A DNA stretch of 64,000 nucleotides from Escherichia coli. Its GTDB lineage: Bacteria > Pseudomonadota > Gammaproteobacteria > Enterobacterales > Enterobacteriaceae. The stretch lies in assembly GCF_011045215.1 (NCBI RefSeq), contig NZ_CP049201.1, one strand, 5' to 3'. Of this stretch, positions 1 to 64,000 are shown piece after piece; the first letter of the stretch is position 1; the number at the start of each line of letters is the position of its first letter. The position numbers were made by a program, and so were the translations under genes. The notes under the pieces are model-generated. The model ran no database searches and was not told where the DNA came from. It saw only the letters and a list, made by a program, of their open reading frames with translations.

Positions 1-33
1 GCGTGGCTAACGCGAATTTTCAGGAGTGCAACA

Positions 34-1386
34 ATGAGTTCTTTAAGTCAGGCTGCGAGCAGTGTGGAAAAACGCACGAATGCTCGTTACTGGATAGTGG
101 TGATGTTGTTTATCGTCACATCCTTCAACTACGGCGACCGCGCTACGCTTTCTATTGCCGGTTCGGAAATGGCCAAAGATATCGGCCTTGATCCCGTGGG
201 AATGGGCTATGTGTTCTCTGCCTTCTCATGGGCTTATGTTATCGGGCAGATCCCTGGTGGTTGGTTGCTGGATCGTTTTGGTTCAAAACGCGTCTACTTC
301 TGGTCGATCTTTATCTGGTCGATGTTTACCTTGCTGCAAGGCTTCGTCGATATCTTTAGTGGATTCGGCATTATCGTTGCCCTGTTTACGCTGCGCTTCC
401 TGGTCGGGCTTGCTGAAGCGCCATCTTTCCCCGGCAACAGTCGCATTGTTGCGGCCTGGTTTCCGGCGCAGGAAAGGGGAACGGCGGTGTCGATTTTTAA
501 CTCCGCTCAATACTTCGCAACGGTGATCTTCGCGCCGATTATGGGCTGGCTGACGCATGAAGTGGGTTGGTCACACGTCTTCTTCTTTATGGGCGGTCTG
601 GGCATTGCCATCAGCTTTATCTGGTTGAAAGTCATCCACGAGCCAAATCAACATCCGGGGGTAAATCAGAAAGAGCTGGAGTACATCGCTGCGGGTGGCG
701 CGCTGATCAATATGGATCAGCAAAACACCAAAGTTAAAGTGCCGTTCAGCGTGAAGTGGGGGCAGATCAAACAACTGCTCGGGTCACGGATGATGATCGG
801 CGTTTATATCGGTCAGTACTGTATCAACGCCCTGACTTACTTTTTCATTACCTGGTTTCCGGTTTATCTGGTGCAGGCGCGTGGGATGTCGATTCTGAAA
901 GCGGGCTTTGTGGCTTCCGTTCCGGCGGTTTGCGGTTTTATCGGCGGTGTGCTGGGTGGGATTATTTCCGACTGGCTGATGCGCCGCACGGGATCGCTGA
1001 ACATTGCGCGTAAAACACCGATCGTAATGGGCATGTTGCTGTCGATGGTGATGGTGTTCTGCAACTACGTCAACGTTGAGTGGATGATCATCGGCTTTAT
1101 GGCGCTGGCCTTCTTCGGTAAGGGCATTGGGGCGCTGGGTTGGGCAGTAATGGCAGATACCGCGCCAAAAGAGATCAGCGGTCTTTCCGGTGGCCTGTTC
1201 AACATGTTCGGTAACATTTCTGGCATCGTCACGCCAATCGCAATTGGTTATATCGTTGGCACGACTGGCTCCTTTAATGGGGCGCTGATTTATGTTGGTG
1301 TTCATGCCTTAATCGCGGTACTGAGCTACCTGGTGCTGGTGGGCGATATCAAGCGTATCGAGCTGAAACCTGTCGCGGGGCAATAA
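34..1386 (+). CDS. gudP: MFS transporter, glucarate/galactarate permease
   Basis: 450-aa ORF with multi-TM MFS profile; ATG at 34; directly upstream of the two tandem glucarate dehydratase paralogs, as in K-12. Confidence 0.9.
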
Positions 1387-1387
1387 G

Positions 1388-2728
1388 ATGACGACACAAT
1401 CCAGTCCTGTTATTACTGATATGAAAGTCATTCCGGTCGCCGGGCACGACAGCATGTTGCTTAATATTGGTGGGGCGCATAACGCATATTTCACTCGCAA
1501 TATTGTGGTACTCACCGATAACGCCGGGCATACCGGCATTGGTGAAGCGCCAGGCGGAGAGGTGATTTATCAGACATTGGTCGATGCTATTCCGATGGTG
1601 CTGGGCCAGGAAGTTGCGCGCCTGAATAAAGTGGTTCAGCAGGTGCATAAAGGTAATCAAGCAGCCGATTTTGATACCTTCGGCAAAGGTGCCTGGACTT
1701 TTGAATTGCGCGTTAATGCCGTAGCGGCGCTGGAAGCCGCCTTGCTTGACCTGTTAGGTAAGGCGCTGAATGTTCCGGTCTGCGAACTGTTAGGGCCAGG
1801 CAAGCAACGCGAGGCTATTACCGTCCTTGGTTATCTGTTTTATATCGGTGATCGGACCAAAACCGATCTTCCTTATCTGGAAAATACGCCGGGCAACCAT
1901 GAGTGGTATCAGTTGCGGCATCAGAAAGCGATGAACAGCGAAGCCGTTGTGCGTCTGGCGGAAGCCTCACAGGATCGCTACGGCTTTAAAGATTTTAAAC
2001 TTAAGGGCGGCGTGTTACCTGGCGAGCAAGAAATCGACACTGTTCGTGCATTGAAGAAACGCTTCCCGGATGCGCGGATTACCGTTGATCCCAACGGTGC
2101 ATGGCTGCTTGATGAAGCCATTTCTCTGTGCAAAGGGCTGAATGATGTTCTTACCTATGCCGAAGATCCATGCGGCGCAGAACAGGGCTTCTCCGGACGT
2201 GAAGTGATGGCGGAGTTTCGGCGGGCGACCGGCTTGCCCGTCGCGACTAATATGATCGCCACCAACTGGCGCGAAATGGGCCATGCGGTGATGCTCAATG
2301 CGGTAGATATTCCACTTGCCGATCCGCACTTCTGGACGCTTTCCGGTGCAGTCCGCGTGGCGCAGCTTTGCGACGACTGGGGGCTGACCTGGGGCTGCCA
2401 TTCCAACAACCATTTCGATATCTCTCTGGCGATGTTTACCCATGTGGGCGCGGCGGCACCGGGTAATCCTACCGCTATCGATACCCACTGGATTTGGCAG
2501 GAGGGCGATTGTCGCCTGACCCAAAATCCGCTGGAGATTAAAAACGGAAAAATTGCCGTTCCTGATGCGCCCGGTCTGGGCGTGGAACTGGACTGGGAAC
2601 AGGTACAAAAGGCACATGAGGCCTATAAACGTCTGCCTGGCGGTGCGCGTAACGACGCAGGCCCGATGCAGTACCTGATTCCCGGCTGGACCTTTGACCG
2701 TAAACGTCCCGTTTTCGGCCGTCATTGA
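1388..2728 (+). CDS. gudX: glucarate dehydratase-related protein (enolase superfamily)
   Basis: 446-aa ORF, paralogous to the next ORF (shared [11 protein letters not shown]..., [34 protein letters not shown] motifs); position between gudP and gudD. Confidence 0.9.
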
Positions 2729-2748
2729 TTCTGAAAAAGGACATAAAT

Positions 2749-4089
2749 ATGAGTTCTCAATTTACGACGCCTGTTGTTACTGAAATGCAGGTCATCCCGG
2801 TGGCGGGCCATGACAGTATGCTGATGAATCTGAGTGGTGCACACGCACCGTTCTTCACGCGTAATATTGTGATTATCAAAGATAATTCTGGTCACACTGG
2901 CGTAGGGGAAATTCCCGGCGGCGAGAAAATCCGTAAAACGCTGGAAGATGCGATTCCGCTGGTAGTGGGTAAAACGCTGGGTGAATACAAAAACGTTCTG
3001 ACGCTGGTGCGTAATACTTTTGCCGATCGTGATGCCGGCGGGCGCGGTTTGCAGACATTTGATTTGCGTACCACTATTCATGTAGTTACCGGGATAGAAG
3101 CGGCAATGCTGGATCTGCTGGGGCAGCATCTGGGGGTTAACGTGGCATCGCTGCTGGGCGATGGTCAACAGCGTAGCGAAGTCGAAATGCTCGGTTATCT
3201 GTTCTTCGTCGGTAATCGCAAAGCCACACCTCTGCCGTATCAAAGCCAGCCGGATGACTCATGCGACTGGTATCGCCTGCGTCATGAAGAAGCGATGACG
3301 CCGGATGCGGTGGTGCGCCTGGCGGAAGCGGCGTATGAAAAATATGGCTTCAACGATTTCAAACTGAAAGGCGGTGTACTGGCCGGGGAAGAAGAGGCCG
3401 AGTCTATTGTGGCACTGGCGCAACGCTTCCCGCAGGCGCGTATTACGCTCGATCCTAACGGTGCCTGGTCGCTGAACGAAGCGATTAAAATTGGTAAATA
3501 CCTGAAAGGTTCGCTGGCTTATGCAGAAGATCCGTGTGGTGCGGAGCAAGGTTTCTCCGGGCGTGAAGTGATGGCAGAGTTCCGTCGCGCGACTGGCCTG
3601 CCGACTGCAACCAATATGATCGCTACCGACTGGCGGCAGATGGGCCATACGCTCTCGTTACAATCCGTTGATATCCCGCTGGCGGATCCGCATTTCTGGA
3701 CGATGCAAGGTTCGGTACGTGTGGCGCAAATGTGCCATGAATTTGGCCTGACCTGGGGTTCACACTCTAACAACCACTTCGATATTTCCCTGGCGATGTT
3801 TACCCATGTTGCCGCCGCTGCACCGGGTAAAATTACTGCTATTGATACGCACTGGATTTGGCAGGAAGGCAATCAGCGCCTGACCAAAGAACCGTTTGAG
3901 ATCAAAGGCGGGCTGGTACAGGTGCCAGAAAAACCGGGGCTGGGTGTAGAAATCGATATGGATCAAGTGATGAAAGCCCATGAGCTGTATCAGAAACACG
4001 GGCTTGGCGCGCGTGACGATGCGATGGGAATGCAGTATCTGATTCCTGGCTGGACGTTCGATAACAAGCGCCCGTGCATGGTGCGTTAA
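2749..4089 (+). CDS. gudD: glucarate dehydratase
   Basis: ORF track gives 2725 (TTG); the ATG at 2749 ([10 protein letters not shown]...) gives the expected 446 aa; enolase-superfamily motifs. Confidence 0.9.
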
Positions 4090-4101
4090 GACAGAAAACC
4101 A

Positions 4102-4127
4102 AAACCGGCTCTATCTGGAGCCGGTTT
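4102..4127. terminator. GC hairpin between convergent gudD and barA (probably bidirectional)
   Basis: aaaccggctc/gagccggttt inverted repeat; T-rich tract follows on the minus strand. Confidence 0.5.
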
Positions 4128-4212
4128 GAGATTGATGCTAAACGCAAAATAGCCTGTTGTGCTATGTATCAGGTCTACATCATTTTTTAATTCATTGAAT
4201 TTAATTGGTTTT

Positions 4213-4247
4213 GTAGGCCGGATAAGGCGTTAACGCCGCATCCGGCA
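4213..4247. repeat. REP element
   Basis: tgtaggccggataaggcgttaacgccgcatccggca, canonical REP palindrome in an intergenic region. Confidence 0.75.
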
Positions 4248-4320
4248 TAAACACAGGCACTTTGTCACCAATCTGAAACCAGCGTCATAAAAAGCCGATT
4301 GCTACTCGACAAGACGTCCG

Positions 4321-7077
4321 TTACCCGAGAATTTTGCTGGCTTCGCGCGCGACATTATCCATCTCGTCCAACAGTTCCAGCAGCTCCGGCTCCAAATCTT
4401 CTTCTTTAGTACCGCTACGTAGCTGTTGTTCGATCAGTTGGCAGAGATTCTTCATACGCGGCACACCGCTATAGCCGCAACTGCCATGCAGTTTATGAAT
4501 CAAATCAACCAGGCCTTCCGGGTTTTCTCCAACCAGCTGTTCCTCAACTTTGTTGCGAACTTCAGGCAGGAAATCGAGTAACATTTGCAGCATATCGCGC
4601 GCTAAATCGGTTTTTCCTGCTGCCTGGCGTAGTGCCAGTTGCCAGTCGAGGGTCGCATTCGGGTTCACCACAATTTCGTTGACTTCGGGCGTCACGACGC
4701 GAGACGAAATACCGCTGCCAGGCTTGTAGCGCAACAACAAATTATGCAATCGCTCTTCTTCAATCGGTTTCGCCAGATAATCGCTCATCCCTGCGCCAAG
4801 CAGCTTCTCTTTTTGCCCGGCCATTGCATGCGCCGTTACCGCGATAACCGGCGTTTGTTGCTGATGGGGGAGCTGGTGGATGAGCTCGCAGGCCCGAATG
4901 CCATCCATGTCAGGCATTTGAATATCCATTAAGATCAAATCGAACGGCATCTGTTTCGCCCGTTCAACCGCCTGATGTCCGCTATCGCAAAGTTCCACAT
5001 GTTGCACCATATCTTCCAGCAATGCGCCGATAAGTTTCAGGTTAGCGGGGTTGTCATCAACCGCCATGACTGTCATTGCCAGCTTACTTTCATCGGTTAC
5101 AGGCAAAAGCGTGTTTTGTTTGTGATGACAAAATTCCGTCAGGGCAGGCAACAGGCGCGTAGGTGTTAATGGTTTCAGCAGACACGCGCCGATACCATCT
5201 TGCTTGAGTTTTTCAGCATTGACTTGTGCATGGCAAGGAAGTGCCAGCATCAGGAAATCGGTCATCGATACCGCTTTCGCTAATCGCTCATGTTGCATTG
5301 TTAGCGGCTCGCGGAAGGTCACCGCGATGCCTAACAACATCATGTCGTAATGCGCGGGAGGCAGCGCGGAGAACGTTGGGCTATAAACCACTTCCAGCGG
5401 CGTTTCACTTAAAATATCCAGCGTGCATTGCGCTGCTGCGGAGTTTGGTTCGACATAGGCCAGGCGCTTACCTGCGAGACACTGGGTGGATGGCCCTTCG
5501 ATAATAATGTTCGGGTTCAGATCGAGATTAATGTGGAACCAGAAAGTTGAACCGCGATTCGGCTGGCTATGGAACGAAATATCGCCGCCCATTTCATTAA
5601 CCAGTTTTTGTGTAATCACCAGCCCCAGCCCGGTGCCACCATGACGGCGGGAAATACTGGCATCAGCCTGTCGGAAGGCCTGGAATAAGCGCGATTGATC
5701 GCGTTCAGGAATACCAATGCCGGTATCCCGAATCTGCACTTCAATCTGCACTTTGGTATTACTCAGCGCACGTTTTTCTACCAGAATATCAATGTTGCCA
5801 TTCTCGGTGAATTTAATTGCATTCCCCACCAGGTTAGTGATGATTTGCTGTAATCGCAGTGGGTCGCCGATCACGTTATCAGGCACGTCGCTCTTAATAT
5901 TGAGCGTCAGTTCCAGACCTTTATCGTGAGAAGAATGTGCCAGCAGGGTAACGACTTCATCCAGCGTGCTGCGTAGTGGGAATGGAATACTTTCCAGAAT
6001 CAGCTTACCTGCTTCCAGTTTCGAGAAGTCGAGAACATCATTAATAATTGCCAGCAAATTATTTGCCGAACGTTCAATCGTATTTAGGTGATCGCGCTGC
6101 GTTGGTGTTAATTCTGTTTTCAGCGTCAGGCGGGTAAAGCCAATAACACCATTCAGTGGTGTACGCAGCTCGTGTGACATATTTGCCAGAAACTCGGATT
6201 TAATACGTGCCGCTTCCTGGGCGCGCTTTTTCGCCAGATCCAACTCAACGTTCTGAATTTCCATCTGCTCCAGCGTTTCACGCAGATCGGACGTCGCCTG
6301 GTCGATATTGTGCTGCATTTCTTCGTGATAAGCAGCCAGCGACATTGCCATCGAGTTGATACCGTTTTTCAGCATATCCAGCTCGCCGAGCATAAATCCT
6401 TCCACCCGGCTGTCGAGTTGCCCGCGACGGATGCGGTCGACGGTATTCACCATGTTGCGAATCGGACCGGTTACATCGCGCATTAAGCGCCAGCCAAAAA
6501 TAAGCGCAATACCGATACAAAACAGCATCATCACGCTGGAAATAAAGATCTCTTTATATTGCTGCAAGCGAACCGATTTAAGATCCAGCTCAAGCGCAAT
6601 ATATCCCAACATATTTTGACTATTTTTGGCATCGCTACTGGGCGATTCGTCGGGGGAGTAACTCTCAGAAATAATCGGCGTGCGGAGGATCATAATATCG
6701 CCGTCACGAGTGACAGTGAGCTGGCGAGGAAACGGCACGTTGCTGCCGAGCTGCATTGATGAGGGATCAAGATGAAAATTGGAGGTGACAAAGAGTCGGT
6801 TATTTTCATCATAAACCGAAATCGCGCGAACAATATCGGAATGGCGACGATGCAGTACGCTTATTAACTGACCGATAGATTCGCGATTTTGCAGGCTCAT
6901 GCCATATTCAGTAGAAACTGCAAGCGGCTCAATAATGCTGGCACCGGCATCTTCCAGTTGACGCTGCAAGTCGTTATAGCGATGCACGACGAAAAAGATA
7001 CTCAGCAATAAACCAATAAGGACGGTCGGTGCCAGGATCAGAATCATCATGCGTGCGCGCAGGCTGTAGTTGGTCAT
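4321..7077 (-). CDS. barA: hybrid sensor histidine kinase BarA
   Basis: 918-aa ORF with TM N-terminus, HisKA/HATPase (SHELRTPLN), receiver ([13 protein letters not shown]) and C-terminal HPt region. Confidence 0.93.
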
Positions 7078-7133
7078 GGAGTTCCGTTATGGGACAATTA
7101 AGGTCACACTGTTAAATTGAGAAAGTCTCGCCA

Positions 7134-8435
7134 ATGGCGCAATTCTACTCTGCAAAACGACGCACGACGACGCGTCAGATCATAACCGTTTCAGTCAACG
7201 ACCTCGACTCTTTTGGTCAGGGCGTGGCGCGACATAACGGCAAAACGCTATTTATCCCCGGATTATTGCCGCAGGAAAACGCGGAAGTTACTGTTACTGA
7301 AGATAAAAAACAGTATGCCCGCGCTAAAGTCGTACGCCGGTTAAGCGATAGCCCGGAACGCGAAACGCCACGCTGTCCTCATTTTGGCGTATGCGGCGGC
7401 TGTCAGCAACAACACGCCAGCGTGGATTTACAGCAGCGAAGCAAAAGTGCGGCACTCGCCCGATTAATGAAACACGAAGTCTCTGAAGTGATCGCCGATG
7501 TTCCCTGGGGCTATCGCCGTCGCGCGCGTTTAAGTCTGAACTACTTACCGAAAACACAGCAACTTCAGATGGGGTTTCGCAAAGCGGGCTCCAGTGACAT
7601 TGTCGACGTTAAACAATGCCCCATTTTAGTGCCCCAACTTGAAGCATTGCTGCCCAAAGTCAGGGCATGCCTGGGCAGCTTACAAGCTATGCGCCATCTT
7701 GGTCATGTTGAACTGGTACAGGCAACCAGCGGCACGCTGATGATTTTGCGCCATACCGCACCGCTAAGTTCGGCAGATCGCGAAAAACTGGAACGCTTTT
7801 CGCATTCTGAAGGCCTGGATCTGTATCTCGCCCCCGATAGTGAGATACTCGAAACCGTCTCTGGTGATATGCCCTGGTATGACTCAAACGGGTTGCGCTT
7901 AACTTTTAGCCCGCGCGATTTTATTCAGGTCAATGCGGGTGTGAACCAAAAAATGGTAGCGCGTGCGTTGGAATGGCTGGATGTGCAACCTGAAGATCGC
8001 GTACTGGATCTGTTCTGCGGTATGGGCAACTTTACACTGCCATTGGCGACACAAGCAGCCAGTGTGGTGGGTGTAGAAGGTGTTCCGGCGCTGGTGGAAA
8101 AAGGCCAGCAGAATGCGCGTCTTAATGGCTTACAGAATGTGACGTTTTATCATGAAAATCTTGAAGAAGATGTCACAAACCAGCCGTGGGCGAAAAACGG
8201 CTTCGATAAAGTGTTGCTGGACCCGGCGCGAGCAGGTGCCGCAGGTGTTATGCAGCAAATTATAAAACTGGAACCTATTCGTATAGTTTATGTATCCTGT
8301 AACCCTGCAACGCTGGCTCGGGATAGCGAAGCGTTATTAAAAGCAGGATATACCATTGCGCGACTGGCGATGCTGGATATGTTCCCACACACGGGACATC
8401 TGGAATCGATGGTACTTTTCTCGCGCGTTAAATAG
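7134..8435 (+). CDS. rlmD: 23S rRNA m5U1939 methyltransferase RlmD (RumA)
   Basis: 433-aa ORF with 4-Cys cluster ([11 protein letters not shown]) and SAM-MTase motifs ([12 protein letters not shown]); between barA and relA. Confidence 0.9.
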
Positions 8436-8482
8436 TTACGATTTGCCGATTTCGGCAGGTCTGGTCCCTAAAGGAGAGGACG

Positions 8483-10717
8483 ATGGTTGCGGTAAGAAGT
8501 GCACATATCAATAAGGCTGGTGAATTTGATCCGGAAAAATGGATCGCAAGTCTGGGTATTACCAGCCAGAAGTCGTGTGAGTGCTTAGCCGAAACCTGGG
8601 CGTATTGTCTGCAACAGACGCAGGGGCATCCGGATGCCAGTCTGTTATTGTGGCGTGGTGTTGAGATGGTGGAGATCCTCTCGACATTAAGTATGGACAT
8701 TGACACGCTGCGGGCGGCGCTGCTGTTCCCTCTGGCTGATGCCAACGTAGTCAGCGAAGATGTGCTGCGTGAGAGCGTCGGTAAGTCGGTCGTTAACCTT
8801 ATTCACGGCGTGCGTGATATGGCGGCGATCCGCCAGCTGAAAGCGACGCACACTGATTCTGTTTCCTCCGAACAGGTCGATAACGTTCGCCGGATGTTAT
8901 TGGCGATGGTCGATGATTTTCGCTGCGTGGTCATCAAACTGGCGGAGCGTATTGCTCATCTGCGTGAAGTAAAAGATGCGCCGGAAGATGAACGCGTACT
9001 GGCGGCAAAAGAGTGCACTAATATCTACGCGCCGCTGGCGAACCGTCTTGGGATTGGGCAACTGAAATGGGAGCTGGAAGATTACTGCTTCCGTTATCTC
9101 CACCCGACCGAATATAAACGCATCGCAAAACTGTTGCATGAACGCCGTCTCGACCGCGAACACTATATCGAAGAGTTTGTCGGCCATCTGCGCGCTGAGA
9201 TGAAAGCTGAAGGCGTTAAAGCTGAAGTGTATGGTCGTCCGAAACACATCTACAGCATCTGGCGCAAAATGCAGAAAAAGAACCTCGCCTTCGATGAGCT
9301 GTTTGATGTGCGTGCGGTACGTATTGTCGCCGAGCGTTTACAGGATTGTTATGCCGCACTGGGGATAGTGCACACTCACTATCGCCACCTGCCGGATGAG
9401 TTTGATGATTACGTCGCTAACCCGAAACCAAACGGTTATCAGTCTATTCATACCGTGGTTCTGGGGCCGGGTGGAAAAACCGTTGAGATCCAAATCCGCA
9501 CCAAACAGATGCATGAAGATGCAGAGTTGGGTGTTGCTGCGCACTGGAAATATAAAGAGGGCGCGGCTGCTGGCGGCGCACGTTCGGGACATGAAGACCG
9601 GATTGCCTGGCTGCGTAAACTGATTGCGTGGCAGGAAGAGATGGCTGATTCCGGCGAAATGCTCGACGAAGTACGTAGTCAGGTGTTTGACGACCGGGTG
9701 TATGTCTTTACGCCGAAAGGTGATGTCGTTGATTTGCCTGCGGGATCAACGCCGCTGGACTTCGCTTACCACATCCACAGTGATGTCGGACACCGCTGCA
9801 TCGGGGCAAAAATTGGCGGGCGCATTGTGCCGTTCACCTACCAGCTGCAGATGGGCGACCAGATTGAAATTATCACCCAGAAACAGCCGAACCCCAGCCG
9901 TGACTGGTTAAACCCAAACCTCGGTTACGTCACAACCAGCCGTGGGCGTTCGAAAATTCACGCCTGGTTCCGTAAACAGGACCGTGACAAAAACATTCTG
10001 GCTGGGCGGCAAATCCTTGACGACGAGCTGGAACATCTGGGGATCAGCCTGAAAGAAGCAGAAAAACATCTGCTGCCGCGTTACAACTTCAATGATGTCG
10101 ACGAGTTGCTGGCGGCGATTGGTGGCGGGGATATCCGTCTCAATCAGATGGTGAACTTCCTGCAATCGCAATTTAATAAGCCGAGTGCCGAAGAGCAGGA
10201 CGCCGCCGCGCTGAAACAGCTTCAGCAAAAAAGCTACACACCGCAAAACCGCAGTAAAGATAACGGTCGTGTGGTGGTTGAAGGTGTCGGTAACCTGATG
10301 CACCACATCGCGCGCTGCTGCCAGCCGATTCCTGGAGATGAGATTGTCGGCTTCATTACCCAGGGACGCGGTATTTCAGTACACCGCGCCGATTGCGAAC
10401 AACTGGCGGAACTGCGCTCCCATGCGCCAGAACGCATTGTTGACGCGGTATGGGGCGAGAGCTACTCCGCCGGATATTCACTGGTGGTCCGCGTGGTGGC
10501 TAATGATCGTAGTGGGTTGTTACGTGATATCACGACCATTCTCGCCAACGAGAAGGTGAACGTGCTTGGCGTTGCCAGCCGTAGCGACACCAAACAGCAA
10601 CTGGCGACCATCGACATGACCATTGAGATTTACAACCTGCAAGTGCTGGGGCGCGTGCTGGGTAAACTCAACCAGGTGCCGGATGTTATCGACGCGCGTC
10701 GGTTGCACGGGAGTTAG
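8483..10717 (+). CDS. relA: (p)ppGpp synthetase I RelA
   Basis: 744-aa ORF; RelA/SpoT synthetase, TGS and ACT regions; synteny. Confidence 0.95.
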   Translation: MVAVRSAHINKAGEFDPEKWIASLGITSQKSCECLAETWAYCLQQTQGHPDASLLLWRGVEMVEILSTLSMDIDTLRAALLFPLADANVVSEDVLRESVGKSVVNLIHGVRDMAAIRQLKATHTDSVSSEQVDNVRRMLLAMVDDFRCVVIKLAERIAHLREVKDAPEDERVLAAKECTNIYAPLANRLGIGQLKWELEDYCFRYLHPTEYKRIAKLLHERRLDREHYIEEFVGHLRAEMKAEGVKAEVYGRPKHIYSIWRKMQKKNLAFDELFDVRAVRIVAERLQDCYAALGIVHTHYRHLPDEFDDYVANPKPNGYQSIHTVVLGPGGKTVEIQIRTKQMHEDAELGVAAHWKYKEGAAAGGARSGHEDRIAWLRKLIAWQEEMADSGEMLDEVRSQVFDDRVYVFTPKGDVVDLPAGSTPLDFAYHIHSDVGHRCIGAKIGGRIVPFTYQLQMGDQIEIITQKQPNPSRDWLNPNLGYVTTSRGRSKIHAWFRKQDRDKNILAGRQILDDELEHLGISLKEAEKHLLPRYNFNDVDELLAAIGGGDIRLNQMVNFLQSQFNKPSAEEQDAAALKQLQQKSYTPQNRSKDNGRVVVEGVGNLMHHIARCCQPIPGDEIVGFITQGRGISVHRADCEQLAELRSHAPERIVDAVWGESYSAGYSLVVRVVANDRSGLLRDITTILANEKVNVLGVASRSDTKQQLATIDMTIEIYNLQVLGRVLGKLNQVPDVIDARRLHGS

Positions 10718-10729
10718 GCCGAAACTTGC

Positions 10730-10775
10730 TCGTATCTACAATGTAGATTGATATATACTGTATCTACATATGATA
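10730..10775. promoter_or_regulatory. mazEF promoter-region palindrome (autoregulatory operator)
   Basis: atctacaatgtagat and neighbouring tatctacata repeats immediately upstream of mazE. Confidence 0.6.
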
Positions 10776-10794
10776 GCGGTTTGAGGAAAGGGTT

Positions 10795-11043
10795 ATGATC
10801 CACAGTAGCGTAAAGCGTTGGGGAAATTCACCGGCGGTGCGGATCCCGGCTACGTTAATGCAGGCGCTCAATCTGAATATTGATGATGAAGTGAAGATTG
10901 ACCTGGTGGATGGCAAATTAATTATTGAGCCAGTGCGTAAAGAGCCCGTATTTACGCTTGCTGAACTGGTCAACGACATCACGCCGGAAAACCTCCACGA
11001 GAATATCGACTGGGGAGAGCCGAAAGATAAGGAAGTCTGGTAA
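10795..11043 (+). CDS. mazE: antitoxin MazE
   Basis: 82-aa [30 protein letters not shown]... (AbrB/SpoVT fold). Confidence 0.95.
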
Positions 11044-11378
11044 TGGTAAGCCGATACGTACCCGATATGGGCGATCTGATTTGGGTTGATTTTGACCCGA
11101 CAAAAGGTAGCGAGCAAGCCGGACATCGTCCGGCTGTTGTCCTGAGTCCGTTCATGTACAACAACAAAACAGGTATGTGTCTGTGTGTTCCTTGTACAAC
11201 GCAATCAAAAGGATATCCGTTCGAAGTTGTTTTATCCGGTCAGGAACGTGATGGCGTAGCGTTAGCTGATCAGGTAAAAAGTATCGCCTGGCGGGCAAGA
11301 GGAGCAACGAAGAAAGGAACAGTTGCCCCAGAGGAATTACAACTCATTAAAGCCAAAATTAACGTACTGATTGGGTAG
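11043..11378 (+). CDS. mazF: endoribonuclease toxin MazF
   Basis: 111-aa ORF overlapping the mazE stop; PemK/MazF fold. Confidence 0.95.
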   Translation: MVSRYVPDMGDLIWVDFDPTKGSEQAGHRPAVVLSPFMYNNKTGMCLCVPCTTQSKGYPFEVVLSGQERDGVALADQVKSIAWRARGATKKGTVAPEELQLIKAKINVLIG

Positions 11379-11448
11379 TGTTACTAACTCACTTCTATTC
11401 TGGTCACAGGTTTCCACCTGACGGACCCGCAATTTTCAGGACATTCTA

Positions 11449-12240
11449 ATGAATCAAATCGACCGTTTGCTCACTATTATGCAGCGCCTGCGCGACCCGG
11501 AAAACGGCTGCCCGTGGGATAAAGAGCAGACATTTGCCACCATTGCGCCTTACACCCTTGAAGAAACCTACGAAGTGCTGGACGCCATCGCCCGTGAAGA
11601 TTTTGACGATCTGCGTGGTGAACTCGGCGATCTGCTGTTCCAGGTGGTGTTTTACGCCCAAATGGCTCAGGAAGAAGGGCGCTTTGACTTTAATGATATT
11701 TGCGCTGCGATTAGCGATAAATTAGAGCGTCGCCATCCGCATGTTTTTGCTGACAGTTCTGCCGAAAACAGTAGTGAAGTGCTTGCCCGTTGGGAGCAAA
11801 TCAAAACCGAAGAGCGCGCGCAGAAAGCGCAGCATTCGGCGCTGGACGATATTCCTCGTAGTTTACCGGCTTTAATGCGGGCGCAAAAAATCCAGAAACG
11901 TTGCGCCAACGTTGGCTTCGATTGGACGACGCTTGGTCCGGTAGTCGATAAAGTCTACGAAGAGATCGACGAGGTGATGTACGAGGCACGGCAGGCTGTT
12001 GTCGACCAGGCTAAACTGGAGGAGGAAATGGGGGACCTGCTGTTTGCCACGGTCAATCTGGCTCGTCATTTAGGGACAAAAGCGGAAATCGCATTGCAAA
12101 AAGCGAACGAAAAATTCGAGCGTCGTTTTCGCGAAGTGGAGCGTATTGTTGCCGCGCGTGGACTGGAAATGACAGGTGTTGACCTCGAAACAATGGAAGA
12201 AGTCTGGCAACAGGTAAAACGGCAGGAAATTGATCTCTAA
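11449..12240 (+). CDS. mazG: nucleoside triphosphate pyrophosphohydrolase MazG
   Basis: 263-aa ORF with two MazG EExxE-type repeats; follows mazEF. Confidence 0.92.
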   Translation: MNQIDRLLTIMQRLRDPENGCPWDKEQTFATIAPYTLEETYEVLDAIAREDFDDLRGELGDLLFQVVFYAQMAQEEGRFDFNDICAAISDKLERRHPHVFADSSAENSSEVLARWEQIKTEERAQKAQHSALDDIPRSLPALMRAQKIQKRCANVGFDWTTLGPVVDKVYEEIDEVMYEARQAVVDQAKLEEEMGDLLFATVNLARHLGTKAEIALQKANEKFERRFREVERIVAARGLEMTGVDLETMEEVWQQVKRQEIDL

Positions 12241-12452
12241 GGGAATTACGCGGTCAAGCGCCATTTGTGTCATTTTTTAAATGACAAGCGCTTGATTTGC
12301 GTCAAAAACATTTACCCCAAAGGGGCTATTTTCTCACTCCTGATTTCAATAGTGCGCTGGCGAAGAGGAGGGATAATGAAAGTTTGTGGCACAGGTCATG
12401 TTCGGGTATACTGCTTTCCCGTCCTGGTTATTCCATCGTCTTTTCAACCTAA

Positions 12453-14105
<1,653 letters not shown>

Positions 14106-14177
14106 GTAAAAAAGTTAGAACGGCAACGCGTACCCTGGGTACGCGTTGTTTGTCTGGAGTTTCAGTTTAACTAGTGA

Positions 14178-15491
<1,314 letters not shown>

Positions 15492-15516
15492 GTCTGACTT
15501 TATCTGATTTAAAAAT

Positions 15517-15541
15517 GCCAGCCTTCGGGCTGGCGTTTTTT
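15517..15541. terminator. bidirectional intrinsic terminator between eno and the convergent TPM gene
   Basis: gccagcc-ttcg-ggctggc hairpin flanked by A-run and T-run. Confidence 0.75.
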
Positions 15542-15550
15542 ATGGTTGAG

Positions 15551-16444
15551 TTACCAGCGACCGGACGCGCCGCCACCGCCAGAAGAACCGCCCCCGCCGC
15601 TAAATCCGCCGCCACTTGAGCCTCCACCGGAAGAGGGTGAAGAAGAACCTTTTCTTGAAGCTCTTTCTTTACTGAGTTTTTTGTATTTGGCGCGTAGCTT
15701 TTTATTGACGATAAGCCAAAAAATAACCAGTGGTACGATCGCAAAAGGCGTTAACATACCGCAGGCAACGATTAAATTGGTCCATGGTCCTGGCTCGGCA
15801 ACATAGAGGAATACCATCCCGTAAATGGCGCCAGTGAGAGTGATCCAGGGTAAATTCGACGGATCGGTAAAAACAATAAAATATGAAAGTACCGCCAGCA
15901 ATATAATTACAGCAAGCGATAATGGAATAGGGGGATTGATACTGTAATAATCCCCCCTGTCTTCCGGTAATTCACCATTCAACAGAAGCGCGCCGATATT
16001 TTCGCTTGCCAGTGTTAATCCACCCATCAGGTCATCACTTTTGAAGGCAGGGATCAATATATCCCTGATAATTTTCGCCGCTTGCAGGTCGGTAACCACC
16101 CCTTCCAGCCCGTAGCCAACCTCAATACGAACAGCATGATCCTCCCAGGCAACCAGAAGTAAAATACCATCGTTTCTCTGCTTATCTCCCAGTTTCCAGC
16201 TATCAAAAACGCGTGTTGCATATTGTTCAATGGAATCGTCTCCGGTGGACGGCACTACTAATACAGCGACCTGCGCCCGTGTTTTATGTGTAATATCCTG
16301 CAGTTGCTGTGTCAGTGATTGTTGTTCAGAAGTGCTTAACGTACCAGTAATATCGGTCACCTGTTGGCGCAGTTCCGGCACAGCAATTTGCTGGGCAAGC
16401 CCAGGAAGGCACCACAAAGTGAATAGAATAAAGATTAAGCGCAT
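15551..16444 (-). CDS. ygcG: TPM-domain protein (YgcG family), paralog 1
   Basis: ATG at 16444 (track's 16456 is TTG); signal peptide MRLIFILFTLWCLPGLA; TPM domain; TM segment; Gly-rich tail ending GGGGASGRW. Assigned ygcG because it is eno-adjacent; the K-12 ortholog could instead be paralog 3. Confidence 0.75.
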   Translation of the reverse strand: MRLIFILFTLWCLPGLAQQIAVPELRQQVTDITGTLSTSEQQSLTQQLQDITHKTRAQVAVLVVPSTGDDSIEQYATRVFDSWKLGDKQRNDGILLLVAWEDHAVRIEVGYGLEGVVTDLQAAKIIRDILIPAFKSDDLMGGLTLASENIGALLLNGELPEDRGDYYSINPPIPLSLAVIILLAVLSYFIVFTDPSNLPWITLTGAIYGMVFLYVAEPGPWTNLIVACGMLTPFAIVPLVIFWLIVNKKLRAKYKKLSKERASRKGSSSPSSGGGSSGGGFSGGGGSSGGGGASGRW

Positions 16445-16449
16445 TACGA

Positions 16450-17598
16450 TCACCAACGGCCGGATGAACCGCCGCCTCCTGAAGAACCGCCACCACCGCG
16501 GAAAGAATTTCTCGACGAAGAGCGAGAGTGAGCATTACGATTCCCCGTTTTCCTGTTGCTTTTTTCTCCTGACCCCAGCTTAAGATTGCCAGTAAATTTG
16601 GCCACAATGATCAGCAGAACGATGCCAGCAATGGTTATTGGGCCGATAAAATGATCAATTAACCCAATAATTGTTGAGATGAATGCAATATCTTTATTAC
16701 TGGCGAACACCAGGCACCATCCCACAATAATTATCAGCATCACGACAAACAATGAATTTCGTCCTGATTCACGAACCTGCGGAGTCTTCTTTTGTTTTTT
16801 CACTTTAGAGTTTTTATTTTTTGGGGTCAGCATCATAGGAAATACGCGGCACATATTAAAAACTACCGCGAGACGCTGCTTGCAGGTTGTTGCTAACAAT
16901 AAACTAAAACAAACGACCGATACCCGCCGAATGATGACATCGTCCTGAAAGGAGAAAAACCAGACCATAGGGGTAATCATCGATATCATCCATATGCCAC
17001 GCCGTGGGCGGCTGGCAAATCGCCAGAGGACAACGATGGCAACGATCATCAGCAGTGTCCAGGCAAGACATGGCAGCGAACGTTGCGGATTAGCAAACAG
17101 ATGATTGGCTAAAGCATCCAAAGGGCTAAGGTTCGCTTTGATATGGGTAAACTGTGCGATGCTTTCAATTCCGCCCGTTAATCCAGCAAAGAGATTGTTT
17201 TTTTCGAATTCTGGCTGCATATGGTAACGAACAATTTGCGCAGCTTGTTCCGGCGGCAACATCTCTTCCAGTCCATGTCCAATCTTCATTGACGCCAGCC
17301 CTTCCGGCCATACGACGAGAATTAAGATACCTTCGCCATATCGCTTCTCTCCAACGGGTTTCCAGTGATATACCCCGTATCTCTGCGAGGCTGCAAGTTT
17401 AATGTTTTTGCCCCCTGTGGTCGGCGTAACCAACACGGCCACCTGGAAGTGGTTTTGCTGCTCGAGAGTCTGTAATTGTTGAGTTAAAGCAGTTTGTTCT
17501 TCTGTCGTTAATGTCCCGGTTAAGTCAGTTACTGAAGGCCATTGTTCAGCGAATACCTGAAAACCGCATAGCATCAGAAGTAAGAGAAAAATACGCAT
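16450..17598 (-). CDS. TPM-domain membrane protein, paralog 2 (divergent, extended multi-TM region)
   Basis: 382-aa ORF; signal peptide; TPM-like N-domain; long hydrophobic segments with a Lys-rich patch; tail GGGGSSGGGGSSGRW. Stop is 5 nt from the paralog 1 start. Confidence 0.7.
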   Translation of the reverse strand: MRIFLLLLMLCGFQVFAEQWPSVTDLTGTLTTEEQTALTQQLQTLEQQNHFQVAVLVTPTTGGKNIKLAASQRYGVYHWKPVGEKRYGEGILILVVWPEGLASMKIGHGLEEMLPPEQAAQIVRYHMQPEFEKNNLFAGLTGGIESIAQFTHIKANLSPLDALANHLFANPQRSLPCLAWTLLMIVAIVVLWRFASRPRRGIWMISMITPMVWFFSFQDDVIIRRVSVVCFSLLLATTCKQRLAVVFNMCRVFPMMLTPKNKNSKVKKQKKTPQVRESGRNSLFVVMLIIIVGWCLVFASNKDIAFISTIIGLIDHFIGPITIAGIVLLIIVAKFTGNLKLGSGEKSNRKTGNRNAHSRSSSRNSFRGGGGSSGGGGSSGRW

Positions 17599-17612
17599 AT
17601 CAATTCCTTTTG

Positions 17613-18506
17613 TTACCAGCGCCCGGAAGCGCCACCGCCACCAGATGAACCGCCACCACCGCTGAAATTGTCATTGTTGAATGAAGAGGATGACGATGAT
17701 GAATAGTGGGAGGAAGAATTGCTTCTTGTATGGCGTGATGGCTGGTTGACATCACGCATCAAATCCCGAACTTTTTTGCCGAAGGGGGTAAAAGCGATGG
17801 CGACAGCCAGGAACGGTGTGGCGAAGCAGAGTAATGTTGCGAGTACTCCCCAGCTTCCGCTGAAGCCTGCTATAGGTAAAACAAAGGCCAGTACAATAGC
17901 TGCGAAGCAAATTACTCCCAGCGTTTTGATATATCCTCTGGCAGAAATAAACGTCAGTACTATCGCCCAGACTAACAATGCCCACCAACCGCTAAAGGGC
18001 AAAGGGTGATCGGTCGGTGTTATCGTTGCTAAATTATTCCCCGTAAGACGACTTTCAATATCGCTGATCCCCTTTTGTAAACCGCCAGCCAGGTCGCCTT
18101 TTTTAAATGCAGGAATAATACTGTTGCGAATAATTTTCCCGGACTGTGCATCCGTAATAATACCTTCCAGCCCGTAACCGATTTCAATACGCACGGTATG
18201 ATCCTGCCAGGCGACTAACAGTAGAACGCCATCATCACGGTCTTTATCACCCGGTTTCCAGCTATCGAATACCCGCGTTGCGTACTGCTCGATGGTTTCA
18301 TCGCCTGTTGTATCAACCACTAACACGACCAACTGTGCGTGGTTTTTTTGCGTCAGGGCTTTAATCTGGTTGGTCAGGGTGTTTACTTCGCTGTTTGTTA
18401 ATGTGCCGGTTAAGTCATTCACATACTTGGGGGATTCAGGTACTGGAATTTGTGTGGCAAACACAGATGAACAGAAGAAAGCCATAAGGAAGATAAAATT
18501 TCGCAT
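17613..18506 (-). CDS. TPM-domain protein (YgcG family), paralog 3
   Basis: ATG at 18506 preferred (signal peptide MRNFIFLMAFFCSSVFA; avoids overlap with lemA); the TPM domain is near-identical in stretches to paralog 1; tail GGGGSSGGGGASGRW. Confidence 0.75.
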   Translation of the reverse strand: MRNFIFLMAFFCSSVFATQIPVPESPKYVNDLTGTLTNSEVNTLTNQIKALTQKNHAQLVVLVVDTTGDETIEQYATRVFDSWKPGDKDRDDGVLLLVAWQDHTVRIEIGYGLEGIITDAQSGKIIRNSIIPAFKKGDLAGGLQKGISDIESRLTGNNLATITPTDHPLPFSGWWALLVWAIVLTFISARGYIKTLGVICFAAIVLAFVLPIAGFSGSWGVLATLLCFATPFLAVAIAFTPFGKKVRDLMRDVNQPSRHTRSNSSSHYSSSSSSSFNNDNFSGGGGSSGGGGASGRW

Positions 18507-18519
18507 AGAACTTCCCCGC

Positions 18520-19122
18520 TTAATGAGCATTAGCATTCTGGCTAAAATCTATTGTTGGGGCTTTACTTACTGCGGTGACATCATCCGGCAAATAATTTTT
18601 CTTTGGTGTGTAATCCATGACCTTTGCGGTTAATACAGCGGGGAATTTGCGGATAGTGACATTATATTGTTCAATGGCTTTAATATATCTTCCTCGCGCA
18701 ACGGCAATTCTATTTTCACTTCCTTCGAGATGTACCATTAAGTTTTGATAGAGCTCTTGAGCCTTTAACTCAGGGTAACGCTCACTAATTATCGTTAACT
18801 GACCGAGAGTGCGAGTCACCTGCGCCTGGGCCTGTTGCCAGGCTTGTAATTTTTGTGCATCTCCGGGAGCTTGCTGAAGATCGCTGCTGGCGCGATTAGC
18901 CTGGCTACGAGCCAATGTTACGGCTTCCAAAACGTCTTTTTCATGGCTGGAATAACCTTTAATACTGGCGACAAGATTAGGAATAAGATCGGCGCGACGT
19001 TGATATTGATTCAATACCTCAGACCAGGAGGCGTTAACCTGCTCATCATAGGTTTGAATATCGTTATATCCACAGCCTGATAAATTGAAAATAAATATAA
19101 TTACGATGAATATTCTGAGCAT
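18520..19122 (-). CDS. lemA: LemA-family protein (probable lipoprotein)
   Basis: 200-aa ORF with lipobox-like N-terminus (IFNLSGCGYN) and LemA-like helical body; first gene of the lemA-TPM-TPM-TPM operon. Confidence 0.75.
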   Translation of the reverse strand: MLRIFIVIIFIFNLSGCGYNDIQTYDEQVNASWSEVLNQYQRRADLIPNLVASIKGYSSHEKDVLEAVTLARSQANRASSDLQQAPGDAQKLQAWQQAQAQVTRTLGQLTIISERYPELKAQELYQNLMVHLEGSENRIAVARGRYIKAIEQYNVTIRKFPAVLTAKVMDYTPKKNYLPDDVTAVSKAPTIDFSQNANAH

Positions 19123-19294
19123 GTTTAAATCCCTTTTAATTAATTCCTTAAAACATAATACTCTGCTTCATTTTATTCTTTATGATCTAATCCACTTTTT
19201 GCCATAAACCTGCCTGTAACAGAATGTTAATAAGACATGATTGTTGTGGCAGGATCTGCAATAATTAACAATTATCCACTTCACAGAGAATGCT

Positions 19295-19966
19295 ATGCAG
19301 TACCCGATTAACGAGATGTTCCAGACCCTGCAAGGTGAGGGTTACTTTACCGGCGTCCCCGCCATTTTTATTCGTTTACAGGGATGCCCGGTTGGCTGTG
19401 CCTGGTGCGACACCAAACACACCTGGGAAAAGCTTGAGGATCGGGAAGTCTCCCTTTTCAGCATTCTGGCGAAGACCAAAGAGAGTGATAAGTGGGGGGC
19501 GGCGAGCAGTGAAGATTTGCTGGCTGTCATTGGTCGCCAGGGATACACCGCGCGGCATGTGGTGATTACGGGTGGTGAGCCTTGCATTCATGATTTGCTA
19601 CCACTGACAGATCTGCTCGAAAAGAACGGTTTTAGCTGCCAGATCGAAACCAGTGGTACTCATGAGGTACGCTGCACACCGAATACCTGGGTTACCGTAT
19701 CACCAAAGCTGAACATGCGCGGCGGCTATGAAGTGTTGTCACAGGCACTGGAGCGAGCCAACGAAATCAAGCATCCAGTGGGACGCGTACGTGATATTGA
19801 AGCACTGGATGAACTTTTGGCGACGCTGACCGATGATAAACCGCGAGTCATTGCACTGCAGCCGATTAGCCAAAAGGATGATGCCACACGTTTGTGCATT
19901 GAAACCTGCATTGCGCGTAATTGGCGTTTGTCGATGCAAACCCATAAATATTTAAATATTGCCTGA
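19295..19966 (+). CDS. queE: 7-carboxy-7-deazaguanine synthase QueE (radical SAM)
   Basis: 223-aa ORF MQYPINEMFQTLQGEGYFTGVPAIFIRLQGCPVGCAWCDTK...; CxxxCxxC-type cluster. Confidence 0.92.
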   Translation: MQYPINEMFQTLQGEGYFTGVPAIFIRLQGCPVGCAWCDTKHTWEKLEDREVSLFSILAKTKESDKWGAASSEDLLAVIGRQGYTARHVVITGGEPCIHDLLPLTDLLEKNGFSCQIETSGTHEVRCTPNTWVTVSPKLNMRGGYEVLSQALERANEIKHPVGRVRDIEALDELLATLTDDKPRVIALQPISQKDDATRLCIETCIARNWRLSMQTHKYLNIA

Positions 19967-20304
19967 TTAAACATTTATAAGCGTTATAAATGGGTGGAAC
20001 CTGTAAAGACTTCTACTCATTTATATTCTTTGTCGTCTCTGAAAAACCTCCATTTTGCCCATCCTGAATTAATCATTATCATTCTCTACAAATTCTGTGG
20101 CGTTAATTTTTCGCTGGAGTGAAAATTATTGCGGTAAAGTTTGGTAGATTTTAGTTTGTATAGAGTTATTTTAAATATTTACCTTTTTAATCAATGGGTT
20201 AAGTGCTCTTTAACATGATGGATGTGTTTTTTGTGTGATACTGTAAAGTTGGTAGATTGTGACTGGCTTATAAAATCATTAATTAATAATAGGTTATGTT
20301 TAGA
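19967..20304 (+). promoter_or_regulatory. AT-rich CRISPR leader of the queE-proximal array
   Basis: Very AT-rich non-coding stretch immediately upstream of the first repeat; the degenerate repeat is at the far end of the array. Confidence 0.5.
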
Positions 20305-20577
20305 GAGTTCCCCGCGCCAGCGGGGATAAACCGTCGTCGAGAATCAGCACGAATGCCGCAACTGCGAGTTCCCCGCGCCAGCGGGGATAAACCGTGTGTA
20401 CGTCAGGCCCGTACCAGCATACCCCTGAGTTCCCCGCGCCAGCGGGGATAAACCGCCTACTCTCCTATTGCAGCAATTGCTGCGTCAGTGTTCCCCGCGC
20501 CAGCGGGGATAAACCGGGTACAAAAGAGGCCCCATTCTGGCAGGGCTCGAGTTCCCCGCGCCAGTGGGGATAAACCA
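20305..20577 (+). CRISPR. CRISPR array, type I-E repeats, 5 repeats / 4 spacers
   Basis: 29-bp repeat GAGTTCCCCGCGCCAGCGGGGATAAACCG at 20305, 20366, 20427, 20488 (GTG variant), 20549 (degenerate terminal). 32-bp spacers: tcgtcgagaatcagcacgaatgccgcaactgc; tgtgtacgtcaggcccgtaccagcatacccct; cctactctcctattgcagcaattgctgcgtca; ggtacaaaagaggccccattctggcagggctc. Confidence 0.97.
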
Positions 20578-21046
20578 CCATATAACCCGTTATCTCTTTC
20601 TCAAGTTTTTATATTAGCTGTACTTGTAATAAGCAACATATCCACGTAACACCTCATGTTCAAAATAGTTCCCCATGCTAGATAAGTTCACAATTATCGA
20701 TACAAAAAATTAAATTTAATCAAAGTGTTATTTGTATAATTCTTAAGCCGTTAAGAAATTTTAATCTATTATTTTTTTAATATTAATTAATGCCTGTTAA
20801 TTTTTTCTTTAGTATAACAGTGTATTTTTTAAGCTTGTTATTCATTGATTAAGTAATAAATCTGGAAATTTGTCTTTGTTTTGAGGCTAATGAGTGGTTT
20901 TACATAACCGCCTCTATACGCTGTTGATGAATAGTTCTTATGAATAAAGATATCCAGTTCATACTTTAAGTGAAAATTGATAAAGTGCGATTCGTATTGT
21001 CTTTTATTCTAAAGACATCGAGTGTAGTTAATATTCCTTGTAAAAA

Positions 21047-21168
21047 CAGGGATAAACCGAACTAGTTAAAGTTTTTATTATGTTCCCTGCATCAGCGGGG
21101 ATAAACCGGACTTGTTATCATTTTTTAAGTTGTCGAACTTATGTTCCCCGCGCCAGCGGGGATAACCA
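21047..21168 (+). CRISPR. degenerate CRISPR remnant (one partial and two mutated repeats)
   Basis: cagggataaaccg (21047-21059); atgttccctgcatcagcggggataaaccg (21080-21108); atgttccccgcgccagcggggataacca (21141-21168); one 32-bp and one 20-bp spacer-like segment; abuts the ygcE 3' end. Confidence 0.8.
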
Positions 21169-21214
21169 TTCAGGTATGTTCAGGCCGGGCAGTTTCCCGC
21201 CCGGTCTTCCTCAC

Positions 21215-22693
21215 TTACGCATTCGACCAGCTCTGGATCGAATCCGCATTTCCCAATTCCCCATGCATCACTTCATACGATTTTTTCAGAATCACATCAG
21301 TATGTTTGGTTAGGTCTTTGAAAATGCCTTTATTCATCGCGTCGTAGCGTTTGGCATTGCTCTCAATCGGTATAAAGATATCTTTCACGCGAACCATTTT
21401 ATCGACAGCCGTTGCGTAATCCGGGTATAGCCCCAGACCTACCGCGGTATTAATCGCTGCCCCCAGACTTGCACAACCGTTAATGGCGTTACGGCGTGCC
21501 GGAAGGTTGAACACGTCGGCAAAAATTTGCATAAACAGATCGCTGTTCGAACCGCCGCCAGTAATGATCACATGCTTTGCAAAGTGATTCATTTCATTAC
21601 ACATATTGTCGTAATTGTTCTTCAGCGTCAGCGCCACGCTTTCCAGTATCGAACGATATATCCATGCGTAATCCATGCTGGAATCAAAGCCGATCATAAT
21701 CCCACGTTTGTAGGGTTCCCACGGGTTGGTCAGCCAGTCCAGCACCGTCATCAGACCATTACAGCCAGGCGGCACACAAGAAGCTTTTTTGTTGAGCAAA
21801 TCTTCCGGTGAAAGATCCTGTGCTTTGGCATCCTGAATTAACGACTCGCCTAACATGTCGCGCAGCCAGCTCACCGTCCACATGCCTTTGCGAATACCGT
21901 AACCTTCATACAGCAATGTTTGCGGAATAGAAGACATAATCGGCCAGTACGCCACCGGATCTTTCGGCAAGGCTTTGCCATTCATCATCAGCGCGATATA
22001 AGTACCGAGTGAAATCACCGCCGTTTCATCATCCAGTAATCCGGCCCCCAGAGCTTCTACCGGTTTATCACTGGTGGTACAAACAACCGGCAGCCCTGCC
22101 GGGAAATGTGTCGCCAGCGCGGCTTGAGGTGTGATCTGTCCAAGAACAGTGCCTGGCATTTGCACATCAAACAGCATATGACGGGGGATATTAAACTTCT
22201 CCATGACTGCGGCATCTTCACTCCATGCCCAGCTCTTATAATCCACCGGCCACTGACCAAAATAGTTGGCGATATTGTCTTTAAACTCGCCGGTTAAGCG
22301 ATGCGTCAGATAACCCGAAAAAGAGGTGACATATGCCACGTCAGGATTAGTGTGTTCGTAGGGACGCGTTACGCGTGCATCCTGCCAGCTAATCAATGGC
22401 GCAGCTGGCGTGCCATCGGCTTTCAATAACGCACGGCAGCAACGGATGGATCCCAGACCAATACCGACAATATCTTCTTTATTCCCGGCAAACTGACTCA
22501 TCAAATCGTGACCGGCAAAACATAATGATGCCCATAAATCGTCGTCAGGATGTTCTGCAGTATCGGCATCTGGCGTGTGCATCGGCTGCAATAAGCCTTT
22601 ACCTTCGCAAACCACATTACCTTCCAGATCGTACATCACCACTTTTGTGCTCTGACTTCCGCCATCAATCCCTATGATGTATTTTTTCGACAT
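21215..22693 (-). CDS. ygcE: FGGY-family carbohydrate kinase
   Basis: 492-aa ORF with MSKKYIIGIDGGSQSTKVVMYD N-terminus typical of FGGY kinases. Confidence 0.85.
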   Translation of the reverse strand: MSKKYIIGIDGGSQSTKVVMYDLEGNVVCEGKGLLQPMHTPDADTAEHPDDDLWASLCFAGHDLMSQFAGNKEDIVGIGLGSIRCCRALLKADGTPAAPLISWQDARVTRPYEHTNPDVAYVTSFSGYLTHRLTGEFKDNIANYFGQWPVDYKSWAWSEDAAVMEKFNIPRHMLFDVQMPGTVLGQITPQAALATHFPAGLPVVCTTSDKPVEALGAGLLDDETAVISLGTYIALMMNGKALPKDPVAYWPIMSSIPQTLLYEGYGIRKGMWTVSWLRDMLGESLIQDAKAQDLSPEDLLNKKASCVPPGCNGLMTVLDWLTNPWEPYKRGIMIGFDSSMDYAWIYRSILESVALTLKNNYDNMCNEMNHFAKHVIITGGGSNSDLFMQIFADVFNLPARRNAINGCASLGAAINTAVGLGLYPDYATAVDKMVRVKDIFIPIESNAKRYDAMNKGIFKDLTKHTDVILKKSYEVMHGELGNADSIQSWSNA

Positions 22694-22719
22694 GATTTTT
22701 CTCCTGTAATTTTCCTGGC

Positions 22720-23997
22720 TTACTTGCTGCTAGCCATTGCGGGGGCGCTATCAGCAGTACGAATTTTTTGGAACAGCAAAAAGGTAAAGACAATCACCAT
22801 GGCAAGCGCCGCCATGCCCATCAGCCACATATTGCGGTAGGCTTCTGCTGCGGGCAGGGTGTCTTGCCAGTGGCCGATAATTGGGTAAACGAAGACATCC
22901 GGCAGGAATCCTATCACCGAACAAATACCTACCGTGGTGCCCATAATGTAAGACGGTGTTCTCGCTTCGCCAGGGCAGGCCCAGTACAGCCCGCGTGAGG
23001 CGTAACATGTGAATCCCAGCAGTAAAATCAGGCCAATCCCCATCGCGACCGATTGCGGGTTAGAGTTCGTGACGAGCAGGGCAGTTAACGCCAGCAGGCC
23101 GAGTACGGAAAGGATTTGGATCACGCGGGTAGGGGATTTCACTTTGCTGTAGGTGGTGATTATGCCGCCAAGTGGGCCGCACAGCGCGCGGAAGATTTTG
23201 TTGATCACAATCCCCATGTAGCTCGCCGCCACCAGCGACATGCCGTACATTTCGGTCAGATAGTTGGTGGAGTAACTCAGAATGGCGTAGATGGTGAAGA
23301 CACCAAAAATCACCATGCTGCAATACCAGGTGGTACTGATACGCAAAACGGCCAGGATATCGCTAAGCTGGAATGACTGTTTTTCTTCGTTATTGGCACT
23401 GCGCAGGTTGTTGTTATCGCTAACAAAAAACCAGCACAGAAGCCCCAACAAGATGTAAACCACACTGTAGATGATAATGACCGTTTTCAGGCTGGCGCTG
23501 TCATCCGGTGCAAAGCGAGAAAAGACCCACATGGTAAACACCGCCAGCGACATTACACCGACGCCGCGCAGCCCTTCCATCCAGCCCATAATTTTCCCTT
23601 GCTCGCTATGATCGCCAAGCAACGATGCGGCTTTAATCGACACCGACCACAGCATTAAAATCGTTGTTATCGCAAAGGCGACCTGAATACAGAGCATTAC
23701 CCACAGCGGTGGATACGTTGCCATTAACAGACCCAGTAATCCGGTAATGATCATCGCGGAAGTAATCATTTTGCGGTGTGAAAATTTATCGGCAATAACG
23801 CCGCTGGGGGCATAAAGAATAATAGCCGCAATACCAAAGGTACTCATTATTAAACCTATCTCGGTATTGCTGAATCCCATAAATTTCGCCATGGGAATTT
23901 GATAAATATAACGTAAATAAGCCAGGTCGAAACTAACGCCGCCGCTAAAACTAATTATCGCGAGGGTTATCCAACGGCGATATGAGTTGTGTTGCAT
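22720..23997 (-). CDS. yqcE: MFS transporter
   Basis: 425-aa multi-TM ORF; position between ygcE and ygcW. Confidence 0.85.
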   Translation of the reverse strand: MQHNSYRRWITLAIISFSGGVSFDLAYLRYIYQIPMAKFMGFSNTEIGLIMSTFGIAAIILYAPSGVIADKFSHRKMITSAMIITGLLGLLMATYPPLWVMLCIQVAFAITTILMLWSVSIKAASLLGDHSEQGKIMGWMEGLRGVGVMSLAVFTMWVFSRFAPDDSASLKTVIIIYSVVYILLGLLCWFFVSDNNNLRSANNEEKQSFQLSDILAVLRISTTWYCSMVIFGVFTIYAILSYSTNYLTEMYGMSLVAASYMGIVINKIFRALCGPLGGIITTYSKVKSPTRVIQILSVLGLLALTALLVTNSNPQSVAMGIGLILLLGFTCYASRGLYWACPGEARTPSYIMGTTVGICSVIGFLPDVFVYPIIGHWQDTLPAAEAYRNMWLMGMAALAMVIVFTFLLFQKIRTADSAPAMASSK

Positions 23998-24021
23998 ATC
24001 GTATTCCCATTTGTAATAGAC

Positions 24022-24069
24022 AAAAAAAAGAGAAAAGTAAGCCGCCCTTTCAGGTGGATTACTTTTCTC
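24022..24069 (-). terminator. leader hairpin plus U-run just upstream of the yqcE start (candidate attenuator)
   Basis: Minus-strand RNA reads GAGAAAAGUAA - 18-nt loop - UUACUUUUCUC - UUUUUUUU, ending about 25 nt before the yqcE ATG. Confidence 0.45.
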
Positions 24070-24172
24070 AGGTCTCTAGTAATTGAAATAATAAATAACA
24101 TGGAAAGCAGAGGTGTTGTGTGAGAGTAATCACGCTTCTGCTTTTTAAAACTATTTGATAATGCGAATATCA

Positions 24173-24194
24173 CACTGTGATTACGATCACATTA
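24173..24194. promoter_or_regulatory. CRP-binding site, perfect consensus core
   Basis: TGTGA-ttacga-TCACA at 24176-24191, central in the yqcE/ygcW divergent region. Confidence 0.6.
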
Positions 24195-24243
24195 GCAGTT
24201 ATGTCCTTATGCTAAAAATTATCTCCAGTTACCAGAGATAATG

Positions 24244-24292
24244 AGAAAGGTAACTTCCCTCTCGCGGGGGAAGTTACCTTTCTTTTTTTTTT
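24244..24292 (+). terminator. strong intrinsic terminator in the ygcW leader (candidate attenuator)
   Basis: 16-bp perfect stem agaaaggtaacttccc / gggaagttacctttct, 7-nt loop, 9-10 T run; ends 25 nt before the ygcW ATG; no upstream plus-strand gene to terminate. Confidence 0.6.
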
Positions 24293-24316
24293 GCCTTACG
24301 GAAATTGGAGCTAACT

Positions 24317-25102
24317 ATGTCAATCGAATCTCTCAATGCGTTCTCAATGGATTTTTTCTCCCTGAAAGGTAAAACCGCAATTGTTACCGGCGGGAATAGC
24401 GGTTTAGGCCAGGCATTTGCCATGGCGTTGGCCAAAGCAGGCGCAAATGTCTTTATTCCAAGTTTTGTCAAAGATAACGGCGAAACAAAGGAAATGATTG
24501 AAAAACAGGGTGTTGAGGTGGACTTCATGCAGGTGGATATCACCGCAGAAGGCGCGCCGCAGAAGATAATCGCCGCCTGTTGCGAACGTTTCGGTACCGT
24601 CGATATTCTGGTTAACAATGCCGGTATTTGTAAGCTGAATAAGGTGCTGGACTTCGGTCGTGCCGACTGGGACCCGATGATTGATGTGAACCTGACCGCC
24701 GCATTCGAGTTAAGCTATGAAGCGGCAAAAATTATGATCCCGCAGAAAAGCGGTAAAATCATTAATATCTGTTCATTATTCTCTTACTTAGGTGGACAAT
24801 GGTCACCTGCATATTCTGCCACTAAACATGCTCTTGCCGGATTCACCAAAGCTTATTGTGATGAACTAGGTCAATATAATATTCAGGTAAATGGTATTGC
24901 CCCTGGCTATTATGCAACAGATATTACGCTGGCGACACGCAGTAATCCAGAAACCAATCAGCGCGTTCTTGATCATATTCCAGCAAACCGTTGGGGCGAT
25001 ACTCAGGATTTAATGGGCGCAGCCGTATTCCTCGCAAGTCAGGCATCGAATTATGTCAACGGGCATTTATTAGTGGTCGATGGCGGTTATTTAGTGCGCT
25101 AA
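24317..25102 (+). CDS. ygcW: short-chain dehydrogenase/reductase
   Basis: ATG at 24317 (track's 24305 is TTG); TGGNSGLG Rossmann motif and YSATK catalytic motif. Confidence 0.85.
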   Translation: MSIESLNAFSMDFFSLKGKTAIVTGGNSGLGQAFAMALAKAGANVFIPSFVKDNGETKEMIEKQGVEVDFMQVDITAEGAPQKIIAACCERFGTVDILVNNAGICKLNKVLDFGRADWDPMIDVNLTAAFELSYEAAKIMIPQKSGKIINICSLFSYLGGQWSPAYSATKHALAGFTKAYCDELGQYNIQVNGIAPGYYATDITLATRSNPETNQRVLDHIPANRWGDTQDLMGAAVFLASQASNYVNGHLLVVDGGYLVR

Positions 25103-25171
25103 TCCATAACGGCGGTTTCTGTTTTCTCTTATTAATGATTATTCCATTTTTATTATCAGGAAGGAATTACT

Positions 25172-26626
25172 ATGTCTTTATCTCGCGCAGCGATTGTCGA
25201 CCAGCTAAAGGAAATTGTTGGTGCAGATCGCGTAATTACCGATGAAACAGTATTAAAGAAGAACAGTATTGACCGTTTTCGTAAATTTCCGGATATTCAT
25301 GGTATTTATACTTTGCCGATTCCGGCTGCGGTCGTAAAACTCGGTTCCACAGAACAAGTCTCCCGTGTGCTGAATTTTATGAATGCGCACAAAATTAACG
25401 GTGTGCCGCGTACCGGTGCTTCCGCCACCGAAGGTGGGCTGGAAACTGTTGTAGAAAACTCGGTGGTGCTCGACGGTTCCGCCATGAATCAAATCATTAA
25501 TATTGATATTGAGAATATGCAGGCGACGGCGCAATGTGGCGTTCCGCTGGAGGTGCTGGAAAACGCGTTGCGTGAAAAAGGTTACACCACGGGGCATTCT
25601 CCGCAGTCAAAGCCGCTGGCGCAGATGGGCGGCCTGGTAGCAACCCGCAGTATCGGGCAGTTCTCCACACTCTACGGCGCAATCGAAGATATGGTCGTTG
25701 GTCTGGAAGCCGTATTGGCTGATGGCACCGTCACACGTATTAAAAACGTGCCACGCCGCGCGGCTGGCCCGGACATTCGTCACATCATCATCGGCAACGA
25801 AGGTGCATTGTGCTATATCACTGAAGTAACAGTGAAAATCTTTAAATTCACCCCGGAAAACAACCTCTTCTACGGCTATATCCTGGAAGACATGAAAACC
25901 GGCTTCAACATCCTGCGTGAAATCATGGTGGAAGGGTATCGTCCGTCGATCGCTCGTTTGTATGACGCTGAAGATGGCACCCAACACTTCACCCATTTTG
26001 CCGACGGAAAATGCGTGCTGATCTTTATGGCTGAAGGTAACCCTCGCATTGCGAAGGCGACGGGCGAAGGGATTGCGGAAATCGTTGCCCGCTACCCGCA
26101 ATGCCAGCGCGTGGACAGCAAGCTGATCGAAACCTGGTTTAACAACCTGAACTGGGGACCGGATAAAGTGGCTGCCGAACGTGTGCAGATCCTCAAAACC
26201 GGCAACATGGGCTTTACTACCGAAGTGTCCGGCTGCTGGAGCTGCATCCACGAAATCTACGAAAGCGTTATTAACCGTATTCGTACCGAGTTCCCGCACG
26301 CCGACGACATCACTATGCTGGGCGGTCACTCCTCTCATAGCTATCAGAACGGCACCAACATGTACTTCGTCTACGACTACAACGTTGTCAACTGTAAGCC
26401 GGAAGAGGAAATCGACAAGTACCACAATCCGCTCAACAAAATCATTTGCGAAGAAACCATTCGCCTCGGTGGTTCGATGGTGCACCACCACGGTATCGGT
26501 AAACATCGCGTTCACTGGAGCAAGCTGGAACACGGCAGCGCGTGGGCGTTGCTGGAAGGGCTGAAAAAGCAGTTCGATCCTAACGGCATTATGAATACGG
26601 GTACTATCTATCCGATTGAAAAATAA
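25172..26626 (+). CDS. ygcU: FAD-linked oxidase (GlcD / alkyl-DHAP synthase-like)
   Basis: 484-aa ORF with FAD-binding PCMH-type N-domain (PRTGASATEGG). Confidence 0.85.
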   Translation: MSLSRAAIVDQLKEIVGADRVITDETVLKKNSIDRFRKFPDIHGIYTLPIPAAVVKLGSTEQVSRVLNFMNAHKINGVPRTGASATEGGLETVVENSVVLDGSAMNQIINIDIENMQATAQCGVPLEVLENALREKGYTTGHSPQSKPLAQMGGLVATRSIGQFSTLYGAIEDMVVGLEAVLADGTVTRIKNVPRRAAGPDIRHIIIGNEGALCYITEVTVKIFKFTPENNLFYGYILEDMKTGFNILREIMVEGYRPSIARLYDAEDGTQHFTHFADGKCVLIFMAEGNPRIAKATGEGIAEIVARYPQCQRVDSKLIETWFNNLNWGPDKVAAERVQILKTGNMGFTTEVSGCWSCIHEIYESVINRIRTEFPHADDITMLGGHSSHSYQNGTNMYFVYDYNVVNCKPEEEIDKYHNPLNKIICEETIRLGGSMVHHHGIGKHRVHWSKLEHGSAWALLEGLKKQFDPNGIMNTGTIYPIEK

Positions 26627-26719
26627 TGTGTCAGGCAGCGTTCCGCGATGATGGGGCGTTGCCTTTTCGGCTTCTCAGGCGAGAAGCCGTTCTTATTACC
26701 GGACAATGAAGGGGTAAAG

Positions 26720-28057
26720 ATGAACACTTCACCGGTGCGAATGGATGATTTACCGCTTAACCGTTTTCACTGTCGAATTGCTGCGCTCACTTTCGGCGCA
26801 CACCTGACCGACGGTTATGTTCTCGGCGTCATTGGTTACGCCATTATTCAACTTACGCCCGCCATGCAACTGACGCCGTTTATGGCGGGAATGATCGGCG
26901 GCTCGGCGCTCCTTGGTTTGTTTCTTGGCAGCCTGGTTCTTGGGTGGATCTCCGACCATATTGGTCGGCAAAAAATCTTCACCTTCAGCTTTTTGCTGAT
27001 TACGCTCGCTTCGTTCCTGCAATTTTTTGCCACCACGCCAGAGCATCTTATTGGACTGCGCATTTTGATCGGCATTGGTCTGGGAGGCGATTACTCAGTA
27101 GGTCACACCTTGCTGGCTGAATTTTCCCCGCGCCGCCATCGCGGTGTTTTGCTGGGCGCATTCAGCGTGGTGTGGACCGTAGGCTATGTGTTAGCAAGTA
27201 TTGCCGGACATCACTTTATTTCCGAAAACCCGGAGGCCTGGCGCTGGCTGCTGGCATCGGCAGCTCTGCCCGCGTTGTTGATTACGTTATTACGCTGGGG
27301 AACGCCAGAATCGCCACGCTGGCTACTGCGCCAGGGGCGTTTTGCAGAAGCTCACGCTATCGTGCATCGCTATTTTGGTCCCCATGTTTTACTGGGCGAT
27401 GAAGTGGAAACGGCGACCCATAAACACATCAAAACCTTGTTCTCTTCGCGCTACTGGCGGCGCACGGCGTTTAACAGCGTCTTCTTTGTCTGCCTCGTAA
27501 TCCCATGGTTTGTGATTTATACCTGGCTGCCAACTATCGCCCAGACTATTGGTCTGGAAGATGCGCTGACTGCCAGCCTGATGCTTAATGCGTTGTTAAT
27601 TGTGGGCGCGCTGCTGGGATTAGTTCTGACGCACCTGCTGGCACATCGCAAGTTTTTGCTGGGAAGTTTTTTGCTGCTGGCGGCAACGCTGGTAGTAATG
27701 GCCTGTTTGCCTTCCGGCAGTTCATTAACGCTGCTGCTTTTTGTTCTCTTCAGCACCACCATTTCGGCAGTCAGTAATCTGGTGGGCATTTTGCCTGCGG
27801 AAAGTTTTCCTACTGACATTCGCTCGCTGGGCGTCGGTTTTGCCACCGCCATGAGTCGACTTGGCGCGGCGGTAAGTACTGGCCTGCTGCCGTGGGTGCT
27901 GGCGCAGTGGGGAATGCAAGTTACCTTATTGATCCTGGCGGCAGTGTTGTTAGTTGGTTTTGTCGTGACCTGGCTATGGGCACCAGAAACCAAAGCACTC
28001 CCGCTGGTGGCGGCGGGAAATGTAGGAGGTGCGAATGAACATTCTGTTAGCGTTTAA
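26720..28057 (+). CDS. ygcS: MFS sugar-type transporter
   Basis: ATG at 26720 gives 445 aa; 12-TM profile; sugar-porter-like motifs. Confidence 0.85.
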   Translation: MNTSPVRMDDLPLNRFHCRIAALTFGAHLTDGYVLGVIGYAIIQLTPAMQLTPFMAGMIGGSALLGLFLGSLVLGWISDHIGRQKIFTFSFLLITLASFLQFFATTPEHLIGLRILIGIGLGGDYSVGHTLLAEFSPRRHRGVLLGAFSVVWTVGYVLASIAGHHFISENPEAWRWLLASAALPALLITLLRWGTPESPRWLLRQGRFAEAHAIVHRYFGPHVLLGDEVETATHKHIKTLFSSRYWRRTAFNSVFFVCLVIPWFVIYTWLPTIAQTIGLEDALTASLMLNALLIVGALLGLVLTHLLAHRKFLLGSFLLLAATLVVMACLPSGSSLTLLLFVLFSTTISAVSNLVGILPAESFPTDIRSLGVGFATAMSRLGAAVSTGLLPWVLAQWGMQVTLLILAAVLLVGFVVTWLWAPETKALPLVAAGNVGGANEHSVSV

Positions 28058-28814
28058 AGCCGAACCGGATGCCGGAATGCTGGCGGAAAAAGAGTGGCAG
28101 GCGGCGGCTCAGGGTAATAGCGGACCGGATGTTTCGCTACTGCGAAGTTTACTCGGTGCTGATGAACAGGCCGCTGCCGCGCTGCTGTTGGCGCAGAGAA
28201 AAAACGGTACGCCGATGTCTTTAACCGCGTTGAGCATGGGGGATGAACGGGCGTTGCACTGGCTGCGCTATCTCATGGCTCTTGGGTTTGAGGAAGCTGT
28301 ATTGCTGGAGACGGCGGCAGATCTGCGCTTTGCGCCGGAATTTGTCGCTCGCCATATTGCCGAATGGCAGCGTCAGAATCCGCTGGATCTGATAATTACT
28401 GGCTGCCAAAGCAGCGAAGGGCAGAATGGGCAAACGCCATTTTTGCTGGCGGAAATGCTGGGCTGGCCTTGCTTCACCCAGGTGGAGCGTTTCACTCTCG
28501 ACGCGCCGTTTATCACCCTCGAACAGCGTACTGAATATGGGCTGCGCTGTTGCCGGGTTCGCTTGCCTGCGGTGATTGCCGTGCGTCAGAGTGGTGAAGT
28601 GGCCTTGCCAGTACCGGGAATGCGCCAGCGAATGGCTGCGGGGAAAGCAGCCATTATCCGCAAAACTGTTGCTGTCGAATTGCCAGCGATGCAGTGTCTG
28701 CAACTGGCAAGAGCAGAGCAACGACGCGGAGCGACGCTGATTGATGGGCAAACGGTAGCAGAAAAAGCGCAAAAGCTATGGCAGGACTATTTACGCCAAA
28801 GGATGCAGCCATGA
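28035..28814 (+). CDS. ygcR: electron transfer flavoprotein beta-subunit-like protein
   Basis: ATG at 28035 (track's 28029 is GTG); 259 aa; overlaps the ygcS end and the ygcQ start. Confidence 0.8.
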   Translation: MNILLAFKAEPDAGMLAEKEWQAAAQGNSGPDVSLLRSLLGADEQAAAALLLAQRKNGTPMSLTALSMGDERALHWLRYLMALGFEEAVLLETAADLRFAPEFVARHIAEWQRQNPLDLIITGCQSSEGQNGQTPFLLAEMLGWPCFTQVERFTLDAPFITLEQRTEYGLRCCRVRLPAVIAVRQSGEVALPVPGMRQRMAAGKAAIIRKTVAVELPAMQCLQLARAEQRRGATLIDGQTVAEKAQKLWQDYLRQRMQP

Positions 28815-29671
28815 ATATCGCAATTGTGACAATAAATCAGGAGAATGCCGCAATAGCAAGCTGGCTGGCGGCGCAGGATTTCAGCGGTTGTACCCTGGCG
28901 CACTGGCAGATTGAACCTCAGCCCGTAGTGGCGGAACAGGTGCTGGATGCGCTGGTGGAACAGTGGCAGCGAACGCCTGCGGACGTTGTTCTCTTTCCGC
29001 CGGGAACGTTTGGCGATGAACTGTCGACCCGGCTGGCCTGGCGTTTACATGGTGCAAGCATCTGCCAGGTGACTTCGTTAGATATTCCAACCGTAAGCGT
29101 GCGCAAATCCCACTGGGGAAATGCGCTAACGGCGACGCTGCAAACAGAAAAACGCCCGCTATGCCTTTCCCTGGCGCGTCAGGCGGGAGCAGCGAAAAAC
29201 GCCACGTTGCCCTCTGGAATGCAACAACTGAACATTGTCCCGGGTGCGCTTCCGGACTGGCTGGTTAGCACAGAGGATCTGAAAAATGTTACTCGCGACC
29301 CATTAGCTGAGGCCAGACGGGTGCTGGTGGTGGGGCAGGGCGGAGAGGCAGATAACCAGGAAATCGCTATGCTGGCAGAAAAGCTGGGAGCCGAAGTGGG
29401 CTACAGTCGGGCGCGAGTGATGAACGGTGGCGTTGATGCTGAAAAAGTGATTGGTATTTCCGGACATCTGCTGGCACCTGAGGTGTGTATTGTTGTTGGC
29501 GCTTCTGGCGCAGCAGCGTTAATGGCGGGCGTACGCAATAGCAAGTTTGTGGTGGCGATTAATCATGACGCCAGCGCAGCGGTATTTTCACAGGCAGATG
29601 TTGGCGTGGTTGATGACTGGAAAGTGGTGCTGGAGGCACTGGTGACAAACATTGACGCAGAATGCCAATAA
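28811..29671 (+). CDS. ygcQ: electron transfer flavoprotein alpha-subunit-like protein
   Basis: ATG at 28811 gives 286 aa; C-terminal ETF-alpha FAD-binding region. Confidence 0.8.
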   Translation: MNIAIVTINQENAAIASWLAAQDFSGCTLAHWQIEPQPVVAEQVLDALVEQWQRTPADVVLFPPGTFGDELSTRLAWRLHGASICQVTSLDIPTVSVRKSHWGNALTATLQTEKRPLCLSLARQAGAAKNATLPSGMQQLNIVPGALPDWLVSTEDLKNVTRDPLAEARRVLVVGQGGEADNQEIAMLAEKLGAEVGYSRARVMNGGVDAEKVIGISGHLLAPEVCIVVGASGAAALMAGVRNSKFVVAINHDASAAVFSQADVGVVDDWKVVLEALVTNIDAECQ

Positions 29672-29714
29672 CGTGCTGCCGGATGATCCTGCCTACGGTT
29701 CTGGACTGGGGACC

Positions 29715-29783
29715 TGTAGGCCTGATAAGACGCGTCAAGCGTCGCATCAGGCGCTGAATGTCGGATGTGGCGTGCAGCCTACA
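29715..29783. repeat. REP pair (BIME-like) between convergent ygcQ and ygcP
   Basis: tgtaggcctgataagacgcgtcaagcgtcgcatcaggcg followed by an inverted partial copy ending gcagcctaca. Confidence 0.7.
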
Positions 29784-29817
29784 AATCACACAAATTCAAT
29801 TGGTTACGATTATCCCG

Positions 29818-30393
29818 TCAAAGCAATTTTTTCGCTAACGTCCAGACTCCGGTATTCGTGGTGGAAAGCGCCACGACACCCGCGTTAATCGCATTACGCG
29901 CATCTTCTTCATCGCATACCAGCCCGCCAGCAATCAGCGGTTGGCGGATTTTTTCCGTCACCCAGCCCAGCACTTTGGGCATGCAGCCTGGCAGGATCTC
30001 AATACAATCCGGATTCGATTGCGCAACTTGCTTATCAATGTTGTGAAACGAAATCGAATCAACAATAAACAGGCGATGAATACAGAAAAAACCTTCCGCT
30101 CTTGCCGCTTTCAACATTGAGGCTTTGGTACTGATAATGCCGTCCGCCTCGGTCACCAGTTTCAAAAACTGAATAACGACTTCTTTATTTGACGCGCCTT
30201 CCAGCAAATCAACATGAATAAAAGCATATTTCCCGGCGTTCTTAATCTTTTTAACGATATTACTGATGGTGCAGATATTGCCGTACAACACGGAAATAAA
30301 CTGGCATTCAGAATCGATTGCCAGTTGCAGGCTGGCATTATCTTTAACGGCAGCAATCACCGGATTCTGGCGGAGCAGGTGTAAGAGGGGCAT
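29818..30393 (-). CDS. ygcP: GlpP-family (glycerol-3-phosphate-responsive-type) antiterminator-like protein
   Basis: 191-aa ORF; position after ygcO in the ygcNOP operon; family assignment recalled from K-12 annotation. Confidence 0.75.
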   Translation of the reverse strand: MPLLHLLRQNPVIAAVKDNASLQLAIDSECQFISVLYGNICTISNIVKKIKNAGKYAFIHVDLLEGASNKEVVIQFLKLVTEADGIISTKASMLKAARAEGFFCIHRLFIVDSISFHNIDKQVAQSNPDCIEILPGCMPKVLGWVTEKIRQPLIAGGLVCDEEDARNAINAGVVALSTTNTGVWTLAKKLL

Positions 30394-30409
30394 AAATTAT
30401 CCTTATTAT

Positions 30410-30670
30410 TTATCCAAAGCGGTAGGTGATGCCGAATCCGGAAGGCGGATAGCGCCACTGTTGTAGTGTTGATTCGTCGCACAGCAAACGGCAGGTGCCA
30501 CACTCCAGGCAACTGCGATAGTCAATACGTAAGTCACCTTCCGGTGTGAGCGAAAAAAGACCTGCCGGACAGGCGTTAATCAACCGTTCTGCCGTCTGGC
30601 GCTCAACGGAGTCAGCCGGAACAATGTGCGGCGCATCAGCAACGCGCCAGAGATTACGGGCTACAGACAT
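30410..30670 (-). CDS. ygcO: ferredoxin-like protein (FixX-like)
   Basis: ATG at 30670 gives 86 aa; Cys cluster CLECGTCRLLCDES. Confidence 0.8.
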   Translation of the reverse strand: MSVARNLWRVADAPHIVPADSVERQTAERLINACPAGLFSLTPEGDLRIDYRSCLECGTCRLLCDESTLQQWRYPPSGFGITYRFG

Positions 30671-31932
30671 CGCAGACTCCTGATAACATCGCCCGCCAGA
30701 TGCCACAGGCCGTGACGACGTAAATGACGCCAGAATAACTGGCGCAGCGGTGGAACAGGTTTATCACCCTGATCCCATAAATCGCGGGAAATATCCTGCA
30801 TTAACGCAGGCCACGCCCGATACCAGCCAGGGCGTTGCAAAAGCGCCGGAACATGCTGATAACGTTGTAGAACATCCCACAGCAGGCTGCGCTCGACGTT
30901 GTGATGATAAAGCGCAAACAGATTTTGCGGCTCGCGGTGCTGGCAGGCGCTTATCAGCGTTTGTGCCGCCGCCTGTGCGCCAGTCAGCGCCATATCCATG
31001 CCGCGCACGGAAATTCCGGTATTGACGCAACTGCGTAACGCATCGCCCACCAGCAGCCAGCCGTTACCGGCGTATTGTACCGGCATACTGTGCAAGCCAC
31101 CTTCTGGCACCAGATGCGCACCATACTCCAGTGATTCCGTGTTTTTGATAAGCGGGCGAACTGCCGGATGCGTTTTAAAGCGAGCCAGCAGCTCGCTTGC
31201 CGGAACACGACTTTGCGTAAGGGAAGAGAGCGGGCAAACAATCCCTAACGAGAGCGTTTGTTGATTAGTATAAAGAAATGCGCCGCCGGGTAAGTCATCA
31301 CAGATCCCGCCGCTGAACAGCAACGCTGCGCCTTCGTTATTCTCCAGATGAAAACGTTCTTCAATAGCGGATGTTTCCAGCGACAGCACTTCTTTGATCC
31401 CCAACGCCATCGCTTCGCCAGCAGGACGAGTCACTAACCCGTGACGTTCAGCCAGGACGCTGTTGGCACCTTCTGCCAGCACCACATAACGGGCGCGGAG
31501 AATATCGTCACCACAAATGACACCACACACCCTGCCGTTTTCTTCATACAGTGCATCCACCGTCGCACCAGGGATGCATTCGACACCTTCTTTTTCGGCT
31601 TCGGCAACCAGCCACGGATCGAACCGTGCACGTAATACACTCCAGGATTCACCGCCGGGCTGTAAGCTGGAAAACGTCGTTGCGCCATTCGGCGTTAACA
31701 GGGAAAGGCTTTCGTGAGTGATGCGTCGTTCAAGAGGCGCGGTCAGATGAAATTGCGGGAGGAGTTCCGCGAGTGCATGGGTATATAACCGCCCGCCGGA
31801 AAGATTTTTGCTGCCGGGGATTTCAGCTCGTTCCAGTAACAAAACGGATAAACCCGCTCGCGCGCAGCGTAACGCGCAAGCGGTGCCTGCAATACCGGCA
31901 CCAATAATAATAATGTCGCAGTCGTCTTCCAT
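30661..31932 (-). CDS. ygcN: FAD-dependent oxidoreductase (FixC / ETF-QO-like)
   Basis: ATG at 31932 gives 423 aa; N-terminal DIIIIGAGIAG dinucleotide-binding motif. Confidence 0.85.
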   Translation of the reverse strand: MEDDCDIIIIGAGIAGTACALRCARAGLSVLLLERAEIPGSKNLSGGRLYTHALAELLPQFHLTAPLERRITHESLSLLTPNGATTFSSLQPGGESWSVLRARFDPWLVAEAEKEGVECIPGATVDALYEENGRVCGVICGDDILRARYVVLAEGANSVLAERHGLVTRPAGEAMALGIKEVLSLETSAIEERFHLENNEGAALLFSGGICDDLPGGAFLYTNQQTLSLGIVCPLSSLTQSRVPASELLARFKTHPAVRPLIKNTESLEYGAHLVPEGGLHSMPVQYAGNGWLLVGDALRSCVNTGISVRGMDMALTGAQAAAQTLISACQHREPQNLFALYHHNVERSLLWDVLQRYQHVPALLQRPGWYRAWPALMQDISRDLWDQGDKPVPPLRQLFWRHLRRHGLWHLAGDVIRSLRCL

Positions 31933-32009
31933 GTCATGCCCCAGATATCCTGAACACAACACCCTAACATAGCGTTACTTAAGGGAAATTGACCGCCGAC
32001 ACACTCTTA

Positions 32010-32375
32010 TCATTCGCCGCGATAGATACAACCAGCGGTGCAGGTTTCTTTTACCATCACCGCACTTAACAGCGGCACAACGGGTTTAACCTGATCCCAA
32101 ATCCATTTTGCTAAAACTTCGCTAGTTGGGTTTTCCAGACCTGGAATATCATTGAGATAATGGTGATCGAGGCGCTCATAAGTTGGCTTAAACGCCGCTT
32201 TTAGTTCAGCGAAATCGATAATCCAGCCCGTATGCGGATCGACTTCCCCGGTAATTTCCAGTCGCACCATAAAGGAATGCCCGTGCAGGCGACCACATTT
32301 ATGCCCTTCCGGGACGTGTGGTAAGCGGTGAGCGGCTTCGAAGGTGAAATCTTTAAATAACGTGGTGGACATCAT
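32010..32375 (-). CDS. queD: 6-carboxy-5,6,7,8-tetrahydropterin synthase QueD
   Basis: ATG at 32375 ([19 protein letters not shown]...) gives 121 aa; the track ORF carries a 28-codon upstream extension; Cx(5)HGH zinc motif. Confidence 0.9.
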
Positions 32376-32690
32376 AATTTCTCTACAGGACGATAAAACC
32401 GCCGTAGAGTACCGGAAAGGCTGTTTTTTCGCATTATCTAAAACGACTTTGTTGCGCACAATCGCTGATTTATCTTAATGATTGGCTAAATTCATTTGTT
32501 TTTCATTAGGTTGGTTAATCTATTTTGTTGTTAAAGACTATTGCTAAAACAGGTTAGTCGATTTGGTTATTAGTTATCGCTATCCCGTCTTTAATCCACA
32601 CCGTTCACCCCGTTAACCTTACCTTCTCTTCTGTTTTATGGGCGCTGACAGGGCGCAGAAACAGCTTTGCTTACTGGAACATAACGACGC

Positions 32691-34490
32691 ATGACGACAC
32701 AGGTCCCACCTTCCGCGTTGCTTCCGTTGAACCCGGAGCAACTGGCACGCCTTCAGGCGGCCACGACCGATTTAACTCCCACCCAGCTTGCCTGGGTTTC
32801 TGGCTATTTCTGGGGCGTGCTCAATCAGCAGCCTGCTGCGCTTGCAGCGACGCCAGCGCCAGCCGCAGAAATGCCGGGTATAACTATTATCTCCGCCTCG
32901 CAAACCGGCAATGCGCGCCGGGTTGCTGAAGCATTACGCGATGATTTATTGACGGCAAAACTGAACGTTAAGCTGGTGAACGCGGGCGACTATAAATTCA
33001 AACAAATCGCCAGCGAAAAACTGCTTATCGTGGTGACGTCAACGCAAGGAGAAGGGGAACCGCCGGAAGAAGCCGTCGCGCTGCATAAGTTCCTGTTCTC
33101 CAAAAAAGCGCCGAAGCTGGAAAACACCGCATTTGCCGTGTTTAGCCTCGGCGATAGCTCTTATGAATTTTTCTGTCAGTCCGGGAAAGATTTTGACAGC
33201 AAGCTGGCGGAACTGGGCGGTGAACGCCTGCTCGACCGTGTCGATGCCGACGTTGAATACCAGACCGCTGCCAGCGAGTGGCGCGCTCGCGTGGTTGATG
33301 CGCTTAAATCGCGTGCGCCTGTCGCGGCACCTTCGCAATCCGTCGCTACTGGCGTGGTAAATGAAATCCACACCAGCCCGTACAGCAAAGACTCGCCGCT
33401 GGTGGCGAGCCTCTCTGTTAACCAGAAAATTACCGGGCGTAACTCTGAAAAAGACGTTCGCCATATCGAAATTGACTTAGGTGACTCGGGCCTGCGTTAC
33501 CAGCCGGGTGACGCGCTGGGTGTCTGGTATCAGAACGATCCGGCACTGGTGAAAGAACTTGTCGAACTGCTGTGGCTGAAAGGCGATGAACCTGTCACCG
33601 TCGAGGGCAAAACGTTGCCTCTGAACGAAGCGCTACAGTGGCACTTCGAACTGACCGTCAACACCGCCAACATTGTTGAGAATTACGCCACGCTTACCCG
33701 CAGCGAAACACTGCTGCCGCTGGTGGGCGATAAAGCGAAGTTACAGCATTACGCCGCGACGACGCCGATTGTTGACATGGTGCGTTTCTCCCCGGCACAG
33801 CTTGATGCCGAAGCGCTAATTAATCTGCTGCGCCCGCTGACGCCGCGTCTCTATTCCATTGCCTCCTCGCAGGCGGAAGTCGAGAACGAAGTACACGTCA
33901 CCGTTGGTGTGGTGCGTTACGACGTGGAAGGCCGCGCCCGTGCCGGTGGTGCCTCCAGCTTCCTCGCTGACCGCGTGGAAGAAGAGGGCGAAGTCCGCGT
34001 ATTTATCGAACATAACGATAACTTCCGCCTACCAGCCAATCCAGAAACCCCGGTGATTATGATTGGCCCAGGCACCGGTATCGCGCCGTTCCGCGCCTTT
34101 ATGCAGCAACGTGCTGCCGATGAAGCACCGGGTAAAAACTGGCTGTTCTTTGGCAACCCGCATTTTACGGAAGATTTCCTCTACCAGGTGGAGTGGCAGC
34201 GCTACGTCAAAGAGGGCGTGCTGACACGTATCGATCTCGCCTGGTCGCGCGATCAAAAAGAAAAAGTTTACGTACAAGACAAACTACGCGAACAGGGCGC
34301 GGAGCTGTGGCGCTGGATCAATGACGGTGCCCACATTTATGTCTGCGGCGACGCTAATCGCATGGCGAAAGACGTTGAGCAGGCACTTCTGGAAGTGATT
34401 GCCGAATTTGGTGGCATGGACACCGAAGCGGCGGATGAATTTTTAAGTGAGCTGCGCGTAGAGCGCCGTTATCAGCGAGATGTCTACTAA
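32691..34490 (+). CDS. cysJ: sulfite reductase [NADPH] flavoprotein alpha component
   Basis: 599-aa ORF with flavodoxin-like and FAD/NADPH-binding domains; overlaps the cysI start. Confidence 0.95.
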
Positions 34491-36202
34491 TGAGCGAAAA
34501 ACATCCAGGGCCTTTAGTGGTCGAAGGAAAACTGACAGACGCCGAGCGCATGAAGCTTGAAAGCAACTACCTGCGCGGCACCATTGCGGAAGATTTAAAC
34601 GACGGTCTGACCGGCGGCTTTAAGGGCGACAACTTCCTGCTGATCCGCTTCCACGGCATGTATCAGCAGGATGACCGCGACATCCGCGCCGAACGTGCTG
34701 AACAGAAGCTGGAGCCGCGCCATGCGATGCTGTTGCGCTGCCGTCTGCCGGGTGGAGTTATCACCACCAAACAGTGGCAGGCGATCGATAAATTTGCCGG
34801 TGAAAACACCATCTATGGCAGCATTCGCCTGACCAACCGCCAGACATTCCAGTTCCACGGCATTCTGAAAAAGAACGTCAAACCGGTGCACCAGATGCTG
34901 CACTCGGTCGGTCTTGATGCGCTGGCGACCGCTAACGACATGAACCGTAACGTACTCTGCACCTCGAACCCTTACGAGTCGCAGCTGCACGCAGAAGCGT
35001 ACGAGTGGGCGAAGAAAATCTCTGAACATCTGCTGCCTCGTACCCGCGCGTATGCGGAGATCTGGCTCGATCAGGAAAAAGTCGCCACCACTGATGAAGA
35101 ACCGATCCTCGGCCAGACCTACCTGCCGCGTAAATTCAAAACCACGGTAGTGATCCCGCCACAGAACGATATCGATCTGCACGCCAACGACATGAACTTC
35201 GTGGCGATCGCCGAAAACGGCAAGCTGGTGGGCTTTAACCTGTTGGTGGGCGGTGGGCTTTCCATCGAACACGGCAACAAGAAAACCTACGCCCGCACCG
35301 CGAGTGAGTTTGGCTATCTGCCGCTAGAGCATACGCTAGCGGTGGCGGAAGCCGTCGTGACAACTCAGCGTGACTGGGGTAACCGAACCGATCGTAAAAA
35401 TGCTAAAACCAAATACACGCTGGAGCGCGTGGGGGTTGAGACGTTTAAAGCGGAAGTGGAGCGTCGCGCGGGGATCAAATTTGAACCGATCCGTCCGTAT
35501 GAGTTCACCGGACGCGGAGATCGTATTGGCTGGGTTAAGGGCATTGATGATAACTGGCACCTGACGCTGTTTATCGAAAATGGTCGCATCCTTGATTATC
35601 CGGGGCGTCCGTTGAAAACCGGCCTGCTGGAGATCGCGAAGATCCACAAAGGTGATTTCCGCATTACGGCGAACCAGAATCTGATCATCGCCGGTGTGCC
35701 GGAAAGCGAGAAAGCGAAGATCGAGAAGATCGCCAAAGAGAGCGGGTTAATGAATGCCGTCACGCCGCAGCGTGAAAACTCAATGGCCTGCGTCTCGTTC
35801 CCGACTTGCCCGCTGGCGATGGCGGAAGCGGAGCGTTTCCTACCGTCTTTTATCGACAACATCGATAATTTAATGGCGAAACATGGTGTTAGCGATGAGC
35901 ATATCGTGATGCGTGTAACAGGCTGCCCGAACGGTTGTGGTCGCGCGATGCTGGCGGAAGTGGGCCTGGTGGGTAAAGCGCCGGGTCGCTACAACCTGCA
36001 TCTTGGCGGCAACCGTATTGGGACACGTATCCCACGGATGTATAAAGAAAACATCACCGAGCCGGAAATCCTGGCGTCGCTTGATGAACTGATAGGGCGC
36101 TGGGCGAAAGAGCGCGAAGCGGGTGAAGGCTTCGGCGACTTTACGGTGCGTGCGGGCATCATTCGCCCGGTGCTCGATCCGGCGCGCGATTTGTGGGATT
36201 AA
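34490..36202 (+). CDS. cysI: sulfite reductase [NADPH] hemoprotein beta component
   Basis: 570-aa ORF; siroheme/4Fe-4S ligand cysteines ([10 protein letters not shown] ... TGCPNGCGR). Confidence 0.95.
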
Positions 36203-36217
36203 CCATCAGCCCGGTCT

Positions 36218-36255
36218 TGTAGGCCTGATAAGACGCGTGAGCGTCGCATCAGGCA
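36218..36255. repeat. REP element between cysI and cysH
   Basis: tgtaggcctgataagacgcgtgagcgtcgcatcaggca. Confidence 0.75.
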
Positions 36256-36275
36256 AGGCAAACAGTGAGGAATCT

Positions 36276-37010
36276 ATGCCCAAACTCGATCTAAACGCCC
36301 TGAACGAACTGCCGAAGGTAGATCGCATTCTGGCGCTGGCAGAAACTAACGCCCAACTGGAAAAACTGGACGCTGAAGGCCGCGTAGCCTGGGCGCTGGA
36401 TAATCTGCCCGGTGAATATGTGCTTTCTTCCAGCTTCGGCATTCAGGCGGCGGTGAGCCTGCATCTGGTGAATCAGATTCGCCCGGATATTCCAGTGATC
36501 CTCACCGATACCGGTTACTTGTTCCCGGAAACCTACCGCTTTATTGACGAGTTAACGGACAAACTCAAGCTCAACCTGAAAGTGTACCGTGCTACCGAAA
36601 GCGCAGCCTGGCAGGAAGCACGCTACGGAAAACTGTGGGAGCAGGGCGTTGAAGGCATTGAAAAGTACAATGACATCAACAAAGTCGAACCGATGAACCG
36701 GGCGCTGAAAGAACTTAACGCGCAAACGTGGTTTGCTGGCCTGCGCCGTGAACAATCCGGCAGCCGCGCCAATTTACCGGTGCTGGCAATTCAGCGTGGC
36801 GTATTTAAAGTGCTGCCGATTATCGACTGGGATAACCGAACTATTTATCAGTACCTGCAAAAACATGGCCTGAAATATCACCCATTATGGGACGAAGGAT
36901 ATTTATCGGTGGGCGATACCCATACAACTCGTAAATGGGAACCCGGCATGGCGGAAGAAGAAACGCGTTTCTTTGGCTTAAAAAGGGAATGTGGGTTACA
37001 CGAAGGGTAA
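36276..37010 (+). CDS. cysH: phosphoadenosine phosphosulfate (PAPS) reductase
   Basis: ATG at 36276 ([14 protein letters not shown]...) gives 244 aa; the track ORF extends upstream through the REP; C-terminal ECGLH motif. Confidence 0.95.
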
Positions 37011-37274
37011 TTAATGCCGGATAAATTAAACGCCTCTGTCAGAAATGATGGGGGCGTTTTTATTTTGCGAGCAGCATTCCTGATTTTAAACGTGAACGCC
37101 GCTGGAAGAATTATCAGGTATAGAATGGCGTCGGGTGCTTGAGGCTGTCTGGCGTTAAGCATTCGCGAGGTTCCAGATGGACAAAAGCCCCAGGCGATAT
37201 TTCTATCAACCTGAGGCCAGCGTTCGAACCTAAGCAATTCGAATGTTAGTCTCTTCTTTGCAGGGAGGCAAGAC

Positions 37275-37427
37275 ATGCTGACAAAATATGCCCTTGTGGC
37301 AATCATCGTACTGTGTTGTACAGTACTGGGATTCACGCTGATGGTAGGCGACTCGTTGTGTGAGTTGAGTATCAGAGAACGTGGTATGGAGTTTAAGGCT
37401 GTTCTCGCTTACGAATCGAAGAAGTAG
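37275..37427 (+). CDS. Hok/Gef-family type I toxin (50 aa)
   Basis: Not in the ORF track. ATG at 37275 preceded by GGGAGG; [50 protein letters not shown] has one TM helix and the Hok signature (CE..IR...E..A.LAYES). Same intergenic position as the K-12 hokX/sokX locus, as far as I recall. Confidence 0.75.
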
Positions 37428-37619
37428 CCACCACGCGGGGGTAAAACCCCGCGTATTGAATTGTGATGGTTTGGTCTCCTGCACCCTTTTTTAAATTTAT
37501 ATTTTTTATGTGAATATATTGTCTCTATTTATTATTATGAATTTCAAATGAAAATCATAAATTTATTCACAATATAAATGTTTTATTGGCTGATATATAT
37601 CACAGATAATTTTTAAAAT

Positions 37620-40319
37620 ATGCGTAAATATCCTTTAAGTTTACTGAAGGATAAAAATATTGTGACTTTCTTTGATTTCTGGGGAAAAACCCGACGCGAC
37701 GAGAAAGAAGGGGGTGACGACTATCACCTTCTTTGCTGGCATTCGCTGGATGTGGCCGCGATGGGCTATTTAATGGTTAAAAGAAATTGCTTCGGGCTGG
37801 CTGATTATTTTCGTCAATTAGGGATTTCTGACAAGGAACAGGCGGCTCAATTTTTCGCCTGGTTGTTGTGCTGGCACGATATTGGAAAATTTGCCCGCTC
37901 ATTTCAGCAACTTTACCTGCACCCACAACTCAAGGTTCCGGAAGGCGCAAGAAAGAATTACGAAAAGATCTCTCATTCAACGCTGGGCTACTGGTTGTGG
38001 CATCATTATTTAAGTGAATGCGAAGAATTGCTTCCTGCCTCTTCACTCTCTACTCGCAAACTTAAACGTGTAATAGCGATGTGGATGCCCATGACTACCG
38101 GGCATCATGGTCGGCCCCCTGACCGTATTGATGAACTGGATAATTTTCTGCCTGAAGACAAAGTTGCCGCGCGAGATTTTCTCCTTGAAATCAAGGCACT
38201 GTGTCCGCTCATAGAGATTCCCACATTCTGGGATAATGACGAGGGAGTTGAACTTTTAAAACAACTTTCCTGGTATATCTCTGCAACAGTCGTACTTGCA
38301 GACTGGACGGGTTCGTCAACGCGATTTTTTCCACGCGTCGCACACCCAATGGATATTAAAGATTACTGGCAGAAAACTTTAGTTCAGGCTCAAAACGCCT
38401 TAACCGTCTTTCCTCCAAAAGCAGAAACCGCACCTTTCACCGGAATTAATACGCTGTTTCCTTTTATTGAGCACCCGACACCATTACAGCAAAAGGTGCT
38501 GGATCTGGATATCAGCCAGCCAGGGCCACAGTTATTTATTCTGGAAGACGTGACTGGCGCAGGTAAAACAGAAGCGGCGCTTATCCTGGCGCACAGGTTG
38601 ATGGCTGCGAGGAAAGCACAGGGTTTGTTTTTTGGCCTGCCAACAATGGCAACGGCCAATGCCATGTACGATCGGCTGGTCAAAACCTGGCTTGCTTTCT
38701 TTTCGCCAGAATCCCGCCCCAGCCTGGTGCTGGCACACAGCGCCCGTACATTAATGGAACGCTTTAATGAATCACTCTGGTCCGGTGATTTAGTCGGGTC
38801 AGAAGAACCGGATGAACAAGCGTTCAGTCAAGGATGTGCAGCCTGGTTTGCCGACAGTAACAAGAAGGCTTTACTGGCTGAAATTGGCGTCGGCACGCTG
38901 GATCAGGCGATGATGGCAGTGATGCCGTTTAAACATAATAATCTGCGGCTTCTGGGGTTGAGTAACAAAATCCTGCTGGCTGATGAGATCCACGCCTGTG
39001 ACGCTTACATGTCGTACATTCTTGAAGGGTTGATTGAGCGACAGGTGCGTGGCGGAAACAGCGTCATTTTGCTTTCTGCTACGTTATCTCAACAGCAGCG
39101 CGACAAACTTGTCGCCGCCTTTGCGCGTGGCACAGAGGGCCAGCAAGAAGCTCCGTTCCTGGAAAAGGATGATTACCCCTGGCTGACGCATGTCACGAAA
39201 TCCGATGTGCATTCGCACCGGGTAGCGACGCGCAAAGACGTTGAGCGTAGCGTGAGCGTGGGTTGGCTTCATAGCGAACAAGAATGTATTGCGCGTATCG
39301 AATCAGCGGTAAGTCAGGGGAAATGCATCGCCTGGATCCGGAATTCTGTCGATGACGCTATTAAGGTTTATCGTCAGTTACTTGCCCGCGGCGTCATTCC
39401 TGCTTCCAGCCTTTCACTTTTTCATAGCCGCTTTGCTTTTAGCGATCGCCAGCGAATTGAAACGGAAACGCTGGCACGCTTTGGTAAAAATTGTAGTTTA
39501 AAAAGATCATCTCAAGTCATTGTTTGTACACAAGTAATTGAGCAAAGTGTGGATATTGACCTGGACGAAATGATCTCCGACCTGGCCCCCATTGATTTGC
39601 TGATCCAGCGAGCGGGGCGATTACAACGGCATATTCGCGATATTAATGGTCAGTTAAAGCGTGATGGAAAAGACGAGCGTTCCCCTCCTGAATTGCTGAT
39701 TCTGGCCCCCGTCTGGGACGACTCTCCGGGTGACGAATGGTTTGGCAGTGCGATGCGTAACAGCGCATATGTCTACCCCGATCATGGGCGAATCTGGCTG
39801 ACGCAGCGAGTATTGCGTGAGCAAGGCGCTATTCAGATGCCACACGCAGCCCGGCTTCTTATTGAATCCGTCTACGGTGAGGACGTGGTAATGCCGGAAG
39901 GATTTGCCCGCAGCGAGCAGGAGCAAGTGGGCAAATATTACTGCGATCGCGCAATGGCTAAAAAGTTTATGCTGAACTTCAGGCCCGGCTATGCCGCCAA
40001 TATCAACGATTACCTCCCGGAAAAGCTGTCGACACGTCTGGCTGAAGAGTCTGTTTCCCTGTGGCTGGCTACCTGTATTGACGGTGTGGTGAAGCCTTAT
40101 GCCAGCGGTGCTCACGCATGGGAAATGAGCGTTGCCAGAGTGCGTCGAAGCTGGTGGAAAAAACATCGGGATGAATTTTCTTTACTGGAAGGGGAAGCGT
40201 TCAGGCAGTGGTGTGTTGAACAACGGCAAGATCCGGAGATGGCAAACGTGATTTTAGTCACTGATGACGAAAGTTGCGGGTATTCGGCCAGGGAGGGATT
40301 GATTGGCAAGGTTGATTGA
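37620..40319 (+). CDS. cas3: type I-E CRISPR-associated helicase/nuclease Cas3
   Basis: 899-aa ORF; HD domain (HSLDVAAMG...WHDIGKF), Walker A-like (TGAGKTEA), DEAH-like (LADEIHACD), C-terminal domain; first gene of the cas operon. Confidence 0.93.
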   Translation: MRKYPLSLLKDKNIVTFFDFWGKTRRDEKEGGDDYHLLCWHSLDVAAMGYLMVKRNCFGLADYFRQLGISDKEQAAQFFAWLLCWHDIGKFARSFQQLYLHPQLKVPEGARKNYEKISHSTLGYWLWHHYLSECEELLPASSLSTRKLKRVIAMWMPMTTGHHGRPPDRIDELDNFLPEDKVAARDFLLEIKALCPLIEIPTFWDNDEGVELLKQLSWYISATVVLADWTGSSTRFFPRVAHPMDIKDYWQKTLVQAQNALTVFPPKAETAPFTGINTLFPFIEHPTPLQQKVLDLDISQPGPQLFILEDVTGAGKTEAALILAHRLMAARKAQGLFFGLPTMATANAMYDRLVKTWLAFFSPESRPSLVLAHSARTLMERFNESLWSGDLVGSEEPDEQAFSQGCAAWFADSNKKALLAEIGVGTLDQAMMAVMPFKHNNLRLLGLSNKILLADEIHACDAYMSYILEGLIERQVRGGNSVILLSATLSQQQRDKLVAAFARGTEGQQEAPFLEKDDYPWLTHVTKSDVHSHRVATRKDVERSVSVGWLHSEQECIARIESAVSQGKCIAWIRNSVDDAIKVYRQLLARGVIPASSLSLFHSRFAFSDRQRIETETLARFGKNCSLKRSSQVIVCTQVIEQSVDIDLDEMISDLAPIDLLIQRAGRLQRHIRDINGQLKRDGKDERSPPELLILAPVWDDSPGDEWFGSAMRNSAYVYPDHGRIWLTQRVLREQGAIQMPHAARLLIESVYGEDVVMPEGFARSEQEQVGKYYCDRAMAKKFMLNFRPGYAANINDYLPEKLSTRLAEESVSLWLATCIDGVVKPYASGAHAWEMSVARVRRSWWKKHRDEFSLLEGEAFRQWCVEQRQDPEMANVILVTDDESCGYSAREGLIGKVD

Positions 40320-40408
40320 GATGCCTGCGACAGAGACTCTCTGAATAGTTGATACACCGAAAAGGATGGATAACCGACCTGGATGGTCTTTTTTACGAGA
40401 GGATGCGT

Positions 40409-41971
40409 ATGAACTTGTTTTCACTTCTGACAACCCCGTGGTTGCCCGTTCGTTTTAAAGACGGAACGACAGGCAAACTGGCGCCAGTCGATCTGGCTGA
40501 TGAAAATGTTGTCGATATCGCCGCGCCGCGAGCAGATTTACAAGGTGCGGCATGGCAGTTTTTGCTGGGGCTACTACAAACCAGCTTTGCGCCAAAAGAT
40601 CATCGTCGTTGGGATGATATCTGGGAAGACGGACTGGAAGCTGAAAAGCTAAGGGAAGCATTGCTGTCATTAGAACATGCTTTCCAGTTTGGCCCAGATT
40701 CCCCTTCATTTATGCAGGATTTTGAGGCGCTCACGGGAGATAAAGTTCAGGTCGCTTCGCTACTGCCTGATGTTCCCGGCGCTCAAACGACGAAGTTTAA
40801 TAAAGACCATTTTATCAAGCGTGGTGTAACGGAATATCTGTGCCCCCATTGTTTAGCATTGGCCTTGTTCTCTTTACAGTTGAATGCACCAGCGGGTGGC
40901 AAAGGCTATCGCACCGGTTTGCGCGGCGGTGGGCCGATGACCACTCTGATTGAATTACAGGAATATCAGGGCAATCAACAAACACCCTTATGGCGCAAAC
41001 TGTGGCTCAACGTGATGCCGCAGGATGAAGCCGACTTACCGCTACCCCAAAAATTTGACGATCTGGTTTTCCCCTGGCTTGGCCCGACGCGTACCAGCGA
41101 ACTGGCCGGTGCGGTGGTAACCGATGATCAGGTTAATAAACTCCAGGCGTACTGGGGAATGCCACGGCGTATTCGTATTGATTTTAATACCACCACAGTC
41201 GGCAACTGCGATATTTGCGGTGAGCAGAGCGACGCGCTTCTGAGCCTGATGACGACCAAAAATTACGGCGCTAACTATGCCATGTGGCAGCATCCCTTAA
41301 CGCCTTACCGTGTACCACTTAAAGAGGGCGGCGAGTTTTACTCAGTTAAACCACAACCGGGCGGTTTAATCTGGCGCGACTGGTTAGGCCTTATCGAAAC
41401 GGGGAAATCAGAAAACAATACGGAACTTCCCGCGCTGGTGGTGAAACTCTTTAATGCCAGCAGTCTGAAACAGGCAAAAGTGGGCCTGTGGGGATTTGGT
41501 TATGATTTTGACAACATGAAAGCGCGCTGTTGGTACGAGCACCATTTCCCGCTTCTGCTCAATAAAAAAGAAGGCCAGATACCGAAACTGCGGCTGGCTG
41601 CGCAAACGGCTTCACGGATTCTGAGTCTGTTACGGAGTGCATTGAAAGAAGCGTGGTTCTCCGATCCAAAAGGTGCACGGGGTGATTTCAGTTTTGTGGA
41701 TATCGACTTCTGGAACAAAACTCAGCATCGCTTCCTGAGGTTAGTGCGCCAAATTGAAGAAGGTCAGGATGCGGATGAATTACTCGGCAAATGGCAAAAG
41801 GAAATTTGGTTATTCGCACGTCAGGATTTTGACGAGCGTGTATTCACCAATCCTTATGAGCCCGTTGATTTGGAACGCGTCATGACCGCGCGCAAGAAAT
41901 ATTTTACAACATCGGCGGAGAAGCAAAGTGCTAAAGCCGCCAGGGAGAAAAAGCAGGAGGCTGCTGAATGA
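40409..41971 (+). CDS. casA: Cascade large subunit Cse1 (CasA)
   Basis: ATG at 40409 (MNLFSLLTTPWLPVRF...; alternative ATG at 40403; track TTG 40349); about 520 aa; position and size match Cse1; clearly divergent from the K-12 CasA sequence as I recall it. Confidence 0.88.
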   Translation: MNLFSLLTTPWLPVRFKDGTTGKLAPVDLADENVVDIAAPRADLQGAAWQFLLGLLQTSFAPKDHRRWDDIWEDGLEAEKLREALLSLEHAFQFGPDSPSFMQDFEALTGDKVQVASLLPDVPGAQTTKFNKDHFIKRGVTEYLCPHCLALALFSLQLNAPAGGKGYRTGLRGGGPMTTLIELQEYQGNQQTPLWRKLWLNVMPQDEADLPLPQKFDDLVFPWLGPTRTSELAGAVVTDDQVNKLQAYWGMPRRIRIDFNTTTVGNCDICGEQSDALLSLMTTKNYGANYAMWQHPLTPYRVPLKEGGEFYSVKPQPGGLIWRDWLGLIETGKSENNTELPALVVKLFNASSLKQAKVGLWGFGYDFDNMKARCWYEHHFPLLLNKKEGQIPKLRLAAQTASRILSLLRSALKEAWFSDPKGARGDFSFVDIDFWNKTQHRFLRLVRQIEEGQDADELLGKWQKEIWLFARQDFDERVFTNPYEPVDLERVMTARKKYFTTSAEKQSAKAAREKKQEAAE

Positions 41972-42504
41972 GTATTGTAAAAGAGGAGCACAAAGCCACG
42001 CTGCGCAAATGGCATGAGGAATTGCAGGAGAAACGCGGCGAACGTGCCAGTCTGCGGCGTAGTACGACGGTTAATGATGTTTGTCTGACGGATGGATTTC
42101 GCCTGTTTCTGAAGAACAGACAAATAAAGTGGCAGGATGAACCTGAATGGCGTATTACCGCACTGGCGCTGATAGCCGCACTTAGCGCTAATGTTAAAGC
42201 CATTGATGAACGGCTGCCTTTTGCTGCGCAGCTGGCGGCGGTAATGTCAAAGGGGCGTTTTACTCGCCTGTCGGCAGTAAAAACACCGGATGAATTACTG
42301 CGCCAGTTACGCCGCGCAGTCAGATTATTAAACGGTTCCGTTAATCTTGACTCTCTGGCAGAGGGTGTCTTCCGCTGGTGCCAGGAGAGCGACGATCTGC
42401 TCAATCATCACCGCCGTCATCAGCGGCCAACCGAATTTATCCGTATCCGCTGGGCGCTGGAATATTACCAGGCTGGCGACGCCGATAACGAACAAAATCA
42501 ATAA
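41968..42504 (+). CDS. casB: Cascade small subunit Cse2 (CasB)
   Basis: 178-aa helical, basic ORF overlapping the casA stop. Confidence 0.88.
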   Translation: MSIVKEEHKATLRKWHEELQEKRGERASLRRSTTVNDVCLTDGFRLFLKNRQIKWQDEPEWRITALALIAALSANVKAIDERLPFAAQLAAVMSKGRFTRLSAVKTPDELLRQLRRAVRLLNGSVNLDSLAEGVFRWCQESDDLLNHHRRHQRPTEFIRIRWALEYYQAGDADNEQNQ

Positions 42505-42515
42505 AGGACTATCTC

Positions 42516-43571
42516 ATGACGACATTTATTCAGCTTCATTTGTTAACCGCTTACCCTGCAGCCAACCTTAACCGTGATGACACCGGAGCGCCGAAAACCG
42601 TGGTCCTGGGTGGAGCAACGCGACTGCGCGTTTCCTCGCAAAGTCTGAAACGTGCGTGGCGCACTTCTGCACTTTTTGAACAGGCACTGGCGGGCCATAT
42701 TGGTATTCGCAGTGGGCGTATTGCGCGTGAGGCGGCAACGATCCTGATTGAGAAAGGCATCGAAGAGAAAAAAGCCATCGAATGGGCGGCAAAAATTGCG
42801 GATTATCTTGGGAAAGCTAAAAACGACAAAAAACCAAAAGATCCGCTCACTAACGCCGAAACTGAACAATTAGTCCATATCAGCCCGGCAGAATTTGACG
42901 CCGTAAAAGCGCTGGCCCATCAACTGGCCGAAGAAAAGCGCGCGCCAAAAGAGGAAGATCTCGCTTTGTTACGTAAAGATCGCATGGCGGTAGATATCGC
43001 TATGTTTGGTCGTATGCTGGCGAATAAACCCGAATTTAATGTTGAAGCCGCCTGCCAGGTCGCGCATGCATTTGGTGTCAGTGAAACGATTGTCGAAGAT
43101 GATTTTTTCACCGCCGTTGATGATTTGCGCCAGGCTTCTGAAGATGCCGGTGCCGGGCATCTTGGTGAAACCGGATTCGGTTCTGCGCTGTTCTACACCT
43201 ATATCTGCATCGATAAAGATCTGCTGGTCGAAAACCTCGGCGGTGACGAAGCGTTAGCTAATCAGACCTTGCGCGCCTTTACGGAAGCCGCACTTAAAGT
43301 CTCCCCAACCGGCAAACAGAACAGCTTTGCCAGCCGTGCCTACGCCTCCTGGGCGCTGGCAGAAAAAGGGACTGAACAACCACGCTCTCTGGCGGCGGCT
43401 TTCTATGAACCCATTAATGGCACCCGGCAGTTAGATGTGGCGGTGCAGCGTATTACAACGCTTCGCGAAAATATGAATACGGTCTATGAACAGAAGACCG
43501 AATGCGCAAGCTTTGACGTGATGAACAAACAGGGAAGCATGAAGGACGTGCTGGACTTTATCTGCGCGTAA
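42516..43571 (+). CDS. casC: Cascade backbone subunit Cas7 (CasC)
   Basis: 351-aa ORF MTTFIQLHLLTAYPAANLNRDDTGAPK... (conserved Cas7e N-terminus). Confidence 0.92.
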   Translation: MTTFIQLHLLTAYPAANLNRDDTGAPKTVVLGGATRLRVSSQSLKRAWRTSALFEQALAGHIGIRSGRIAREAATILIEKGIEEKKAIEWAAKIADYLGKAKNDKKPKDPLTNAETEQLVHISPAEFDAVKALAHQLAEEKRAPKEEDLALLRKDRMAVDIAMFGRMLANKPEFNVEAACQVAHAFGVSETIVEDDFFTAVDDLRQASEDAGAGHLGETGFGSALFYTYICIDKDLLVENLGGDEALANQTLRAFTEAALKVSPTGKQNSFASRAYASWALAEKGTEQPRSLAAAFYEPINGTRQLDVAVQRITTLRENMNTVYEQKTECASFDVMNKQGSMKDVLDFICA

Positions 43572-43581
43572 GGGGCGGCTA

Positions 43582-44328
43582 ATGAGCCAATATTTGATTT
43601 TTCAGCTTCATGGGCCAATGGCATCCTGGGGCGTCGATGCCCCCGGCGAAGTGCGTCATACCCATGAACTGCCTTCGCGCTCAGCATTGCTGGGGCTGCT
43701 GGCTGCCGGGGTAGGGATTCGGCGTGATGATACCGAACGATTAAACGCGTTTAACCGCCACTATTCACTGGTGGTTTGCGCCAGCCGTAACCCGCGCTGG
43801 GCACGGGATTATCACACGATCCAGATGCCAAAAGAGGTGCGTAAAGCGCGTTATTTCAGCCGTCGCGAAGAGTTGAGCGACCCTGATCTTCTGAGCGCGA
43901 TTATCTCCCGGCGCGACTACTACACCGACGCCTGGTGGATGGTGGCGGTGGCAACAACAGCCGATGCGCCTTACAGCCTCGAACAGTTGCAGGGCGGTTT
44001 ACGCCATCCAGTTTTTCCTCTTTATCTGGGGCGAAAAAGTCATCCGCTGGCATTACCACTTGCGCCGTTACTGCTCGAAGGCAACGCGTCTGATGTTTTA
44101 CGTAACGCATATCACCAGTATCAGGAGCATTTCCACGACCTGAAAATCGCACTCCCGAAACTTCAGGATGAATGCTGGTGGGAAGGGGAGCACGACGGCC
44201 TGGTCGCGAGCAAAATATTGCGCCGCCGGGATGTTCCTTTAAATCGTCAGCAATGGCTGTTTGGGGAACGCACCGTCAATCAGGGGCCGTGGCTCAGCAA
44301 GGAGGAACCATGTACCTCTCAAGAATAA
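43582..44328 (+). CDS. casD: Cascade subunit Cas5 (CasD)
   Basis: 248-aa ORF MSQYLIFQLHGPMASWG... (Cas5e N-terminus). Confidence 0.9.
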   Translation: MSQYLIFQLHGPMASWGVDAPGEVRHTHELPSRSALLGLLAAGVGIRRDDTERLNAFNRHYSLVVCASRNPRWARDYHTIQMPKEVRKARYFSRREELSDPDLLSAIISRRDYYTDAWWMVAVATTADAPYSLEQLQGGLRHPVFPLYLGRKSHPLALPLAPLLLEGNASDVLRNAYHQYQEHFHDLKIALPKLQDECWWEGEHDGLVASKILRRRDVPLNRQQWLFGERTVNQGPWLSKEEPCTSQE

Positions 44329-44956
44329 CCTTACATACCGGCCAGCTTTCGCCTGCGCAGTTGCTGCATCTGGTGGAGCGCGGGGAATATGTGATGCATC
44401 AGTGGCTGTGGGATCTCTTCCCTGGCGGCAAAGAAAGGCAATTTCTTTATCGTCGGGAAGAACTCCAGGGCGCGTTTCGCTTTTTTGTACTGTCGCAGGA
44501 ACGCCCGGCGGAAAGTGAAACGTTCACCATCGAATGCCGGTCATTTGTGCCCGAGCTGCGTACCGGACAACAACTTTGTTTCAACCTGCGGGCGAATCCA
44601 ACAATCTGTAAAGCGGGCAAGCGCCACGATCTGCTGATGGAGGCGAAACGGCAGGTGAGGGGGCAGGCGGAAGGAAGTGATGTCTGGTTGCATCAACAAC
44701 AGGCGGCGCTGGACTGGCTGGCAGCGCAGGGGGAGAGAAGCGGTTTTACACTGCTGGATACCTCGGTTGATGCCTACCGACAACAGCAACTGCGGCGGGA
44801 AAACTCCCGGCAACTGATCCAGTTCAGTAGCGTGGATTATACGGGGATGCTTACGGTCACCGATCCCGGGTTATTTCTGCAACGTCTCAGTCAGGGGTAT
44901 GGCAAAAGCCGCGCGTTCGGCTGTGGTCTGATGCTGATCAAACCCGGAGCAGAGGC

Positions 44957-44960
<4 letters not shown>
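44310..44960 (+). CDS. casE: crRNA endoribonuclease Cas6e (CasE)
   Basis: ATG at 44310 after AGGAGG (MYLSRITLHTGQL...), 216 aa; the track ORF begins upstream inside casD. Confidence 0.9.
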
Positions 44961-46170
<1,210 letters not shown>

Positions 46171-46266
46171 GTTATGTGTTCTTTAAAAATAAGGAAATGT
46201 TTGAATTTAGTTGGTAGATTGTTGATGTGGAATAAATTTGTTTAAAAACAGATATGTATGCTTAGT
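46171..46266 (+). promoter_or_regulatory. AT-rich CRISPR leader (cas2-proximal array)
   Basis: About 95 bp of AT-rich sequence between the cas2 stop and the first repeat. Confidence 0.6.
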
Positions 46267-46477
46267 GTGTTCCCCGCGCCAGCGGGGATAAACCGGTGCA
46301 TAAAAAATGATACCCCAGCGTTTCGTTGTGTTCCCCGCGCCAGCGGGGATAAACCGATTGAAATAGATCTCCCCGACATTAACGAACAGTGTTCCCCGCG
46401 CCAGCGGGGATAAACCGGGCGCACTGGATGCGATGATGGATATCACTTAGAATTCCCCGCCCCTGCGGTAGAACTCC
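46267..46477 (+). CRISPR. CRISPR array, type I-E repeats, 4 repeats / 3 spacers
   Basis: GTGTTCCCCGCGCCAGCGGGGATAAACCG at 46267, 46328, 46389, and a degenerate terminal repeat (gaattccccgcccctgcggtagaactcc) at 46450. Spacers: gtgcataaaaaatgataccccagcgtttcgtt; attgaaatagatctccccgacattaacgaaca; ggcgcactggatgcgatgatggatatcactta. Confidence 0.97.
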
Positions 46478-46498
46478 CAGCTCCCATTTTCAAACCCA

Positions 46499-47536
46499 TC
46501 AAGACGCCTTCGCCAGCTCCTTCACCAGTGGTAGCATTATCCGCATAACATCACGGCAGCGACGTTCTATTCTTCCAGGAAGTGCCTTATCAATATGCTG
46601 TTGATTATCAAGCCTTACATCATGCCAGCTATTTCCCGCAGGGAATGCGGCTGTTTTTGCGCGTTGCTGATAACCATCTTTATTCCCAAGATTCCAGTTA
46701 GTCGCTTCCACCGAAAGTACAGCAATGCCCGCTTTGTCGAATATTTCTGCGTCATTACAACACCCAGTGCCTTTCGGATAATTTTTATTCAAACCCGGAT
46801 TGGTCGTTGCGGCTATTCCGTGACTGCGCGCAATTGCCAGCGCCCTGTCGCGCGTTAATTTCCTTACTGCTTCAGGGGTTTTTACACCGCTGTTGAAATA
46901 CAATTTATCGCCAACAATTAAGTTATCGAGATTAATCACCAGCAGCGTATTTTTCTTTTCGGTGTCACTCATCCGCTTGAGTAAATTCTCAGCGCCTAAT
47001 TTCCCTTCCTCTTCGCCGCTGGTCGCCACAAATCGAATACCATACTCGGTAGGCGTATTTTTCAGGCGTTCTGCCAATTCCAGCATGACACCTAAACCTG
47101 CGGCGTTATCATCCATTCCTTGTAACGTCAGCCCGCCGAGATTGGCATCGGCGTCAGCATCGCTCAGCGGGGCGTAAGTATCCAGATGCGCCATAATGAT
47201 GATCTGCTGCGGCGCTTTGCCTTCATGAGCGGCAATCACCGTACTTCCCGTCACGTTATGCCAGCTCTTGCGATTATCGCGGGCGGTATAAATATACCGA
47301 CTATTAAATGTCCGAATATCACTGCGATAACCCATTTGCTGAAACTGTTGGCGAATATAATCGGCAGATAACATTTCTGCAGGAGTTCCGGTCATGCGTC
47401 CCGGAAAGAAAGTAGCAATATGTCGTGCCTGGGTATTAGCAAAATCGCCAGGTTTAGGTGACGAGGCGTGTACGGGGAGAATAAAGCATACGCCGAGCGC
47501 CAGGGCAGCGGTACGGTGGCGCAATGCGGAAAACAT
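46499..47536 (-). CDS. iap: alkaline phosphatase isozyme conversion aminopeptidase
   Basis: 345-aa ORF with signal peptide and M28-type peptidase body; classical neighbour of the E. coli CRISPR array. Confidence 0.9.
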   Translation of the reverse strand: MFSALRHRTAALALGVCFILPVHASSPKPGDFANTQARHIATFFPGRMTGTPAEMLSADYIRQQFQQMGYRSDIRTFNSRYIYTARDNRKSWHNVTGSTVIAAHEGKAPQQIIIMAHLDTYAPLSDADADANLGGLTLQGMDDNAAGLGVMLELAERLKNTPTEYGIRFVATSGEEEGKLGAENLLKRMSDTEKKNTLLVINLDNLIVGDKLYFNSGVKTPEAVRKLTRDRALAIARSHGIAATTNPGLNKNYPKGTGCCNDAEIFDKAGIAVLSVEATNWNLGNKDGYQQRAKTAAFPAGNSWHDVRLDNQQHIDKALPGRIERRCRDVMRIMLPLVKELAKAS

Positions 47537-47787
47537 AGTGAGTCCTTAAATACCATGCAAATTTTTTTACCGCCATAGTATGAAACTGCCGCTGCGCTAA
47601 AACAATTTCAAATCTTCCTAAACGCCCGAAATCCGGTGCCTTAAGCACTTTTTGATATTAGCTTTGCCAAATCGTTATTCCGTTAAGGAACTACTCATTC
47701 TAATTGGTAATTTCATTCGTTCTCTTACGCTCCCTATAGTCGAAACATCTGATGGCAAGAAAATAGCGGTATTGCAAAGGAACGGTT

Positions 47788-48696
47788 ATGGATCAAAAAC
47801 GACTTACCCACCTACGACAGCTGGAGGCGGAAAGCATCCACATCATTCGCGAGGTGGCGGCAGAATTCTCAAATCCGGTGATGCTCTACTCTATCGGTAA
47901 AGATTCCAGCGTCATGCTGCATCTGGCGCGCAAGGCGTTTTATCCAGGTACGCTGCCTTTCCCGTTGCTGCATGTCGATACCGGCTGGAAATTCCGCGAG
48001 ATGTATGAGTTCCGCGATCGTACTGCTAAAGCCTACGGCTGCGAGCTGCTGGTGCATAAAAACCCGGAAGGCGTGGCGATGGGGATTAATCCATTCATAC
48101 ACGGCAGCGCGAAACATACCGATATTATGAAAACTGAAGGCCTGAAACAGGCCCTGAATAAATACGGTTTTGATGCCGCCTTCGGTGGTGCGCGCCGTGA
48201 CGAAGAGAAATCCCGCGCTAAAGAGCGAATCTATTCTTTCCGTGACCGCTTCCATCGCTGGGATCCGAAAAATCAGCGCCCGGAGCTGTGGCACAACTAC
48301 AACGGGCAAATTAACAAAGGTGAAAGCATCCGCGTCTTCCCGCTCTCTAACTGGACCGAGCAGGATATCTGGCAATACATCTGGCTGGAAAATATCGACA
48401 TTGTGCCGCTGTATCTCGCTGCGGAACGTCCGGTTCTGGAACGCGACGGTATGTTGATGATGATTGATGACAACCGTATCGACCTGCAACCGGGCGAAGT
48501 GATTAAAAAACGGATGGTGCGTTTCCGTACGCTGGGCTGCTGGCCGCTGACCGGTGCGGTGGAGTCAAATGCACAAACACTGCCGGAGATCATCGAAGAG
48601 ATGCTGGTTTCTACCACCAGTGAACGTCAGGGCCGCGTGATTGACCGCGACCAGGCGGGGTCTATGGAGCTGAAAAAACGTCAGGGGTATTTTTAA
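47788..48696 (+). CDS. cysD: sulfate adenylyltransferase subunit 2
   Basis: 302-aa ORF (PAPS-reductase-like fold); cysDNC operon. Confidence 0.95.
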
Positions 48697-48697
48697 G

Positions 48698-50125
48698 ATG
48701 AACACCGCACTTGCACAACAAATCGCCAATGAAGGCGGCGTCGAAGCCTGGATGATTGCGCAACAACATAAAAGCCTGCTGCGTTTTCTGACCTGTGGTA
48801 GCGTCGATGACGGCAAAAGTACCCTGATTGGTCGCCTGCTGCACGATACCCGCCAAATCTACGAAGATCAGCTCTCATCGCTGCATAACGACAGTAAGCG
48901 TCACGGCACCCAGGGCGAAAAGCTGGATCTGGCACTGCTGGTGGACGGCCTGCAAGCTGAGCGCGAACAGGGCATCACCATTGACGTGGCTTACCGTTAT
49001 TTCTCTACCGAGAAGCGTAAATTTATTATCGCCGACACCCCAGGGCACGAGCAGTACACTCGCAATATGGCGACTGGCGCATCGACATGTGAACTGGCGA
49101 TCTTACTGATCGATGCCCGTAAAGGCGTGCTCGATCAAACCCGTCGTCACAGTTTTATCTCCACATTGTTGGGGATCAAACATTTGGTCGTGGCGATCAA
49201 CAAAATGGATCTGGTGGATTACAGTGAAGAGACGTTCACCCGTATTCGTGAAGATTATCTGACTTTTGCCGGGCAGCTGCCGGGTAATCTGGATATCCGC
49301 TTTGTGCCGCTCTCCGCACTGGAAGGTGACAACGTGGCTTCGCAAAGTGAAAGTATGCCGTGGTACAGCGGTCCGACACTGCTCGAAGTGCTGGAAACCG
49401 TGGAGATCCAGCGAGTGGTGGATGCTCAGCCAATGCGCTTCCCGGTGCAGTACGTTAATCGCCCGAATCTCGATTTTCGTGGCTACGCCGGAACGCTGGC
49501 ATCCGGTCGCGTGGAAGTCGGGCAACGTGTAAAAGTTCTGCCCTCTGGTGTGGAATCAAACGTCGCGCGGATCGTGACTTTTGATGGTGATCGCGAAGAA
49601 GCCTTTGCCGGAGAAGCGATCACCCTGGTGCTGACGGATGAAATCGACATCAGCCGTGGCGATCTGCTGCTGGCGGCAGACGAAGCGTTACCAGCTGTGC
49701 AGAGCGCGTCGGTGGATGTGGTATGGATGGCGGAACAGCCGCTTTCCCCGGGCCAGAGTTACGACATCAAAATTGCCGGTAAGAAGACGCGTGCTCGTGT
49801 TGATGGCATTCGTTATCAGGTTGATATTAATAACCTTACCCAACGCGAAGTTGAAAACCTGCCGCTGAACGGCATCGGCCTGGTGGATCTCACTTTTGAC
49901 GAGCCACTGGTGTTAGATCGTTATCAGCAAAACCCGGTTACCGGTGGGCTGATTTTTATCGATCGCCTGAGCAATGTGACCGTAGGTGCCGGTATGGTGC
50001 ATGAGCCAGTTAGCCAGGCAACTGCTGCGCCATCTGAATTTAGTGCATTCGAACTGGAATTGAATGCCCTGGTTCGCCGCCACTTTCCACACTGGGGCGC
50101 GCGCGATTTGCTGGGGGATAAATAA
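48698..50125 (+). CDS. cysN: sulfate adenylyltransferase subunit 1 (GTPase)
   Basis: 475-aa ORF; GTP-binding motifs ([21 protein letters not shown]). Confidence 0.95.
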
Positions 50126-50730
50126 TGGCGCTGCATGACGAAAACGTCGTCTGGCATAGCCATCCGGTCACTGTGCAACAACGCGAGCTACACCACGGTC
50201 ATCGTGGTGTAGTGCTGTGGTTTACCGGCCTCTCCGGGTCCGGTAAATCAACGGTCGCCGGGGCGCTGGAGGAGGCGTTACATAAACTCGGCGTCAGTAC
50301 GTATCTGCTGGATGGCGACAATGTTCGCCACGGATTATGCAGCGATCTCGGTTTTAGCGATGCCGATCGTAAAGAGAATATCCGTCGCGTCGGTGAAGTG
50401 GCGAATTTGATGGTTGAAGCCGGACTGGTGGTGCTGACCGCATTTATCTCGCCACACCGCGCCGAACGCCAGATGGTTCGTGAACGCGTAGGAGAAGGGC
50501 GCTTTATCGAAGTGTTTGTCGATACGCCGCTGGCGATTTGCGAAGCCCGCGATCCAAAAGGCTTATATAAGAAAGCGCGTGCCGGTGAACTGCGCAACTT
50601 TACGGGAATAGATTCCGTTTACGAAGCGCCTGAATCGGCAGAAATTCATCTCAATGGTGAACAATTAGTAACAAATTTGGTACAGCAATTATTAGATCTG
50701 TTGAGACAGAACGATATTATCAGATCCTGA
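50125..50730 (+). CDS. cysC: adenylyl-sulfate kinase
   Basis: 201-aa ORF; P-loop GLSGSGKST. Confidence 0.95.
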
Positions 50731-50779
50731 GACACCACCGGGTTTCCATGCCCGGTTCGTCAAAGTAACAGGATCAAAT

Positions 50780-51103
50780 ATGCGTAATAGCCATAACATT
50801 ACACTAACAAATAACGACAGCCTTACTGAGGATGAAGAAACCACATGGTCACTGCCTGGTGCCGTGGTCGGTTTTATCTCCTGGTTATTTGCGCTGGCGA
50901 TGCCGATGTTGATTTATGGCTCTAACACGCTGTTCTTCTTTATCTACACCTGGCCTTTCTTTCTGGCACTGATGCCTGTCGCGGTAGTGGTGGGGATTGC
51001 GCTGCATTCATTGATGGACGGAAAGCTACGCTACAGTATTGTTTTCACCCTGATGACAGTAGGCATTATGTTTGGCGCACTGTTTATGTGGCTACTGGGC
51101 TAA
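50780..51103 (+). CDS. ygbE: small inner-membrane protein
   Basis: 107-aa hydrophobic ORF between cysC and ftsB. Confidence 0.75.
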   Translation: MRNSHNITLTNNDSLTEDEETTWSLPGAVVGFISWLFALAMPMLIYGSNTLFFFIYTWPFFLALMPVAVVVGIALHSLMDGKLRYSIVFTLMTVGIMFGALFMWLLG

Positions 51104-51296
51104 TTTGTACTTTCCCGTCTCCTCTGTTCATAATTCAAACCGTAACTAATAATGAGATTATGTTCTGCACGCCCTGGGTATACGTAACAATGGACAAATG
51201 TGGTACATTTGCCCGCGTTGTCGCGGTATCCCCAACAGAGGATGTAGAGTCGTCTTCGGATGCATGGGATGATGATGCCGTTTTTCAGGGGGCAGG

Positions 51297-51608
51297 ATGG
51301 GTAAACTAACGCTGCTGTTGCTGGCTATTCTGGTCTGGCTACAGTATTCGCTGTGGTTCGGTAAGAACGGTATACATGACTATACCCGCGTCAATGATGA
51401 TGTGGCGGCACAGCAAGCTACAAACGCGAAACTTAAAGCGCGAAACGATCAACTTTTTGCCGAAATTGACGATCTCAATGGCGGCCAGGAGGCGCTCGAA
51501 GAGCGTGCGCGTAATGAACTCAGCATGACCAGGCCGGGCGAAACTTTTTATCGTCTGGTGCCTGACGCGTCGAAGCGCGCACAGTCTGCGGGGCAAAACA
51601 ATCGATAA
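51297..51608 (+). CDS. ftsB: cell division protein FtsB
   Basis: 103-aa ORF; TM segment plus coiled coil. Confidence 0.9.
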
Positions 51609-51626
51609 ATCAGCCCGGGAATTAAC

Positions 51627-52337
51627 ATGGCAACCACTCATTTGGATGTTTGCGCCGTGGTTCCGGCGGCCGGATTTGGCCGTCGAATGCAAACGGAATG
51701 TCCTAAGCAATATCTCTCAATCGGTAATCAAACCATTCTTGAACACTCGGTGTATGCGCTGCTGGCGCATCCCCGGGTGAAACGTGTCGTCATTGCCATA
51801 AGTCCTGGCGATAGCCGTTTTGCACAACTTCCTCTGGCGAATCATCCGCAAATCACCGTTGTAGATGGCGGTGATGAGCGTGCCGATTCCGTGCTGGCAG
51901 GTTTGAAAGCCGCTGGCGACGCGCAGTGGGTATTGGTGCATGACGCCGCTCGTCCTTGTCTGCATCAGGATGACCTCGCGCGATTGTTGGCGTTGAGCGA
52001 AACCAGCCGCACGGGAGGGATCCTAGCCGCACCAGTGCGCGATACTATGAAACGTGCCGAACCGGGCAAAAATGCCATTGCTCATACTGTTGATCGCAAC
52101 GGCTTATGGCACGCGCTGACGCCGCAATTTTTCCCTCGTGAGCTGTTACATGACTGTCTGACGCGCGCTCTAAATGAAGGCGCGACTATTACTGACGAAG
52201 CCTCGGCGCTGGAATATTGCGGATTTCATCCGCAGTTGGTCGAAGGCCGCGCGGATAACATTAAAGTCACGCGCCCGGAAGATTTGGCACTGGCCGAGTT
52301 TTACCTCACCCGAACCATCCATCAGGAGAATACATAA
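51627..52337 (+). CDS. ispD: 2-C-methyl-D-erythritol 4-phosphate cytidylyltransferase
   Basis: 236-aa ORF; [13 protein letters not shown]-terminal motif. Confidence 0.93.
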
Positions 52338-52816
52338 TGCGAATTGGACACGGTTTTGACGTACACGCCTTTGGCGGTGAAGGCCCAATTATCATTGGTG
52401 GCGTACGCATTCCTTACGAAAAAGGATTGCTGGCGCATTCTGATGGCGACGTGGCGCTCCATGCGTTGACCGATGCATTGCTTGGCGCGGCGGCGCTGGG
52501 GGATATCGGCAAACTGTTCCCGGATACCGATCCGGCATTTAAAGGTGCCGACAGCCGCGAGCTGCTACGCGAAGCCTGGCGTCGTATTCAGGCGAAGGGT
52601 TATACCCTTGGCAACGTCGATGTCACTATCATCGCTCAGGCACCGAAGATGTTGCCGCACATTCCACAAATGCGCGTGTTTATTGCCGAAGATCTCGGCT
52701 GTCATATGGATGATGTTAACGTGAAAGCCACTACTACGGAAAAACTTGGATTTACCGGGCGTGGGGAAGGGATTGCCTGTGAAGCGGTGGCGCTACTCAT
52801 TAAGGCAATAAAATGA
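52337..52816 (+). CDS. ispF: 2-C-methyl-D-erythritol 2,4-cyclodiphosphate synthase
   Basis: 159-aa [15 protein letters not shown]...HSDGDV... Confidence 0.95.
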
Positions 52817-53842
52817 TTGAGTTTGATAATCTCACTTACCTCCACGGTAAACCGCAAGGCACCGGGCTGCTGAAAGCCAATCCGGAAGACTTTGTGGTGG
52901 TGGAAGATTTGGGCTTTGAGCCTGATGGTGAAGGTGAGCATATTCTGGTTAGAATCCTCAAAAACGGCTGCAATACCCGTTTTGTGGCGGATGCACTGGC
53001 GAAATTCCTGAAAATTCATTCCCGTGAAGTCAGCTTCGCTGGGCAAAAAGACAAACATGCTGTAACGGAACAGTGGTTATGTGCTCGCGTGCCGGGCAAG
53101 GAAATGCCCGATCTGAGCGCCTTTCAACTGGAAGGCTGCCAGGTGCTGGAGTATGCGCGGCACAAGCGCAAGCTGCGTTTAGGGGCGCTGAAAGGTAACG
53201 CCTTTACCCTGGTTCTGCGCGAAGTGAGCAATCGCGATGACGTTGAACAACGTCTGATCGATATTTGCGTAAAAGGTGTACCGAACTACTTCGGTGCCCA
53301 ACGTTTTGGGATTGGCGGTAGCAACTTGCAGGGCGCGCTGCGCTGGGCGCAAACCAATACTCCGGTGCGCGATCGCAATAAACGGAGTTTTTGGTTGTCG
53401 GCAGCCCGCAGTGCGTTGTTTAATCAGATTGTTGCTGAGCGCCTCAAAAAAGCAGACGTTAATCAAGTTGTTGACGGCGATGCGCTACAATTAGCCGGAC
53501 GTGGTAGCTGGTTTGTAGCAACCACCGAAGAACTGGCGGAATTACAGCGTCGCGTCAACGATAAAGAGCTGATGATAACCGCCGCATTGCCGGGCAGTGG
53601 CGAATGGGGAACTCAGCGTGAAGCGCTGGCATTCGAACAAGCAGCTGTCGCCGCAGAAACTGAATTACAAGCTTTACTGGTGCGCGAAAAAGTTGAAGCC
53701 GCGCGCAGAGCGATGCTGCTGTATCCGCAACAATTAAGCTGGAATTGGTGGGATGACGTCACCGTAGAGATCCGTTTCTGGCTTCCGGCGGGTAGTTTTG
53801 CAACCAGCGTTGTCAGGGAACTTATCAACACAACAGGTGATT

Positions 53843-53862
<20 letters not shown>
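52813..53862 (+). CDS. truD: tRNA pseudouridine(13) synthase TruD
   Basis: 349-aa ORF overlapping the ispF stop. Confidence 0.9.
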
Positions 53863-55224
<1,362 letters not shown>

Positions 55225-55363
55225 AACGTGAGGAAATACCTGGATTTTTCCTGGTTATTTTGCCGCAGGTCAGCGTATCGTGAACATCTTTTCCAGTGTT
55301 CAGTATGGTGCCTTGCACGGTAATTATGTCACTGGTTATTAACCAATTTTTCCTGGGGGATAA

Positions 55364-56551
55364 ATGAGCGCGGGAAGCCCAAAATTCACCGTTCGCCGCA
55401 TTGCGGCTTTGTCACTGGTTTCGCTATGGCTGGCAGGCTGTTCTGACACTTCAAATCCACCGGCACCGGTCAGCTCCGTTAATGGCAATGCGCCTGCAAA
55501 TACCAATTCTGGTATGTTGATTACGCCGCCGCCGAAAATGGGGACGACGTCTACAGCGCAGCAACCGCAAATTCAGCCGGTGCAGCAGCCACAAATTCAG
55601 GCCACTCAACAACCGCAAATTCAGCCGGTGCAGCAGCCACAAATTCAGGCCACTCAACAACCGCAAATCCAGCCAGTGCAGCCAGTAGCTCAGCAGCCGG
55701 TACAGATGGAAAACGGACGCATCGTCTATAACCGTCAGTATGGGAACATTCCGAAAGGCAGTTATAGCGGCAGTACCTATACCGTGAAAAAAGGCGACAC
55801 ACTTTTCTATATCGCCTGGATTACTGGCAACGATTTCCGTGACCTTGCTCAGCGCAACAATATTCAGGCGCCCTACGCGCTGAACGTTGGTCAGACCTTG
55901 CAGGTGGGTAATGCTTCCGGTACGCCAATCACTGGCGGAAATGCCATTACCCAGGCCGATGCAGCAGAGCAAGGAGTTGTGATCAAGCCTGCACAAAATT
56001 CCACCGTTGCTGTTGCGTCGCAACCGACAATTACGTATTCTGAGTCTTCGGGTGAACAGAGTGCTAACAAAATGTTGCCGAACAACAAGCCAACTGCGAC
56101 CACGGTCACAGCGCCTGTAACGGTACCAACAGCAAGCACAACCGAGCCGACTGTCAGCAGTACATCAACCAGTACGCCTATCTCCACCTGGCGCTGGCCG
56201 ACTGAGGGCAAAGTGATCGAAACCTTTGGCGCTTCTGAGGGGGGCAACAAGGGGATTGATATCGCAGGCAGCAAAGGACAGGCAATTATCGCGACCGCAG
56301 ATGGCCGCGTTGTTTATGCCGGTAACGCGCTGCGCGGCTACGGTAATCTGATTATCATCAAACATAATGATGATTACCTGAGTGCCTACGCCCATAACGA
56401 CACAATGCTGGTCCGGGAACAACAAGAAGTGAAGGCGGGGCAAAAAATAGCAACCATGGGTAGCACCGGAACCAGTTCAACACGCTTGCATTTTGAAATT
56501 CGTTACAAGGGGAAATCCGTAAACCCGCTGCGTTATTTGCCGCAGCGATAA
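55364..56551 (+). CDS. nlpD: murein hydrolase activator lipoprotein NlpD
   Basis: 395-aa ORF; lipobox LAGCS; LysM; Q/P-rich repeats; C-terminal M23 LytM domain. Confidence 0.93.
55562..55681 (+). repeat. 48-bp in-frame tandem repeat inside nlpD (about 2.5 copies)
   Basis: Two identical 48-bp units at 55562-55609 and 55610-55657 (encoding [16 protein letters not shown]) plus a partial third copy. Confidence 0.85.
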
Positions 56552-56613
56552 ATCGGCGGAACCAGGCTTTTGCTTGAATGTTCCGTCAAGGGATCACGGG
56601 TAGGAGCCACCTT

Positions 56614-57606
56614 ATGAGTCAGAATACGCTGAAAGTTCATGATTTAAATGAAGATGCGGAATTTGATGAGAACGGAGTTGAGGTTTTTGACGAAAAGGCC
56701 TTAGTAGAAGAGGAACCCAGTGATAACGATTTGGCCGAAGAGGAACTGTTATCGCAGGGAGCCACACAGCGTGTGTTGGACGCGACTCAGCTTTACCTTG
56801 GTGAGATTGGTTATTCACCACTGTTAACGGCCGAAGAAGAAGTTTATTTTGCGCGTCGCGCACTGCGTGGAGATGTCGCCTCTCGCCGCCGGATGATCGA
56901 GAGTAACTTGCGTCTGGTGGTAAAAATTGCCCGCCGTTATGGCAATCGTGGTCTGGCGTTGCTGGACCTTATCGAAGAGGGCAACCTGGGGCTGATCCGC
57001 GCGGTAGAGAAGTTTGACCCGGAACGTGGTTTCCGCTTCTCAACATACGCAACCTGGTGGATTCGCCAGACGATTGAACGGGCGATTATGAACCAAACCC
57101 GTACTATTCGTTTGCCGATTCACATCGTAAAGGAGCTGAACGTTTACCTGCGAACCGCACGTGAGTTGTCCCATAAGCTGGACCATGAACCAAGTGCGGA
57201 AGAGATCGCAGAGCAACTGGATAAGCCAGTTGATGACGTCAGCCGTATGCTTCGTCTTAACGAGCGCATTACCTCGGTAGACACCCCGCTGGGTGGTGAT
57301 TCCGAAAAAGCGTTGCTGGACATCCTGGCCGATGAAAAAGAGAACGGTCCGGAAGATACCACGCAAGATGACGATATGAAGCAGAGCATCGTCAAATGGC
57401 TGTTCGAACTGAACGCCAAACAGCGTGAAGTACTGGCACGTCGATTCGGTTTGCTGGGGTACGAAGCGGCAACACTGGAAGATGTAGGTCGTGAAATTGG
57501 CCTCACCCGTGAACGTGTTCGCCAGATTCAGGTTGAAGGCCTGCGCCGTTTGCGCGAAATCCTGCAAACGCAGGGGCTGAATATCGAAGCGCTGTTCCGC
57601 GAATAA
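56614..57606 (+). CDS. rpoS: RNA polymerase sigma factor RpoS (sigma-38)
   Basis: ATG at 56614 after TAGGAG gives 330 aa ([20 protein letters not shown]...); the track ORF has an N-terminal extension; codon 33 is GAG (Glu), no amber. Confidence 0.96.
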
Positions 57607-57626
57607 GTAAGCATCTGTCAGAAAGA

Positions 57627-57660
57627 CCAGTCTCAAGCGAGGCTGGCCTTTTTCTTTTGT
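57627..57660 (+). terminator. rpoS intrinsic terminator
   Basis: 8-bp stem ccagtctc / gaggctgg with aagc loop, followed by cctttttctttt. Confidence 0.65.
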
Positions 57661-57725
57661 TTGGGAAGCTTGTGTTTTTGTCGCCTGGATAAGACACGTC
57701 AGCGTCCTACCCGGCAATTTGCATC

Positions 57726-58133
57726 CTATGTGTTCATCATCTTGCGCACCAGCTGCACAAACAGCTCCTGCTCTTCTGCACTCAAACGCCCCAAAAATTC
57801 CTCATCCACGCTGTCACCAATCGGTATCGCCGCAGCAAGTATCTTTTCTCCTTCGGCAGTCAGCCAGACAAAGCGACGCCGCTTGTCAGCGGCATCATGT
57901 TCACGTCTGACTAAGCCACGATTCTCCATTCTTGCCAACATTTCTGCCAACGTTGCTTTGGTGCTGACTGCTGCTTCTATCAGTGCCACCTGTTCGATAC
58001 CAGGCTTATCAGCAATGGCGCGCATCACCGCATACTGTGGTTTGGTCAGGTCAGGTAACTCGTGCTGCCAGCGAGCCGTGTGCTGCTGAAAAAGCTGTCG
58101 TAACTGATGGAACGCTTTATTTCGTAACGCCAT
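57726..58133 (-). CDS. MarR/SlyA-family transcriptional regulator
   Basis: 135-aa ORF with a winged-helix MarR-like profile; divergent from ecdB. Confidence 0.8.
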   Translation of the reverse strand: MALRNKAFHQLRQLFQQHTARWQHELPDLTKPQYAVMRAIADKPGIEQVALIEAAVSTKATLAEMLARMENRGLVRREHDAADKRRRFVWLTAEGEKILAAAIPIGDSVDEEFLGRLSAEEQELFVQLVRKMMNT

Positions 58134-58279
58134 GTAAACTCCGGGCTAATTCTCTGTCGCTATCATAGCGGTTTTTTAGTGACGAAGAAGATGTTGTTAC
58201 TTTTCAATCCTTGCCGCTGTGGAAATGAAGGAGTATGTTAATAATAACGTTCGTATACGAACAATTAAGAGAATAAGCA

Positions 58280-58873
58280 ATGAAACTGATCGTCGGGATG
58301 ACAGGGGCTACCGGTGCGCCTCTTGGTGTGGCATTACTGCAAGCGCTGCGGGAGATGCCGAATGTCGAGACTCATCTGGTGATGTCGAAGTGGGCGAAAA
58401 CCACCATTGAACTGGAAACGCCTTACAGCGCTCGCGATGTTGCTGCCCTCGCAGACTTCTGCCATAACCCGGCGGATCAGGCGGCGACCATCTCCTCAGG
58501 TTCCTTTCGTACCGACGGCATGATCGTTATTCCGTGCAGTATGAAAACGCTCGCCGGTATCCGCGCTGGTTACGCCGATGGCTTGGTAGGGCGCGCGGCG
58601 GACGTCGTGCTCAAAGAAGGCCGCAAACTGGTGCTGGTGCCGCGTGAAATGCCGCTTAGCACCATCCATCTCGAAAATATGCTCGCACTTTCACGCATGG
58701 GCGTGGCGATGGTGCCGCCGATGCCTGCCTTTTATAACCATCCCGAAACGGTAGATGACATTGTCCACCATGTGGTAGCCCGCGTGCTGGATCAATTTGG
58801 CCTCGAACATCCCCACGCCAGGCGCTGGCAAGGATTGCCGCAGGCCCGGAATTTTTCTCAGGAGAATGAATAA
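58280..58873 (+). CDS. ecdB: UbiX-like flavin prenyltransferase
   Basis: 197-aa ORF MKLIVGMTGATGAPLGVALLQAL... (flavoprotein fold, UbiX/Pad1 family). Confidence 0.88.
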   Translation: MKLIVGMTGATGAPLGVALLQALREMPNVETHLVMSKWAKTTIELETPYSARDVAALADFCHNPADQAATISSGSFRTDGMIVIPCSMKTLAGIRAGYADGLVGRAADVVLKEGRKLVLVPREMPLSTIHLENMLALSRMGVAMVPPMPAFYNHPETVDDIVHHVVARVLDQFGLEHPHARRWQGLPQARNFSQENE

Positions 58874-60300
58874 TGGCATTTGATGATTTACGCAGCTTTT
58901 TACAGGCGCTTGATGACCACGGCCAGTTACTGAAAATCAGCGAAGAAATGAACGCTGAACCGGATCTGGCTGCCGCTGCCAACGCCACCGGGCGTATCGG
59001 CGATGGTGCACCGGCGCTGTGGTTTGATAATATTCGCGGCTTTACCGATGCCCGCGTGGCGATGAATACCATCGGTTCCTGGCAGAACCACGCGATTTCC
59101 CTGGGCCTGCCGCCAAACACCCCGGTTAAAAAACAGATTGATGAATTCATCCGCCGCTGGGATAACTTCCCGATTGTCCCGGAACGCCGCGCCAATCCTG
59201 CCTGGGCGCAGAACACCGTCGATGGCGACGAGATTAATTTGTTCGATATCCTGCCACTGTTTCGTTTAAACGATGGCGATGGCGGTTTCTATCTCGACAA
59301 AGCCTGCGTGGTTTCCCGCGATCCGCTCGACCCAGATAACTTCGGCAAGCAGAACGTCGGCATCTACCGCATGGAAGTGAAGGGCAAGCGTAAGCTCGGC
59401 CTGCAACCGGTGCCGATGCACGATATCGCCCTGCATCTGCATAAAGCAGAAGAGCGCGGTGAAGATCTGCCGATTGCGATCACGCTCGGTAACGATCCGA
59501 TCATCACGCTGATGGGGGCCACGCCGCTGAAATACGATCAGTCTGAGTATGAAATGGCAGGCGCGCTGCGTGAAAGCCCGTACCCGATCGCCACCGCCCC
59601 GCTGACCGGTTTTGATGTGCCGTGGGGTTCAGAAGTGATCCTCGAAGGGGTCATCGAAAGCCGTAAGCGCGAAATCGAAGGGCCGTTCGGTGAGTTTACC
59701 GGACACTACTCCGGCGGGCGTAACATGACCGTGGTGCGCATCGATAAAGTCTCTTACCGCACCAGGCCGATTTTCGAATCGCTGTACCTCGGCATGCCGT
59801 GGACCGAAATCGACTACCTGATGGGGCCAGCCACCTGCGTACCGCTATATCAACAACTGAAAGCCGAGTTCCCGGAAGTGCAGGCGGTAAACGCCATGTA
59901 CACCCACGGCCTGCTGGCGATTATCTCCACCAAAAAACGCTACGGCGGCTTTGCCCGCGCGGTGGGCCTGCGCGCGATGACCACGCCGCACGGTCTGGGC
60001 TACGTGAAGATGGTGATTATGGTCGATGAAGACGTTGATCCGTTCAACCTGCCGCAGGTGATGTGGGCGCTCTCCTCGAAAGTGAACCCGGCAGGGGATT
60101 TGGTGCAGTTGCCGAATATGTCCGTGCTGGAACTCGACCCAGGCTCAAGCCCGGCGGGGATCACCGACAAGCTGATTATCGACGCCACCACGCCTGTTGC
60201 CCCGGACAACCGTGGTCACTACAGCCAGCCGGTGGTGGATTTACCGGAAACCAAAGCCTGGGCTGAAAAACTGACCGCTATGCTGGCTGCACGTAAATAA
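58873..60300 (+). CDS. ecdC: UbiD-family (prenyl-FMN-dependent) decarboxylase
   Basis: 475-aa ORF; start overlaps the ecdB stop (taATGg); UbiD-like architecture. Confidence 0.88.
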   Translation: MAFDDLRSFLQALDDHGQLLKISEEMNAEPDLAAAANATGRIGDGAPALWFDNIRGFTDARVAMNTIGSWQNHAISLGLPPNTPVKKQIDEFIRRWDNFPIVPERRANPAWAQNTVDGDEINLFDILPLFRLNDGDGGFYLDKACVVSRDPLDPDNFGKQNVGIYRMEVKGKRKLGLQPVPMHDIALHLHKAEERGEDLPIAITLGNDPIITLMGATPLKYDQSEYEMAGALRESPYPIATAPLTGFDVPWGSEVILEGVIESRKREIEGPFGEFTGHYSGGRNMTVVRIDKVSYRTRPIFESLYLGMPWTEIDYLMGPATCVPLYQQLKAEFPEVQAVNAMYTHGLLAIISTKKRYGGFARAVGLRAMTTPHGLGYVKMVIMVDEDVDPFNLPQVMWALSSKVNPAGDLVQLPNMSVLELDPGSSPAGITDKLIIDATTPVAPDNRGHYSQPVVDLPETKAWAEKLTAMLAARK

Positions 60301-60310
60301 GGAGAAGAAG

Positions 60311-60547
60311 ATGATTTGTCCACGTTGTGCCGATGAACAGATTGAAGTGATGGCGAAATCGCCGGTGAAAGATGTCTGGACGGTATATCAGTGCCAGCAT
60401 TGCCTTTATACCTGGCGCGATACCGAACCGCTACGCCGCACCAGCCGCGAACATTATCCCGAAGCGTTCCGCATGACGCAGAAAGATATTGATGACGCGC
60501 CAATGGTGCCGAGCATCCCGCCGCTGCTGGCGGAAGGTAAGCGCTAA
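60311..60547 (+). CDS. ecdD: small Zn-ribbon subunit of the phenolic-acid decarboxylase-type complex
   Basis: 78-aa ORF with CPRC...CQHC zinc-ribbon pattern; third gene of the operon. Confidence 0.8.
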   Translation: MICPRCADEQIEVMAKSPVKDVWTVYQCQHCLYTWRDTEPLRRTSREHYPEAFRMTQKDIDDAPMVPSIPPLLAEGKR

Positions 60548-60555
60548 TAAAAAGT

Positions 60556-60583
60556 GCCGGGTAGTGGCTTTGCTTTACCCGGC
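60556..60583. terminator. bidirectional terminator between convergent ecdD and pphB
   Basis: gccgggta - 12-nt loop - tacccggc with T-rich flanks on both strands. Confidence 0.65.
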
Positions 60584-60587
60584 CTCA

Positions 60588-61243
60588 TTACTTTATTTTA
60601 TAAAATGACAGCCGCCCGCTGTTCGGCGATCCGGTATCAATATAAATCTGGTTAGCGAACGTCTGAATGTTATCAAACATCATATGTCCAAATATAAAAT
60701 AATCAGCGCCGTTTATTTGTTGTAACTCGCCATTAAGCGATTTCTGCACACGATCAACAGGCCAGAGTAATTCGCTCTCCGCTATTTCTTTACCAAAGAG
60801 ATATTCACTCCCCGGATAATCTGCATGTGCGATGACATATTTTATGTTGTCGTTAGTGATTTAATAATATGTGGAAGGTGATGGAATTTCAGCAACAGAT
60901 CTATTGCCTCTTGTTGCTCTGAATCATTTAAATCGAAAAACCAGTCACCACCGCTGGCAAGCCACATATTTCCATCGCCAGTTTCGAATGCCTCAAGGGC
61001 CATCGCTTCGTGGTTGCCTTTAGCCGATGTAAACCAGGACTGGTTTAACAGGCGCAGCACGTTAAGACTCTCCGGCCCACGATCGATGTTATCGCCTGTG
61101 GAAATAAGTAAGTCGGTTTCAGGGCAAAAAGAGAGTTGATGTAAACGGGATTGTAATAACTGATATTCACCATGAATATCACCAACGACCCATATATGGC
61201 GATAATGATGGGCATTGACTTTTTGATAGCGTGTAGATGGCAT
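60588..61243 (-). pseudogene. pphB: serine/threonine protein phosphatase 2 (PphB/PrpB), frameshifted
   Basis: N-terminal 133 codons (61243 to 60842, GDIHG...GDNIDRG...GNHE) stop at TAA; the C-terminal part (KYVIAHADYPGSEY...FIFGHMMFDN...) continues in another frame to a stop at 60588. The pattern fits a 1-nt loss in an A-run near 60860-60863. Confidence 0.7.
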
Positions 61244-61348
61244 GGTTTTACCCTGTAAAATAAGCTTTCCTATTATACAGGGTATTTTTATTTGATTCGT
61301 CAGCTGTAGATAATATTCCCGATAGTATTTTTCTACCGGGAATTATAA

Positions 61349-63910
61349 TTACACCAGACTCTTCAAGCGATAAATCCACTCCAGCGCCTGACGCGGGGTG
61401 AGTGAATCCGGATCGAGGTTTTCCAGTGCCTCGACCGCAGGCGAAGTTTCTTCCGGTACTGACAGCAAAGACATTTGCGTACCATCCACTTGCGTAGCGG
61501 CGGCGTTCGGCGAAATGCTTTCCAGCTCACGCAGTTTTTGCCGTGCGCGCTTAATAACCTCTTTTGGCACGCCGGCCAGAGCTGCAACCGCCAGGCCGTA
61601 GCTTTTGCTCGCCGCGCCATCCTGCACGCTATGCATAAAGGCAATGGTGTCGCCGTGCTCCAGTGCATCGAGATGCACGTTGGCGACGCCTTCCATTTTC
61701 TCCGGTAACTGGGTCAGCTCAAAATAGTGGGTAGCAAACAGCGTCAATGCCTTAATCTTATTCGCCAGATTTTCCGCGCACGCCCATGCCAGTGACAGAC
61801 CATCGTAAGTGGACGTTCCACGCCCGATCTCATCCATTAACACCAGACTGTATTCGGTGGCGTTATGTAAAATATTGGCGGTTTCAGTCATCTCCACCAT
61901 AAAGGTTGAGCGCCCGGAAGCCAGGTCATCTGCCGCGCCTACGCGGGTAAAGATACGGTCAATCGGTCCAATCTCGACTTTTTGTGCCGGTACATAGCTG
62001 CCGATGTAGGCCATCAGCGCAATCAGTGCGGTCTGGCGCATATAGGTACTTTTACCACCCATGTTCGGACCGGTGATGATCAACATGCGGCGCTGCGGCG
62101 ACAGATTCAGCGGGTTAGCGATAAATGGCTCATTCAGTACTTGTTCAACTACCGGATGGCGACCTTCGGTAATGCGAATGCCCGGTTTATCAATAAAGGT
62201 CGGGCAGGTGTAATTCAGGGTATAGGCCCGTTCCGCCAGGTTCACCAGCACGTCGAGTTCCGCCAGCGCGCTCGCGCTCTGTTGCAACGCTTCCAGATGC
62301 GGCAACAGCAGGTCGAACAACTCTTCATAAAGCTGTTTTTCCAGTGCCAGTGCTTTGCCTTTTGAGGTGAGAACTTTATCTTCGTACTCTTTTAGCTCTG
62401 GAATGATGTAGCGCTCGGCGTTTTTCAGCGTCTGGCGACGCATGTAGTTGATGGGTGCCAGATGGCTTTGCCCACGGCTGATTTGAATGTAGTAGCCGTG
62501 CACCGCATTAAAGCCAACTTTCAGCGTGTCCAGGCCGGTACGTTCACGCTCGCGGACTTCCAGACGCTCCAGATAATCGGTCGCGCCGTCAGCCAGCGCG
62601 CGCCACTCATCCAGCTCTTCGTTATAGCCCGATGCGATAACACCACCGTCGCGTACCAGCACCGGCGGTGCGTCGATGATTGCTCGCTCCAGCAGATCGC
62701 GCAGCTCGGCAAACTCGCCCATCTTCTCACGTAGCGCCTGTACCGGTGCACTATCAACAGGTTCTAACTGCGCACGCAGCTCCGGCAGTTGCTGGAAAGC
62801 GTGACGCATACGGGCCAGATCGCGTGGGCGAGCGGTACGCAACGCCAGACGCGCCAGAATACGTTCCAGGTCGCCAACCTGACGTAGTACCGGCTGTAGC
62901 CCGGCGGTGAAATCCTGCAATGCGCCAATAGTTTGCTGGCGCTCAAGCAACACGCGGGTATCGCGCACTGGCATATGCAGCCAGCGTTTCAGCATACGGC
63001 TGCCCATCGGCGTGACGGTGCAGTCGAGTACAGAAGCCAGCGTGTTTTCCGCACTGCCCGCCAGGTTCTGGGTAATTTCCAGGTTACGACGCGTCGCGGC
63101 ATCCATAATGATGCTGTCCTGCTCACGTTCCATGGTGATGGAACGAATATGCGGCAGAGTCGTACGTTGGGTATCTTTCGCATACTGCAACAGACAACCG
63201 GCAGCACAAAGTCCGCGCGGCGCGTTCTCGACGCCAAAACCGACCAGATCGCGAGTGCCAAATTGTAGATTCAACTGCTGGCGCGCGGTGTCGATTTCAA
63301 ACTCCCACAGCGGGCGACGGCGCAGGCCGCGACGGCCTTCAATTAACGACATTTCAGCAAAATCTTCTGCATACAGCAGTTCCGCAGGATTAGTGCGTTG
63401 CAGTTCTGCCGCCATCGTTTCCCGGTCAGCCGGTTCGCTCAGGCGAAAACGACCGGAACTGATATCCAGCGTCGCGTAGCCGAAACCTTTGCTGTCCTGC
63501 CAGATAGCCGCCAGCAGGTTGTCCTGACGCTCCTGCAACAGGGCTTCATCGCTGATGGTGCCTGGCGTAACGATACGCACAACTTTGCGCTCAACCGGAC
63601 CTTTGCTGGTCGCCGGATCGCCAATTTGTTCGCAGATGGCAACGGACTCGCCCTGATTCACCAGTTTGGCGAGGTAGTTTTCCACCGCATGGTAGGGAAT
63701 CCCCGCCATCGGGATCGGCTCTCCCGCCGAAGCACCGCGTTTGGTCAGTGAAATATCCAGCAGTTGCGATGCGCGTTTTGCGTCGTCATAAAACAGTTCA
63801 TAAAAATCACCCATCCGGTAAAACAGCAGGATCTCGGGATGCTGGGCTTTCAGCTTGAGATACTGCTGCATCATGGGCGTATGGGCGTCGAAATTTTCTA
63901 TTGCACTCAT
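61349..63910 (-). CDS. mutS: DNA mismatch repair protein MutS
   Basis: 853-aa [43 protein letters not shown]...; Walker [10 protein letters not shown]. Confidence 0.97.
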
Positions 63911-64000
63911 GGGGTTATGTCCGGTTCCCTGATATTAAATGGGGTGTGATGGTTTTTATTTTCGTTGTAATCACATAAGGCGCACATGATACCGGAGTTA

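Follow-up and report, generated by a model that had tools for sequence, protein, structure and literature searches.

The mazG-pyrG palindrome of Escherichia coli overlaps a conserved FNR and IHF site upstream of pyrG

The 3' half of the palindrome between mazG and pyrG of Escherichia coli is, with a probability that we put at about 0.6, the upstream edge of a conserved region for FNR and IHF binding in front of pyrG; its two-fold symmetry is probably not the functional unit, and its left arm is probably a copy. Under anaerobiosis, FNR occupies the box TTGATTTGCGTCAA in vivo according to published ChIP data, and the region is enriched in IHF. What is functional at the core of the palindrome is an FNR (and IHF) site that has been published before, and the finding is to this extent largely ordinary. 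It removes a candidate novel RNA element, since the conserved part of the palindrome is the FNR/IHF site of published ChIP tables. The comparative data argue for strong selection on this bound-but-silent FNR site, and they point to a candidate anaerobic promoter, with an upstream open reading frame (uORF), for an essential nucleotide-biosynthesis gene.

Locus and fold of the palindrome

The window, the whole stretch of 64,000 nucleotides of DNA that was analysed, carries the genes relA-mazE-mazF-mazG-pyrG-eno in this order, all of them on the plus strand. Positions 12100-12600 are 100% identical to O157:H7 genomes and differ by one nucleotide from K-12, in which U00096.3 coordinates equal 2922134 minus the window coordinate. 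The 227-nt spacer between mazG and pyrG contains no annotated feature in RefSeq K-12. Our literature search on a mazG-pyrG terminator or intergenic region found nothing relevant, and the literature on the pyrG promoter concerns mostly B. subtilis. The genes and the parts of the palindrome are as follows.

11449-12240, plus strand: mazG
12248-12302, plus strand: full extended hairpin according to minimum free energy (MFE) folds, with partial covariation at pair 14-62
12254-12261: left outer arm TCAAGCGC, pairing with GCGCTTGA (inverted-repeat search)
12268-12275: left inner arm TGTCATTT, pairing with AAATGACA (inverted-repeat search)
12279-12286: right inner arm AAATGACA, pairing with TGTCATTT (inverted-repeat search)
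12288-12295: right outer arm GCGCTTGA, the last four nucleotides of which are the first four of the FNR box
12315-12325: small GC hairpin CCCC-AAA-GGGG in the spacer between the FNR box and the hexamer TATTTT, scored as terminator-like on the minus strand only
12468-14105, plus strand: pyrG, encoding CTP synthase

The palindrome is present at 12254-12296 with the sequence quoted in an earlier, sequence-only reading of this DNA. The extended inverted repeat claimed there is borne out by a repeat search, which resolves it into two nested perfect 8-bp inverted repeats. The two sides are asymmetric, with an internal loop of CATTTG on the left facing a single A on the right, and the apical loop is TTT. 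The 43-nt RNA folds with -16.8 kcal/mol, compared with -6.5 +/- 2.2 kcal/mol for dinucleotide shuffles (z = -4.8), and none of 200 shuffles reached as good a value. Pairing of the flanking ACGCGG with UU-UGCGU extends the stem and brings the energy to -24.2 kcal/mol. Minus-strand RNA and single-stranded DNA of the palindrome fold similarly, and the hairpin persists in a 146-nt context. On a plus-strand transcript, the extended hairpin would sequester 11 of the 14 nucleotides of the FNR box sequence, as judged from the MFE folds. Compared by MFE with every 45-nt window of the 64 kb, the hairpin belongs to the most stable 2%, and to the most stable 0.3% when those with similar G+C are considered; 145 loci in the 64 kb are at least as stable. 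The palindrome is non-random but not unique.

Of 5426 complete E. coli genomes, 5425 have the palindrome at a single place, and it was found on none of the plasmids. Membership in a dispersed repeat family (REP, BIME or ERIC) was rejected because of this single copy per genome. Rfam 15 covariance models gave no match on either strand of 11000-13500 up to E = 10. A separate 12-nt inverted repeat, TTGACCTCGAAA at 12179-12190 and TTACGCGGTCAA at 12246-12257, is 83% complementary and joins the end of the mazG coding sequence with the palindrome's left flank, probably by chance.

Conservation, pairing and template switching

We gathered 80 Enterobacterales loci with MazG as the query. The adjacency of mazG and pyrG is general among them, and the spacer is 223-231 nt long in most Enterobacteriaceae. 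Alignment A1 comprises 51 distinct Enterobacteriaceae sequences and is almost gap-free, with column numbers equal to the window position minus 12237; the MazG proteins of the genera compared are only 75-89% identical. The invariant columns of A1 cluster in ACAAGCGCTTGATTTRCGTCAAAAACATTT (12284-12313) and GCTATTTTC (12325-12333), and the left arm, the internal loop and the T-rich centre vary. Columns 48-76 and 89-96 are invariant or nearly so. The exceptions within columns 48-76 are N4 spacer positions, namely column 54 and column 62, which is split between G and A.

Conservation of the arms across Enterobacteriaceae had been proposed as a check of the palindrome, and the outcome differs between the two arms: the right arm is nearly invariant, but the left arm, conserved to about 87%, deteriorates in distant genera. 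Expressed as scores over 44-51 Enterobacteriaceae, conservation is ~0.97 in the right arm, ~0.87 in the left outer arm and ~0.66 in the flanks. The TTGA of the right outer arm does not vary at all, and its GCGC is conserved to at least 90%. Most other genera have TGTGATTT as the left inner arm, and Citrobacter, Salmonella and Klebsiella have AAATAACA as the right one. Columns 34 and 46, the central inner pair, form a standard pair in just 6 of the 51 sequences and are unpaired in 45, so that the perfect inner repeat is essentially a feature of Escherichia.

The 89.5% pairing of the outer helix is due solely to the conservation of its two sides; changes on both sides account for two cells of the alignment, compared with 43 unpaired cells. 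Overall pairing amounts to 78.6%, against 77.1% for column shuffles. To judge from the alignment, symmetry or pairing is not what is conserved. The stem-extension pair 14-62 is CG in 23 sequences, UA in six, UG in five, and unpaired or other in 17; the G/A split of column 62 is the basis of this covariation. The covariation, together with the E. coli polymorphisms 12251 C>T and 12300 C>T, which keep G.U pairs on the plus strand, is a suggestive hint of structure. The proposal of a structured RNA element is at best doubtful: it has the modest covariation of the stem extension in its favour, but the palindrome has no Rfam match, 45 of 51 relatives have a break in its inner stem, and its arms are essentially devoid of compensatory change.

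In six of the 5426 complete E. coli genomes (A30, 81EVA, EPSSH018, MB06233, 602687 and 8479), CATTTG in the 12261-12267 region is replaced by T; the loci with the perfected palindrome are L085 and L087-L092. The resulting allele, TCAAGCGCTTGTCATTT-TTT-AAATGACAAGCGCTTGA, has perfect 17-bp arms, in which the left arm is the exact complement of the right one as the result of a single complex change. Intramolecular template switching at a quasi-palindrome would be expected to leave just this signature. Over 6 kb, 0-41 SNPs separate the six genomes, but close to the site they are nearly identical, and because of this near identity one or few origins of the allele are likely. Quasipalindromes are hotspots of template-switch mutagenesis, as described by the Ripley model and by the thyA and lacZ QP reporters of E. 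coli from the Lovett laboratory. The mazG-pyrG palindrome resembles them in being an imperfect inverted repeat with a natural allele that rewrites one arm as the complement of the other, and differs in that the allele comes from natural genomes, not from a selection assay. The perfected allele of the six genomes is a clean natural example of this kind of mutagenesis. The left arm is most likely a copy, in quasi-palindromic form, of the right arm, which is the constrained one; intramolecular template switching would keep the two alike, and the left arm would have an accessory role at most. Such copying can mimic covariation without selection on structure. The conservation of the left arm above its flanks and the covariation of the extension leave room for a real hairpin function.

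The T-run lies in the loop rather than 3' of the stem, as the sequence-only reading pointed out, and the sequence after the stem is TTTGCGTCAAAAAC. That reading was also right in not calling the palindrome a canonical intrinsic terminator. A consensus scan of 11900-12700 found no plus-strand terminator, and the stem is followed by UUUGCGUCAAAAAC, which offers only UUUG in place of a U-rich tract. The palindrome is similar to an intrinsic terminator in forming a stable stem-loop directly downstream of a stop codon, but it differs in its T-run in the loop, in the UUUG that is all that follows the stem, in the A/U-rich base of the stem (UCAA/UUGA, not G+C-rich) and in having no mapped 3' end. The consensus scan also found no sigma70 promoter with a -35 element. 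The Term-seq tables of Adams et al. 2021 contain no 3' end between K-12 positions 2909630 and 2910995, which is weak evidence because mazEFG mRNA is barely detectable. Consecutive 3' ends in these tables are at 2909630 or 2909628, the former two positions being 36 nt inside pyrG, and then at 2910995 or 2913710. On RNase III processing of this region, our literature search led only to the aMEF paper, which describes the mazEFG transcript as not reproducibly detectable. The TERMITe supplements contain no 3' end at the palindrome.

It is conceivable that the palindrome serves as a plus-strand RNA hairpin at the 3' end of mazG, where it could stabilise the transcript end, terminate weakly or with the help of a factor, or form an RNase III-type processing stem and so keep relA-mazEFG read-through separate from pyrG; we consider this unlikely. 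A stable hairpin does start 8-14 nt past the mazG stop codon, in its longer context as well, and a hairpin potential of -13 to -16.6 kcal/mol is kept in many genera. Pair 14-62 covaries with U.G intermediates and its score of 0.110 exceeds 0.092 +/- 0.005 for shuffled alignments (0 of 500 as high), but related sequences can exceed shuffles without any structure. Both E. coli polymorphisms yield G.U pairs on the plus strand; the main stem, however, shows breaks rather than compensation, for example the uncompensated C54>A in E. coli E69 and several Citrobacter. Only -4 to -8 kcal/mol are left of the hairpin energy in Citrobacter, Salmonella arizonae and Kluyvera, in which the right block is nonetheless invariant. 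A U-tract after the stem is absent on the plus as well as the minus strand, most genera have the order U-run, hairpin, A-run, which is the reverse of that of a terminator, and neither Term-seq nor the TERMITe supplements place a 3' end in the intergenic region. A role of the hairpin in mazG 3'-end biology is a minority possibility, and we favor the reading in which the right arm is conserved as part of the FNR/IHF region.

The small GC hairpin ACCCCAAAGGGGC (12314-12335 region) is flanked by AAAAACATTT on one side and by TATTTTCTC on the other, and no gene ends on the minus strand there. It is paired in 63% of cells and is lost in Buttiauxella, Cedecea and Mangrovibacter, in which the flanking TATTTT is kept; its fold as single-stranded DNA is not significant. 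The idea that this CCCC/GGGG hairpin together with TATTTTCTC is the true mazG terminator was judged unlikely, given that the hairpin is lost in several genera while TA..TTTC is invariant and that the fold is not significant.

The FNR and IHF site

The proposal that the palindrome is a protein-binding site holds for its right half only, where the right outer arm overlaps a ChIP-verified FNR box and an IHF core consensus. The arm supplies the TTGA of the left FNR half-site and the N4 of the IHF core.

12285-12297, minus strand: IHF core AATCAAGCGCTTG, an exact match to the consensus WATCAANNNNTTR, overlapping the left FNR half-site
12292-12305, centre 12298.5: FNR box TTGATTTGCGTCAA, matching the consensus TTGAT-N4-ATCAA at 9 of 10 positions

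The pyrG FNR site is listed in Table S6 of Myers et al. 2013 (PMC3688515) as TTGACGCAAATCAA at 2907851 (U00096.2) with a PatSer score of 14.73, under an FNR ChIP-seq peak. The peak, at 2907811 and labelled pyrG, was called by MOSAiCS, NCIS and CisGenome from ChIP-seq and also by ChIP-chip (PMC3688515). With a position weight matrix (PWM) built from 62 other bound sites of Myers et al. 2013, the pyrG box scores 16.5 bits, which is the best value in the 64 kb (runner-up 12.2 bits; median of the training sites 15.4 bits). The box is invariant apart from the N4 positions in the 51 sequences, and the perfect FNR consensus TTGATTTACATCAA occurs in one metagenome-assembled genome. In the Erwiniaceae (Pantoea and Erwinia), an FNR-like box is located 158-169 nt from the pyrG start codon, with unalignable flanks and no comparable hairpin (-1.5 to -9.7 kcal/mol). 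The FNR-like box is absent from Pectobacterium, Serratia and related genera. The summit of the FNR ChIP signal is at about window position 12345, between the box and a very strong sigma70 peak, and part of the signal could be polymerase-associated cross-linking.

All nine specified positions of the IHF core are invariant in the 51 sequences, and its N4 is looser. They include C48, A49 and A50 (CAA at 12285-12287), which lie outside the FNR box. An A/T-rich stretch, AAATGTTTTTGA, is found 5' of the core on the minus strand. The IHF consensus alone is weakly specific, with seven core matches in the window versus 1.7 expected. The IHF ChIP-chip region 2907482-2908337 (U00096.2) corresponds to window positions 11819-12674 with its centre at ~12247, and has a low resolution of 855 bp (PMC3688515). 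The pyrG FNR site is annotated as overlapping this kind of IHF ChIP-chip enrichment and is one of 14 of the 63 bound FNR sites that are also enriched in a nucleoid protein, in this case IHF (PMC3688515). It itself belongs to the set of FNR sites that are co-occupied or occluded by nucleoid proteins (PMC3688515). It differs from them in that the IHF core shares the ATCAA/TTGAT half-site with the FNR box, and in that the non-FNR positions of the core (TTR) are invariant across genera. This invariance suggests a selected composite site, not an incidental overlap, as far as can be judged from the alignment. Half-site resemblances to PurR, RutR, CRP, ArcA and LexA were dropped by eye on account of wrong spacing or a poor match.

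Main and putative secondary promoter of pyrG and the upstream open reading frame

The elements between the FNR box and pyrG are a main promoter, a putative second -10 hexamer and a uORF.

12327-12332, plus strand: putative -10 hexamer TATTTT of an upstream FNR-dependent pyrG promoter, with a predicted transcription start site (TSS) at ~12336-12340
12376-12471, plus strand: uORF of 31 codons, with the Shine-Dalgarno sequence AGGAGG at 12366-12371 and a stop codon, TGA, that overlaps the pyrG ATG (ATGA)
12384-12420, plus strand: main pyrG promoter, with TTGTGG at 12384-12389, a 17-bp spacer, TATACT at 12407-12412 and the TSS at CCC, 12418-12420

The pyrG cloning primer of Adams et al. 2021 begins at CCCGTC, and the E. 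coli pyrG promoter has been described as having a 'CCC' initial transcribed region with only 10.1% slippage (PMC12709180). The very strong sigma70 ChIP-seq peak at 2907750 (U00096.2) corresponds to about window position 12406. Conservation of the main promoter is high, and a Brenneria locus whose intergenic region is only 92 nt long has kept it. The sequence-only reading was mistaken in placing the palindrome in the pyrG leader: it lies ~120-165 nt upstream of the main TSS (-165 to -122), in promoter-upstream DNA. The CTP-sensitive attenuator of the pyrG leader of Bacillus subtilis and Lactococcus, which relies on reiterative transcription, is similar in having a hairpin upstream of pyrG, but its mechanism and position are unrelated; in E. 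coli, the palindrome precedes the main TSS.

The FNR box is centred at about -119.5 relative to the main pyrG TSS. To our knowledge, FNR does not activate from such a position, and for this reason a separate upstream promoter is the simplest reading of the site. The hexamer TATTTT begins 28.5 bp after the centre of the FNR box, and none of the 51 sequences has an indel between box and hexamer. The block GCTATTTTC around it is invariant or nearly so (T90, A91, T93, T94, T95 and C96), and Erwiniaceae have TAnnnT at the same offset from their FNR-like box. In class II FNR-activated promoters (nirB, narG, dmsA and yfiD), the FNR box is centred near -41.5. The pyrG site is like them in its near-consensus box (9/10), its occupancy by FNR in vivo, the lack of a usable -35 element, and a TAnnnT motif 28.5 bp from the box centre at invariant spacing. 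It differs in that pyrG mRNA is unchanged in delta-fnr cells in glucose minimal medium, the TSS is a predicted one, the IHF core overlaps the box, and a strong constitutive promoter lies 80 bp downstream.

We hypothesize that an FNR dimer is positioned at about -40.5 to -41.5 from a secondary pyrG start near 12336-12340, which would be served by TATTTT without a -35 element. At low oxygen, FNR would recruit RNA polymerase to this secondary promoter, and the transcript would include the conserved uORF at 12376-12471. IHF bound over the left half-site may compete with FNR or modulate it, and such competition would fit the unchanged pyrG mRNA of delta-fnr cells in glucose minimal medium. As candidates, both this secondary promoter of class II type and the connection of the uORF with it are plausible. 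In its widest form, the proposal is that enterobacteria share an oxygen-responsive, IHF-gated class II FNR promoter as a secondary pyrG promoter, which gives a uORF-bearing transcript and is adjacent to an active template-switch hotspot that re-copies the FNR/IHF half-site; we advance this combination tentatively and regard it as rather doubtful as a whole. If it holds, the uORF transcript would subject CTP synthase to control by Rho-attenuation or by translational coupling that depends on conditions.

In most Enterobacteriaceae (Escherichia, Citrobacter, Salmonella, Klebsiella, Enterobacter and Mangrovibacter), the uORF is open at 30-31 amino acids, with a 3-nt indel that keeps the frame. Its ATG is absent from Buttiauxella, Cedecea, Siccibacter and more distant genera. 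Transcripts from the main pyrG TSS start downstream of the uORF ATG, and translation of the uORF would need a transcript that begins farther upstream or reads through. The protein has an exact match in nr that is annotated 'hypothetical' only, and the main text of the Weaver 2019 preprint does not contain it. Adams et al. 2021 reported an abundant Rho-dependent 3' end 36 nt inside pyrG (~12504-12506; K-12 2909630/2909628) that they flagged 'uORF', and a pyrG-lacZ fusion that is up more than 2-fold in rhoR66S. These observations point to control of pyrG by premature termination.

Two further explanations concern the protein side of the palindrome. The FNR box may be bound but silent, so that nothing in the palindrome is functional for pyrG and its symmetry is chance or a mutational quasi-palindrome. 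Expression data agree with this: pyrG shows no FNR-dependent change under anaerobic conditions in glucose minimal medium (Table S9, category 5; PMC3688515) and Myers et al. 2013 count 156 operons with FNR peaks and unaffected expression (PMC3688515). The template-switch variant moreover demonstrates that symmetry can come from mutation alone. We give little credence to this explanation, since about 40 bp are nearly invariant across genera in which neighbouring intergenic bases vary freely, the spacing from box to hexamer is strictly kept, and Erwiniaceae maintain the box at the same distance from pyrG despite unalignable flanks. Alternatively, another symmetric DNA-binding protein, for example a regulator of pyrG or mazG of the LysR or GntR type, could use the whole dyad or the inner TGTCA-N9-TGACA repeat as its operator. 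The perfect 8-bp inner arms of E. coli and the protein occupancy of the promoter-upstream region in ChIP speak for such an operator. The perfect inner dyad is, however, limited to Escherichia, with TGTGATTT/AAAT[GA]ACA in most relatives, and the 26-bp gap between the outer arms is atypical of a single dimer. Table S9 of Myers et al. names no regulator of pyrG besides FNR and has the entry 'Unknown' (PMC3688515). We regard this operator as very improbable.

In some Citrobacter, Kosakonia, Pseudocitrobacter, Klebsiella and Enterobacter, insertions of ~55-125 bp between the GCTATTTTCTC block and the Shine-Dalgarno sequence of the uORF lengthen the mazG-pyrG spacer to 280-355 nt (loci L014, L018, L025, L028 and L037, and L019 and L024 with shorter ones). 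They part the FNR block from the main promoter and leave both intact. The L014 insertion contains TGTGACTGGGGTGAGTG, which we take to resemble an ERIC/IRU element, from its likeness to the ERIC2 primer. Two Siccibacter loci (L046 and L047) have similar spacer lengths with a different inserted sequence that has no ERIC-like motif.

FNR ChIP peaks are also present upstream of other operons of nucleotide metabolism; together with pyrG, the Myers 2013 Tables S5, S6 and S9 list carA, pyrD, pyrL, upp/purM, guaB, purA, apt and nrdD. They may represent a coordinated anaerobic input into nucleotide synthesis. The FNR site of carA, TTGATTTACGTCAT, differs very little from TTGATTTACGTCAA, the pyrG box in Citrobacter and Klebsiella.

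Follow-up and report, generated by a model that had tools for sequence, protein, structure and literature searches.

A degenerate three-repeat array beside ygcE in Escherichia coli, very probably CRISPR2.2, is unusually strongly conserved

The type I-E arrays of Escherichia coli are CRISPR2.1, next to cas2/iap, CRISPR2.3 and CRISPR2.2 (PMC3903273, PMC3737337). CRISPR2.2 and CRISPR2.3 are located between ygcE and ygcF, 0.5 kb apart (PMC3903273), and leaders have been assigned to CRISPR2.1 and CRISPR2.3 only (PMC3903273, PMC3737337). The spacers of CRISPR2.2 have been termed invariable (PMC4489801) and the array is kept unchanged in strains lacking cas genes, such as BL21 (PMC3737337). Touchon & Rocha (2010) handled CRISPR2.2 as the leader-distal part of ‘CRISPR2’, and a conserved non-coding sequence of ~0.5 kb within CRISPR2 was described in 18 genomes (PMC2886076). 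The E. coli CRISPR literature has contained both CRISPR2.2 and its 0.5-kb AT-rich separator since 2010. On conservation of the array it goes no further than the terms ‘invariable’ or ‘highly conserved’ and offers no reason. One study using CRISPRCasFinder did not detect CRISPR2.2 in any strain (PMC7546912), and PGAP annotates the neighbouring CRISPR2.3 only, never CRISPR2.2.

We analysed a 64-kb window (the whole stretch of E. coli DNA under study, 64,000 nucleotides), which contains both flanks of the CRISPR-II locus, a complete cas operon and three arrays. The neighbourhood of the array beside ygcE is laid out as follows.

19295–19966, + strand: queE (ygcF), an ORF whose homologous CDS is annotated queE in RefSeq; flanks the CRISPR-II locus
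19967–20304, + strand: leader 2.3 of the main array, AT-rich (30% GC); PMC3903273 places the leader here
20305–20577, + strand: CRISPR2.3, the array nearest queE and still intact, with 5 repeats and 4 spacers; PGAP marks it as ‘CRISPR’ in other genomes
20578–20885: AT-rich sequence of 0.5 kb between the arrays, distal part; hypervariable, changing at the neutral rate
20666–20686, + strand: further repeat relic (AGTTCCCCATGCTAG...), decaying at present
20935–21030, + strand: conserved block directly upstream of the array beside ygcE, holding hairpin H0 (20998–21017)
21185–21204: GC-rich hairpin CCGGGC-N8-GCCCGG between the last repeat (r3) and the ygcE stop codon, conserved across Escherichia
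21215–22693, − strand: ygcE, FGGY-family carbohydrate kinase (RefSeq annotation of homologues), convergent with the arrays
37620–46170, + strand: complete type I-E cas operon (cas3, cse1, cse2, cas7, cas5, cas6e, cas1, cas2)
46267–46478, + strand: CRISPR2.1, adjoining cas2, 3 full repeats and a degenerate terminal repeat

All eight Cas proteins matched NCBIfam (e.g. casA_cse1, 613 bits; casE_Cse3, 291 bits). CRISPR2.1 is very short despite the complete cas operon, its three full repeats being GTG-type. The repeats of CRISPR2.3 are GAG-type apart from the fourth (20488), which is GTG, and the last is degenerate (CAGTGGGG...ACCA). A match to the sok antitoxin RNA at 37133–37290 on the + strand (Rfam RF01794, 111.7 bits, E = 1.4e-24) suggests a toxin-antitoxin locus of the hok/sok type, ~330 bp upstream of the cas3 start codon.

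The third array, adjoining ygcE at 21031–21168, is built from three type I-E repeats, all of them degenerate, with a 20-nt and a 32-nt spacer between them, as follows.

21031–21059, + strand: repeat r1, ATATTCCTTGTAAAAACAGGGATAAACCG, 18/29 against the consensus, heavily decayed, hairpin predicted
21060–21079, + strand: spacer a, 20 nt, AACTAGTTAAAGTTTTTATT, invariant in 8 strains
21080–21108, + strand: repeat r2, 24/29 against the consensus, hairpin retained with one G-U pair
21109–21140, + strand: spacer b, 32 nt, with an internal 6-bp palindrome at 21126–21141
21141–21168, + strand: repeat r3, GATAACCA, one A short, the terminal repeat of the whole ygcE–queE locus

This interval is very probably CRISPR2.2, a short array without a leader that belongs to the CRISPR-II locus of E. 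coli, with the history and properties described below. Judged from later papers by the same group, it is the same object as the CRISPR2.2 of the Diez-Villasenor et al. (2010) nomenclature. The two agree in their position between ygcE and queE/ygcF, their distance of 0.5 kb from CRISPR2.3, their type 2/I-E repeats and their lack of a leader, as well as in having three repeats and two invariant spacers (PMC4489801, PMC3903273); a further paper (PMC10910852) supports the assignment. The window copy does not differ in kind from the published array, the only variant being a C at the loop site of r3 (GCGCCAG in place of the GCGTCAG of K-12-type strains). The feature was thus already known and the array itself adds nothing new. 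An initial annotation of the window, made from the sequence alone, did not recognise it as a named and published feature and amounts to a correct rediscovery of CRISPR2.2.

The mutated repeats that this annotation had placed at 21047–21168 were recovered, at those coordinates, both by reading the sequence and in a mismatch scan, and no match to the I-E repeat with three or fewer mismatches occurred in any of 100 shuffles of the window. It was also right in assigning the array to the I-E repeat family, as a third array in addition to CRISPR2.3 and CRISPR2.1. Its count of one partial and two full-length repeats was correct, with one refinement. Two repeats are indeed near full length: r2 (over 21082–21108, GTTCCCTGCATCAGCGGGGATAAACCG) has three mismatches, C>T and GC>AT, and r3 (21143–21168, GTTCCCCGCGCCAGCGGGGATAACCA) lacks one A of ATAAACC, matching the I-E consensus GAGTTCCCCGCGCCAGCGGGGATAAACCG at 26/28 positions with one gap. 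The ‘partial’ repeat (CAGGGATAAACCG, 21047–21059) is real but constitutes the 3′ end of r1, a full-length decayed repeat. Eight of the eleven differences between r1 and the consensus are GC>AT. Its last 11 nt (GGGATAAACCG), which contain the source of the 5′ handle (ATAAACCG), are exact; an exact copy of this 11-mer has a chance expectation of ~0.03 in 128 kb, and it was found 49 nt from the next repeat.

With 29-nt repeats, the normal spacer of 32 nt and the spacer-like segment of 20 nt were both confirmed. The r2-to-r3 unit is 61 bp long, which fits 29 + 32, and the r1-to-r2 unit, at 49 bp, departs from this length. Spacer a and the beginning of spacer b agree at 12/17 positions (21060–21076 versus 21109–21125), TTAT precedes both r2 and r3, and each of these repeats starts with ATG rather than GAG. 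The likeness of the spacers and their common TTAT/ATG context suggest that the r2 and r3 units originated by local duplication and not by two separate acquisitions.

We then compared the array across E. coli. The 145-bp interval occurred at a coverage of at least 80% in 4039/5426 complete genomes, which excludes an assembly artefact. When aligned with the ygcE–queE arrays of other strains, as the annotation had proposed, it proved to be the same array, with identity to the window over CRISPR2.2 of at least 99% in 3173 of the 4159 genomes carrying it. The same level of identity was reached over the 145 bp just upstream (20886–21030) in 3698/4150 genomes, over the distal gap (20640–20784) in only 7/3847 and over the functional leader 2.3 in only 1/4084. 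Strains of the K-12 type, O157:H7 and other phylogroups carry an identical CRISPR2.2 except for the single C/T site in the r3 loop, such that 1/138 sites was polymorphic among eight diverse strains. For the whole block at 20935–21168, 1/234 sites was polymorphic versus 48/215 four-fold sites of ygcE (five strains; Fisher test, P = 6e-16), and the distal gap (20578–20885) had 52/304 polymorphic sites among eight strains. The ~95 bp upstream of CRISPR2.2 (20935–21030) are nearly invariant and, across genomes, closer to the window than leader 2.3 is. The CRISPR-II locus is missing altogether from some genomes, namely SCU-484 and SCPM-O-B-8794; in the former, a sucrose (scr) locus abuts ygcE, as in PMC11251922.

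Relatives outside E. coli were retrieved by a YgcE search with one genome per species. In E. whittamii, leader 2.3 is directly joined to a single repeat, ending in GATAACCA and adjoining ygcE. E. albertii has three repeats with the same terminal GATAACCA ending beside ygcE, and the B2 strain CFT073 has two repeats with the same terminal repeat in that position. This single array, CRISPR2.2-3, shares with the window its terminal repeat and the 3′ junction with ygcE; in it, leader 2.3 runs straight into one to three repeats, without the 0.5-kb AT-rich sequence and without r1, r2 or spacers a and b. Because the terminal repeat is common to E. albertii, E. whittamii and B2 strains, the missing A of r3, which had been read as a mark of decay, represents the ancestral degenerate state of the terminal repeat of this locus and not recent decay.

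Strain E69 provided a more distant comparison, differing from all E. coli, B2 included, at 18–20% of ygcE third codon positions; no further E69-like genomes were found among RefSeq E. coli. In E69 the 0.5-kb sequence is present together with r1, r3 and spacer b, and the 49-bp unit (spacer a + r2) is missing. Since E69 carries the 0.5-kb sequence together with parts of CRISPR2.2, the split arrangement is older than E. coli, and the decayed array has stayed nearly constant from then on. Between the window and E69, 4.5% of CRISPR2.2 sites differ, with r1 identical at 29/29 positions. The difference was 15% in the proximal 145 bp, 8% in the block at 20935–21168 (versus 27% at neutral sites) and 28.4% in the distal gap, the last equal to that of ygcE four-fold sites (27.4%). 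Divergence of the array and the block from the outgroup is therefore three to six times below that of neutral sites.

The only turnover seen was the occasional loss of a 49-bp or 61-bp unit, probably through recombination between the array’s own repeats. Strain 134 has a 61-bp unit deleted, and a contig from a metagenome, whose allele is an ordinary E. coli one, has lost the 49-bp unit (spacer a + r2) independently of E69.

The initial annotation had proposed that the array is eroding in situ, with a possible ancestral leader, here taken to be the ~470-bp AT-rich stretch before it. That the repeats are degenerate, mostly by GC>AT changes, that the upstream DNA is AT-rich like leaders and that ~95–145 bp beside r1 are conserved, as leader-proximal sequence often is, would all fit such a history. 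The separation itself was given correctly, the distance from the end of the last CRISPR2.3 repeat (20577) to 21047 being 469 bp at 27.1% GC. Ongoing erosion is contradicted by an array that is invariant across ~4,000 genomes and nearly so in the outgroup lineage, that has 1/138 polymorphic sites among eight strains and 4.5% divergence from E69 against 27–28% at neutral sites, whose spacers are invariable (PMC4489801) and whose missing A is ancestral. Nor did the gap resemble a leader: Smith-Waterman scores against the two known leaders (2.1 and 2.3) were 22 and 16 and did not exceed the averages for shuffled sequence (23.5 and 20.8), whereas the proximal 100 nt of leader 2.3 do resemble leader 2.1 (46171–46266), a score reached in 1/300 shuffles. 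Leader homology of the gap was on this basis rejected. Overall, the mechanism proposed in that annotation is mostly unsupported and we regard it as highly improbable. The comparisons with other strains and with E69 instead indicate that the decay of CRISPR2.2 is ancient and has been frozen, and is not under way now.

Spacer acquisition at r1 was not seen, the same two spacers recurring in ~4,000 genomes, and no sigma-70 match of at least 9/12 was present in 20886–21030 or inside the block at 20935–21168. Given the lack of leader likeness, the lack of a sigma-70 match and the invariable spacers, a leader in the adaptation sense has no support. A local promoter may still exist; by eye, only an 8/12 sigma-70 candidate with an extended −10 (TTCATA-N17-TAAAGT) was recognised near 20957–20985. 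In the account we favour, the last repeat of CRISPR2.2 is the ancestral terminal repeat of the locus, both spacers are fixed and the array, which has no recognisable leader, would take up no new spacers and play no part in adaptation. We infer this absence of adaptation activity from the literature and from the invariance of the spacers.

Decay that is actually in progress was observed in the gap, where repeat relics are polymorphic between E. coli lineages. The relic at 20666–20686 scored 19.4 bits against the repeat consensus, versus 12.0 ± 1.9 in shuffles (2/300 reaching it); the K-12 allele gives a higher score (23 bits, 0/100), and EDL933-type (O157-type) alleles have lost the relic. In E69, a different relic lies exactly 61 nt after the last intact CRISPR2.3 repeat (2/100 shuffles). 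Decayed array makes up ~140 bp or more at the start of the gap. A broader version of this, in which the whole 0.5 kb consists of about seven fully decayed repeat-spacer units and CRISPR2.3, the gap and CRISPR2.2 were once a single array whose middle has rotted, is conceivable although we lean against it. Both relics are in keeping with it, as is the spacing between r1 and the last intact repeat (482–489 nt, or 7.9–8.0 units of 61 nt), although indels in both lineages weaken this agreement in length. Mutation in E. coli is AT-biased and a GC content of 27% is close to the outcome of mutation alone, which would also fit. An array-wide 61-nt phase signal was absent from the gap, with phase 0 ranking 45–47 of 61, and nothing repeat-like was found between 20690 and 21030. 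Origin of the 0.5 kb from a mobile element was rejected: the sequence had no match in the phage collection and no terminal inverted repeats, and its sole matches in the plasmid collection were mislabelled E. coli chromosomes. Three ‘plasmids’ in PLSDB (4.8–4.9 Mb) are E. coli chromosomes, and the ‘viral’ contig IMGVR_UViG_2531839665_000019 in IMG/VR holds the chromosomal CRISPR2.2 region.

Mutation of the last repeat at its 3′ end and oldest spacers common to all strains are found at the trailer ends of arrays generally, and CRISPR2.2 is alike in both. Unlike such trailer ends, it lies 0.5 kb away from the active array and is conserved beyond the neutral rate. Trailer-end clonality alone leaves this conservation unexplained. 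A functionless relic should drift and the block at 20935–21168 does not, so that ‘inert fossil’ cannot be the whole story and some constraint or function would seem to lie behind the conservation.

Targets for the two spacers were sought in the window and in sequence collections. Neither spacer had a PAM plus seed match on either strand of the 64-kb window, both cas promoter regions included. Two candidate sites were rejected. The first, at the cse1 start codon (40409–40423, in the region 40409–40444), matched the start of spacer b at 10/12 positions next to ATG, a valid I-E PAM, which is at chance level, and the match is absent from K-12-type casA. The second, upstream of cas3 (37568), matched at 14/20 positions without a PAM, also at chance level. 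Among phages, the best E-value for spacer b was 0.3; two viral contigs, AT-rich and unrelated, contained the exact 20-mer of spacer a but no PAM next to it, at about the chance expectation. No significant protospacer was therefore found for either spacer.

The consensus Cas6e hairpin (7-bp stem, 4-nt loop) is predicted for each of the three repeats, with energies of −7.9, −12.1 and −15.1 kcal/mol for r1, r2 and r3, respectively. In r1 the hairpin has been kept through double changes of C9-G18 to U-A and of C11-G16 to U-A, plus one G-U pair. Its retention was rejected as proof of selection, as decay by GC>AT transitions only would keep the pairing in 126/792 arrangements (16%). The + strand RNA at 20990–21172 folded better than shuffles (z = −5.2; − strand, z = −2.5), with five consecutive stable hairpins predicted: H0, r1, r2, the spacer-b palindrome and r3. 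Besides the predicted Cas6e hairpin of every repeat, the 8-nt handle sequence is retained in r1 and r2. Processing of CRISPR2.2 by Cas6e is therefore conceivable in principle: a transcript across the array, by read-through from CRISPR2.3 or from a local promoter, could be cut by the Cas6e encoded in the window and would give up to two crRNA-like RNAs starting with AUAAACCG. No report of transcription of CRISPR2.2 or of its processing into crRNAs was found in the literature searched.

Close counterparts are the CreR/CreA elements, degenerate mini-CRISPRs giving crRNA-like regulatory RNAs, e.g. the type I-E CreR of Salmonella enterica, which resemble CRISPR2.2 in their degenerate flanking repeats, short spacer-like segment and conservation; in these elements, the first repeat conserves the 8-nt 5′-handle part and the second conserves the hairpin (10.1101/2023.03.10.532045). 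CRISPR2.2, perhaps with the upstream block as its promoter, might by analogy be a maintained regulatory mini-array with an intact 5′ handle and a 20-nt spacer, through which Cascade would bind a partly matching chromosomal site without cutting it. The pattern reported for Salmonella CreR recurs here, with r1 keeping the exact 3′ 11 nt (5′ handle) and r2 the 3′-handle hairpin (10.1101/2023.03.10.532045), and spacer a is short at 20 nt. The retention of all hairpins, the G-U pairs, which favour the crRNA-sense strand in the folding scores above, and the strong sequence constraint would likewise fit, and I-E crRNA-like arrays with two or three spacers exist elsewhere (10.1101/2024.10.29.618823). 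Unlike CreR/CreA, CRISPR2.2 lies outside the cas locus (~16 kb from cas3 at 37620 and ~19 kb from cse1), has no PAM-flanked, seed-matching target in the 64-kb window and is retained unchanged where cas genes are missing, as in BL21 (PMC3737337). Together with the 16% expectation for r1 hairpin retention under plain GC>AT decay, this makes a CreR-type role doubtful in our view, and very much so.

Conservation in strains without cas genes would agree with a Cas-independent role of the block at 20935–21168, either as a structured non-coding RNA or as a barrier or terminator where the transcripts of CRISPR2.3 and ygcE converge, the repeat hairpins having been co-opted. Conservation of the block is far above neutral and the DNA on both sides is more variable. 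In addition to there being five consecutive hairpins, three alleles preserve H0 by way of one compensatory double change (U-A to C-G), seen in the E69 lineage, and two wobble changes. Set against this, no Rfam family was matched at gathering thresholds, relaxed searches returning sub-threshold noise only (CRISPR-DR28, 19 bits), and the block contained neither an intrinsic-terminator signature on either strand nor a sigma-70 match of at least 9/12. Covariation was not significant: all pairs were kept (100%), yet 89/500 shuffles reached the score, with only four distinct sequences available. Coding was rejected as well, as a 31-aa ORF (20970–21065) had 7/8 changes non-synonymous in E69 and ORFs starting at the ATG of r2 or r3 were absent or antisense in other lineages. 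A Cas-independent role is accordingly unlikely on present evidence.

Taking these possibilities in their general form, 20935–21168 would be a selected functional non-coding element, acting either as a crRNA-like guide array, in which the fixed spacers of 20 and 32 nt would lead Cascade to a conserved target in the host, or as a co-opted structured RNA or transcription barrier; we consider this decidedly unlikely. Our preferred reading remains that of CRISPR2.2 as an ancient, frozen array under some form of constraint.

The one unexpected result of the analysis is how strongly the sequence of this relic, and of the ~95 bp preceding it, is constrained. At face value junk, CRISPR2.2 is among the most conserved non-coding stretches of its neighbourhood. 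It also carries a caution, as a conserved array can escape PGAP and, in one study, CRISPRCasFinder (PMC7546912). If the constraint does reflect function, CRISPR2.2 would be an unrecognised crRNA-like or co-opted RNA element in the best-studied E. coli CRISPR system.

Follow-up and report, generated by a model that had tools for sequence, protein, structure and literature searches.

The ygc cluster and its surroundings

Ten intact open reading frames of the ygc cluster lie at positions 21215-31932 of the window, the 64,000-nucleotide stretch of Escherichia coli DNA analyzed here. On the minus strand, the yqcE-ygcE operon consists of yqcE (22720..23970; the longest reading frame would start at 23997), which codes for an MFS transporter with weak matches to D-galactonate/PgtP-type families in NCBIfam, and ygcE (21215..22693, called both as a reading frame and by RefSeq), which codes for an FGGY-family kinase. 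The best NCBIfam matches of this kinase, XylB and LsrK, fall far under their cut-offs, and in the PDB it is closest to the AI-2 kinase 5ya0. The plus-strand operon opens with ygcW (24317..25102), coding for a KduD/gluconate-5-dehydrogenase-like SDR that scores 350.7 bits where the cut-off is 369, and continues with ygcU (25172..26626), whose product is a FAD_binding_4/FAD-oxidase_C protein of the alkyl-DHAP-synthase type. It is followed by ygcS (26648..28057), an MFS transporter gene with matches to the AAHS, sugar-porter and organic-cation families that is confined to Enterobacterales in our synteny map, and then by ygcR (28035..28814) and ygcQ (28811..29671), coding for a divergent, weak relative of ETF beta (EtfB; E 1e-11) and a weak relative of ETF alpha (EtfA; PDB 1efv at 8e-23). 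Three further minus-strand genes code for a GlpP-family protein that we propose to be the antiterminator for the leaders described below (ygcP, 29818..30393; PF04309, G3P_antiterm, 1.6e-62; PDB 3kts, 1e-27), a FixX-like ferredoxin (ygcO, 30410..30670) and a FixC-like ETF-quinone oxidoreductase (ygcN, 30661..31932; 383 bits against a cut-off of 466). These families are those named in an earlier note on this DNA, and the assignments hold even though none of the ten proteins reaches a curated equivalog cut-off in the NCBIfam profile search. That note also described the substrate and role of the cluster as not established, and our literature search likewise gave no functional report on the ygc genes.

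The closest E. coli genome carries the same ten genes in its RefSeq annotation (98.7% identity over 10,718 bp), and of 5426 complete E. coli genomes, 5060 (93%) contain 80% or more of the cluster. Its position between queE and queD-cysJ is the same in every Enterobacteriaceae locus fetched, including those of Escherichia, Citrobacter, Klebsiella, Enterobacter, Pluralibacter, Yokenella, Cedecea and others, and its GC content (0.43-0.57) is unremarkable. This distribution lends no support to the accessory origin suggested previously. A CRISPR array does adjoin ygcE, where the same note placed a decayed remnant. It has five intact type I-E repeats at about 20307-20577, and further, degenerate repeats lie in the queE-ygcE interval at about 21040-21170. 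The cluster is not, however, bounded by REP elements: the sole REP/BIME-like palindromes (about 29680-29785; a weak naRNA4 match of 29.4 bits, under the gathering score) are internal, in the gap where ygcQ and ygcP converge, while the 77-bp ygcN-queD gap holds no REP and the ygcE end has a plain hairpin only.

Two divergent RNA leaders in the yqcE/ygcW spacer

The 346-bp spacer between yqcE and ygcW contains two CRP sites, each followed about 42 nt downstream by a conserved leader of about 68 nt. CRP site 1 (24176..24191; TGTGATTACGATCACA) is a perfect half-site palindrome centered 42.5 nt upstream of the first base of the ygcW leader; it is bound in vitro with a Kd of ~1.7 nM and is occupied by CRP in ETEC ChIP-seq data (PMC4287617). 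CRP site 2 (24119..24134; TGTGAGAGTAATCACG) is centered 41.5 nt upstream of the first base of the yqcE leader. The proposal that these genes form an uptake and catabolism module is supported by this catabolite control. Among related loci, 84 instances of the leader motif have a CRP-like site centered 40.5-43.5 nt upstream, and CRP sites are absent upstream of the leaders in Gram-positive loci.

Each leader comprises a RAT-like element and an intrinsic terminator, and both terminators sit between a CRP site and a start codon on the sense strand of their own operon. In the ygcW leader (24226..24295, plus strand), a short stem termed P1 pairs 24228-24233 with 24249-24254, the terminator stem spans 24243-24284 (19 pairs in the terminator scan), and a U10 run follows at 24285-24294; the predicted fold has an energy of -42.9 kcal/mol (z -6.2). 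The yqcE leader (24019..24085, minus strand) folds as a hairpin followed by a U-run, with P1 halves at 24078-24083 and 24058-24063, a terminator stem at about 24030-24069 and a U8 run at 24022-24029. In the alternative pairing, the 5' arm of the terminator pairs with an upstream GUUAC(Y) segment, and the loop bears an invariant GAG and GAGAA. The 64 kb contain exactly two copies of the pattern TTACYAGAGA-N2-3-TGAGAAARGTAA, where chance would yield zero.

To survey this motif we used a covariance model, R1, that was built on the terminator structure only, with P1 left out. A search of 1.56 Mb recovered 118 full-length leaders, spread over 64 of the 83 related loci, and in the window it recovered only the ygcW leader (76.2 bits, E 4.7e-15) and the yqcE leader (67.6 bits, E 5.6e-13). 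Although the model holds no P1, this stem is 98.5% paired, with compensatory changes in five of its six pairs; none of 500 shuffles reached the observed value, and controls in which the pairing was slid gave 16-62%. The terminator is 91.5% paired, with compensatory changes in 12 of 17 pairs. Alignment column 32 covaries both with column 8 in P1 and with column 86 in the terminator, and thus two mutually exclusive structures fit the data. The GAG and GAGAA loop residues show no variation in 110 distinct leaders, and a comparison of the motif with Rfam gave no matching family. P1 alone is worth -6.7 and -1.4 kcal/mol, far weaker than the fold of the entire ygcW leader, and therefore a protein would be needed for P1 to win.

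YgcP as the probable reader of the leaders

Among the 83 related loci, 59 carry ygcP together with the motif and 18 carry neither of them. The few that break this rule are four truncated contigs, a genome whose ygcP lies on a separate contig, and a single locus (L083) with a weak motif match of 30.7 bits. The genes downstream of the motifs are ygcW (57), yqcE (44), BCCT transporter genes (6), ygcU (4) and MFS genes (2), and in Photobacterium a YqcE orthologue of 58% identity lies downstream of the motif. The earlier description of YgcP as GlpP-like is sound as to family but overlooked these probable RNA targets. YgcP represents a distinct subfamily within the B. subtilis GlpP antiterminator family, with 31% identity to a Bacillaceae GlpP and 53-61% to YgcP from ygc-type clusters of Firmicutes.

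The system most similar to this arrangement is GlpP-dependent antitermination at B. subtilis glpD, glpFK and glpTQ, wherein a regulator of the same family (PF04309) acts on an intrinsic terminator within the 5' UTR of each operon, a short upstream segment can pair with the start of the terminator 5' arm, and a purine-rich loop carries two GAG(A)-type repeats. The B. subtilis glpD leader shares the layout of the ygc leaders (PMC9604022 Table S4), as do the glpF and glpD leaders of Priestia and Lysinibacillus. Catabolite control is overlaid in both systems, by CcpA in Bacillus and by CRP here. In contrast, the ygc leader consensus is different, genes other than glp are targeted, glycerol-3-phosphate is presumably not the ligand, and the ygc leaders occur in Gram-negative enterics as a divergent pair in one spacer. 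True glp leaders score weakly under the ygc model (15.3 and 9.9 bits), below significance, and a leader HMM found no match in the B. subtilis glpD UTR; therefore, the kinship with GlpP targets is one of architecture rather than of demonstrated homology. In the RAT systems of BglG, SacY and LicT, a weak antiterminator hairpin likewise overlaps the terminator 5' arm and is stabilized by a protein controlled by a ligand or signal, but these are CAT/PRD proteins unrelated to YgcP, which lacks PTS regulation domains, and they recognize another RNA motif. Overall, activation of the ygc cluster appears to run through an RNA leader that has not been described before and is read by the GlpP-like protein YgcP.

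YgcU resembles alkyl-DHAP synthase

The best solved relative of YgcU is alkyl-DHAP synthase (ADPS; 4bby, 2e-40), ahead of glycolate oxidase (4.5e-26). ADPS/AGPS proteins (4bby, 2uuu) share its FAD_binding_4 and FAD-oxidase_C architecture, and the catalytic ADPS residues Arg419, Tyr578 and His615-617 align with R262, Y398 and H438-440 of YgcU. These residues are invariant among YgcU proteins, with HHH present in all 34 family members examined, whereas a co-located second oxidase and the solved non-ADPS relative 3pm9 have (S/T/A)EH instead. YgcU, the FAD oxidase of the earlier note, is not a generic GlcD-type enzyme. ADPS forms and cleaves C1-O bonds on DHAP. YgcU differs in its length (484 aa versus 584-658 aa), as it lacks the long N-terminal region of roughly 130-210 residues, in its location in a catabolic operon beside a kinase, an SDR and transporters, and in its proposed substrate, which would be small and soluble rather than a lipid. 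Furthermore, a dedicated ETF pair often follows ygcU, which raises the possibility of net redox chemistry.

The conserved core and its neighbors

Our synteny map reveals a core of YgcW, YgcU, YgcE and usually YgcP that extends across phyla, in which YgcW is 64-98% identical across all lineages and ygcE remains together with ygcW and ygcU at 43-99% identity. The ETF and FixCX genes are optional: FixCX is restricted to Enterobacterales, and about a third of the lineages with YgcW, YgcU and YgcE at 64-80% identity have no ETF pair. Neither ETF nor FixCX occurs in the clusters of Halobacillus, Virgibacillus, Saccharopolyspora, SAR324 and the Pantoea/Erwinia type, which retain these three proteins. 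Consequently, the proposed ETF/ETF-QO electron chain has its components in E. coli but stands outside the conserved core. FixABCX/cai, YdiQRST and LctBCD also combine an ETF-like heterodimer and a FixC/FixX-type oxidoreductase with a specific flavoenzyme, and the cai (carnitine) system likewise involves a quaternary amine and a BCCT carrier. However, the partner enzyme in ygc is ADPS-like rather than an acyl-CoA dehydrogenase or GlcD-type enzyme, the ETF module is dispensable, and there are no CoA-transferase or CoA-ligase genes.

In other phyla, the core neighbors BCCT and OpuC/OsmF-type transporters, non-pyrrolysine MttB-like proteins, a corrinoid protein, a methyl-THF methyltransferase, a Fae-like enzyme, a class III ADH and a BADH-like enzyme, although some of the MttB-like neighbors may belong to adjacent proline-betaine-type modules. 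No further catabolic enzyme recurs across the loci. This company points to onium compounds and away from an ordinary sugar as the substrate. Genes for BCCT, MttB and formaldehyde-handling proteins are missing from the E. coli cluster, and so the quaternary-amine reading may not transfer to this species.

A model for ygc control and chemistry

We consider it about an even chance (roughly 0.5) that CRP and YgcP-mediated antitermination control the catabolism of a diol with a leaving group that may be a quaternary ammonium. The control part, comprising the CRP promoters, the leaders and YgcP, is strongly supported by the sequence comparisons. Two divergent class II CRP-dependent promoters would drive the yqcE-ygcE and ygcW-ygcU-ygcS-ygcR-ygcQ operons, and each transcript would begin with a leader that by default folds into a strong terminator before the first codon. 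YgcP, loaded with a phosphorylated pathway intermediate, would bind the nascent GUUAC(Y)-[..GAG..GAGAA..]-(R)GUAAC hairpin (P1). This would tie up the beginning of the terminator 5' arm, and RNA polymerase would therefore read through.

For the chemistry, our confidence is moderate to low. The core substrate would be a small vicinal diol, X-CH2-CHOH-CH2OH, taken up in E. coli through the MFS carriers. YgcW would oxidize the secondary alcohol, YgcE would phosphorylate the primary alcohol to give a C1-substituted dihydroxyacetone-phosphate analogue, and YgcU would remove X by flavin-N5 chemistry like that of alkyl-DHAP synthase, leaving a triose phosphate. YgcRQ and YgcNO, where present, would link the YgcU flavin to the quinone pool. 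The most probable identity of X in halophiles, vibrios and anaerobes is a quaternary ammonium group, either by itself or as part of another moiety. We are guessing at the sequence of the three steps, at what X is and at the redox balance of YgcU catalysis.

A less probable but serious alternative is that YgcE phosphorylates a sugar or polyol that YgcU oxidizes as a conventional FAD dehydrogenase, like glycerol-3-phosphate dehydrogenase or LctD/Etf, with electrons passing through YgcRQ to YgcNO and quinone and with YgcW adding an NAD-linked step. All the gene families fit this scheme, including the FixC and FixX of Enterobacterales, and LctD of the LctBCD Etf complex is detectably related to YgcU (7qh2, 4e-22). 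Moreover, ETF genes, wherever found, come directly after ygcU (E. coli, Photobacterium, Sporomusa, Desulfobacterales and Clostridia), and so YgcU may, unlike ADPS, perform net redox chemistry, which counts against our model. The absence of ETF from about a third of the core-keeping lineages, the restriction of FixCX to Enterobacterales, the ADPS signature and closer ADPS match of YgcU, and the nearby onium transporters and methyl-group enzymes argue in the other direction.

It is rather improbable that the substrate is a glycerol conjugate, such as a glyceryl ether (the deacylated head group of a betaine lipid) or glycerophosphocholine, whose leaving group is a quaternary-amine alcohol, acid or phosphoester. 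YgcW, YgcE and YgcU would then free DHAP and a betaine or choline derivative for processing by MttB, BADH and formaldehyde enzymes, and YgcP might sense a glycerol-3-phosphate-like intermediate, as befits its glycerol-3-phosphate-sensing family. An ether bond would account for the need for such elaborate chemistry, in line with the ADPS residues of YgcU and the betaine-type transporters and enzymes in the vicinity. However, the idea is drawn by analogy, the loci show no consistently recurring lipase, phosphodiesterase or betaine-specific enzyme, cells normally split glycerophosphocholine with simple phosphodiesterases, and the E. coli cluster lacks downstream enzymes for the freed betaine.

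Finally, A-run/T-run flanks and weak antisense-strand scores for both hairpins, the marking of the spacer as a site of H-NS binding and constitutive RpoD promoters (PMC3946193), and a literature search that gave neither growth phenotype nor inducer could mean that the hairpins are ordinary bidirectional terminators or insulators with upstream sequence conserved by promoter constraints, or that the cluster is cryptic in E. coli, and that YgcP is not their regulator; this is very improbable, given the sense-strand placement between CRP sites and start codons, the P1/terminator-arm covariation that spans Proteobacteria, Bacillota and Actinomycetes, whose promoters differ, its persistence in Gram-positive loci without CRP sites, and the way motif presence follows ygcP presence.

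The presence of the core beside betaine-type transporters and methylamine genes in other bacteria makes the question of the ygc substrate directly testable.

Content and position of the ygc cluster

The open reading frames of ygcE, yqcE, ygcW, ygcU, ygcS, ygcR, ygcQ, ygcP, ygcO and ygcN are all intact and lie exactly within positions 21215-31932, a stretch that is 98.7% identical to the best match among 5426 complete E. coli genomes. In that genome the RefSeq annotation lists the identical ten genes. The earlier note had named these genes and their protein families from the DNA alone, and the ORFs, the RefSeq relative and our NCBIfam and Pfam searches bear out both. None of the ten proteins reaches the curated cut-off of a functionally defined NCBIfam or Pfam model, and as a result a substrate cannot be assigned by homology to any of them.

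The cluster is flanked by queE (19295-19966) on one side and by queD (32010-32372) with cysJ on the other, and every Enterobacteriaceae locus that we fetched, Escherichia through Cedecea, has it in this same slot. Of the 5426 complete E. coli genomes, 5060 contain at least 80% of the cluster, and its GC content is ordinary. The cluster had been described as bounded by REP elements and of accessory origin, but REP/BIME-like DNA occurs only in its interior, between the convergent ygcQ and ygcP genes, and given its distribution, constant slot and composition it is not obviously accessory DNA. Approximately 360 of the 5426 genomes lack the regulatory spacer described below together with most of the cluster, and truncated YgcP entries appear among the homologues from Shigella flexneri and S. 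boydii, which suggests lineage-specific loss.

Both edges of the cluster have features of their own. A type I-E CRISPR array (20307-20577) with five intact repeats, four spacers and an AT-rich leader lies between queE and ygcE, with three degenerate repeats some 500 bp beyond it (about 21040-21170), whereas in the other Enterobacteriaceae loci a short spacer is all that separates the genes here. At the opposite edge, the queD stop and the ygcN start are separated by 77 bp on the same strand (31933-32009), and we found neither the leader motif nor a convincing promoter in this gap. Transcription of ygcN-ygcO-ygcP may therefore arise in part by read-through from queD, giving a constitutive low level of YgcP.

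In the literature we searched, no functional reports on ygc genes were found, and the available data concern CRP binding and promoters only. A proteomics study of quaternary amine use in Citrobacter deals with cai/fix rather than ygc, and the ‘ygcO’ of a PTS-Ntr review was rejected as evidence because it is a misprint for ycgO. The ygcR gene (28035-28814) has been listed as a mazEF-related ‘death gene’ whose deletion leads to higher survival after DNA damage (PMC2646832), a report with no obvious tie to the catabolic role proposed here.

Two probably CRP-driven leaders carry intrinsic terminators

The most concrete feature of the cluster, which the earlier note had missed, is a pair of CRP-driven, terminator-containing leaders in the 346-bp spacer between yqcE and ygcW. 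This spacer carries two CRP sites, one (24176-24191) without a mismatch to the consensus and a second (24119-24134) with a single mismatch. The perfect site is occupied by CRP in ChIP-seq data from ETEC (PMC4287617) and is bound in vitro with a Kd of ~1.7 nM (bioRxiv 10.64898/2026.01.16.700004), and a published classification lists yqcE-ygcE as a CRP-activated operon (PMC8085971). Each leader starts ~42 nt downstream of a CRP site. This spacing recurs in enterobacterial loci, where we counted 84 instances of a CRP-like site centered 40.5-43.5 nt upstream of the first base of the leader motif, and it fits class II promoters whose predicted transcripts would start at the motif itself.

Both terminators reside downstream of the CRP site and upstream of the start codon. 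In the ygcW leader (24226-24295, plus strand), the terminator stem at 24243-24284 is followed by a run of 10 uridine (U) residues, and the leader folds with a predicted energy of -42.9 kcal/mol (z = -6.2). In the yqcE leader (24019-24085, minus strand), a stem at about 24030-24069 is followed by a run of eight. The two leaders share the element TTACYAGAGA-N2-3-TGAGAAARGTAA, whose only two occurrences in the 64 kb are these, against a chance expectation of none. A search of positions 19900-32800 against Rfam 15, with E values up to 1 admitted, gave no family that matches the leaders, and RefSeq annotates nothing under this spacer DNA in 5066 E. coli genomes.

Comparative data support two mutually exclusive structures

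By inspection, we recognized the element upstream of ygcW in Serratia, Pantoea, Photobacterium, Halobacillus, Geosporobacter, Dethiosulfatibacter, Sporomusa and Saccharopolyspora as well. We built a covariance model of these leaders (R1) from 31 diverse representatives, specifying the terminator as the only structure and thus giving the model no information on any alternative pairing. Leaders with a 3-nt insertion were left out of the underlying alignment, and the model later aligned them correctly. R1 yields 118 full-length matches with E ≤ 5e-6 in 1.56 Mb. Within the window it finds the two leaders only (76.2 and 67.6 bits), all weaker matches being the antisense sides of the same hairpins.

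The resulting alignment supports a second stem, P1, that overlaps the 5′ arm of the terminator and would act as an antiterminator. P1 joins GUUACY to RGUAAC (24228-24233 with 24249-24254 in the ygcW leader) and is 98.5% paired across the R1 alignment. Compensatory changes are present in five of its six pairs, for example G-C 71 versus A-U 35 and U-A 79 versus C-G 24, and GUCGC/GCGAC, UUGCC/GGCGA and CUACC/GGUAG occur as isolated variants. This level was reached in none of 500 shuffles, and shifting the partner strand by one to three columns lowers pairing to 16-62%. The terminator itself is 91.5% paired, with compensatory changes in 12 of 17 pairs. Column 32 of the alignment covaries with its partner in P1 and also with its partner in the terminator, as expected from mutually exclusive structures.

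The GAG and GAGAA sequences in the P1 loop are invariant among 110 distinct sequences. P1 alone is weak (-6.7 and -1.4 kcal/mol), and from these energies we predict that it could not outcompete the terminator unless a stabilizing factor is present.

An exceptional arrangement is found in Limnobaculum eriocheiris, where all that seems to be left of the yqcE/ygcW spacer is one bidirectional hairpin (3091-3156 of the fetched locus) that matches R1 on both strands. The match is limited to model positions 13-69, and the 5′ half of P1 is therefore missing. This variant could be naturally constitutively off, or it could have been re-wired.

YgcP is the likely reader of the leaders

A candidate for the stabilizing factor is encoded within the cluster. 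Residues 12-184 of YgcP cover the full PF04309 (G3P_antiterm) model with an E value of 1.6e-62, and the protein matches PDB entry 3kts at 1.2e-27. We assembled 80 loci anchored on YgcU from species-representative genomes and three more by exact-protein look-up, and mapped the cluster genes in them by tblastn. The motif and ygcP occur together in 59 loci, and neither occurs in 18, which include those of Desulfobacterales, SAR324 and Alkalihalobacillus, groups that use other regulators, such as GntR-type or sigma-54 activators. Five loci have the motif and no ygcP; four of these are truncated contigs, and the fifth is from a Serratia genome whose ygcP resides on another contig. The single locus with ygcP and no strong motif holds a 30.7-bit full-length match. 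Genes immediately behind the motifs are ygcW (57), yqcE (44), BCCT-type transporter genes (6), ygcU (4) and MFS transporter genes (2), each the first gene of a pathway operon.

Taken together, these observations lead us to a control model in which CRP drives transcription of both leaders and ligand-bound YgcP would permit transcription to pass their terminators, so that the leaders probably keep the cluster silent until YgcP sees its ligand. We assign this model a probability of about 0.8.

The precedent is GlpP of B. subtilis, which, acting with glycerol-3-phosphate, relieves termination in the leaders of glpD, glpFK and glpTQ (PMC9604022, PMC10573289). YgcP is 53-61% identical to its counterparts in Firmicute ygc-type clusters and 31% identical to the Priestia GlpP of a glpP-glpF-glpK-glpD locus, and it forms a subfamily of its own within PF04309. 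The low identity to a Bacillaceae GlpP also makes it likely that the YgcP ligand differs from glycerol-3-phosphate.

We compared the ygc leaders by eye with the B. subtilis glpD 5′ UTR (PMC9604022, Table S4) and with the glpF and glpD leaders of Priestia and Lysinibacillus. In both systems, the promoter and the first codon are separated by an intrinsic terminator, and an alternative pairing overlaps its 5′ arm. A short 5′ segment of the glp leaders (GGUC, UGGU, GGU or GUGGUU) can likewise pair with the start of this arm, and their loops carry two GAG(A)-type repeats (UGAGAUGAGGAGA, GGAGAAUCGGAGAG or UGAGUAACUGAGAG) whose ygc counterpart is CAGAGAUAAUGAGAAAG. In contrast, the Bacillaceae glp leaders open with a AAGTTAATA box that is conserved, lies shortly before the 5′ half of P1 and has no counterpart in ygc leaders; we noted it in the B. 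subtilis glpD UTR and in fetched loci L085 (8600-8620 and 11178-11190) and L086 (6174-6185). An nhmmer search of the B. subtilis glpD UTR with an HMM of the ygc leaders gave no match, and R1 scores on glp leaders are weak (Priestia glpD, 15.3 bits, E = 0.076; Lysinibacillus glpD, 9.9 bits). We therefore do not claim sequence homology to true glp leaders, and describe the ygc system as probably GlpP-like in its working, with a member of the same protein family and a distinct RNA consensus.

Three genes form the conserved core

The earlier note read the cluster as a sugar or polyol module with an ETF chain. Its observations are largely right and its interpretation holds in outline, but its choice of core parts does not. 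The set of genes common to all loci consists of ygcW (64-98% identity), ygcU and ygcE (43-99%), usually accompanied by ygcP, and YgcU stands out by its conservation (64-75% identity between phyla). Homologues of EtfB, EtfA, FixC and FixX are all detected in the E. coli cluster, each below its curated cut-off, and YgcQ matches an ETF alpha structure in the PDB at 8e-23. The ETF pair is absent, however, from the loci of Halobacillus, Thalassobacillus, Virgibacillus, Saccharopolyspora, Prauserella, Alkalihalobacillus and SAR324 and from Pantoea/Erwinia-type clusters, and FixC and FixX are found only in Enterobacterales. An ETF/FixCX module is thus not an obligatory flavoenzyme partner across the family.

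In loci from anaerobes there is an additional oxidase of the GlcD type, which in some cases comes with a second ETF pair. In anaerobe and vibrio clusters this second oxidase has an (S/T)EHGVG motif (fetched loci L004, 13187-16591; L063, 13246-16793; L064; L069), and the second ETF alpha of L004 has a faint ferredoxin-domain (Fer4_7) match reminiscent of the LctBCD lactate dehydrogenase-Etf complex. A YghZ/YdjG-type aldo-keto reductase, similar to L-glyceraldehyde-3-phosphate or methylglyoxal reductases, adjoins the cluster in three unrelated lineages (L048, 1399-2962; L050, 5033-6100; L051, 19175-20197) and may act on a reactive product, either a triose or a 2-oxoaldehyde. Two loci look like contamination or mis-binning in public assemblies: a Planctomycetota MAG (L005) with a YgcU 100% identical to that of E. 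coli, and Chryseobacterium sp. 18061 (L028) with 88% identity and the full enterobacterial gene order including queD-cysJ.

YgcU retains the catalytic hallmarks of alkyl-DHAP synthases

Among proteins of solved structure, YgcU is most similar to alkyl-DHAP synthases (ADPS; 2e-40), ahead of glycolate oxidase (4.5e-26) and LctD (4e-22). We identified the catalytic hallmarks of ADPS through its R419H and Y578F mutant entries, and in the alignment Arg419, Tyr578 and His615-617 correspond to R262, Y398 and H438-440 of YgcU. These residues are invariant in 10 diverse YgcU orthologues, and the HHH motif is present in all 34 family members examined. In contrast, the co-located second oxidases have (S/T/A)EH in its place, as does 3pm9 (AEH), a solved relative that is not an ADPS. 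YgcU (484 aa) also differs from the eukaryotic enzymes in that it lacks their N-terminal domain and lipid-binding architecture, and its alignments begin at residue 138 of the Dictyostelium ADPS or at residue 215 of the mammalian one. An AlphaFold2 model of YgcU from a 10-sequence alignment (mean pLDDT 63.9, active-site segments below 50) was too weak to use.

In ADPS, the oxidized flavin traps the C1 carbanion of acyl-DHAP and the C1 substituent is exchanged. In polyols and ketoses, FGGY kinases, the family of YgcE, add phosphate to the primary hydroxyl, and YgcW resembles KduD and gluconate 5-dehydrogenase, which oxidize a secondary alcohol beside a primary one. The loci share no further catabolic enzyme that recurs. 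A scheme limited to exactly these three activities would, at its simplest, begin with oxidation of a diol, X-CH2-CHOH-CH2OH, to the ketone, where X is a leaving group; phosphorylation would then yield a C1-substituted DHAP, from which YgcU would remove X. This scheme is a tentative inference, in its order of steps as in the fate of the flavin and the role of ETF; the position of the ETF genes immediately behind ygcU suggests that some electron transfer is involved. We consider an ADPS-type reaction on a phosphorylated keto-intermediate a tentative proposal, with somewhat less than even odds.

Neighboring genes in other organisms point to a possible onium substrate

Transporters outside Enterobacterales are of two kinds, BCCT carriers and OpuC/OsmF-type ABC systems. 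BCCT-linked clusters are carried by Halobacillus, Photobacterium and Sporomusa. The BCCT carriers best match glycine-betaine, carnitine and choline types, all below cut-offs, and in Photobacterium such a carrier is accompanied by a 58%-identical YqcE orthologue behind the leader motif. Non-pyrrolysine MttB-family methyltransferases are encoded in five loci from anaerobes, and one of these loci has an MtgC-like corrinoid protein and a methyl-THF:corrinoid methyltransferase in addition. A formaldehyde-activating-enzyme homologue above its cut-off is present in a Pantoea/Enterobacter-type locus, and an Alkalihalobacillus locus encodes a class III ADH/formaldehyde-dehydrogenase-like enzyme and a BADH-like enzyme. 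These transporters and enzymes point to an N-methylated onium compound as the substrate in the organisms that carry them. Some of the MttB neighbors may instead belong to adjacent modules for proline-betaine-like compounds.

The E. coli cluster encodes MFS carriers only, one of which, YgcS, also matches the organic-cation transporter family. For E. coli, the onium proposal is therefore drawn from the high identity of YgcW and YgcU to their orthologues. A quaternary-ammonium substrate in E. coli itself seems possible but less likely than not. We also considered DHPS, given an ACS-type MFS carrier and the quality of sulfite as a leaving group, and judged it unlikely because, to our knowledge, K-12 excretes DHPS without re-using it. 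Carnitine and glycerophosphocholine were considered as well and are conceivable substrates.

In its fullest form, our proposal is that YgcW, YgcE and YgcU constitute an unrecognized three-step route from a hydroxylated quaternary-ammonium compound, another onium compound or a sulfonate to triose phosphate, in which a catabolic ADPS-like flavoenzyme cleaves a bond alpha to a ketone, and that the route is switched on by the leader element (the YgcP RAT) as a new, phylum-spanning, protein-dependent RNA switch. We regard this combination as possible and rather doubtful.

Significance

This case builds on two known kinds, ADPS-type flavoenzymes and antitermination by GlpP. Within E. coli, the ygc genes rank with the larger blocks of unknown function and occur in 93% of complete genomes, and the main value of our findings is that their substrate becomes experimentally approachable: the leaders offer a compact, ~70-nt reporter and a candidate regulator as a practical handle on it. 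If antitermination by YgcP is true, GlpP-type riboregulation would extend beyond the glycerol genes of Firmicutes into Gram-negative enterics, vibrios and actinomycetes, and an RNA family absent from Rfam would be added. If the proposed chemistry is true, it would represent a catabolic use of ADPS-type flavin chemistry, and it could bear on bacterial quaternary-amine turnover in gut, marine and hypersaline habitats. Should the entire route be correct, E. coli and other gut Enterobacteriaceae would constitute a new source or sink of methylamines.

Follow-up and report, generated by a model that had tools for sequence, protein, structure and literature searches.

The closest described counterpart of the system reported here is the glycerol regulon of Bacillus subtilis, in which the glpD leader needs the protein GlpP and its 5′ untranslated region (UTR) by itself gives foreign promoters GlpP- and glycerol-dependent control (PMC9604022). 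According to reviews, GlpP bound to glycerol-3-phosphate attaches to the antiterminator of this leader (PMC7430163). In the published GlpP work that we examined, we found no definition of the RNA determinants of this binding.

In Escherichia coli K-12, the sole annotation of YgcP is 'putative anti-terminator', and a literature search on ygcP, ecr2774/ecr2775 and PF04309 returned no paper on YgcP function or on the leaders described here as regulatory elements. The ten-gene ygc/yqcE cluster has, to our knowledge, no substrate on record. Two short RNAs from the spacer between ygcW and yqcE were found by RNA-seq (Romero et al. 2014, Table S5; PMC4681348), namely ecr2774 (73 nt, upstream of ygcW and on the same strand) and ecr2775 (63 nt, upstream of yqcE and northern-verified). 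A CRP site in the same spacer (site 1), for which a computational prediction existed in 2007, is bound by CRP in vitro; Footprint-seq puts the Kd at an estimated 1.7 nM (PMC12871828).

The original prediction proposed, from the DNA sequence, that terminators in the leaders of these two genes, the CRP site and YgcP together make up a catabolite-controlled, antitermination-gated regulon. That proposal is supported by the Kd of 1.7 nM for CRP, by an alternative hairpin that excludes the terminator and by the layout of the glpD leader. We consider it probable that the locus consists of two paralogous, divergent CRP modules in which termination is the default and is opened by YgcP binding the alternative hairpin, P1, when an inducer is present.

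Divergent leaders with intrinsic terminators

All coordinates (Table 1) refer to the window, the whole 64,000-nucleotide stretch of E. coli DNA that was analysed. In the cluster, ygcE-yqcE diverges from ygcW-ygcU-ygcS-ygcR-ygcQ, which in turn converges on ygcP-ygcO-ygcN; the start codons that face the spacer are the ATG at 24317 (+) for ygcW and at 23997 (-) for yqcE. The 521 bases around this spacer have a match of at least 95% identity in 5,067 of 5,426 complete E. coli genomes, and relative to K-12 MG1655 they show few SNPs and a T-run that differs by one T. The best family matches in the cluster (a KduD-like SDR, a GlcD-like FAD oxidase and a xylulokinase-like kinase) all fall under the curated cut-offs, and the transporters differ by lineage, being of the MFS, BCCT or OpuA-type ABC kind. 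By analogy, the cluster mirrors the logic of the glycerol regulon, with a transporter, a kinase and a flavoprotein dehydrogenase that would feed ETF and ETF-QO.

Table 1 Features of the ygcW–yqcE locus in window coordinates
Feature	Position	Strand	Description and evidence
Operon yqcE-ygcE	21215..23997	-	MFS transporter, FGGY kinase; proposed controlled operon
yqcE leader RNA	24022..24085	-	Published ecr2775; RNA-seq/northern, Term-seq, covariance model match 79.6 bits
yqcE leader intrinsic terminator	24022..24069	-	Stem 24069-24030, U-run 24029-24022 (U8); Term-seq intrinsic-terminator score 11.4
yqcE antiterminator hairpin P1	24057..24084	-	AAUUACU (24084-24078), loop AGAGACCUGAGAAA (24077-24064), AGUAAUC (24063-24057)
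yqcE promoter, extended -10 TGtTATTTA	24092..24100	-	Module alignment; 7 nt upstream of ecr2775 5′ end
CRP site 2, TGTGAgagtaaTCACG	24119..24134	.	Putative; 9/10 core positions; centre 24126.5, -41.5 from yqcE TSS (24085)
CRP site 1, TGTGAttacgaTCACA	24176..24191	.	TGTGA-N6-TCACA, perfect core; centre 24183.5, -41.5 from ygcW TSS (~24225)
ygcW promoter, extended -10 TGcTAAAAA	24210..24218	+	Module alignment; 7 nt upstream of ecr2774 RNA-seq 5′ end
ygcW leader RNA	24224..24292	+	RNA-seq ends, Term-seq 3′ end, covariance model match 86 bits
ygcW antiterminator hairpin P1	24227..24255	+	AGUUACC (24227-24233), loop AGAGAUAAUGAGAAA with two GAG boxes (24234-24248), GGUAACU (24249-24255)
ygcW leader intrinsic terminator	24243..24292	+	Stem 24243-24284, U-run 24283-24292; Term-seq intrinsic-terminator score 15.8
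Operon ygcW-ygcU-ygcS-ygcR-ygcQ	24317..29671	+	SDR, FAD oxidase, MFS transporter, ETF beta, ETF alpha; proposed controlled operon
ygcP	29818..30393	-	PF04309 (GlpP-family) putative antiterminator; proposed trans-acting factor

The hairpin and U-run claimed ahead of each of the two genes lie where they had been placed. With G.U included, the ygcW stem comes to 19 pairs; it is followed by T10 and folds at -31 kcal/mol (z = -6.9; none of 200 shuffles was as stable). That of yqcE (-22 kcal/mol, z = -4.2) possesses the 11-bp lower stem and the U8 that had been described, and its 18-nt 'loop' pairs internally (CC.CCU/AGG.GG). When the folds are combined with the published transcription start sites (TSSs) and 3′ ends, each intrinsic terminator is placed in a 5′ UTR, with the promoter on one side and the first gene on the other, and for both ygcW and yqcE the end of the U-run lies 24 nt from the start codon.

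Whether transcripts end at the U-runs was a check set beforehand, and Term-seq ends, the short RNAs from RNA-seq and the ecr2775 northern agree that transcripts end at the hairpins (PMC7815308, PMC4681348). The Term-seq 3′ ends at 2900311(-) and 2900556(+) (Adams et al. 2021, supplementary file 3; LB, OD 0.4) lie 38 and 36 nt ahead of the two ORFs and have read counts of 40,640 and 1,557, a Rho dependence of 'No' and, for a threshold of 3, intrinsic-terminator scores of 15.8 and 11.4 (PMC7815308). Mapped on K-12, these ends fall within the terminator 3′ arm (...GUUACC^ and ...CUUACUUUU^), 4-5 nt short of the U-run, which we take to reflect presumed trimming by a 3′ exonuclease into the A-U-rich lower stem. 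In window coordinates, which carry an uncertainty of ~2 nt from the shift between U00096.2 and U00096.3, ecr2774 spans ~24224-24298 (+), reaching ~6 nt past the U-run of the ygcW leader, and ecr2775 spans ~24085-24022 (-); each runs from a TSS ~18 nt ahead of the hairpin to the U-run. We reinterpret the two RNAs, catalogued as sRNAs, as attenuated leaders.

It is unlikely that ecr2774 and ecr2775 are instead stand-alone sRNAs, or that the terminators are constitutive and serve to damp or insulate, with no regulated read-through. Both RNAs are abundant in LB and are catalogued as sRNAs, and their U-tails could bind Hfq, as such a role would have it; however, the 24 nt between U-run and start codon offer no room for a promoter, so the operons can be expressed only via read-through. 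Furthermore, the covarying alternative hairpin and the invariant GAG box external to the terminator, both described below, would be left without a role.

Two paralogous modules with CRP sites

Regulated read-through, the reading that we prefer, would act on two sides that share a promoter and leader organization. The original prediction had noted nearly the same motif, GAGAAA(A/G)GUAA, in the 5′ arms of both terminators. This motif is present (GAGAAARGTAA at 24243-24253 (+) and 24069-24059 (-)), but the likeness spans ~120 nt and not 11: the regions ahead of ygcW and yqcE can be aligned with a TGn extended -10, a TSS 7 nt beyond it, leader, terminator, U-run and SD region all included. On the basis of this alignment, we take the two sides to be paralogous, divergent regulatory modules of ~120 nt.

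The perfect CRP core that had been recognized between the hairpins stands (site 1), but a second CRP-like site, on the yqcE side, had been missed (site 2). Every enterobacterial locus examined has its own CRP-like site for each leader, with 8-10 of 10 core positions and a centre 43-46 nt upstream of the leader TTAC, the TGn -10 lying between the two. The location of both E. coli sites at -41.5, together with this conserved spacing, argues that the ygcW and yqcE promoters are, by architecture, class II CRP promoters.

A conserved hairpin that excludes the terminator

The 5′ part of each leader can fold into a further hairpin, P1, whose core in yqcE pairs AUUACU with AGUAAU around the loop AGAGACCUGAGAAA; it was absent from the original description of the locus. 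GAGAAA, the second GAG box, forms the start of the terminator 5′ arm together with the P1 3′ strand, so that in each leader P1 and the terminator are mutually exclusive. When the leader is cut ahead of the terminator 3′ arm, it folds as P1 plus a small upper hairpin; at full length, the two leaders adopt the terminator fold (-34.7 and -22.3 kcal/mol). The fold of the nascent yqcE leader is weak (-5.9 kcal/mol, z = -0.2). Because P1 alone is weak, its reality rests on covariation, and termination is therefore the default, with P1 needing a factor to hold it.

A scan for YgcP with one genome per species gave 64 loci, and in nearly all of those from Enterobacterales the element is present as a divergent pair, in genera such as Escherichia, Citrobacter, Klebsiella, Enterobacter, Yokenella, Buttiauxella, Serratia, Rahnella, Ewingella, Pantoea, Erwinia, Budvicia and Limnobaculum. 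The enterobacterial consensus reads CAGUUACU-AGAGAC-N3-GAGAAAAGUAACUUCC...GGGAAG-UUrCUUUUCUC-U8. Among the 93 distinct leaders compared, 96-100% have a standard pair at each of P1 pairs 2-7; pair 2 alternates between G-C (66) and A-U (26), pair 7 between U-A (66) and C-G (23), and pairs 3 and 4 between U-A and U.G. On an unadjusted MAFFT alignment (A3), P1 has 84.6% paired cells and 49 double-change cells, which none of 500 shuffles matches, and slid controls give 16-54%. This alignment misplaces ~14 leaders that have a 3-nt insert past the P1 5′ strand, and its counts are thus conservative; P1 was also recounted in Python with the invariant TTAC and GAGAAA as anchors. The double changes in P1 track the two paralogue classes, so the number of independent double-change events is small; independent variants come from other phyla.

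The terminator, in turn, shows 91.5% paired cells, with changes on both sides in 7 pairs. The first GAG box lies outside the terminator and yet is invariant; the spacer between the boxes is variable in length and sequence. Conservation with covariation in more than 90 distinct sequences argues that the hairpin elements are not due to chance.

In the lower stem, G.U pairs outnumber A.C pairs by 89 to 11, which places the selection for pairing on the sense RNA rather than on DNA. This bears on whether the palindromes could act as DNA, either as operators for a dimeric transcription factor or as REP-like or mobile-element remnants flanking the CRP region, a role suggested by the fact that each element is an inverted repeat and that the two mirror one another. 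We regard it as extremely improbable: as the G.U excess indicates, pairing holds only in the transcribed RNA strand; the half-site spacing is 18 versus 20 nt and is widely variable among species; and transcripts end at both elements. A DNA operator was rejected on the G.U asymmetry, and a REP-like or mobile element on the number of places at which the element occurs in E. coli genomes (median 2 per genome, maximum 4, none on plasmids).

Spread beyond Enterobacterales

As an RNA element, the leader can be followed with a covariance model (R1), which we built from the 93 leaders. Over the 64-kb window, the covariance model finds the two leaders and no others; E. coli ygcP has no such leader, and there is no third one ahead of ygcN/ygcP, as the queD-ygcN spacer is devoid of a hairpin with a U-run. 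Outside Enterobacterales, R1 matches in Thalassobacillus, five species of Listeria sensu lato, Bacillus sp. DNRA2, Vibrio hannami, Clostridium sediminicola, Sporomusa and Fodinisporobacter, and the last five of these carry two copies, which in Vibrio hannami are divergent. P1 reads AGUUGCU-AGAGAAUUGAGAUA-AGCGACU in Listeria sensu lato, and its strands are AAUUACU/AGUAAUU in Sporomusa.

In Enterobacterales, Vibrio, Bacilli, Clostridia and Negativicutes, the element is located ahead of genes of the ygcW, ygcU, yqcE or ygcE type or of a transporter, with a ygcP orthologue adjacent. All loci were fetched via their PF04309 gene, and wherever the element was found, this gene adjoins it. The conservation of hairpins and motif that the original prediction had put forward as a check holds, with covariation running across Enterobacterales into Firmicutes and always beside a ygcP orthologue. 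In E. coli, ygcP is 5.5 kb from the leaders, and the linkage between PF04309 gene and operon is kept across four bacterial classes. A single leader heads the operon ygcU-ygcP-yqcE-ygcW-ygcE in Listeria, which places ygcP under its own control. Because the YgcW proteins of E. coli and Listeria share 76-79% identity and the element is present in both, the cluster and its leader appear to have moved horizontally as one unit.

A leader of this kind could also be a metabolite-binding riboswitch, with a small ligand stabilizing the P1 loop and YgcP uninvolved. The overlap between the terminator and a conserved hairpin whose loop is invariant is what small riboswitches also show, and no Rfam family matches, so an undescribed class would be possible: in an Rfam 15 scan of the region (E <= 10), the best match reached at most 25 bits, compared with gathering thresholds of 39-229, and was noise only. 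We nevertheless judge this to be very unlikely, given that only ~20 nt precede the terminator and hold a single 7-bp helix with a spacer variable in length and sequence, that the element always adjoins a PF04309 gene in the loci where it was found (all of them retrieved via that gene), and that the homologous-looking B. subtilis glpD leader needs GlpP (PMC9604022, PMC7430163).

YgcP and the targets of GlpP

Recognition by YgcP, which we prefer to a riboswitch, calls for a comparison with the GlpP system. The assignment of YgcP to the GlpP family was correct: it matches PF04309.19 (precomputed for the 99%-identical protein P0001) and the solved GlpP-family structures PDB 3KTS (1.2e-27) and 1VKF (8e-15). 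In B. subtilis, the 5′ UTR of glpD, as given in Table S4 of PMC9604022, has a short helix, GGUC/GACC, around CUGAGAUGAGGAGA; the terminator 5′ arm starts with the 3′ strand of this helix. Lachnoclostridium (E = 9e-4) and Faecalibacterium (E = 0.056) each have an R1 match just downstream of glpP and ahead of genes resembling glycerol-3-phosphate oxidase. The glpFK and glpD leaders of Priestia megaterium, whose glpP-glpFK-glpD locus is of the canonical Bacillus kind, contain the same two GGAGA boxes, judged by eye, and these glp leaders score 21 and 12 bits with R1, within the range of ordinary terminators. The canonical glpP loci of L. monocytogenes and L. booriae were uninformative, as glpP there has no target operon next to it. 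R1 is a model of the ygc subfamily and not of all GlpP targets: the ygc leaders form a tight subfamily, and the family-wide likeness to GlpP targets is architectural, as judged by eye.

Proposed mechanism

The structures of the leaders, their conservation and covariation, the transcript ends and the binding of CRP at site 1 are demonstrated here or in published data, and ygcW and yqcE very probably form a CRP-activated regulon gated by YgcP antitermination, for which we infer the dependence on YgcP and the inducer. Each module consists of a CRP site at the class II position (-41.5), the TGn extended -10 and the TSS, followed by ~65 nt of leader, an SD and the ATG. With CRP binding established at site 1 and the remainder suggested by the architecture, cAMP-CRP would activate initiation at both promoters. 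Transcription begins at ~24225 and 24085, as the RNA-seq ends show. By default, the nascent leader adopts the strong terminator fold and terminates ~24 nt ahead of the start codon, which yields the 63-nt and 73-nt RNAs.

When an inducer is present, YgcP would bind the 5′ part of the leader in the form of P1, with its loop of two GAG boxes (AGAGA...GAGAAA). Since the terminator takes its 5′ arm from the second GAG box and the P1 3′ strand, YgcP bound to P1 would block the terminator, and RNA polymerase would read into ygcWUSRQ and yqcE-ygcE. The inducer is probably a phosphorylated compound made by the FGGY kinase YgcE, on the model of GlpK, glycerol-3-phosphate and GlpP; since the controlled genes are not glycerol genes, it is probably not glycerol-3-phosphate itself.

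Discussion

In this work, we describe a leader element that accompanies a GlpP-family gene from E. coli to Firmicutes. The short RNAs, the CRP site and, in B. subtilis, GlpP leader antitermination with catabolite control are already on record; a defined RNA motif, the second CRP site, the mirrored modular architecture and the broad, apparently horizontally transferred distribution are new. We lean towards a wider claim, that the dual GAG-box hairpin is the recognition element of a distinct YgcP subfamily (and, more loosely, of the whole of PF04309) and represents a cis-regulatory RNA family absent from Rfam that spread horizontally with a catabolic cluster between Firmicutes and Gammaproteobacteria, and that the locus is the first GlpP-type switch in E. 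coli, sensing a phosphorylated product of YgcE.

If this holds, the dual GAG-box switch provides an experimental handle on the orphan ygc pathway. The two leaders would be the first predicted targets of the uncharacterized YgcP, and two precise RNA targets, with their promoters and a recognition motif, make its annotation directly testable. A fusion of the leader to a reporter is a potential biosensor for the inducer and hence for the pathway substrate. Furthermore, more than 100 sequences are supplied for a cis-regulatory RNA family that is missing from Rfam, together with a comparative definition of what GlpP-family proteins may recognize.

Among described systems, the 'simple stem-loop' sRNAs ecr2774 and ecr2775 are the same RNAs as the two leaders; their catalogue treats them as candidate sRNAs, possibly REP-like, and relates them neither to the genes downstream nor to CRP or YgcP (PMC4681348). 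The ligand-activated proteins HutP, TRAP and PyrR of Bacillus likewise read repeated NAG/GAG-type motifs in leaders and choose between terminator and antiterminator. They differ from YgcP in fold and stoichiometry, however, and the ygc leaders hold just two GAG boxes; TRAP and PyrR, moreover, promote termination, unlike the antitermination proposed for YgcP. Within E. coli, the closest parallel is BglG with the bgl RAT, of the BglG/SacY family, which also concerns a CRP-dependent catabolic operon with a leader terminator and in which an RNA-binding protein stabilizes an alternative hairpin overlapping the terminator 5′ arm, as we propose for P1. It differs in the protein family (CAT-PRD versus PF04309), in its control by PTS phosphorylation in place of a small phosphorylated ligand, and in the RNA motif.

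The system most like the one proposed here is that of B. subtilis GlpP and the glpD, glpFK and glpTQ leaders. The regulator is of the same PF04309 family as YgcP, and, as in ygcW and yqcE, an intrinsic terminator lies in the 5′ UTR soon after the promoter, with purine-rich GAGA/GGAGA boxes directly 5′ of the terminator 5′ arm and inside it. In glpD, the short upstream helix GGUC/GACC competes with the terminator, like P1, and catabolite repression is layered on the B. subtilis system through CcpA at glpFK, as it would be on ygcW and yqcE through CRP. The ygc system is distinguished by its Gram-negative host, its probable class II CRP promoters, its two mirror-image copies and the genes that it would control, which encode an SDR, a GlcD-like FAD oxidase, ETF, ETF-QO, an FGGY kinase and MFS transporters and are not glycerol genes. 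Its leaders form a tight family of their own, AGUUACU-AGAGA-N3-5-GAGAAAAGUAAC, whose model recognizes the Bacillus glp leaders weakly.

Leader ends and a second CRP-like site

Published Term-seq 3′ ends for both leaders fall within the 3′ arm of the terminator, 4–5 nt short of the U-run rather than in it (see table). An exonuclease may have trimmed these ends back into the A-U-rich lower stem; another possibility is that the upper stem alone acts as the effective terminator. On the yqcE side, a second CRP-like site is centred at −41.5 of the promoter, and this offset is kept in all enterobacterial loci.

Coordinates of the features discussed in this section
Feature	Position	Strand	Basis or remark
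Term-seq 3′ end, ygcW leader	L002 (K-12 locus) 10556 = K-12 2900556; window ~24278	+	published
Term-seq 3′ end, yqcE leader	L002 10311 = K-12 2900311; window ~24033	-	published
Second CRP-like site, TGTGAgagtaaTCACG	window 24119-24134		57 bp from perfect CRP site; sequence
Disrupted ygc cluster, E. coli FDAARGOS_944	L001 8044-14142		IS1A + ISEc60
ygcW-yqcE spacer hairpin, Limnobaculum eriocheiris	L033 13878-13959		single hairpin between A-run and T-run
glp leader starts	L073 (canonical glp locus) 10599-10620 and 13178-13200		compared with B. subtilis glpD 5′ UTR

Loss, reduction and probable transfer of the cluster

The region as a whole is missing from about 7% of the E. coli genomes that are complete. 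In E. coli FDAARGOS_944, IS1A interrupts yqcE and a copy of ISEc60 replaces the segment from mid-ygcU to ygcN, ygcP included, while the leaders remain 100% identical. The ygcW–yqcE spacer of Limnobaculum eriocheiris is only ~130 bp long and holds one hairpin, from whose surroundings promoters, CRP sites and P1, the predicted antiterminator hairpin, are all absent. With an A-run on one side and a T-run on the other, this hairpin would terminate in both directions, and the spacer looks as if two leaders had merged and the control region had gone.

Across phyla, comparison of loci L057–L064 and L067–L070 with window 21215–31962 showed the ygc core genes to be closely alike: the E. coli proteins match their Listeria sensu lato counterparts at 76–79% identity for YgcW, 61–67% for YgcU and 54–58% for the proposed antiterminator YgcP. 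The transporter differs between clusters (MFS, BCCT or OpuA-type ABC). These observations point to horizontal transfer of the cluster and leader together, and suggest that the pathway's substrate is small and polar.

Relation to GlpP systems

No leader of the ygcW/yqcE type is present in the queD–ygcN spacer (window 31936–32012) upstream of the ygcN-ygcO-ygcP operon, and E. coli ygcP is thus predicted to be free of its own antitermination control; in Listeria, by contrast, ygcP lies within a leader-controlled operon. Listeria grandensis and L. booriae (L057 / L064; P0129 / P0130) encode a canonical GlpP, ~70% identical to that of L. monocytogenes and with its gene adjoining mutL, as well as a YgcP-type paralogue, and in these species the two antiterminators, sharing one cell, must each distinguish their own leaders or ligands. 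All canonical Bacillus and Priestia glp leaders compared open with AAGUUAAUA, which resembles AGUUACU, the P1 5′ strand of the ygc leaders; the two may represent a common 5′ recognition element.

Follow-up and report, generated by a model that had tools for sequence, protein, structure and literature searches.

The window analyzed here is a 64,000-nucleotide stretch of Escherichia coli DNA. Between cysH (36276-37010) and cas3 (37620-40319, 899 codons), it carries a small gene of the Hok family, hokX, and, on the opposite strand, the gene for an antisense RNA, a homolog of sokX. The hokX coding sequence (37275..37427, plus strand) starts with ATG and encodes 50 amino acids, with one transmembrane helix (about residues 6-24) followed by a periplasmic tail that includes C29 and Y46. 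A GGGAGG Shine-Dalgarno (SD) sequence lies at 37263..37268 of the same strand, 6 nt before the start codon. An earlier, sequence-only reading of this DNA had described the 50-codon ORF exactly as we find it, noted the strong GGGAGG, and proposed a Hok-family gene in the cysH-cas3 spacer. Pfam, Rfam, RefSeq annotation and the literature all bear this proposal out. Taken together, the data presented below make it very probable that this small gene belongs to an intact chromosomal hokX/sokX type I toxin-antitoxin locus.

The gene had also been called unlisted. It is indeed absent from the ORF track used for that reading, but RefSeq lists the ORF at the same site as 'Hok/Gef family protein' WP_000956458.1, identical to the protein of the window and annotated in many E. 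coli strains. In fact, hokX/sokX is already known at this position: it has a name and a RefSeq annotation, and published studies have charted it across the CRISPR-I arrangements of E. coli. Among 237 urinary isolates, hok and sokX adjoin cysH in 90%, and the remainder have sokX alone, 'similar to K-12' (PMC12736100). The hok sok system has been used as a marker of CRISPR-I arrangement and occurs in all strains but those with the E2 cas variant (PMC3903273), and a gene at cysH-iap has been described as a homolog of E. coli B hokX (PMC7232551). In E. coli B and in pathogenic strains the gene goes by the name hokX, and the K-12 small RNA is sokX b4701. The locus of the window occupies the same chromosomal site, on the cysH side of the CRISPR-I region, and is therefore the same locus.

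The Hok-like protein and its family

Several lines of evidence place HokX in the Hok family. A profile search, suggested earlier as a check, gives a match to Pfam HOK_GEF (PF01848) with an E value of 6.3e-10, extending over the full model (positions 1-42 of 42) and residues 5-46 of the protein. Hydropathy exceeds 2 across residues 1-28. A survey of 1264 Hok peptides identified seven positions conserved in >80% of them, and HokX carries all seven (M1, C14, T16, L28, C29, E30 and E39). Among the K-12 paralogs, HokE is the closest (78% identity), followed by HokA (48%), HokC (37%) and HokB (32%). Scores against two NCBIfam models fall below the curated cut-offs (NF007290, HokA, 53 bits versus 89; NF007279, Hok family, 39.5 bits versus 73), and these sub-threshold matches were left out of the family assignment. 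Both models are built around HokA and other subgroups, so the low scores imply that HokX is not a HokA ortholog and do not contradict family membership. Judged by sequence similarity, HokX is a member of a HokE-like clade.

Codon analysis of 51 related coding sequences yields a pN/pS of 0.215 (pS 0.45, pN 0.10), which indicates that the ORF is under purifying selection. Among 56 loci of the clade, 53 retain an intact 50-aa ORF. Conservation of the ORF as coding, another check proposed beforehand, is thus evident, and the low pN/pS means that hokX is maintained as a coding sequence and that the locus has not decayed. An ORF of only 50 codons, with NCBIfam scores under the curated cut-offs, could in principle have arisen by chance and lack any function. 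The Pfam and Rfam matches, the conservation across genera and the purifying selection refute this idea, and we regard its probability as negligible. Two antisense ORFs on the minus strand, 37230-37484 (84 aa) and 36878-37336 (152 aa), were also considered; neither is annotated in any genome inspected or has other support, and both were set aside.

In one study, 42 of 45 Hok homologs tested were toxic, HokE among them, and by likeness to HokE and the other tested proteins HokX would be a toxin as well. The wild-type chromosomal hokA, hokB and hokC loci are reported, in the accessible portion of the source, not to mediate post-segregational killing, and no post-segregational role is expected for the chromosomal hokX copy. 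The sole expression data that we found come from O157:H7, where RNA-seq and Ribo-seq counts are low over the leader (PMC5331693).

The antisense RNA and the structure of the hok mRNA

The Sok RNA gene, 59 nt long, runs from 37235 to 37177 on the minus strand. Here, the K-12 ncRNA sokX (b4701) maps with 57/59 identity, and the two differences lie in the 5′ tail. The RNA is predicted to fold (-22.7 kcal/mol, z -3.6) into a single-stranded 5′ tail, a long hairpin and a U-rich 3′ end. Its putative promoter, as read from the sequence, spans 37243..37271 of the minus strand, with a -35 element TTGCCT (37271-37266), a spacer of 17 nt and a -10 element TAACAT (37248-37243), 7 nt upstream of the start at 37235. 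With matches at 4/6 positions of each element, it scores below the threshold of our scan (9/12) and is not listed there. Even so, in 51 relatives the -10 columns A-T-n-n-T-A and the -35 columns AGGCAA are invariant, and the invariant -10 columns correspond to the four most informative positions of that element. The sequence-only reading had been unable to delineate Sok and had suggested a search for its promoter; both can be located here. The gene, its promoter, and the hairpin and U-tail, all overlapping the toxin leader, point to a cis-antisense RNA.

The leader is nearly invariant within E. coli, except in the segment that encodes the Sok 5′ tail and its target loop (37218-37234). At least three alleles of this segment are seen: CCAGCG..CCTAAGC, CTTACG..CCCAAAC and CTCGCG..GC-AAGC. 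These alleles may reflect diversification of antisense specificity. We make no claim about a YUNR U-turn in the target loop, as the CUAA present here is absent from the K-12 allele.

Transcription of hok can be assigned to a -10 element, TAGAAT (37121..37126, plus strand), read from the sequence seven bases upstream of GGGTGC. This hexamer aligns with TATAAT, TAAGAT and TAGGAT upstream of K-12 hokC, hokE and hokB, respectively. The sequence contains no recognizable -35 element for hok, and the promoter is therefore probably weak. A scan with consensus promoter and terminator models reports neither the hok promoter nor the Sok promoter, nor any terminator at the mRNA end; the two promoters were assigned only by position and homology. 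The full-length mRNA would extend over 37133..37493 of the plus strand (about 360 nt), from 5′ GGGUGC to 3′ GCACCC followed by U6. Its 5′ end was placed at 37133 because the Rfam model begins there and GGGTGC is invariant in 51 relatives; its 3′ end was placed at about 37493 because GCACCC and U6 lie there and similarity to strains without cas genes stops at this point.

The Rfam model in question is RF01794 ('sok'), which matches 37133-37290 (158 bases) over its full length with 111.7 bits, versus a gathering score of 59. The E value is 1e-24 for the whole window, and no other Rfam family exceeds its gathering score in the 64 kb. The match lies on the hok-sense strand and runs from the mRNA 5′ end to just beyond the hok start, so in practice the model describes the hok leader, and the Sok RNA is the reverse complement of the middle third of the match. 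Annotation pipelines that trust the strand of RF01794 will put 'sok' on the wrong strand.

The full-length RNA (37133-37493) has a minimum free energy of -130.6 kcal/mol (z -3.7). In this predicted structure, a tac element at the 5′ end (37133..37146, GGGUGC..GAGGCU) pairs with an fbi element at the 3′ end (37473..37492, GGUCUC..GCACCC, including the U6 tail). Two helices of 6 bp each are formed, one between GGGUGC (37133-38) and GCACCC (37481-86), the other between GAGGCU (37141-46) and GGUCUC (37473-78), with a probability of being unpaired of at most 0.04. The six pairs of the first helix are kept in 51/51 relatives in the alignment fold. Cognate tac/fbi duplexes have a mean energy of -19.1 kcal/mol and beat 5000/5000 partner shuffles, by a small margin and with relatedness among the loci not controlled for.

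Within the leader, the ucb (anti-SD) element GCCCCAGG at 37187..37194 is predicted to pair with the mok-type SD region CCUGAGGC at 37210-37217 in the full-length fold. RNAalifold placed the ucb partner inside the hok coding region, not at the leader SD. Covariation does not settle the choice, and we retained the ucb/SD pairing of the single-sequence fold because it fits the R1 model.

A third element is the Sok-target hairpin (37213..37254, GAGGC...GUCUC), made up of the mok-type SD GAGG (37213-37216) on one side and dcb (37249-37254) on the other. It forms in the fold of the truncated RNA, and compensatory changes are found at 5 of its 9 predicted pairs (e.g., G-C in 27 sequences and A-U in 20). 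Its 9-nt loop CCUAAGCAA (37229-37237) is complementary to the Sok 5′ tail. In silico, the probability that this loop is unpaired is 0.96 in an RNA truncated at 37454 versus 0.33 in the full-length RNA. This modeled switch matches what is described for R1, whose mRNA has to be processed before it can bind Sok or be translated (PMC9841398).

The truncation point used in these folds is the end of a 3′ stem-loop (37433..37454), a perfect 8-bp helix with arms ACGCGGGG (37433-37440) and CCCCGCGU (37447-37454) and a loop GUAAAA (37441-37446). The alignment fold shows compensatory changes at two of its pairs (e.g., C-G in 30 sequences, U-A in 15). The sequence-only reading had noticed this hairpin and misjudged its extent, giving about 37432-37450 and a loop of 5 rather than 6 nt. 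By analogy with R1, we infer that it represents the protective end of the 3′-processed hok mRNA, a better reading than that of a terminator. In R1, mutations that weaken the equivalent 3′ stem abolish function through RNA decay (PMC9841398).

These elements recur, with variations, in other hok/sok systems. Plasmid R1 hok/mok/sok (parB) has in common with hokX the Hok fold class, an antisense Sok over the leader, the tac/fbi lock, the alternative pairings of ucb and dcb, and the 3′ stem-loop; the R1 locus, however, is plasmid-borne and that of hokX chromosomal. The hokX leader is about 30 nt shorter than the R1 leader. The K-12 loci hokB/sokB and hokC(gef)/mokC/sokC belong to the same family and share its RNA elements, and their Sok 5′ ends align with that of hokX; protein identity to HokX is 32-37%. 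Closest of all is K-12 hokE/sokE, which has the same leader architecture. Its 3′ end has been lost to IS186, whereas the hokX locus here is complete. Decay, which had been raised as one option for this locus, is contradicted by the presence and conservation of Sok, its promoter, tac/fbi, ucb/SD, the target hairpin and the 3′ stem-loop, as well as by purifying selection on the toxin gene.

Distribution and the relation to cas3

In a megablast search with the cysH-cas3 spacer, the region was found in 5425/5426 complete E. coli genomes, always on the chromosome. A query comprising leader, coding sequence and 3′ hairpin (37133-37454) was covered to at least 80% in 4146/5426 genomes (76%). The toxin gene is thus absent from about a quarter of E. 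coli genomes (~24%), and hence dispensable. Most genomes without the full hokX match only the first 145 bases, which is the K-12 state. In MG1655, similarity ends right after the hok ATG (window position 37277), and the remnant holds the annotated ncRNA sokX b4701; across 37015-37277, the leader shares 98.5% identity with K-12. From hok codon 2 on, everything is therefore missing in K-12 and in other strains that have the second cas-E variant; the window carries the full locus. In K-12-type strains, ATCC 8739 included, the toxin coding sequence and mRNA 3′ end are swapped, from 37277/37278, for sequence that leads into the other cas3 variant. This boundary is one junction of the cas-E module exchange. 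The state of hokX in relation to the cas-E variant was compared across 15 inspected genomes.

Beyond E. coli, a scan of species-representative genomes returned the 56 clade loci mentioned above, all in Enterobacteriaceae. The genera include Escherichia, Pseudocitrobacter, Kluyvera, Klebsiella, Citrobacter, Enterobacter, Lelliottia, Kosakonia, Trabulsiella and Phytobacter. The comparative mRNA alignment, like the codon analysis, is based on 51 related loci. In 12 clade loci, those of Kluyvera and Lelliottia among them, cysH lies just upstream, which implies that cysH and hokX were linked before E. coli arose; only 4 loci have cas3 downstream.

Two cases deserve separate mention. In Escherichia albertii NBRC 107761, the converse of the K-12 state is seen: the hok coding sequence (contig positions 122-271) is intact (96% identical), and the sequence directly before its ATG is unrelated to the hokX leader, with tac, Sok and the target hairpin all absent. 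The contig ends 121 nt upstream of hok, and an insertion sequence may be involved. In Pseudocitrobacter genomes, cysH has 97-99% amino-acid identity to that of E. coli, and hokX 98%, which is unexpectedly close for another genus. Transfer of the region or misassignment of the genomes could account for this.

The position of hokX raises the question of a link to the type I-E CRISPR-Cas system. hokX/sokX might serve as an addiction module for the cas operon, or might affect cas3 through read-through or promoter interference. Only 127 nt separate the mRNA 3′ end from the cas3 start codon downstream, no canonical terminator shows up there in the scan, and R1 hok/sok has been linked to phage defense. 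Against this, hokX also resides beside cysH in strains without cas genes, in the order cysH-hokX-iap, and in other genera; in another strain, the locus is followed by IS421. Conversely, strains that have the other cas-E variant lack the coding sequence, and similarity between strains ends exactly at the hok mRNA end. A published survey, moreover, found hok genes near defense systems no more often than chance would predict (12% versus 9.4%). We rejected a functional linkage on the basis of this synteny and the published enrichment test, and consider it very improbable. The adjacency of hokX and cas3 looks incidental.

Two other features of the neighborhood were recorded. A small CRISPR array (46266-46478) lies between cas2 and iap and has three good repeats of 29/30 nt GTGTTCCCCGCGCCAGCGGGGATAAACCG and a degenerate fourth at a spacing of 61 nt, hence only three spacers. 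The spacer between cysI and cysH (36222-36281) contains a REP-like palindrome, which gives a sub-threshold match to Rfam naRNA4 (35 bits versus a gathering score of 59.5).

Control of toxin synthesis

In K-12 hokB and hokC, annotated mok frames begin at an ATG coupled to the leader SD; hokX lacks such a start. In mokB, mokC and 8 of the 51 relatives (Kluyvera, Klebsiella, Enterobacter), the leader SD GAGG is followed after 7 nt by this ATG, which falls within the stretch covered by Sok. In the window, and in every E. coli hokX allele inspected, the triplet at this position (37224-37226) is TCG, and in hokE the aligned triplet is TCC. K-12 hokE likewise has no SD-coupled mok ATG. R1 mok, in contrast, comprises 70 codons and has its own SD and an ATG inside the Sok-complementary region (PMC9841398), whereas the corresponding region of hokX contains no R1-like mok start codon. 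The difficulty that the sequence-only reading had in delineating mok was therefore real.

Other possible mok frames fare no better. The hok frame is open from 37215 on, and after the stop at 37212 it has no ATG, GTG or TTG before that of hok itself, so an in-frame mok like mokC was rejected. ATG 37177 was rejected for the role of mok start as well; the ORF that begins there has 18 codons and stops at TAA 37231, where other strains have CAA or a 1-nt deletion, such that the frame is not conserved.

What is left is a 12-codon ORF in the leader (37243..37281, plus strand), which runs through the hok SD to a TGA (37279-81) overlapping the hok start (ATGCTGA). This ORF is the sole candidate to replace mok, and its status is uncertain. 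An equivalent ATG is found at -32 in 31/51 loci, giving the same 12-codon ORF, and at -33/-36, in frame with hok, in 15/51. The two closest paralogs illustrate these arrangements, the upstream ATG being in frame with the hok ATG at a distance of 36 nt in hokE, and out of frame with it at 32 nt in hokX. Mutagenesis of R1 has shown that translation of mok as far as the hok SD is enough (PMC9841398), which means that a mini-ORF such as 37243-37281 would suffice mechanically. Three caveats apply: this ATG lacks an SD, is separated from the Sok duplex by 8 nt, and coincides, read on the opposite strand, with the final three bases of the Sok -10 box. Its conservation is confounded by this last overlap. 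The invariant hexamer pattern, A-T-n-n-T-A with a variable G, fits promoter constraint better than start-codon constraint.

A second feature that may bear on toxin output is Tyr46. TadA, the A-to-I editing enzyme, acts on TAC followed by G in a hairpin loop resembling the anticodon loop of tRNA-Arg, and in Hok proteins the Tyr concerned is at position 29 or 46. In hokX, TACG (37410-37413) lies in the loop of a hairpin at 37402..37423 (plus strand; UUCUCG-CUUACGAAU-CGA(A)GAA), with the stem taken from the alignment fold. The codon, the following G, the loop and position 46 are all as expected of a TadA substrate, as far as sequence can tell. In the 51 relatives, codons 43-50 are nearly frozen at synonymous sites (GTT, CTC, GCT, TAC, GAA, NCG, AAG, AAG). 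The Tyr46 codon is TAC in 49/51, TGC (Cys) in 2/51 and TAT in none (0/51); by contrast, Tyr5 is encoded by TAT in 28 and TAC in 23. Editing of Tyr46 to Cys has been reported for hokC, hokD and hokE, at about 40% in hokE (PMC12214031, PMC5630033), and around Tyr46 hokX equals hokE save for one loop base. By this analogy, TadA probably performs A-to-I editing in the Tyr46 codon of hokX, changing Tyr to Cys. In hokB, the edited residue is Tyr29 instead (PMC5630033), and the C29-C46 pair matters for HokB toxicity (PMC5630033, PMC12214031).

It has to be considered whether hokX/sokX is a silenced relic, a recognizable module that lost toxin output through the loss of the SD-coupled mok start and persists as a harmless or RNA-only element. 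The canonical mok ATG of K-12 mokB, mokC and 8/51 relatives is TCG here, the frame upstream of 37243 is broken by TAA 37231 in the window and by indels in other strains, and the toxin gene is missing from ~24% of complete E. coli genomes. Chromosomal hok loci are also reported inactive in assays of post-segregational killing. On the other hand, pN/pS is 0.215, 53/56 related loci retain an intact 50-aa ORF, and the strong hok SD is conserved, with GGAGGCAA almost invariant in the alignment of 51 relatives. A leader ORF crosses the hok SD in most relatives, and in R1 translation of mok to the hok SD is enough (PMC9841398). The frozen synonymous sites around Tyr46 make sense only if the protein is made, and 42/45 Hok homologs, HokE among them, proved toxic in one study. 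On balance, we consider a silenced relic unlikely. Of the earlier suggestion that the pair may be decayed or silenced, the former part does not hold; weak or silenced translation is still conceivable, given the loss of the canonical mok start.

We favor an intact locus, which would work as follows. A weak promoter would give rise to an mRNA of about 360 nt (37133-37493) that encodes HokX, a membrane toxin of 50 aa, and a 59-nt Sok (37235 to 37177), made from the opposite strand, would be complementary to its leader. By homology to plasmid R1, the full-length mRNA would be locked by the tac/fbi and ucb/leader SD pairings, which would prevent both its translation and the binding of Sok. The 3′ end would then be trimmed slowly, as far as the stem-loop at 37433-37454, with loss of fbi, as in R1. 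The leader would refold, the target hairpin (37213-37254) would present its loop, and Sok would bind, leading to degradation of the duplex. Once the unstable Sok is exhausted, Hok would be made, insert into the inner membrane and collapse the membrane potential, again by R1 homology. Since hokX has no canonical mok start, translation into the hok start region would proceed from the leader ORF (37243-37281) or from hok's own strong SD. Tyr46 would probably be recoded to Cys by TadA, making a C29-C46 disulfide possible, as reported for other Hok proteins.

Most members of the HokE/HokX clade, including all E. coli hokX alleles sampled, have no SD-coupled mok start and instead have an ATG in the Sok -10 box; the frame that it opens either stops after 12 codons, across the hok ATG, or continues in frame into hok and extends Hok at its N terminus. 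Perhaps, then, control of toxin translation in this clade has moved off classical mok. If that ORF, or no leader ORF at all, drives hok translation, Sok would act mainly through mRNA decay or steric occlusion beside the duplex and not by masking a ribosome-binding site of mok. Toxicity would then be subject to a second gate, the editing of Tyr46 by TadA. We offer this as a tentative idea, with the odds somewhat against it.

As a discovery, the hokX/sokX locus has little value, and its practical use is in annotation. Gene tracks with a size cut-off would miss hokX, and this strain carries the complete version of a locus of which K-12 keeps only the orphan small RNA sokX. The missing mok start and the frozen TACG hairpin, on the other hand, are small, testable points that bear on how chromosomal Hok toxins of this clade are restrained.
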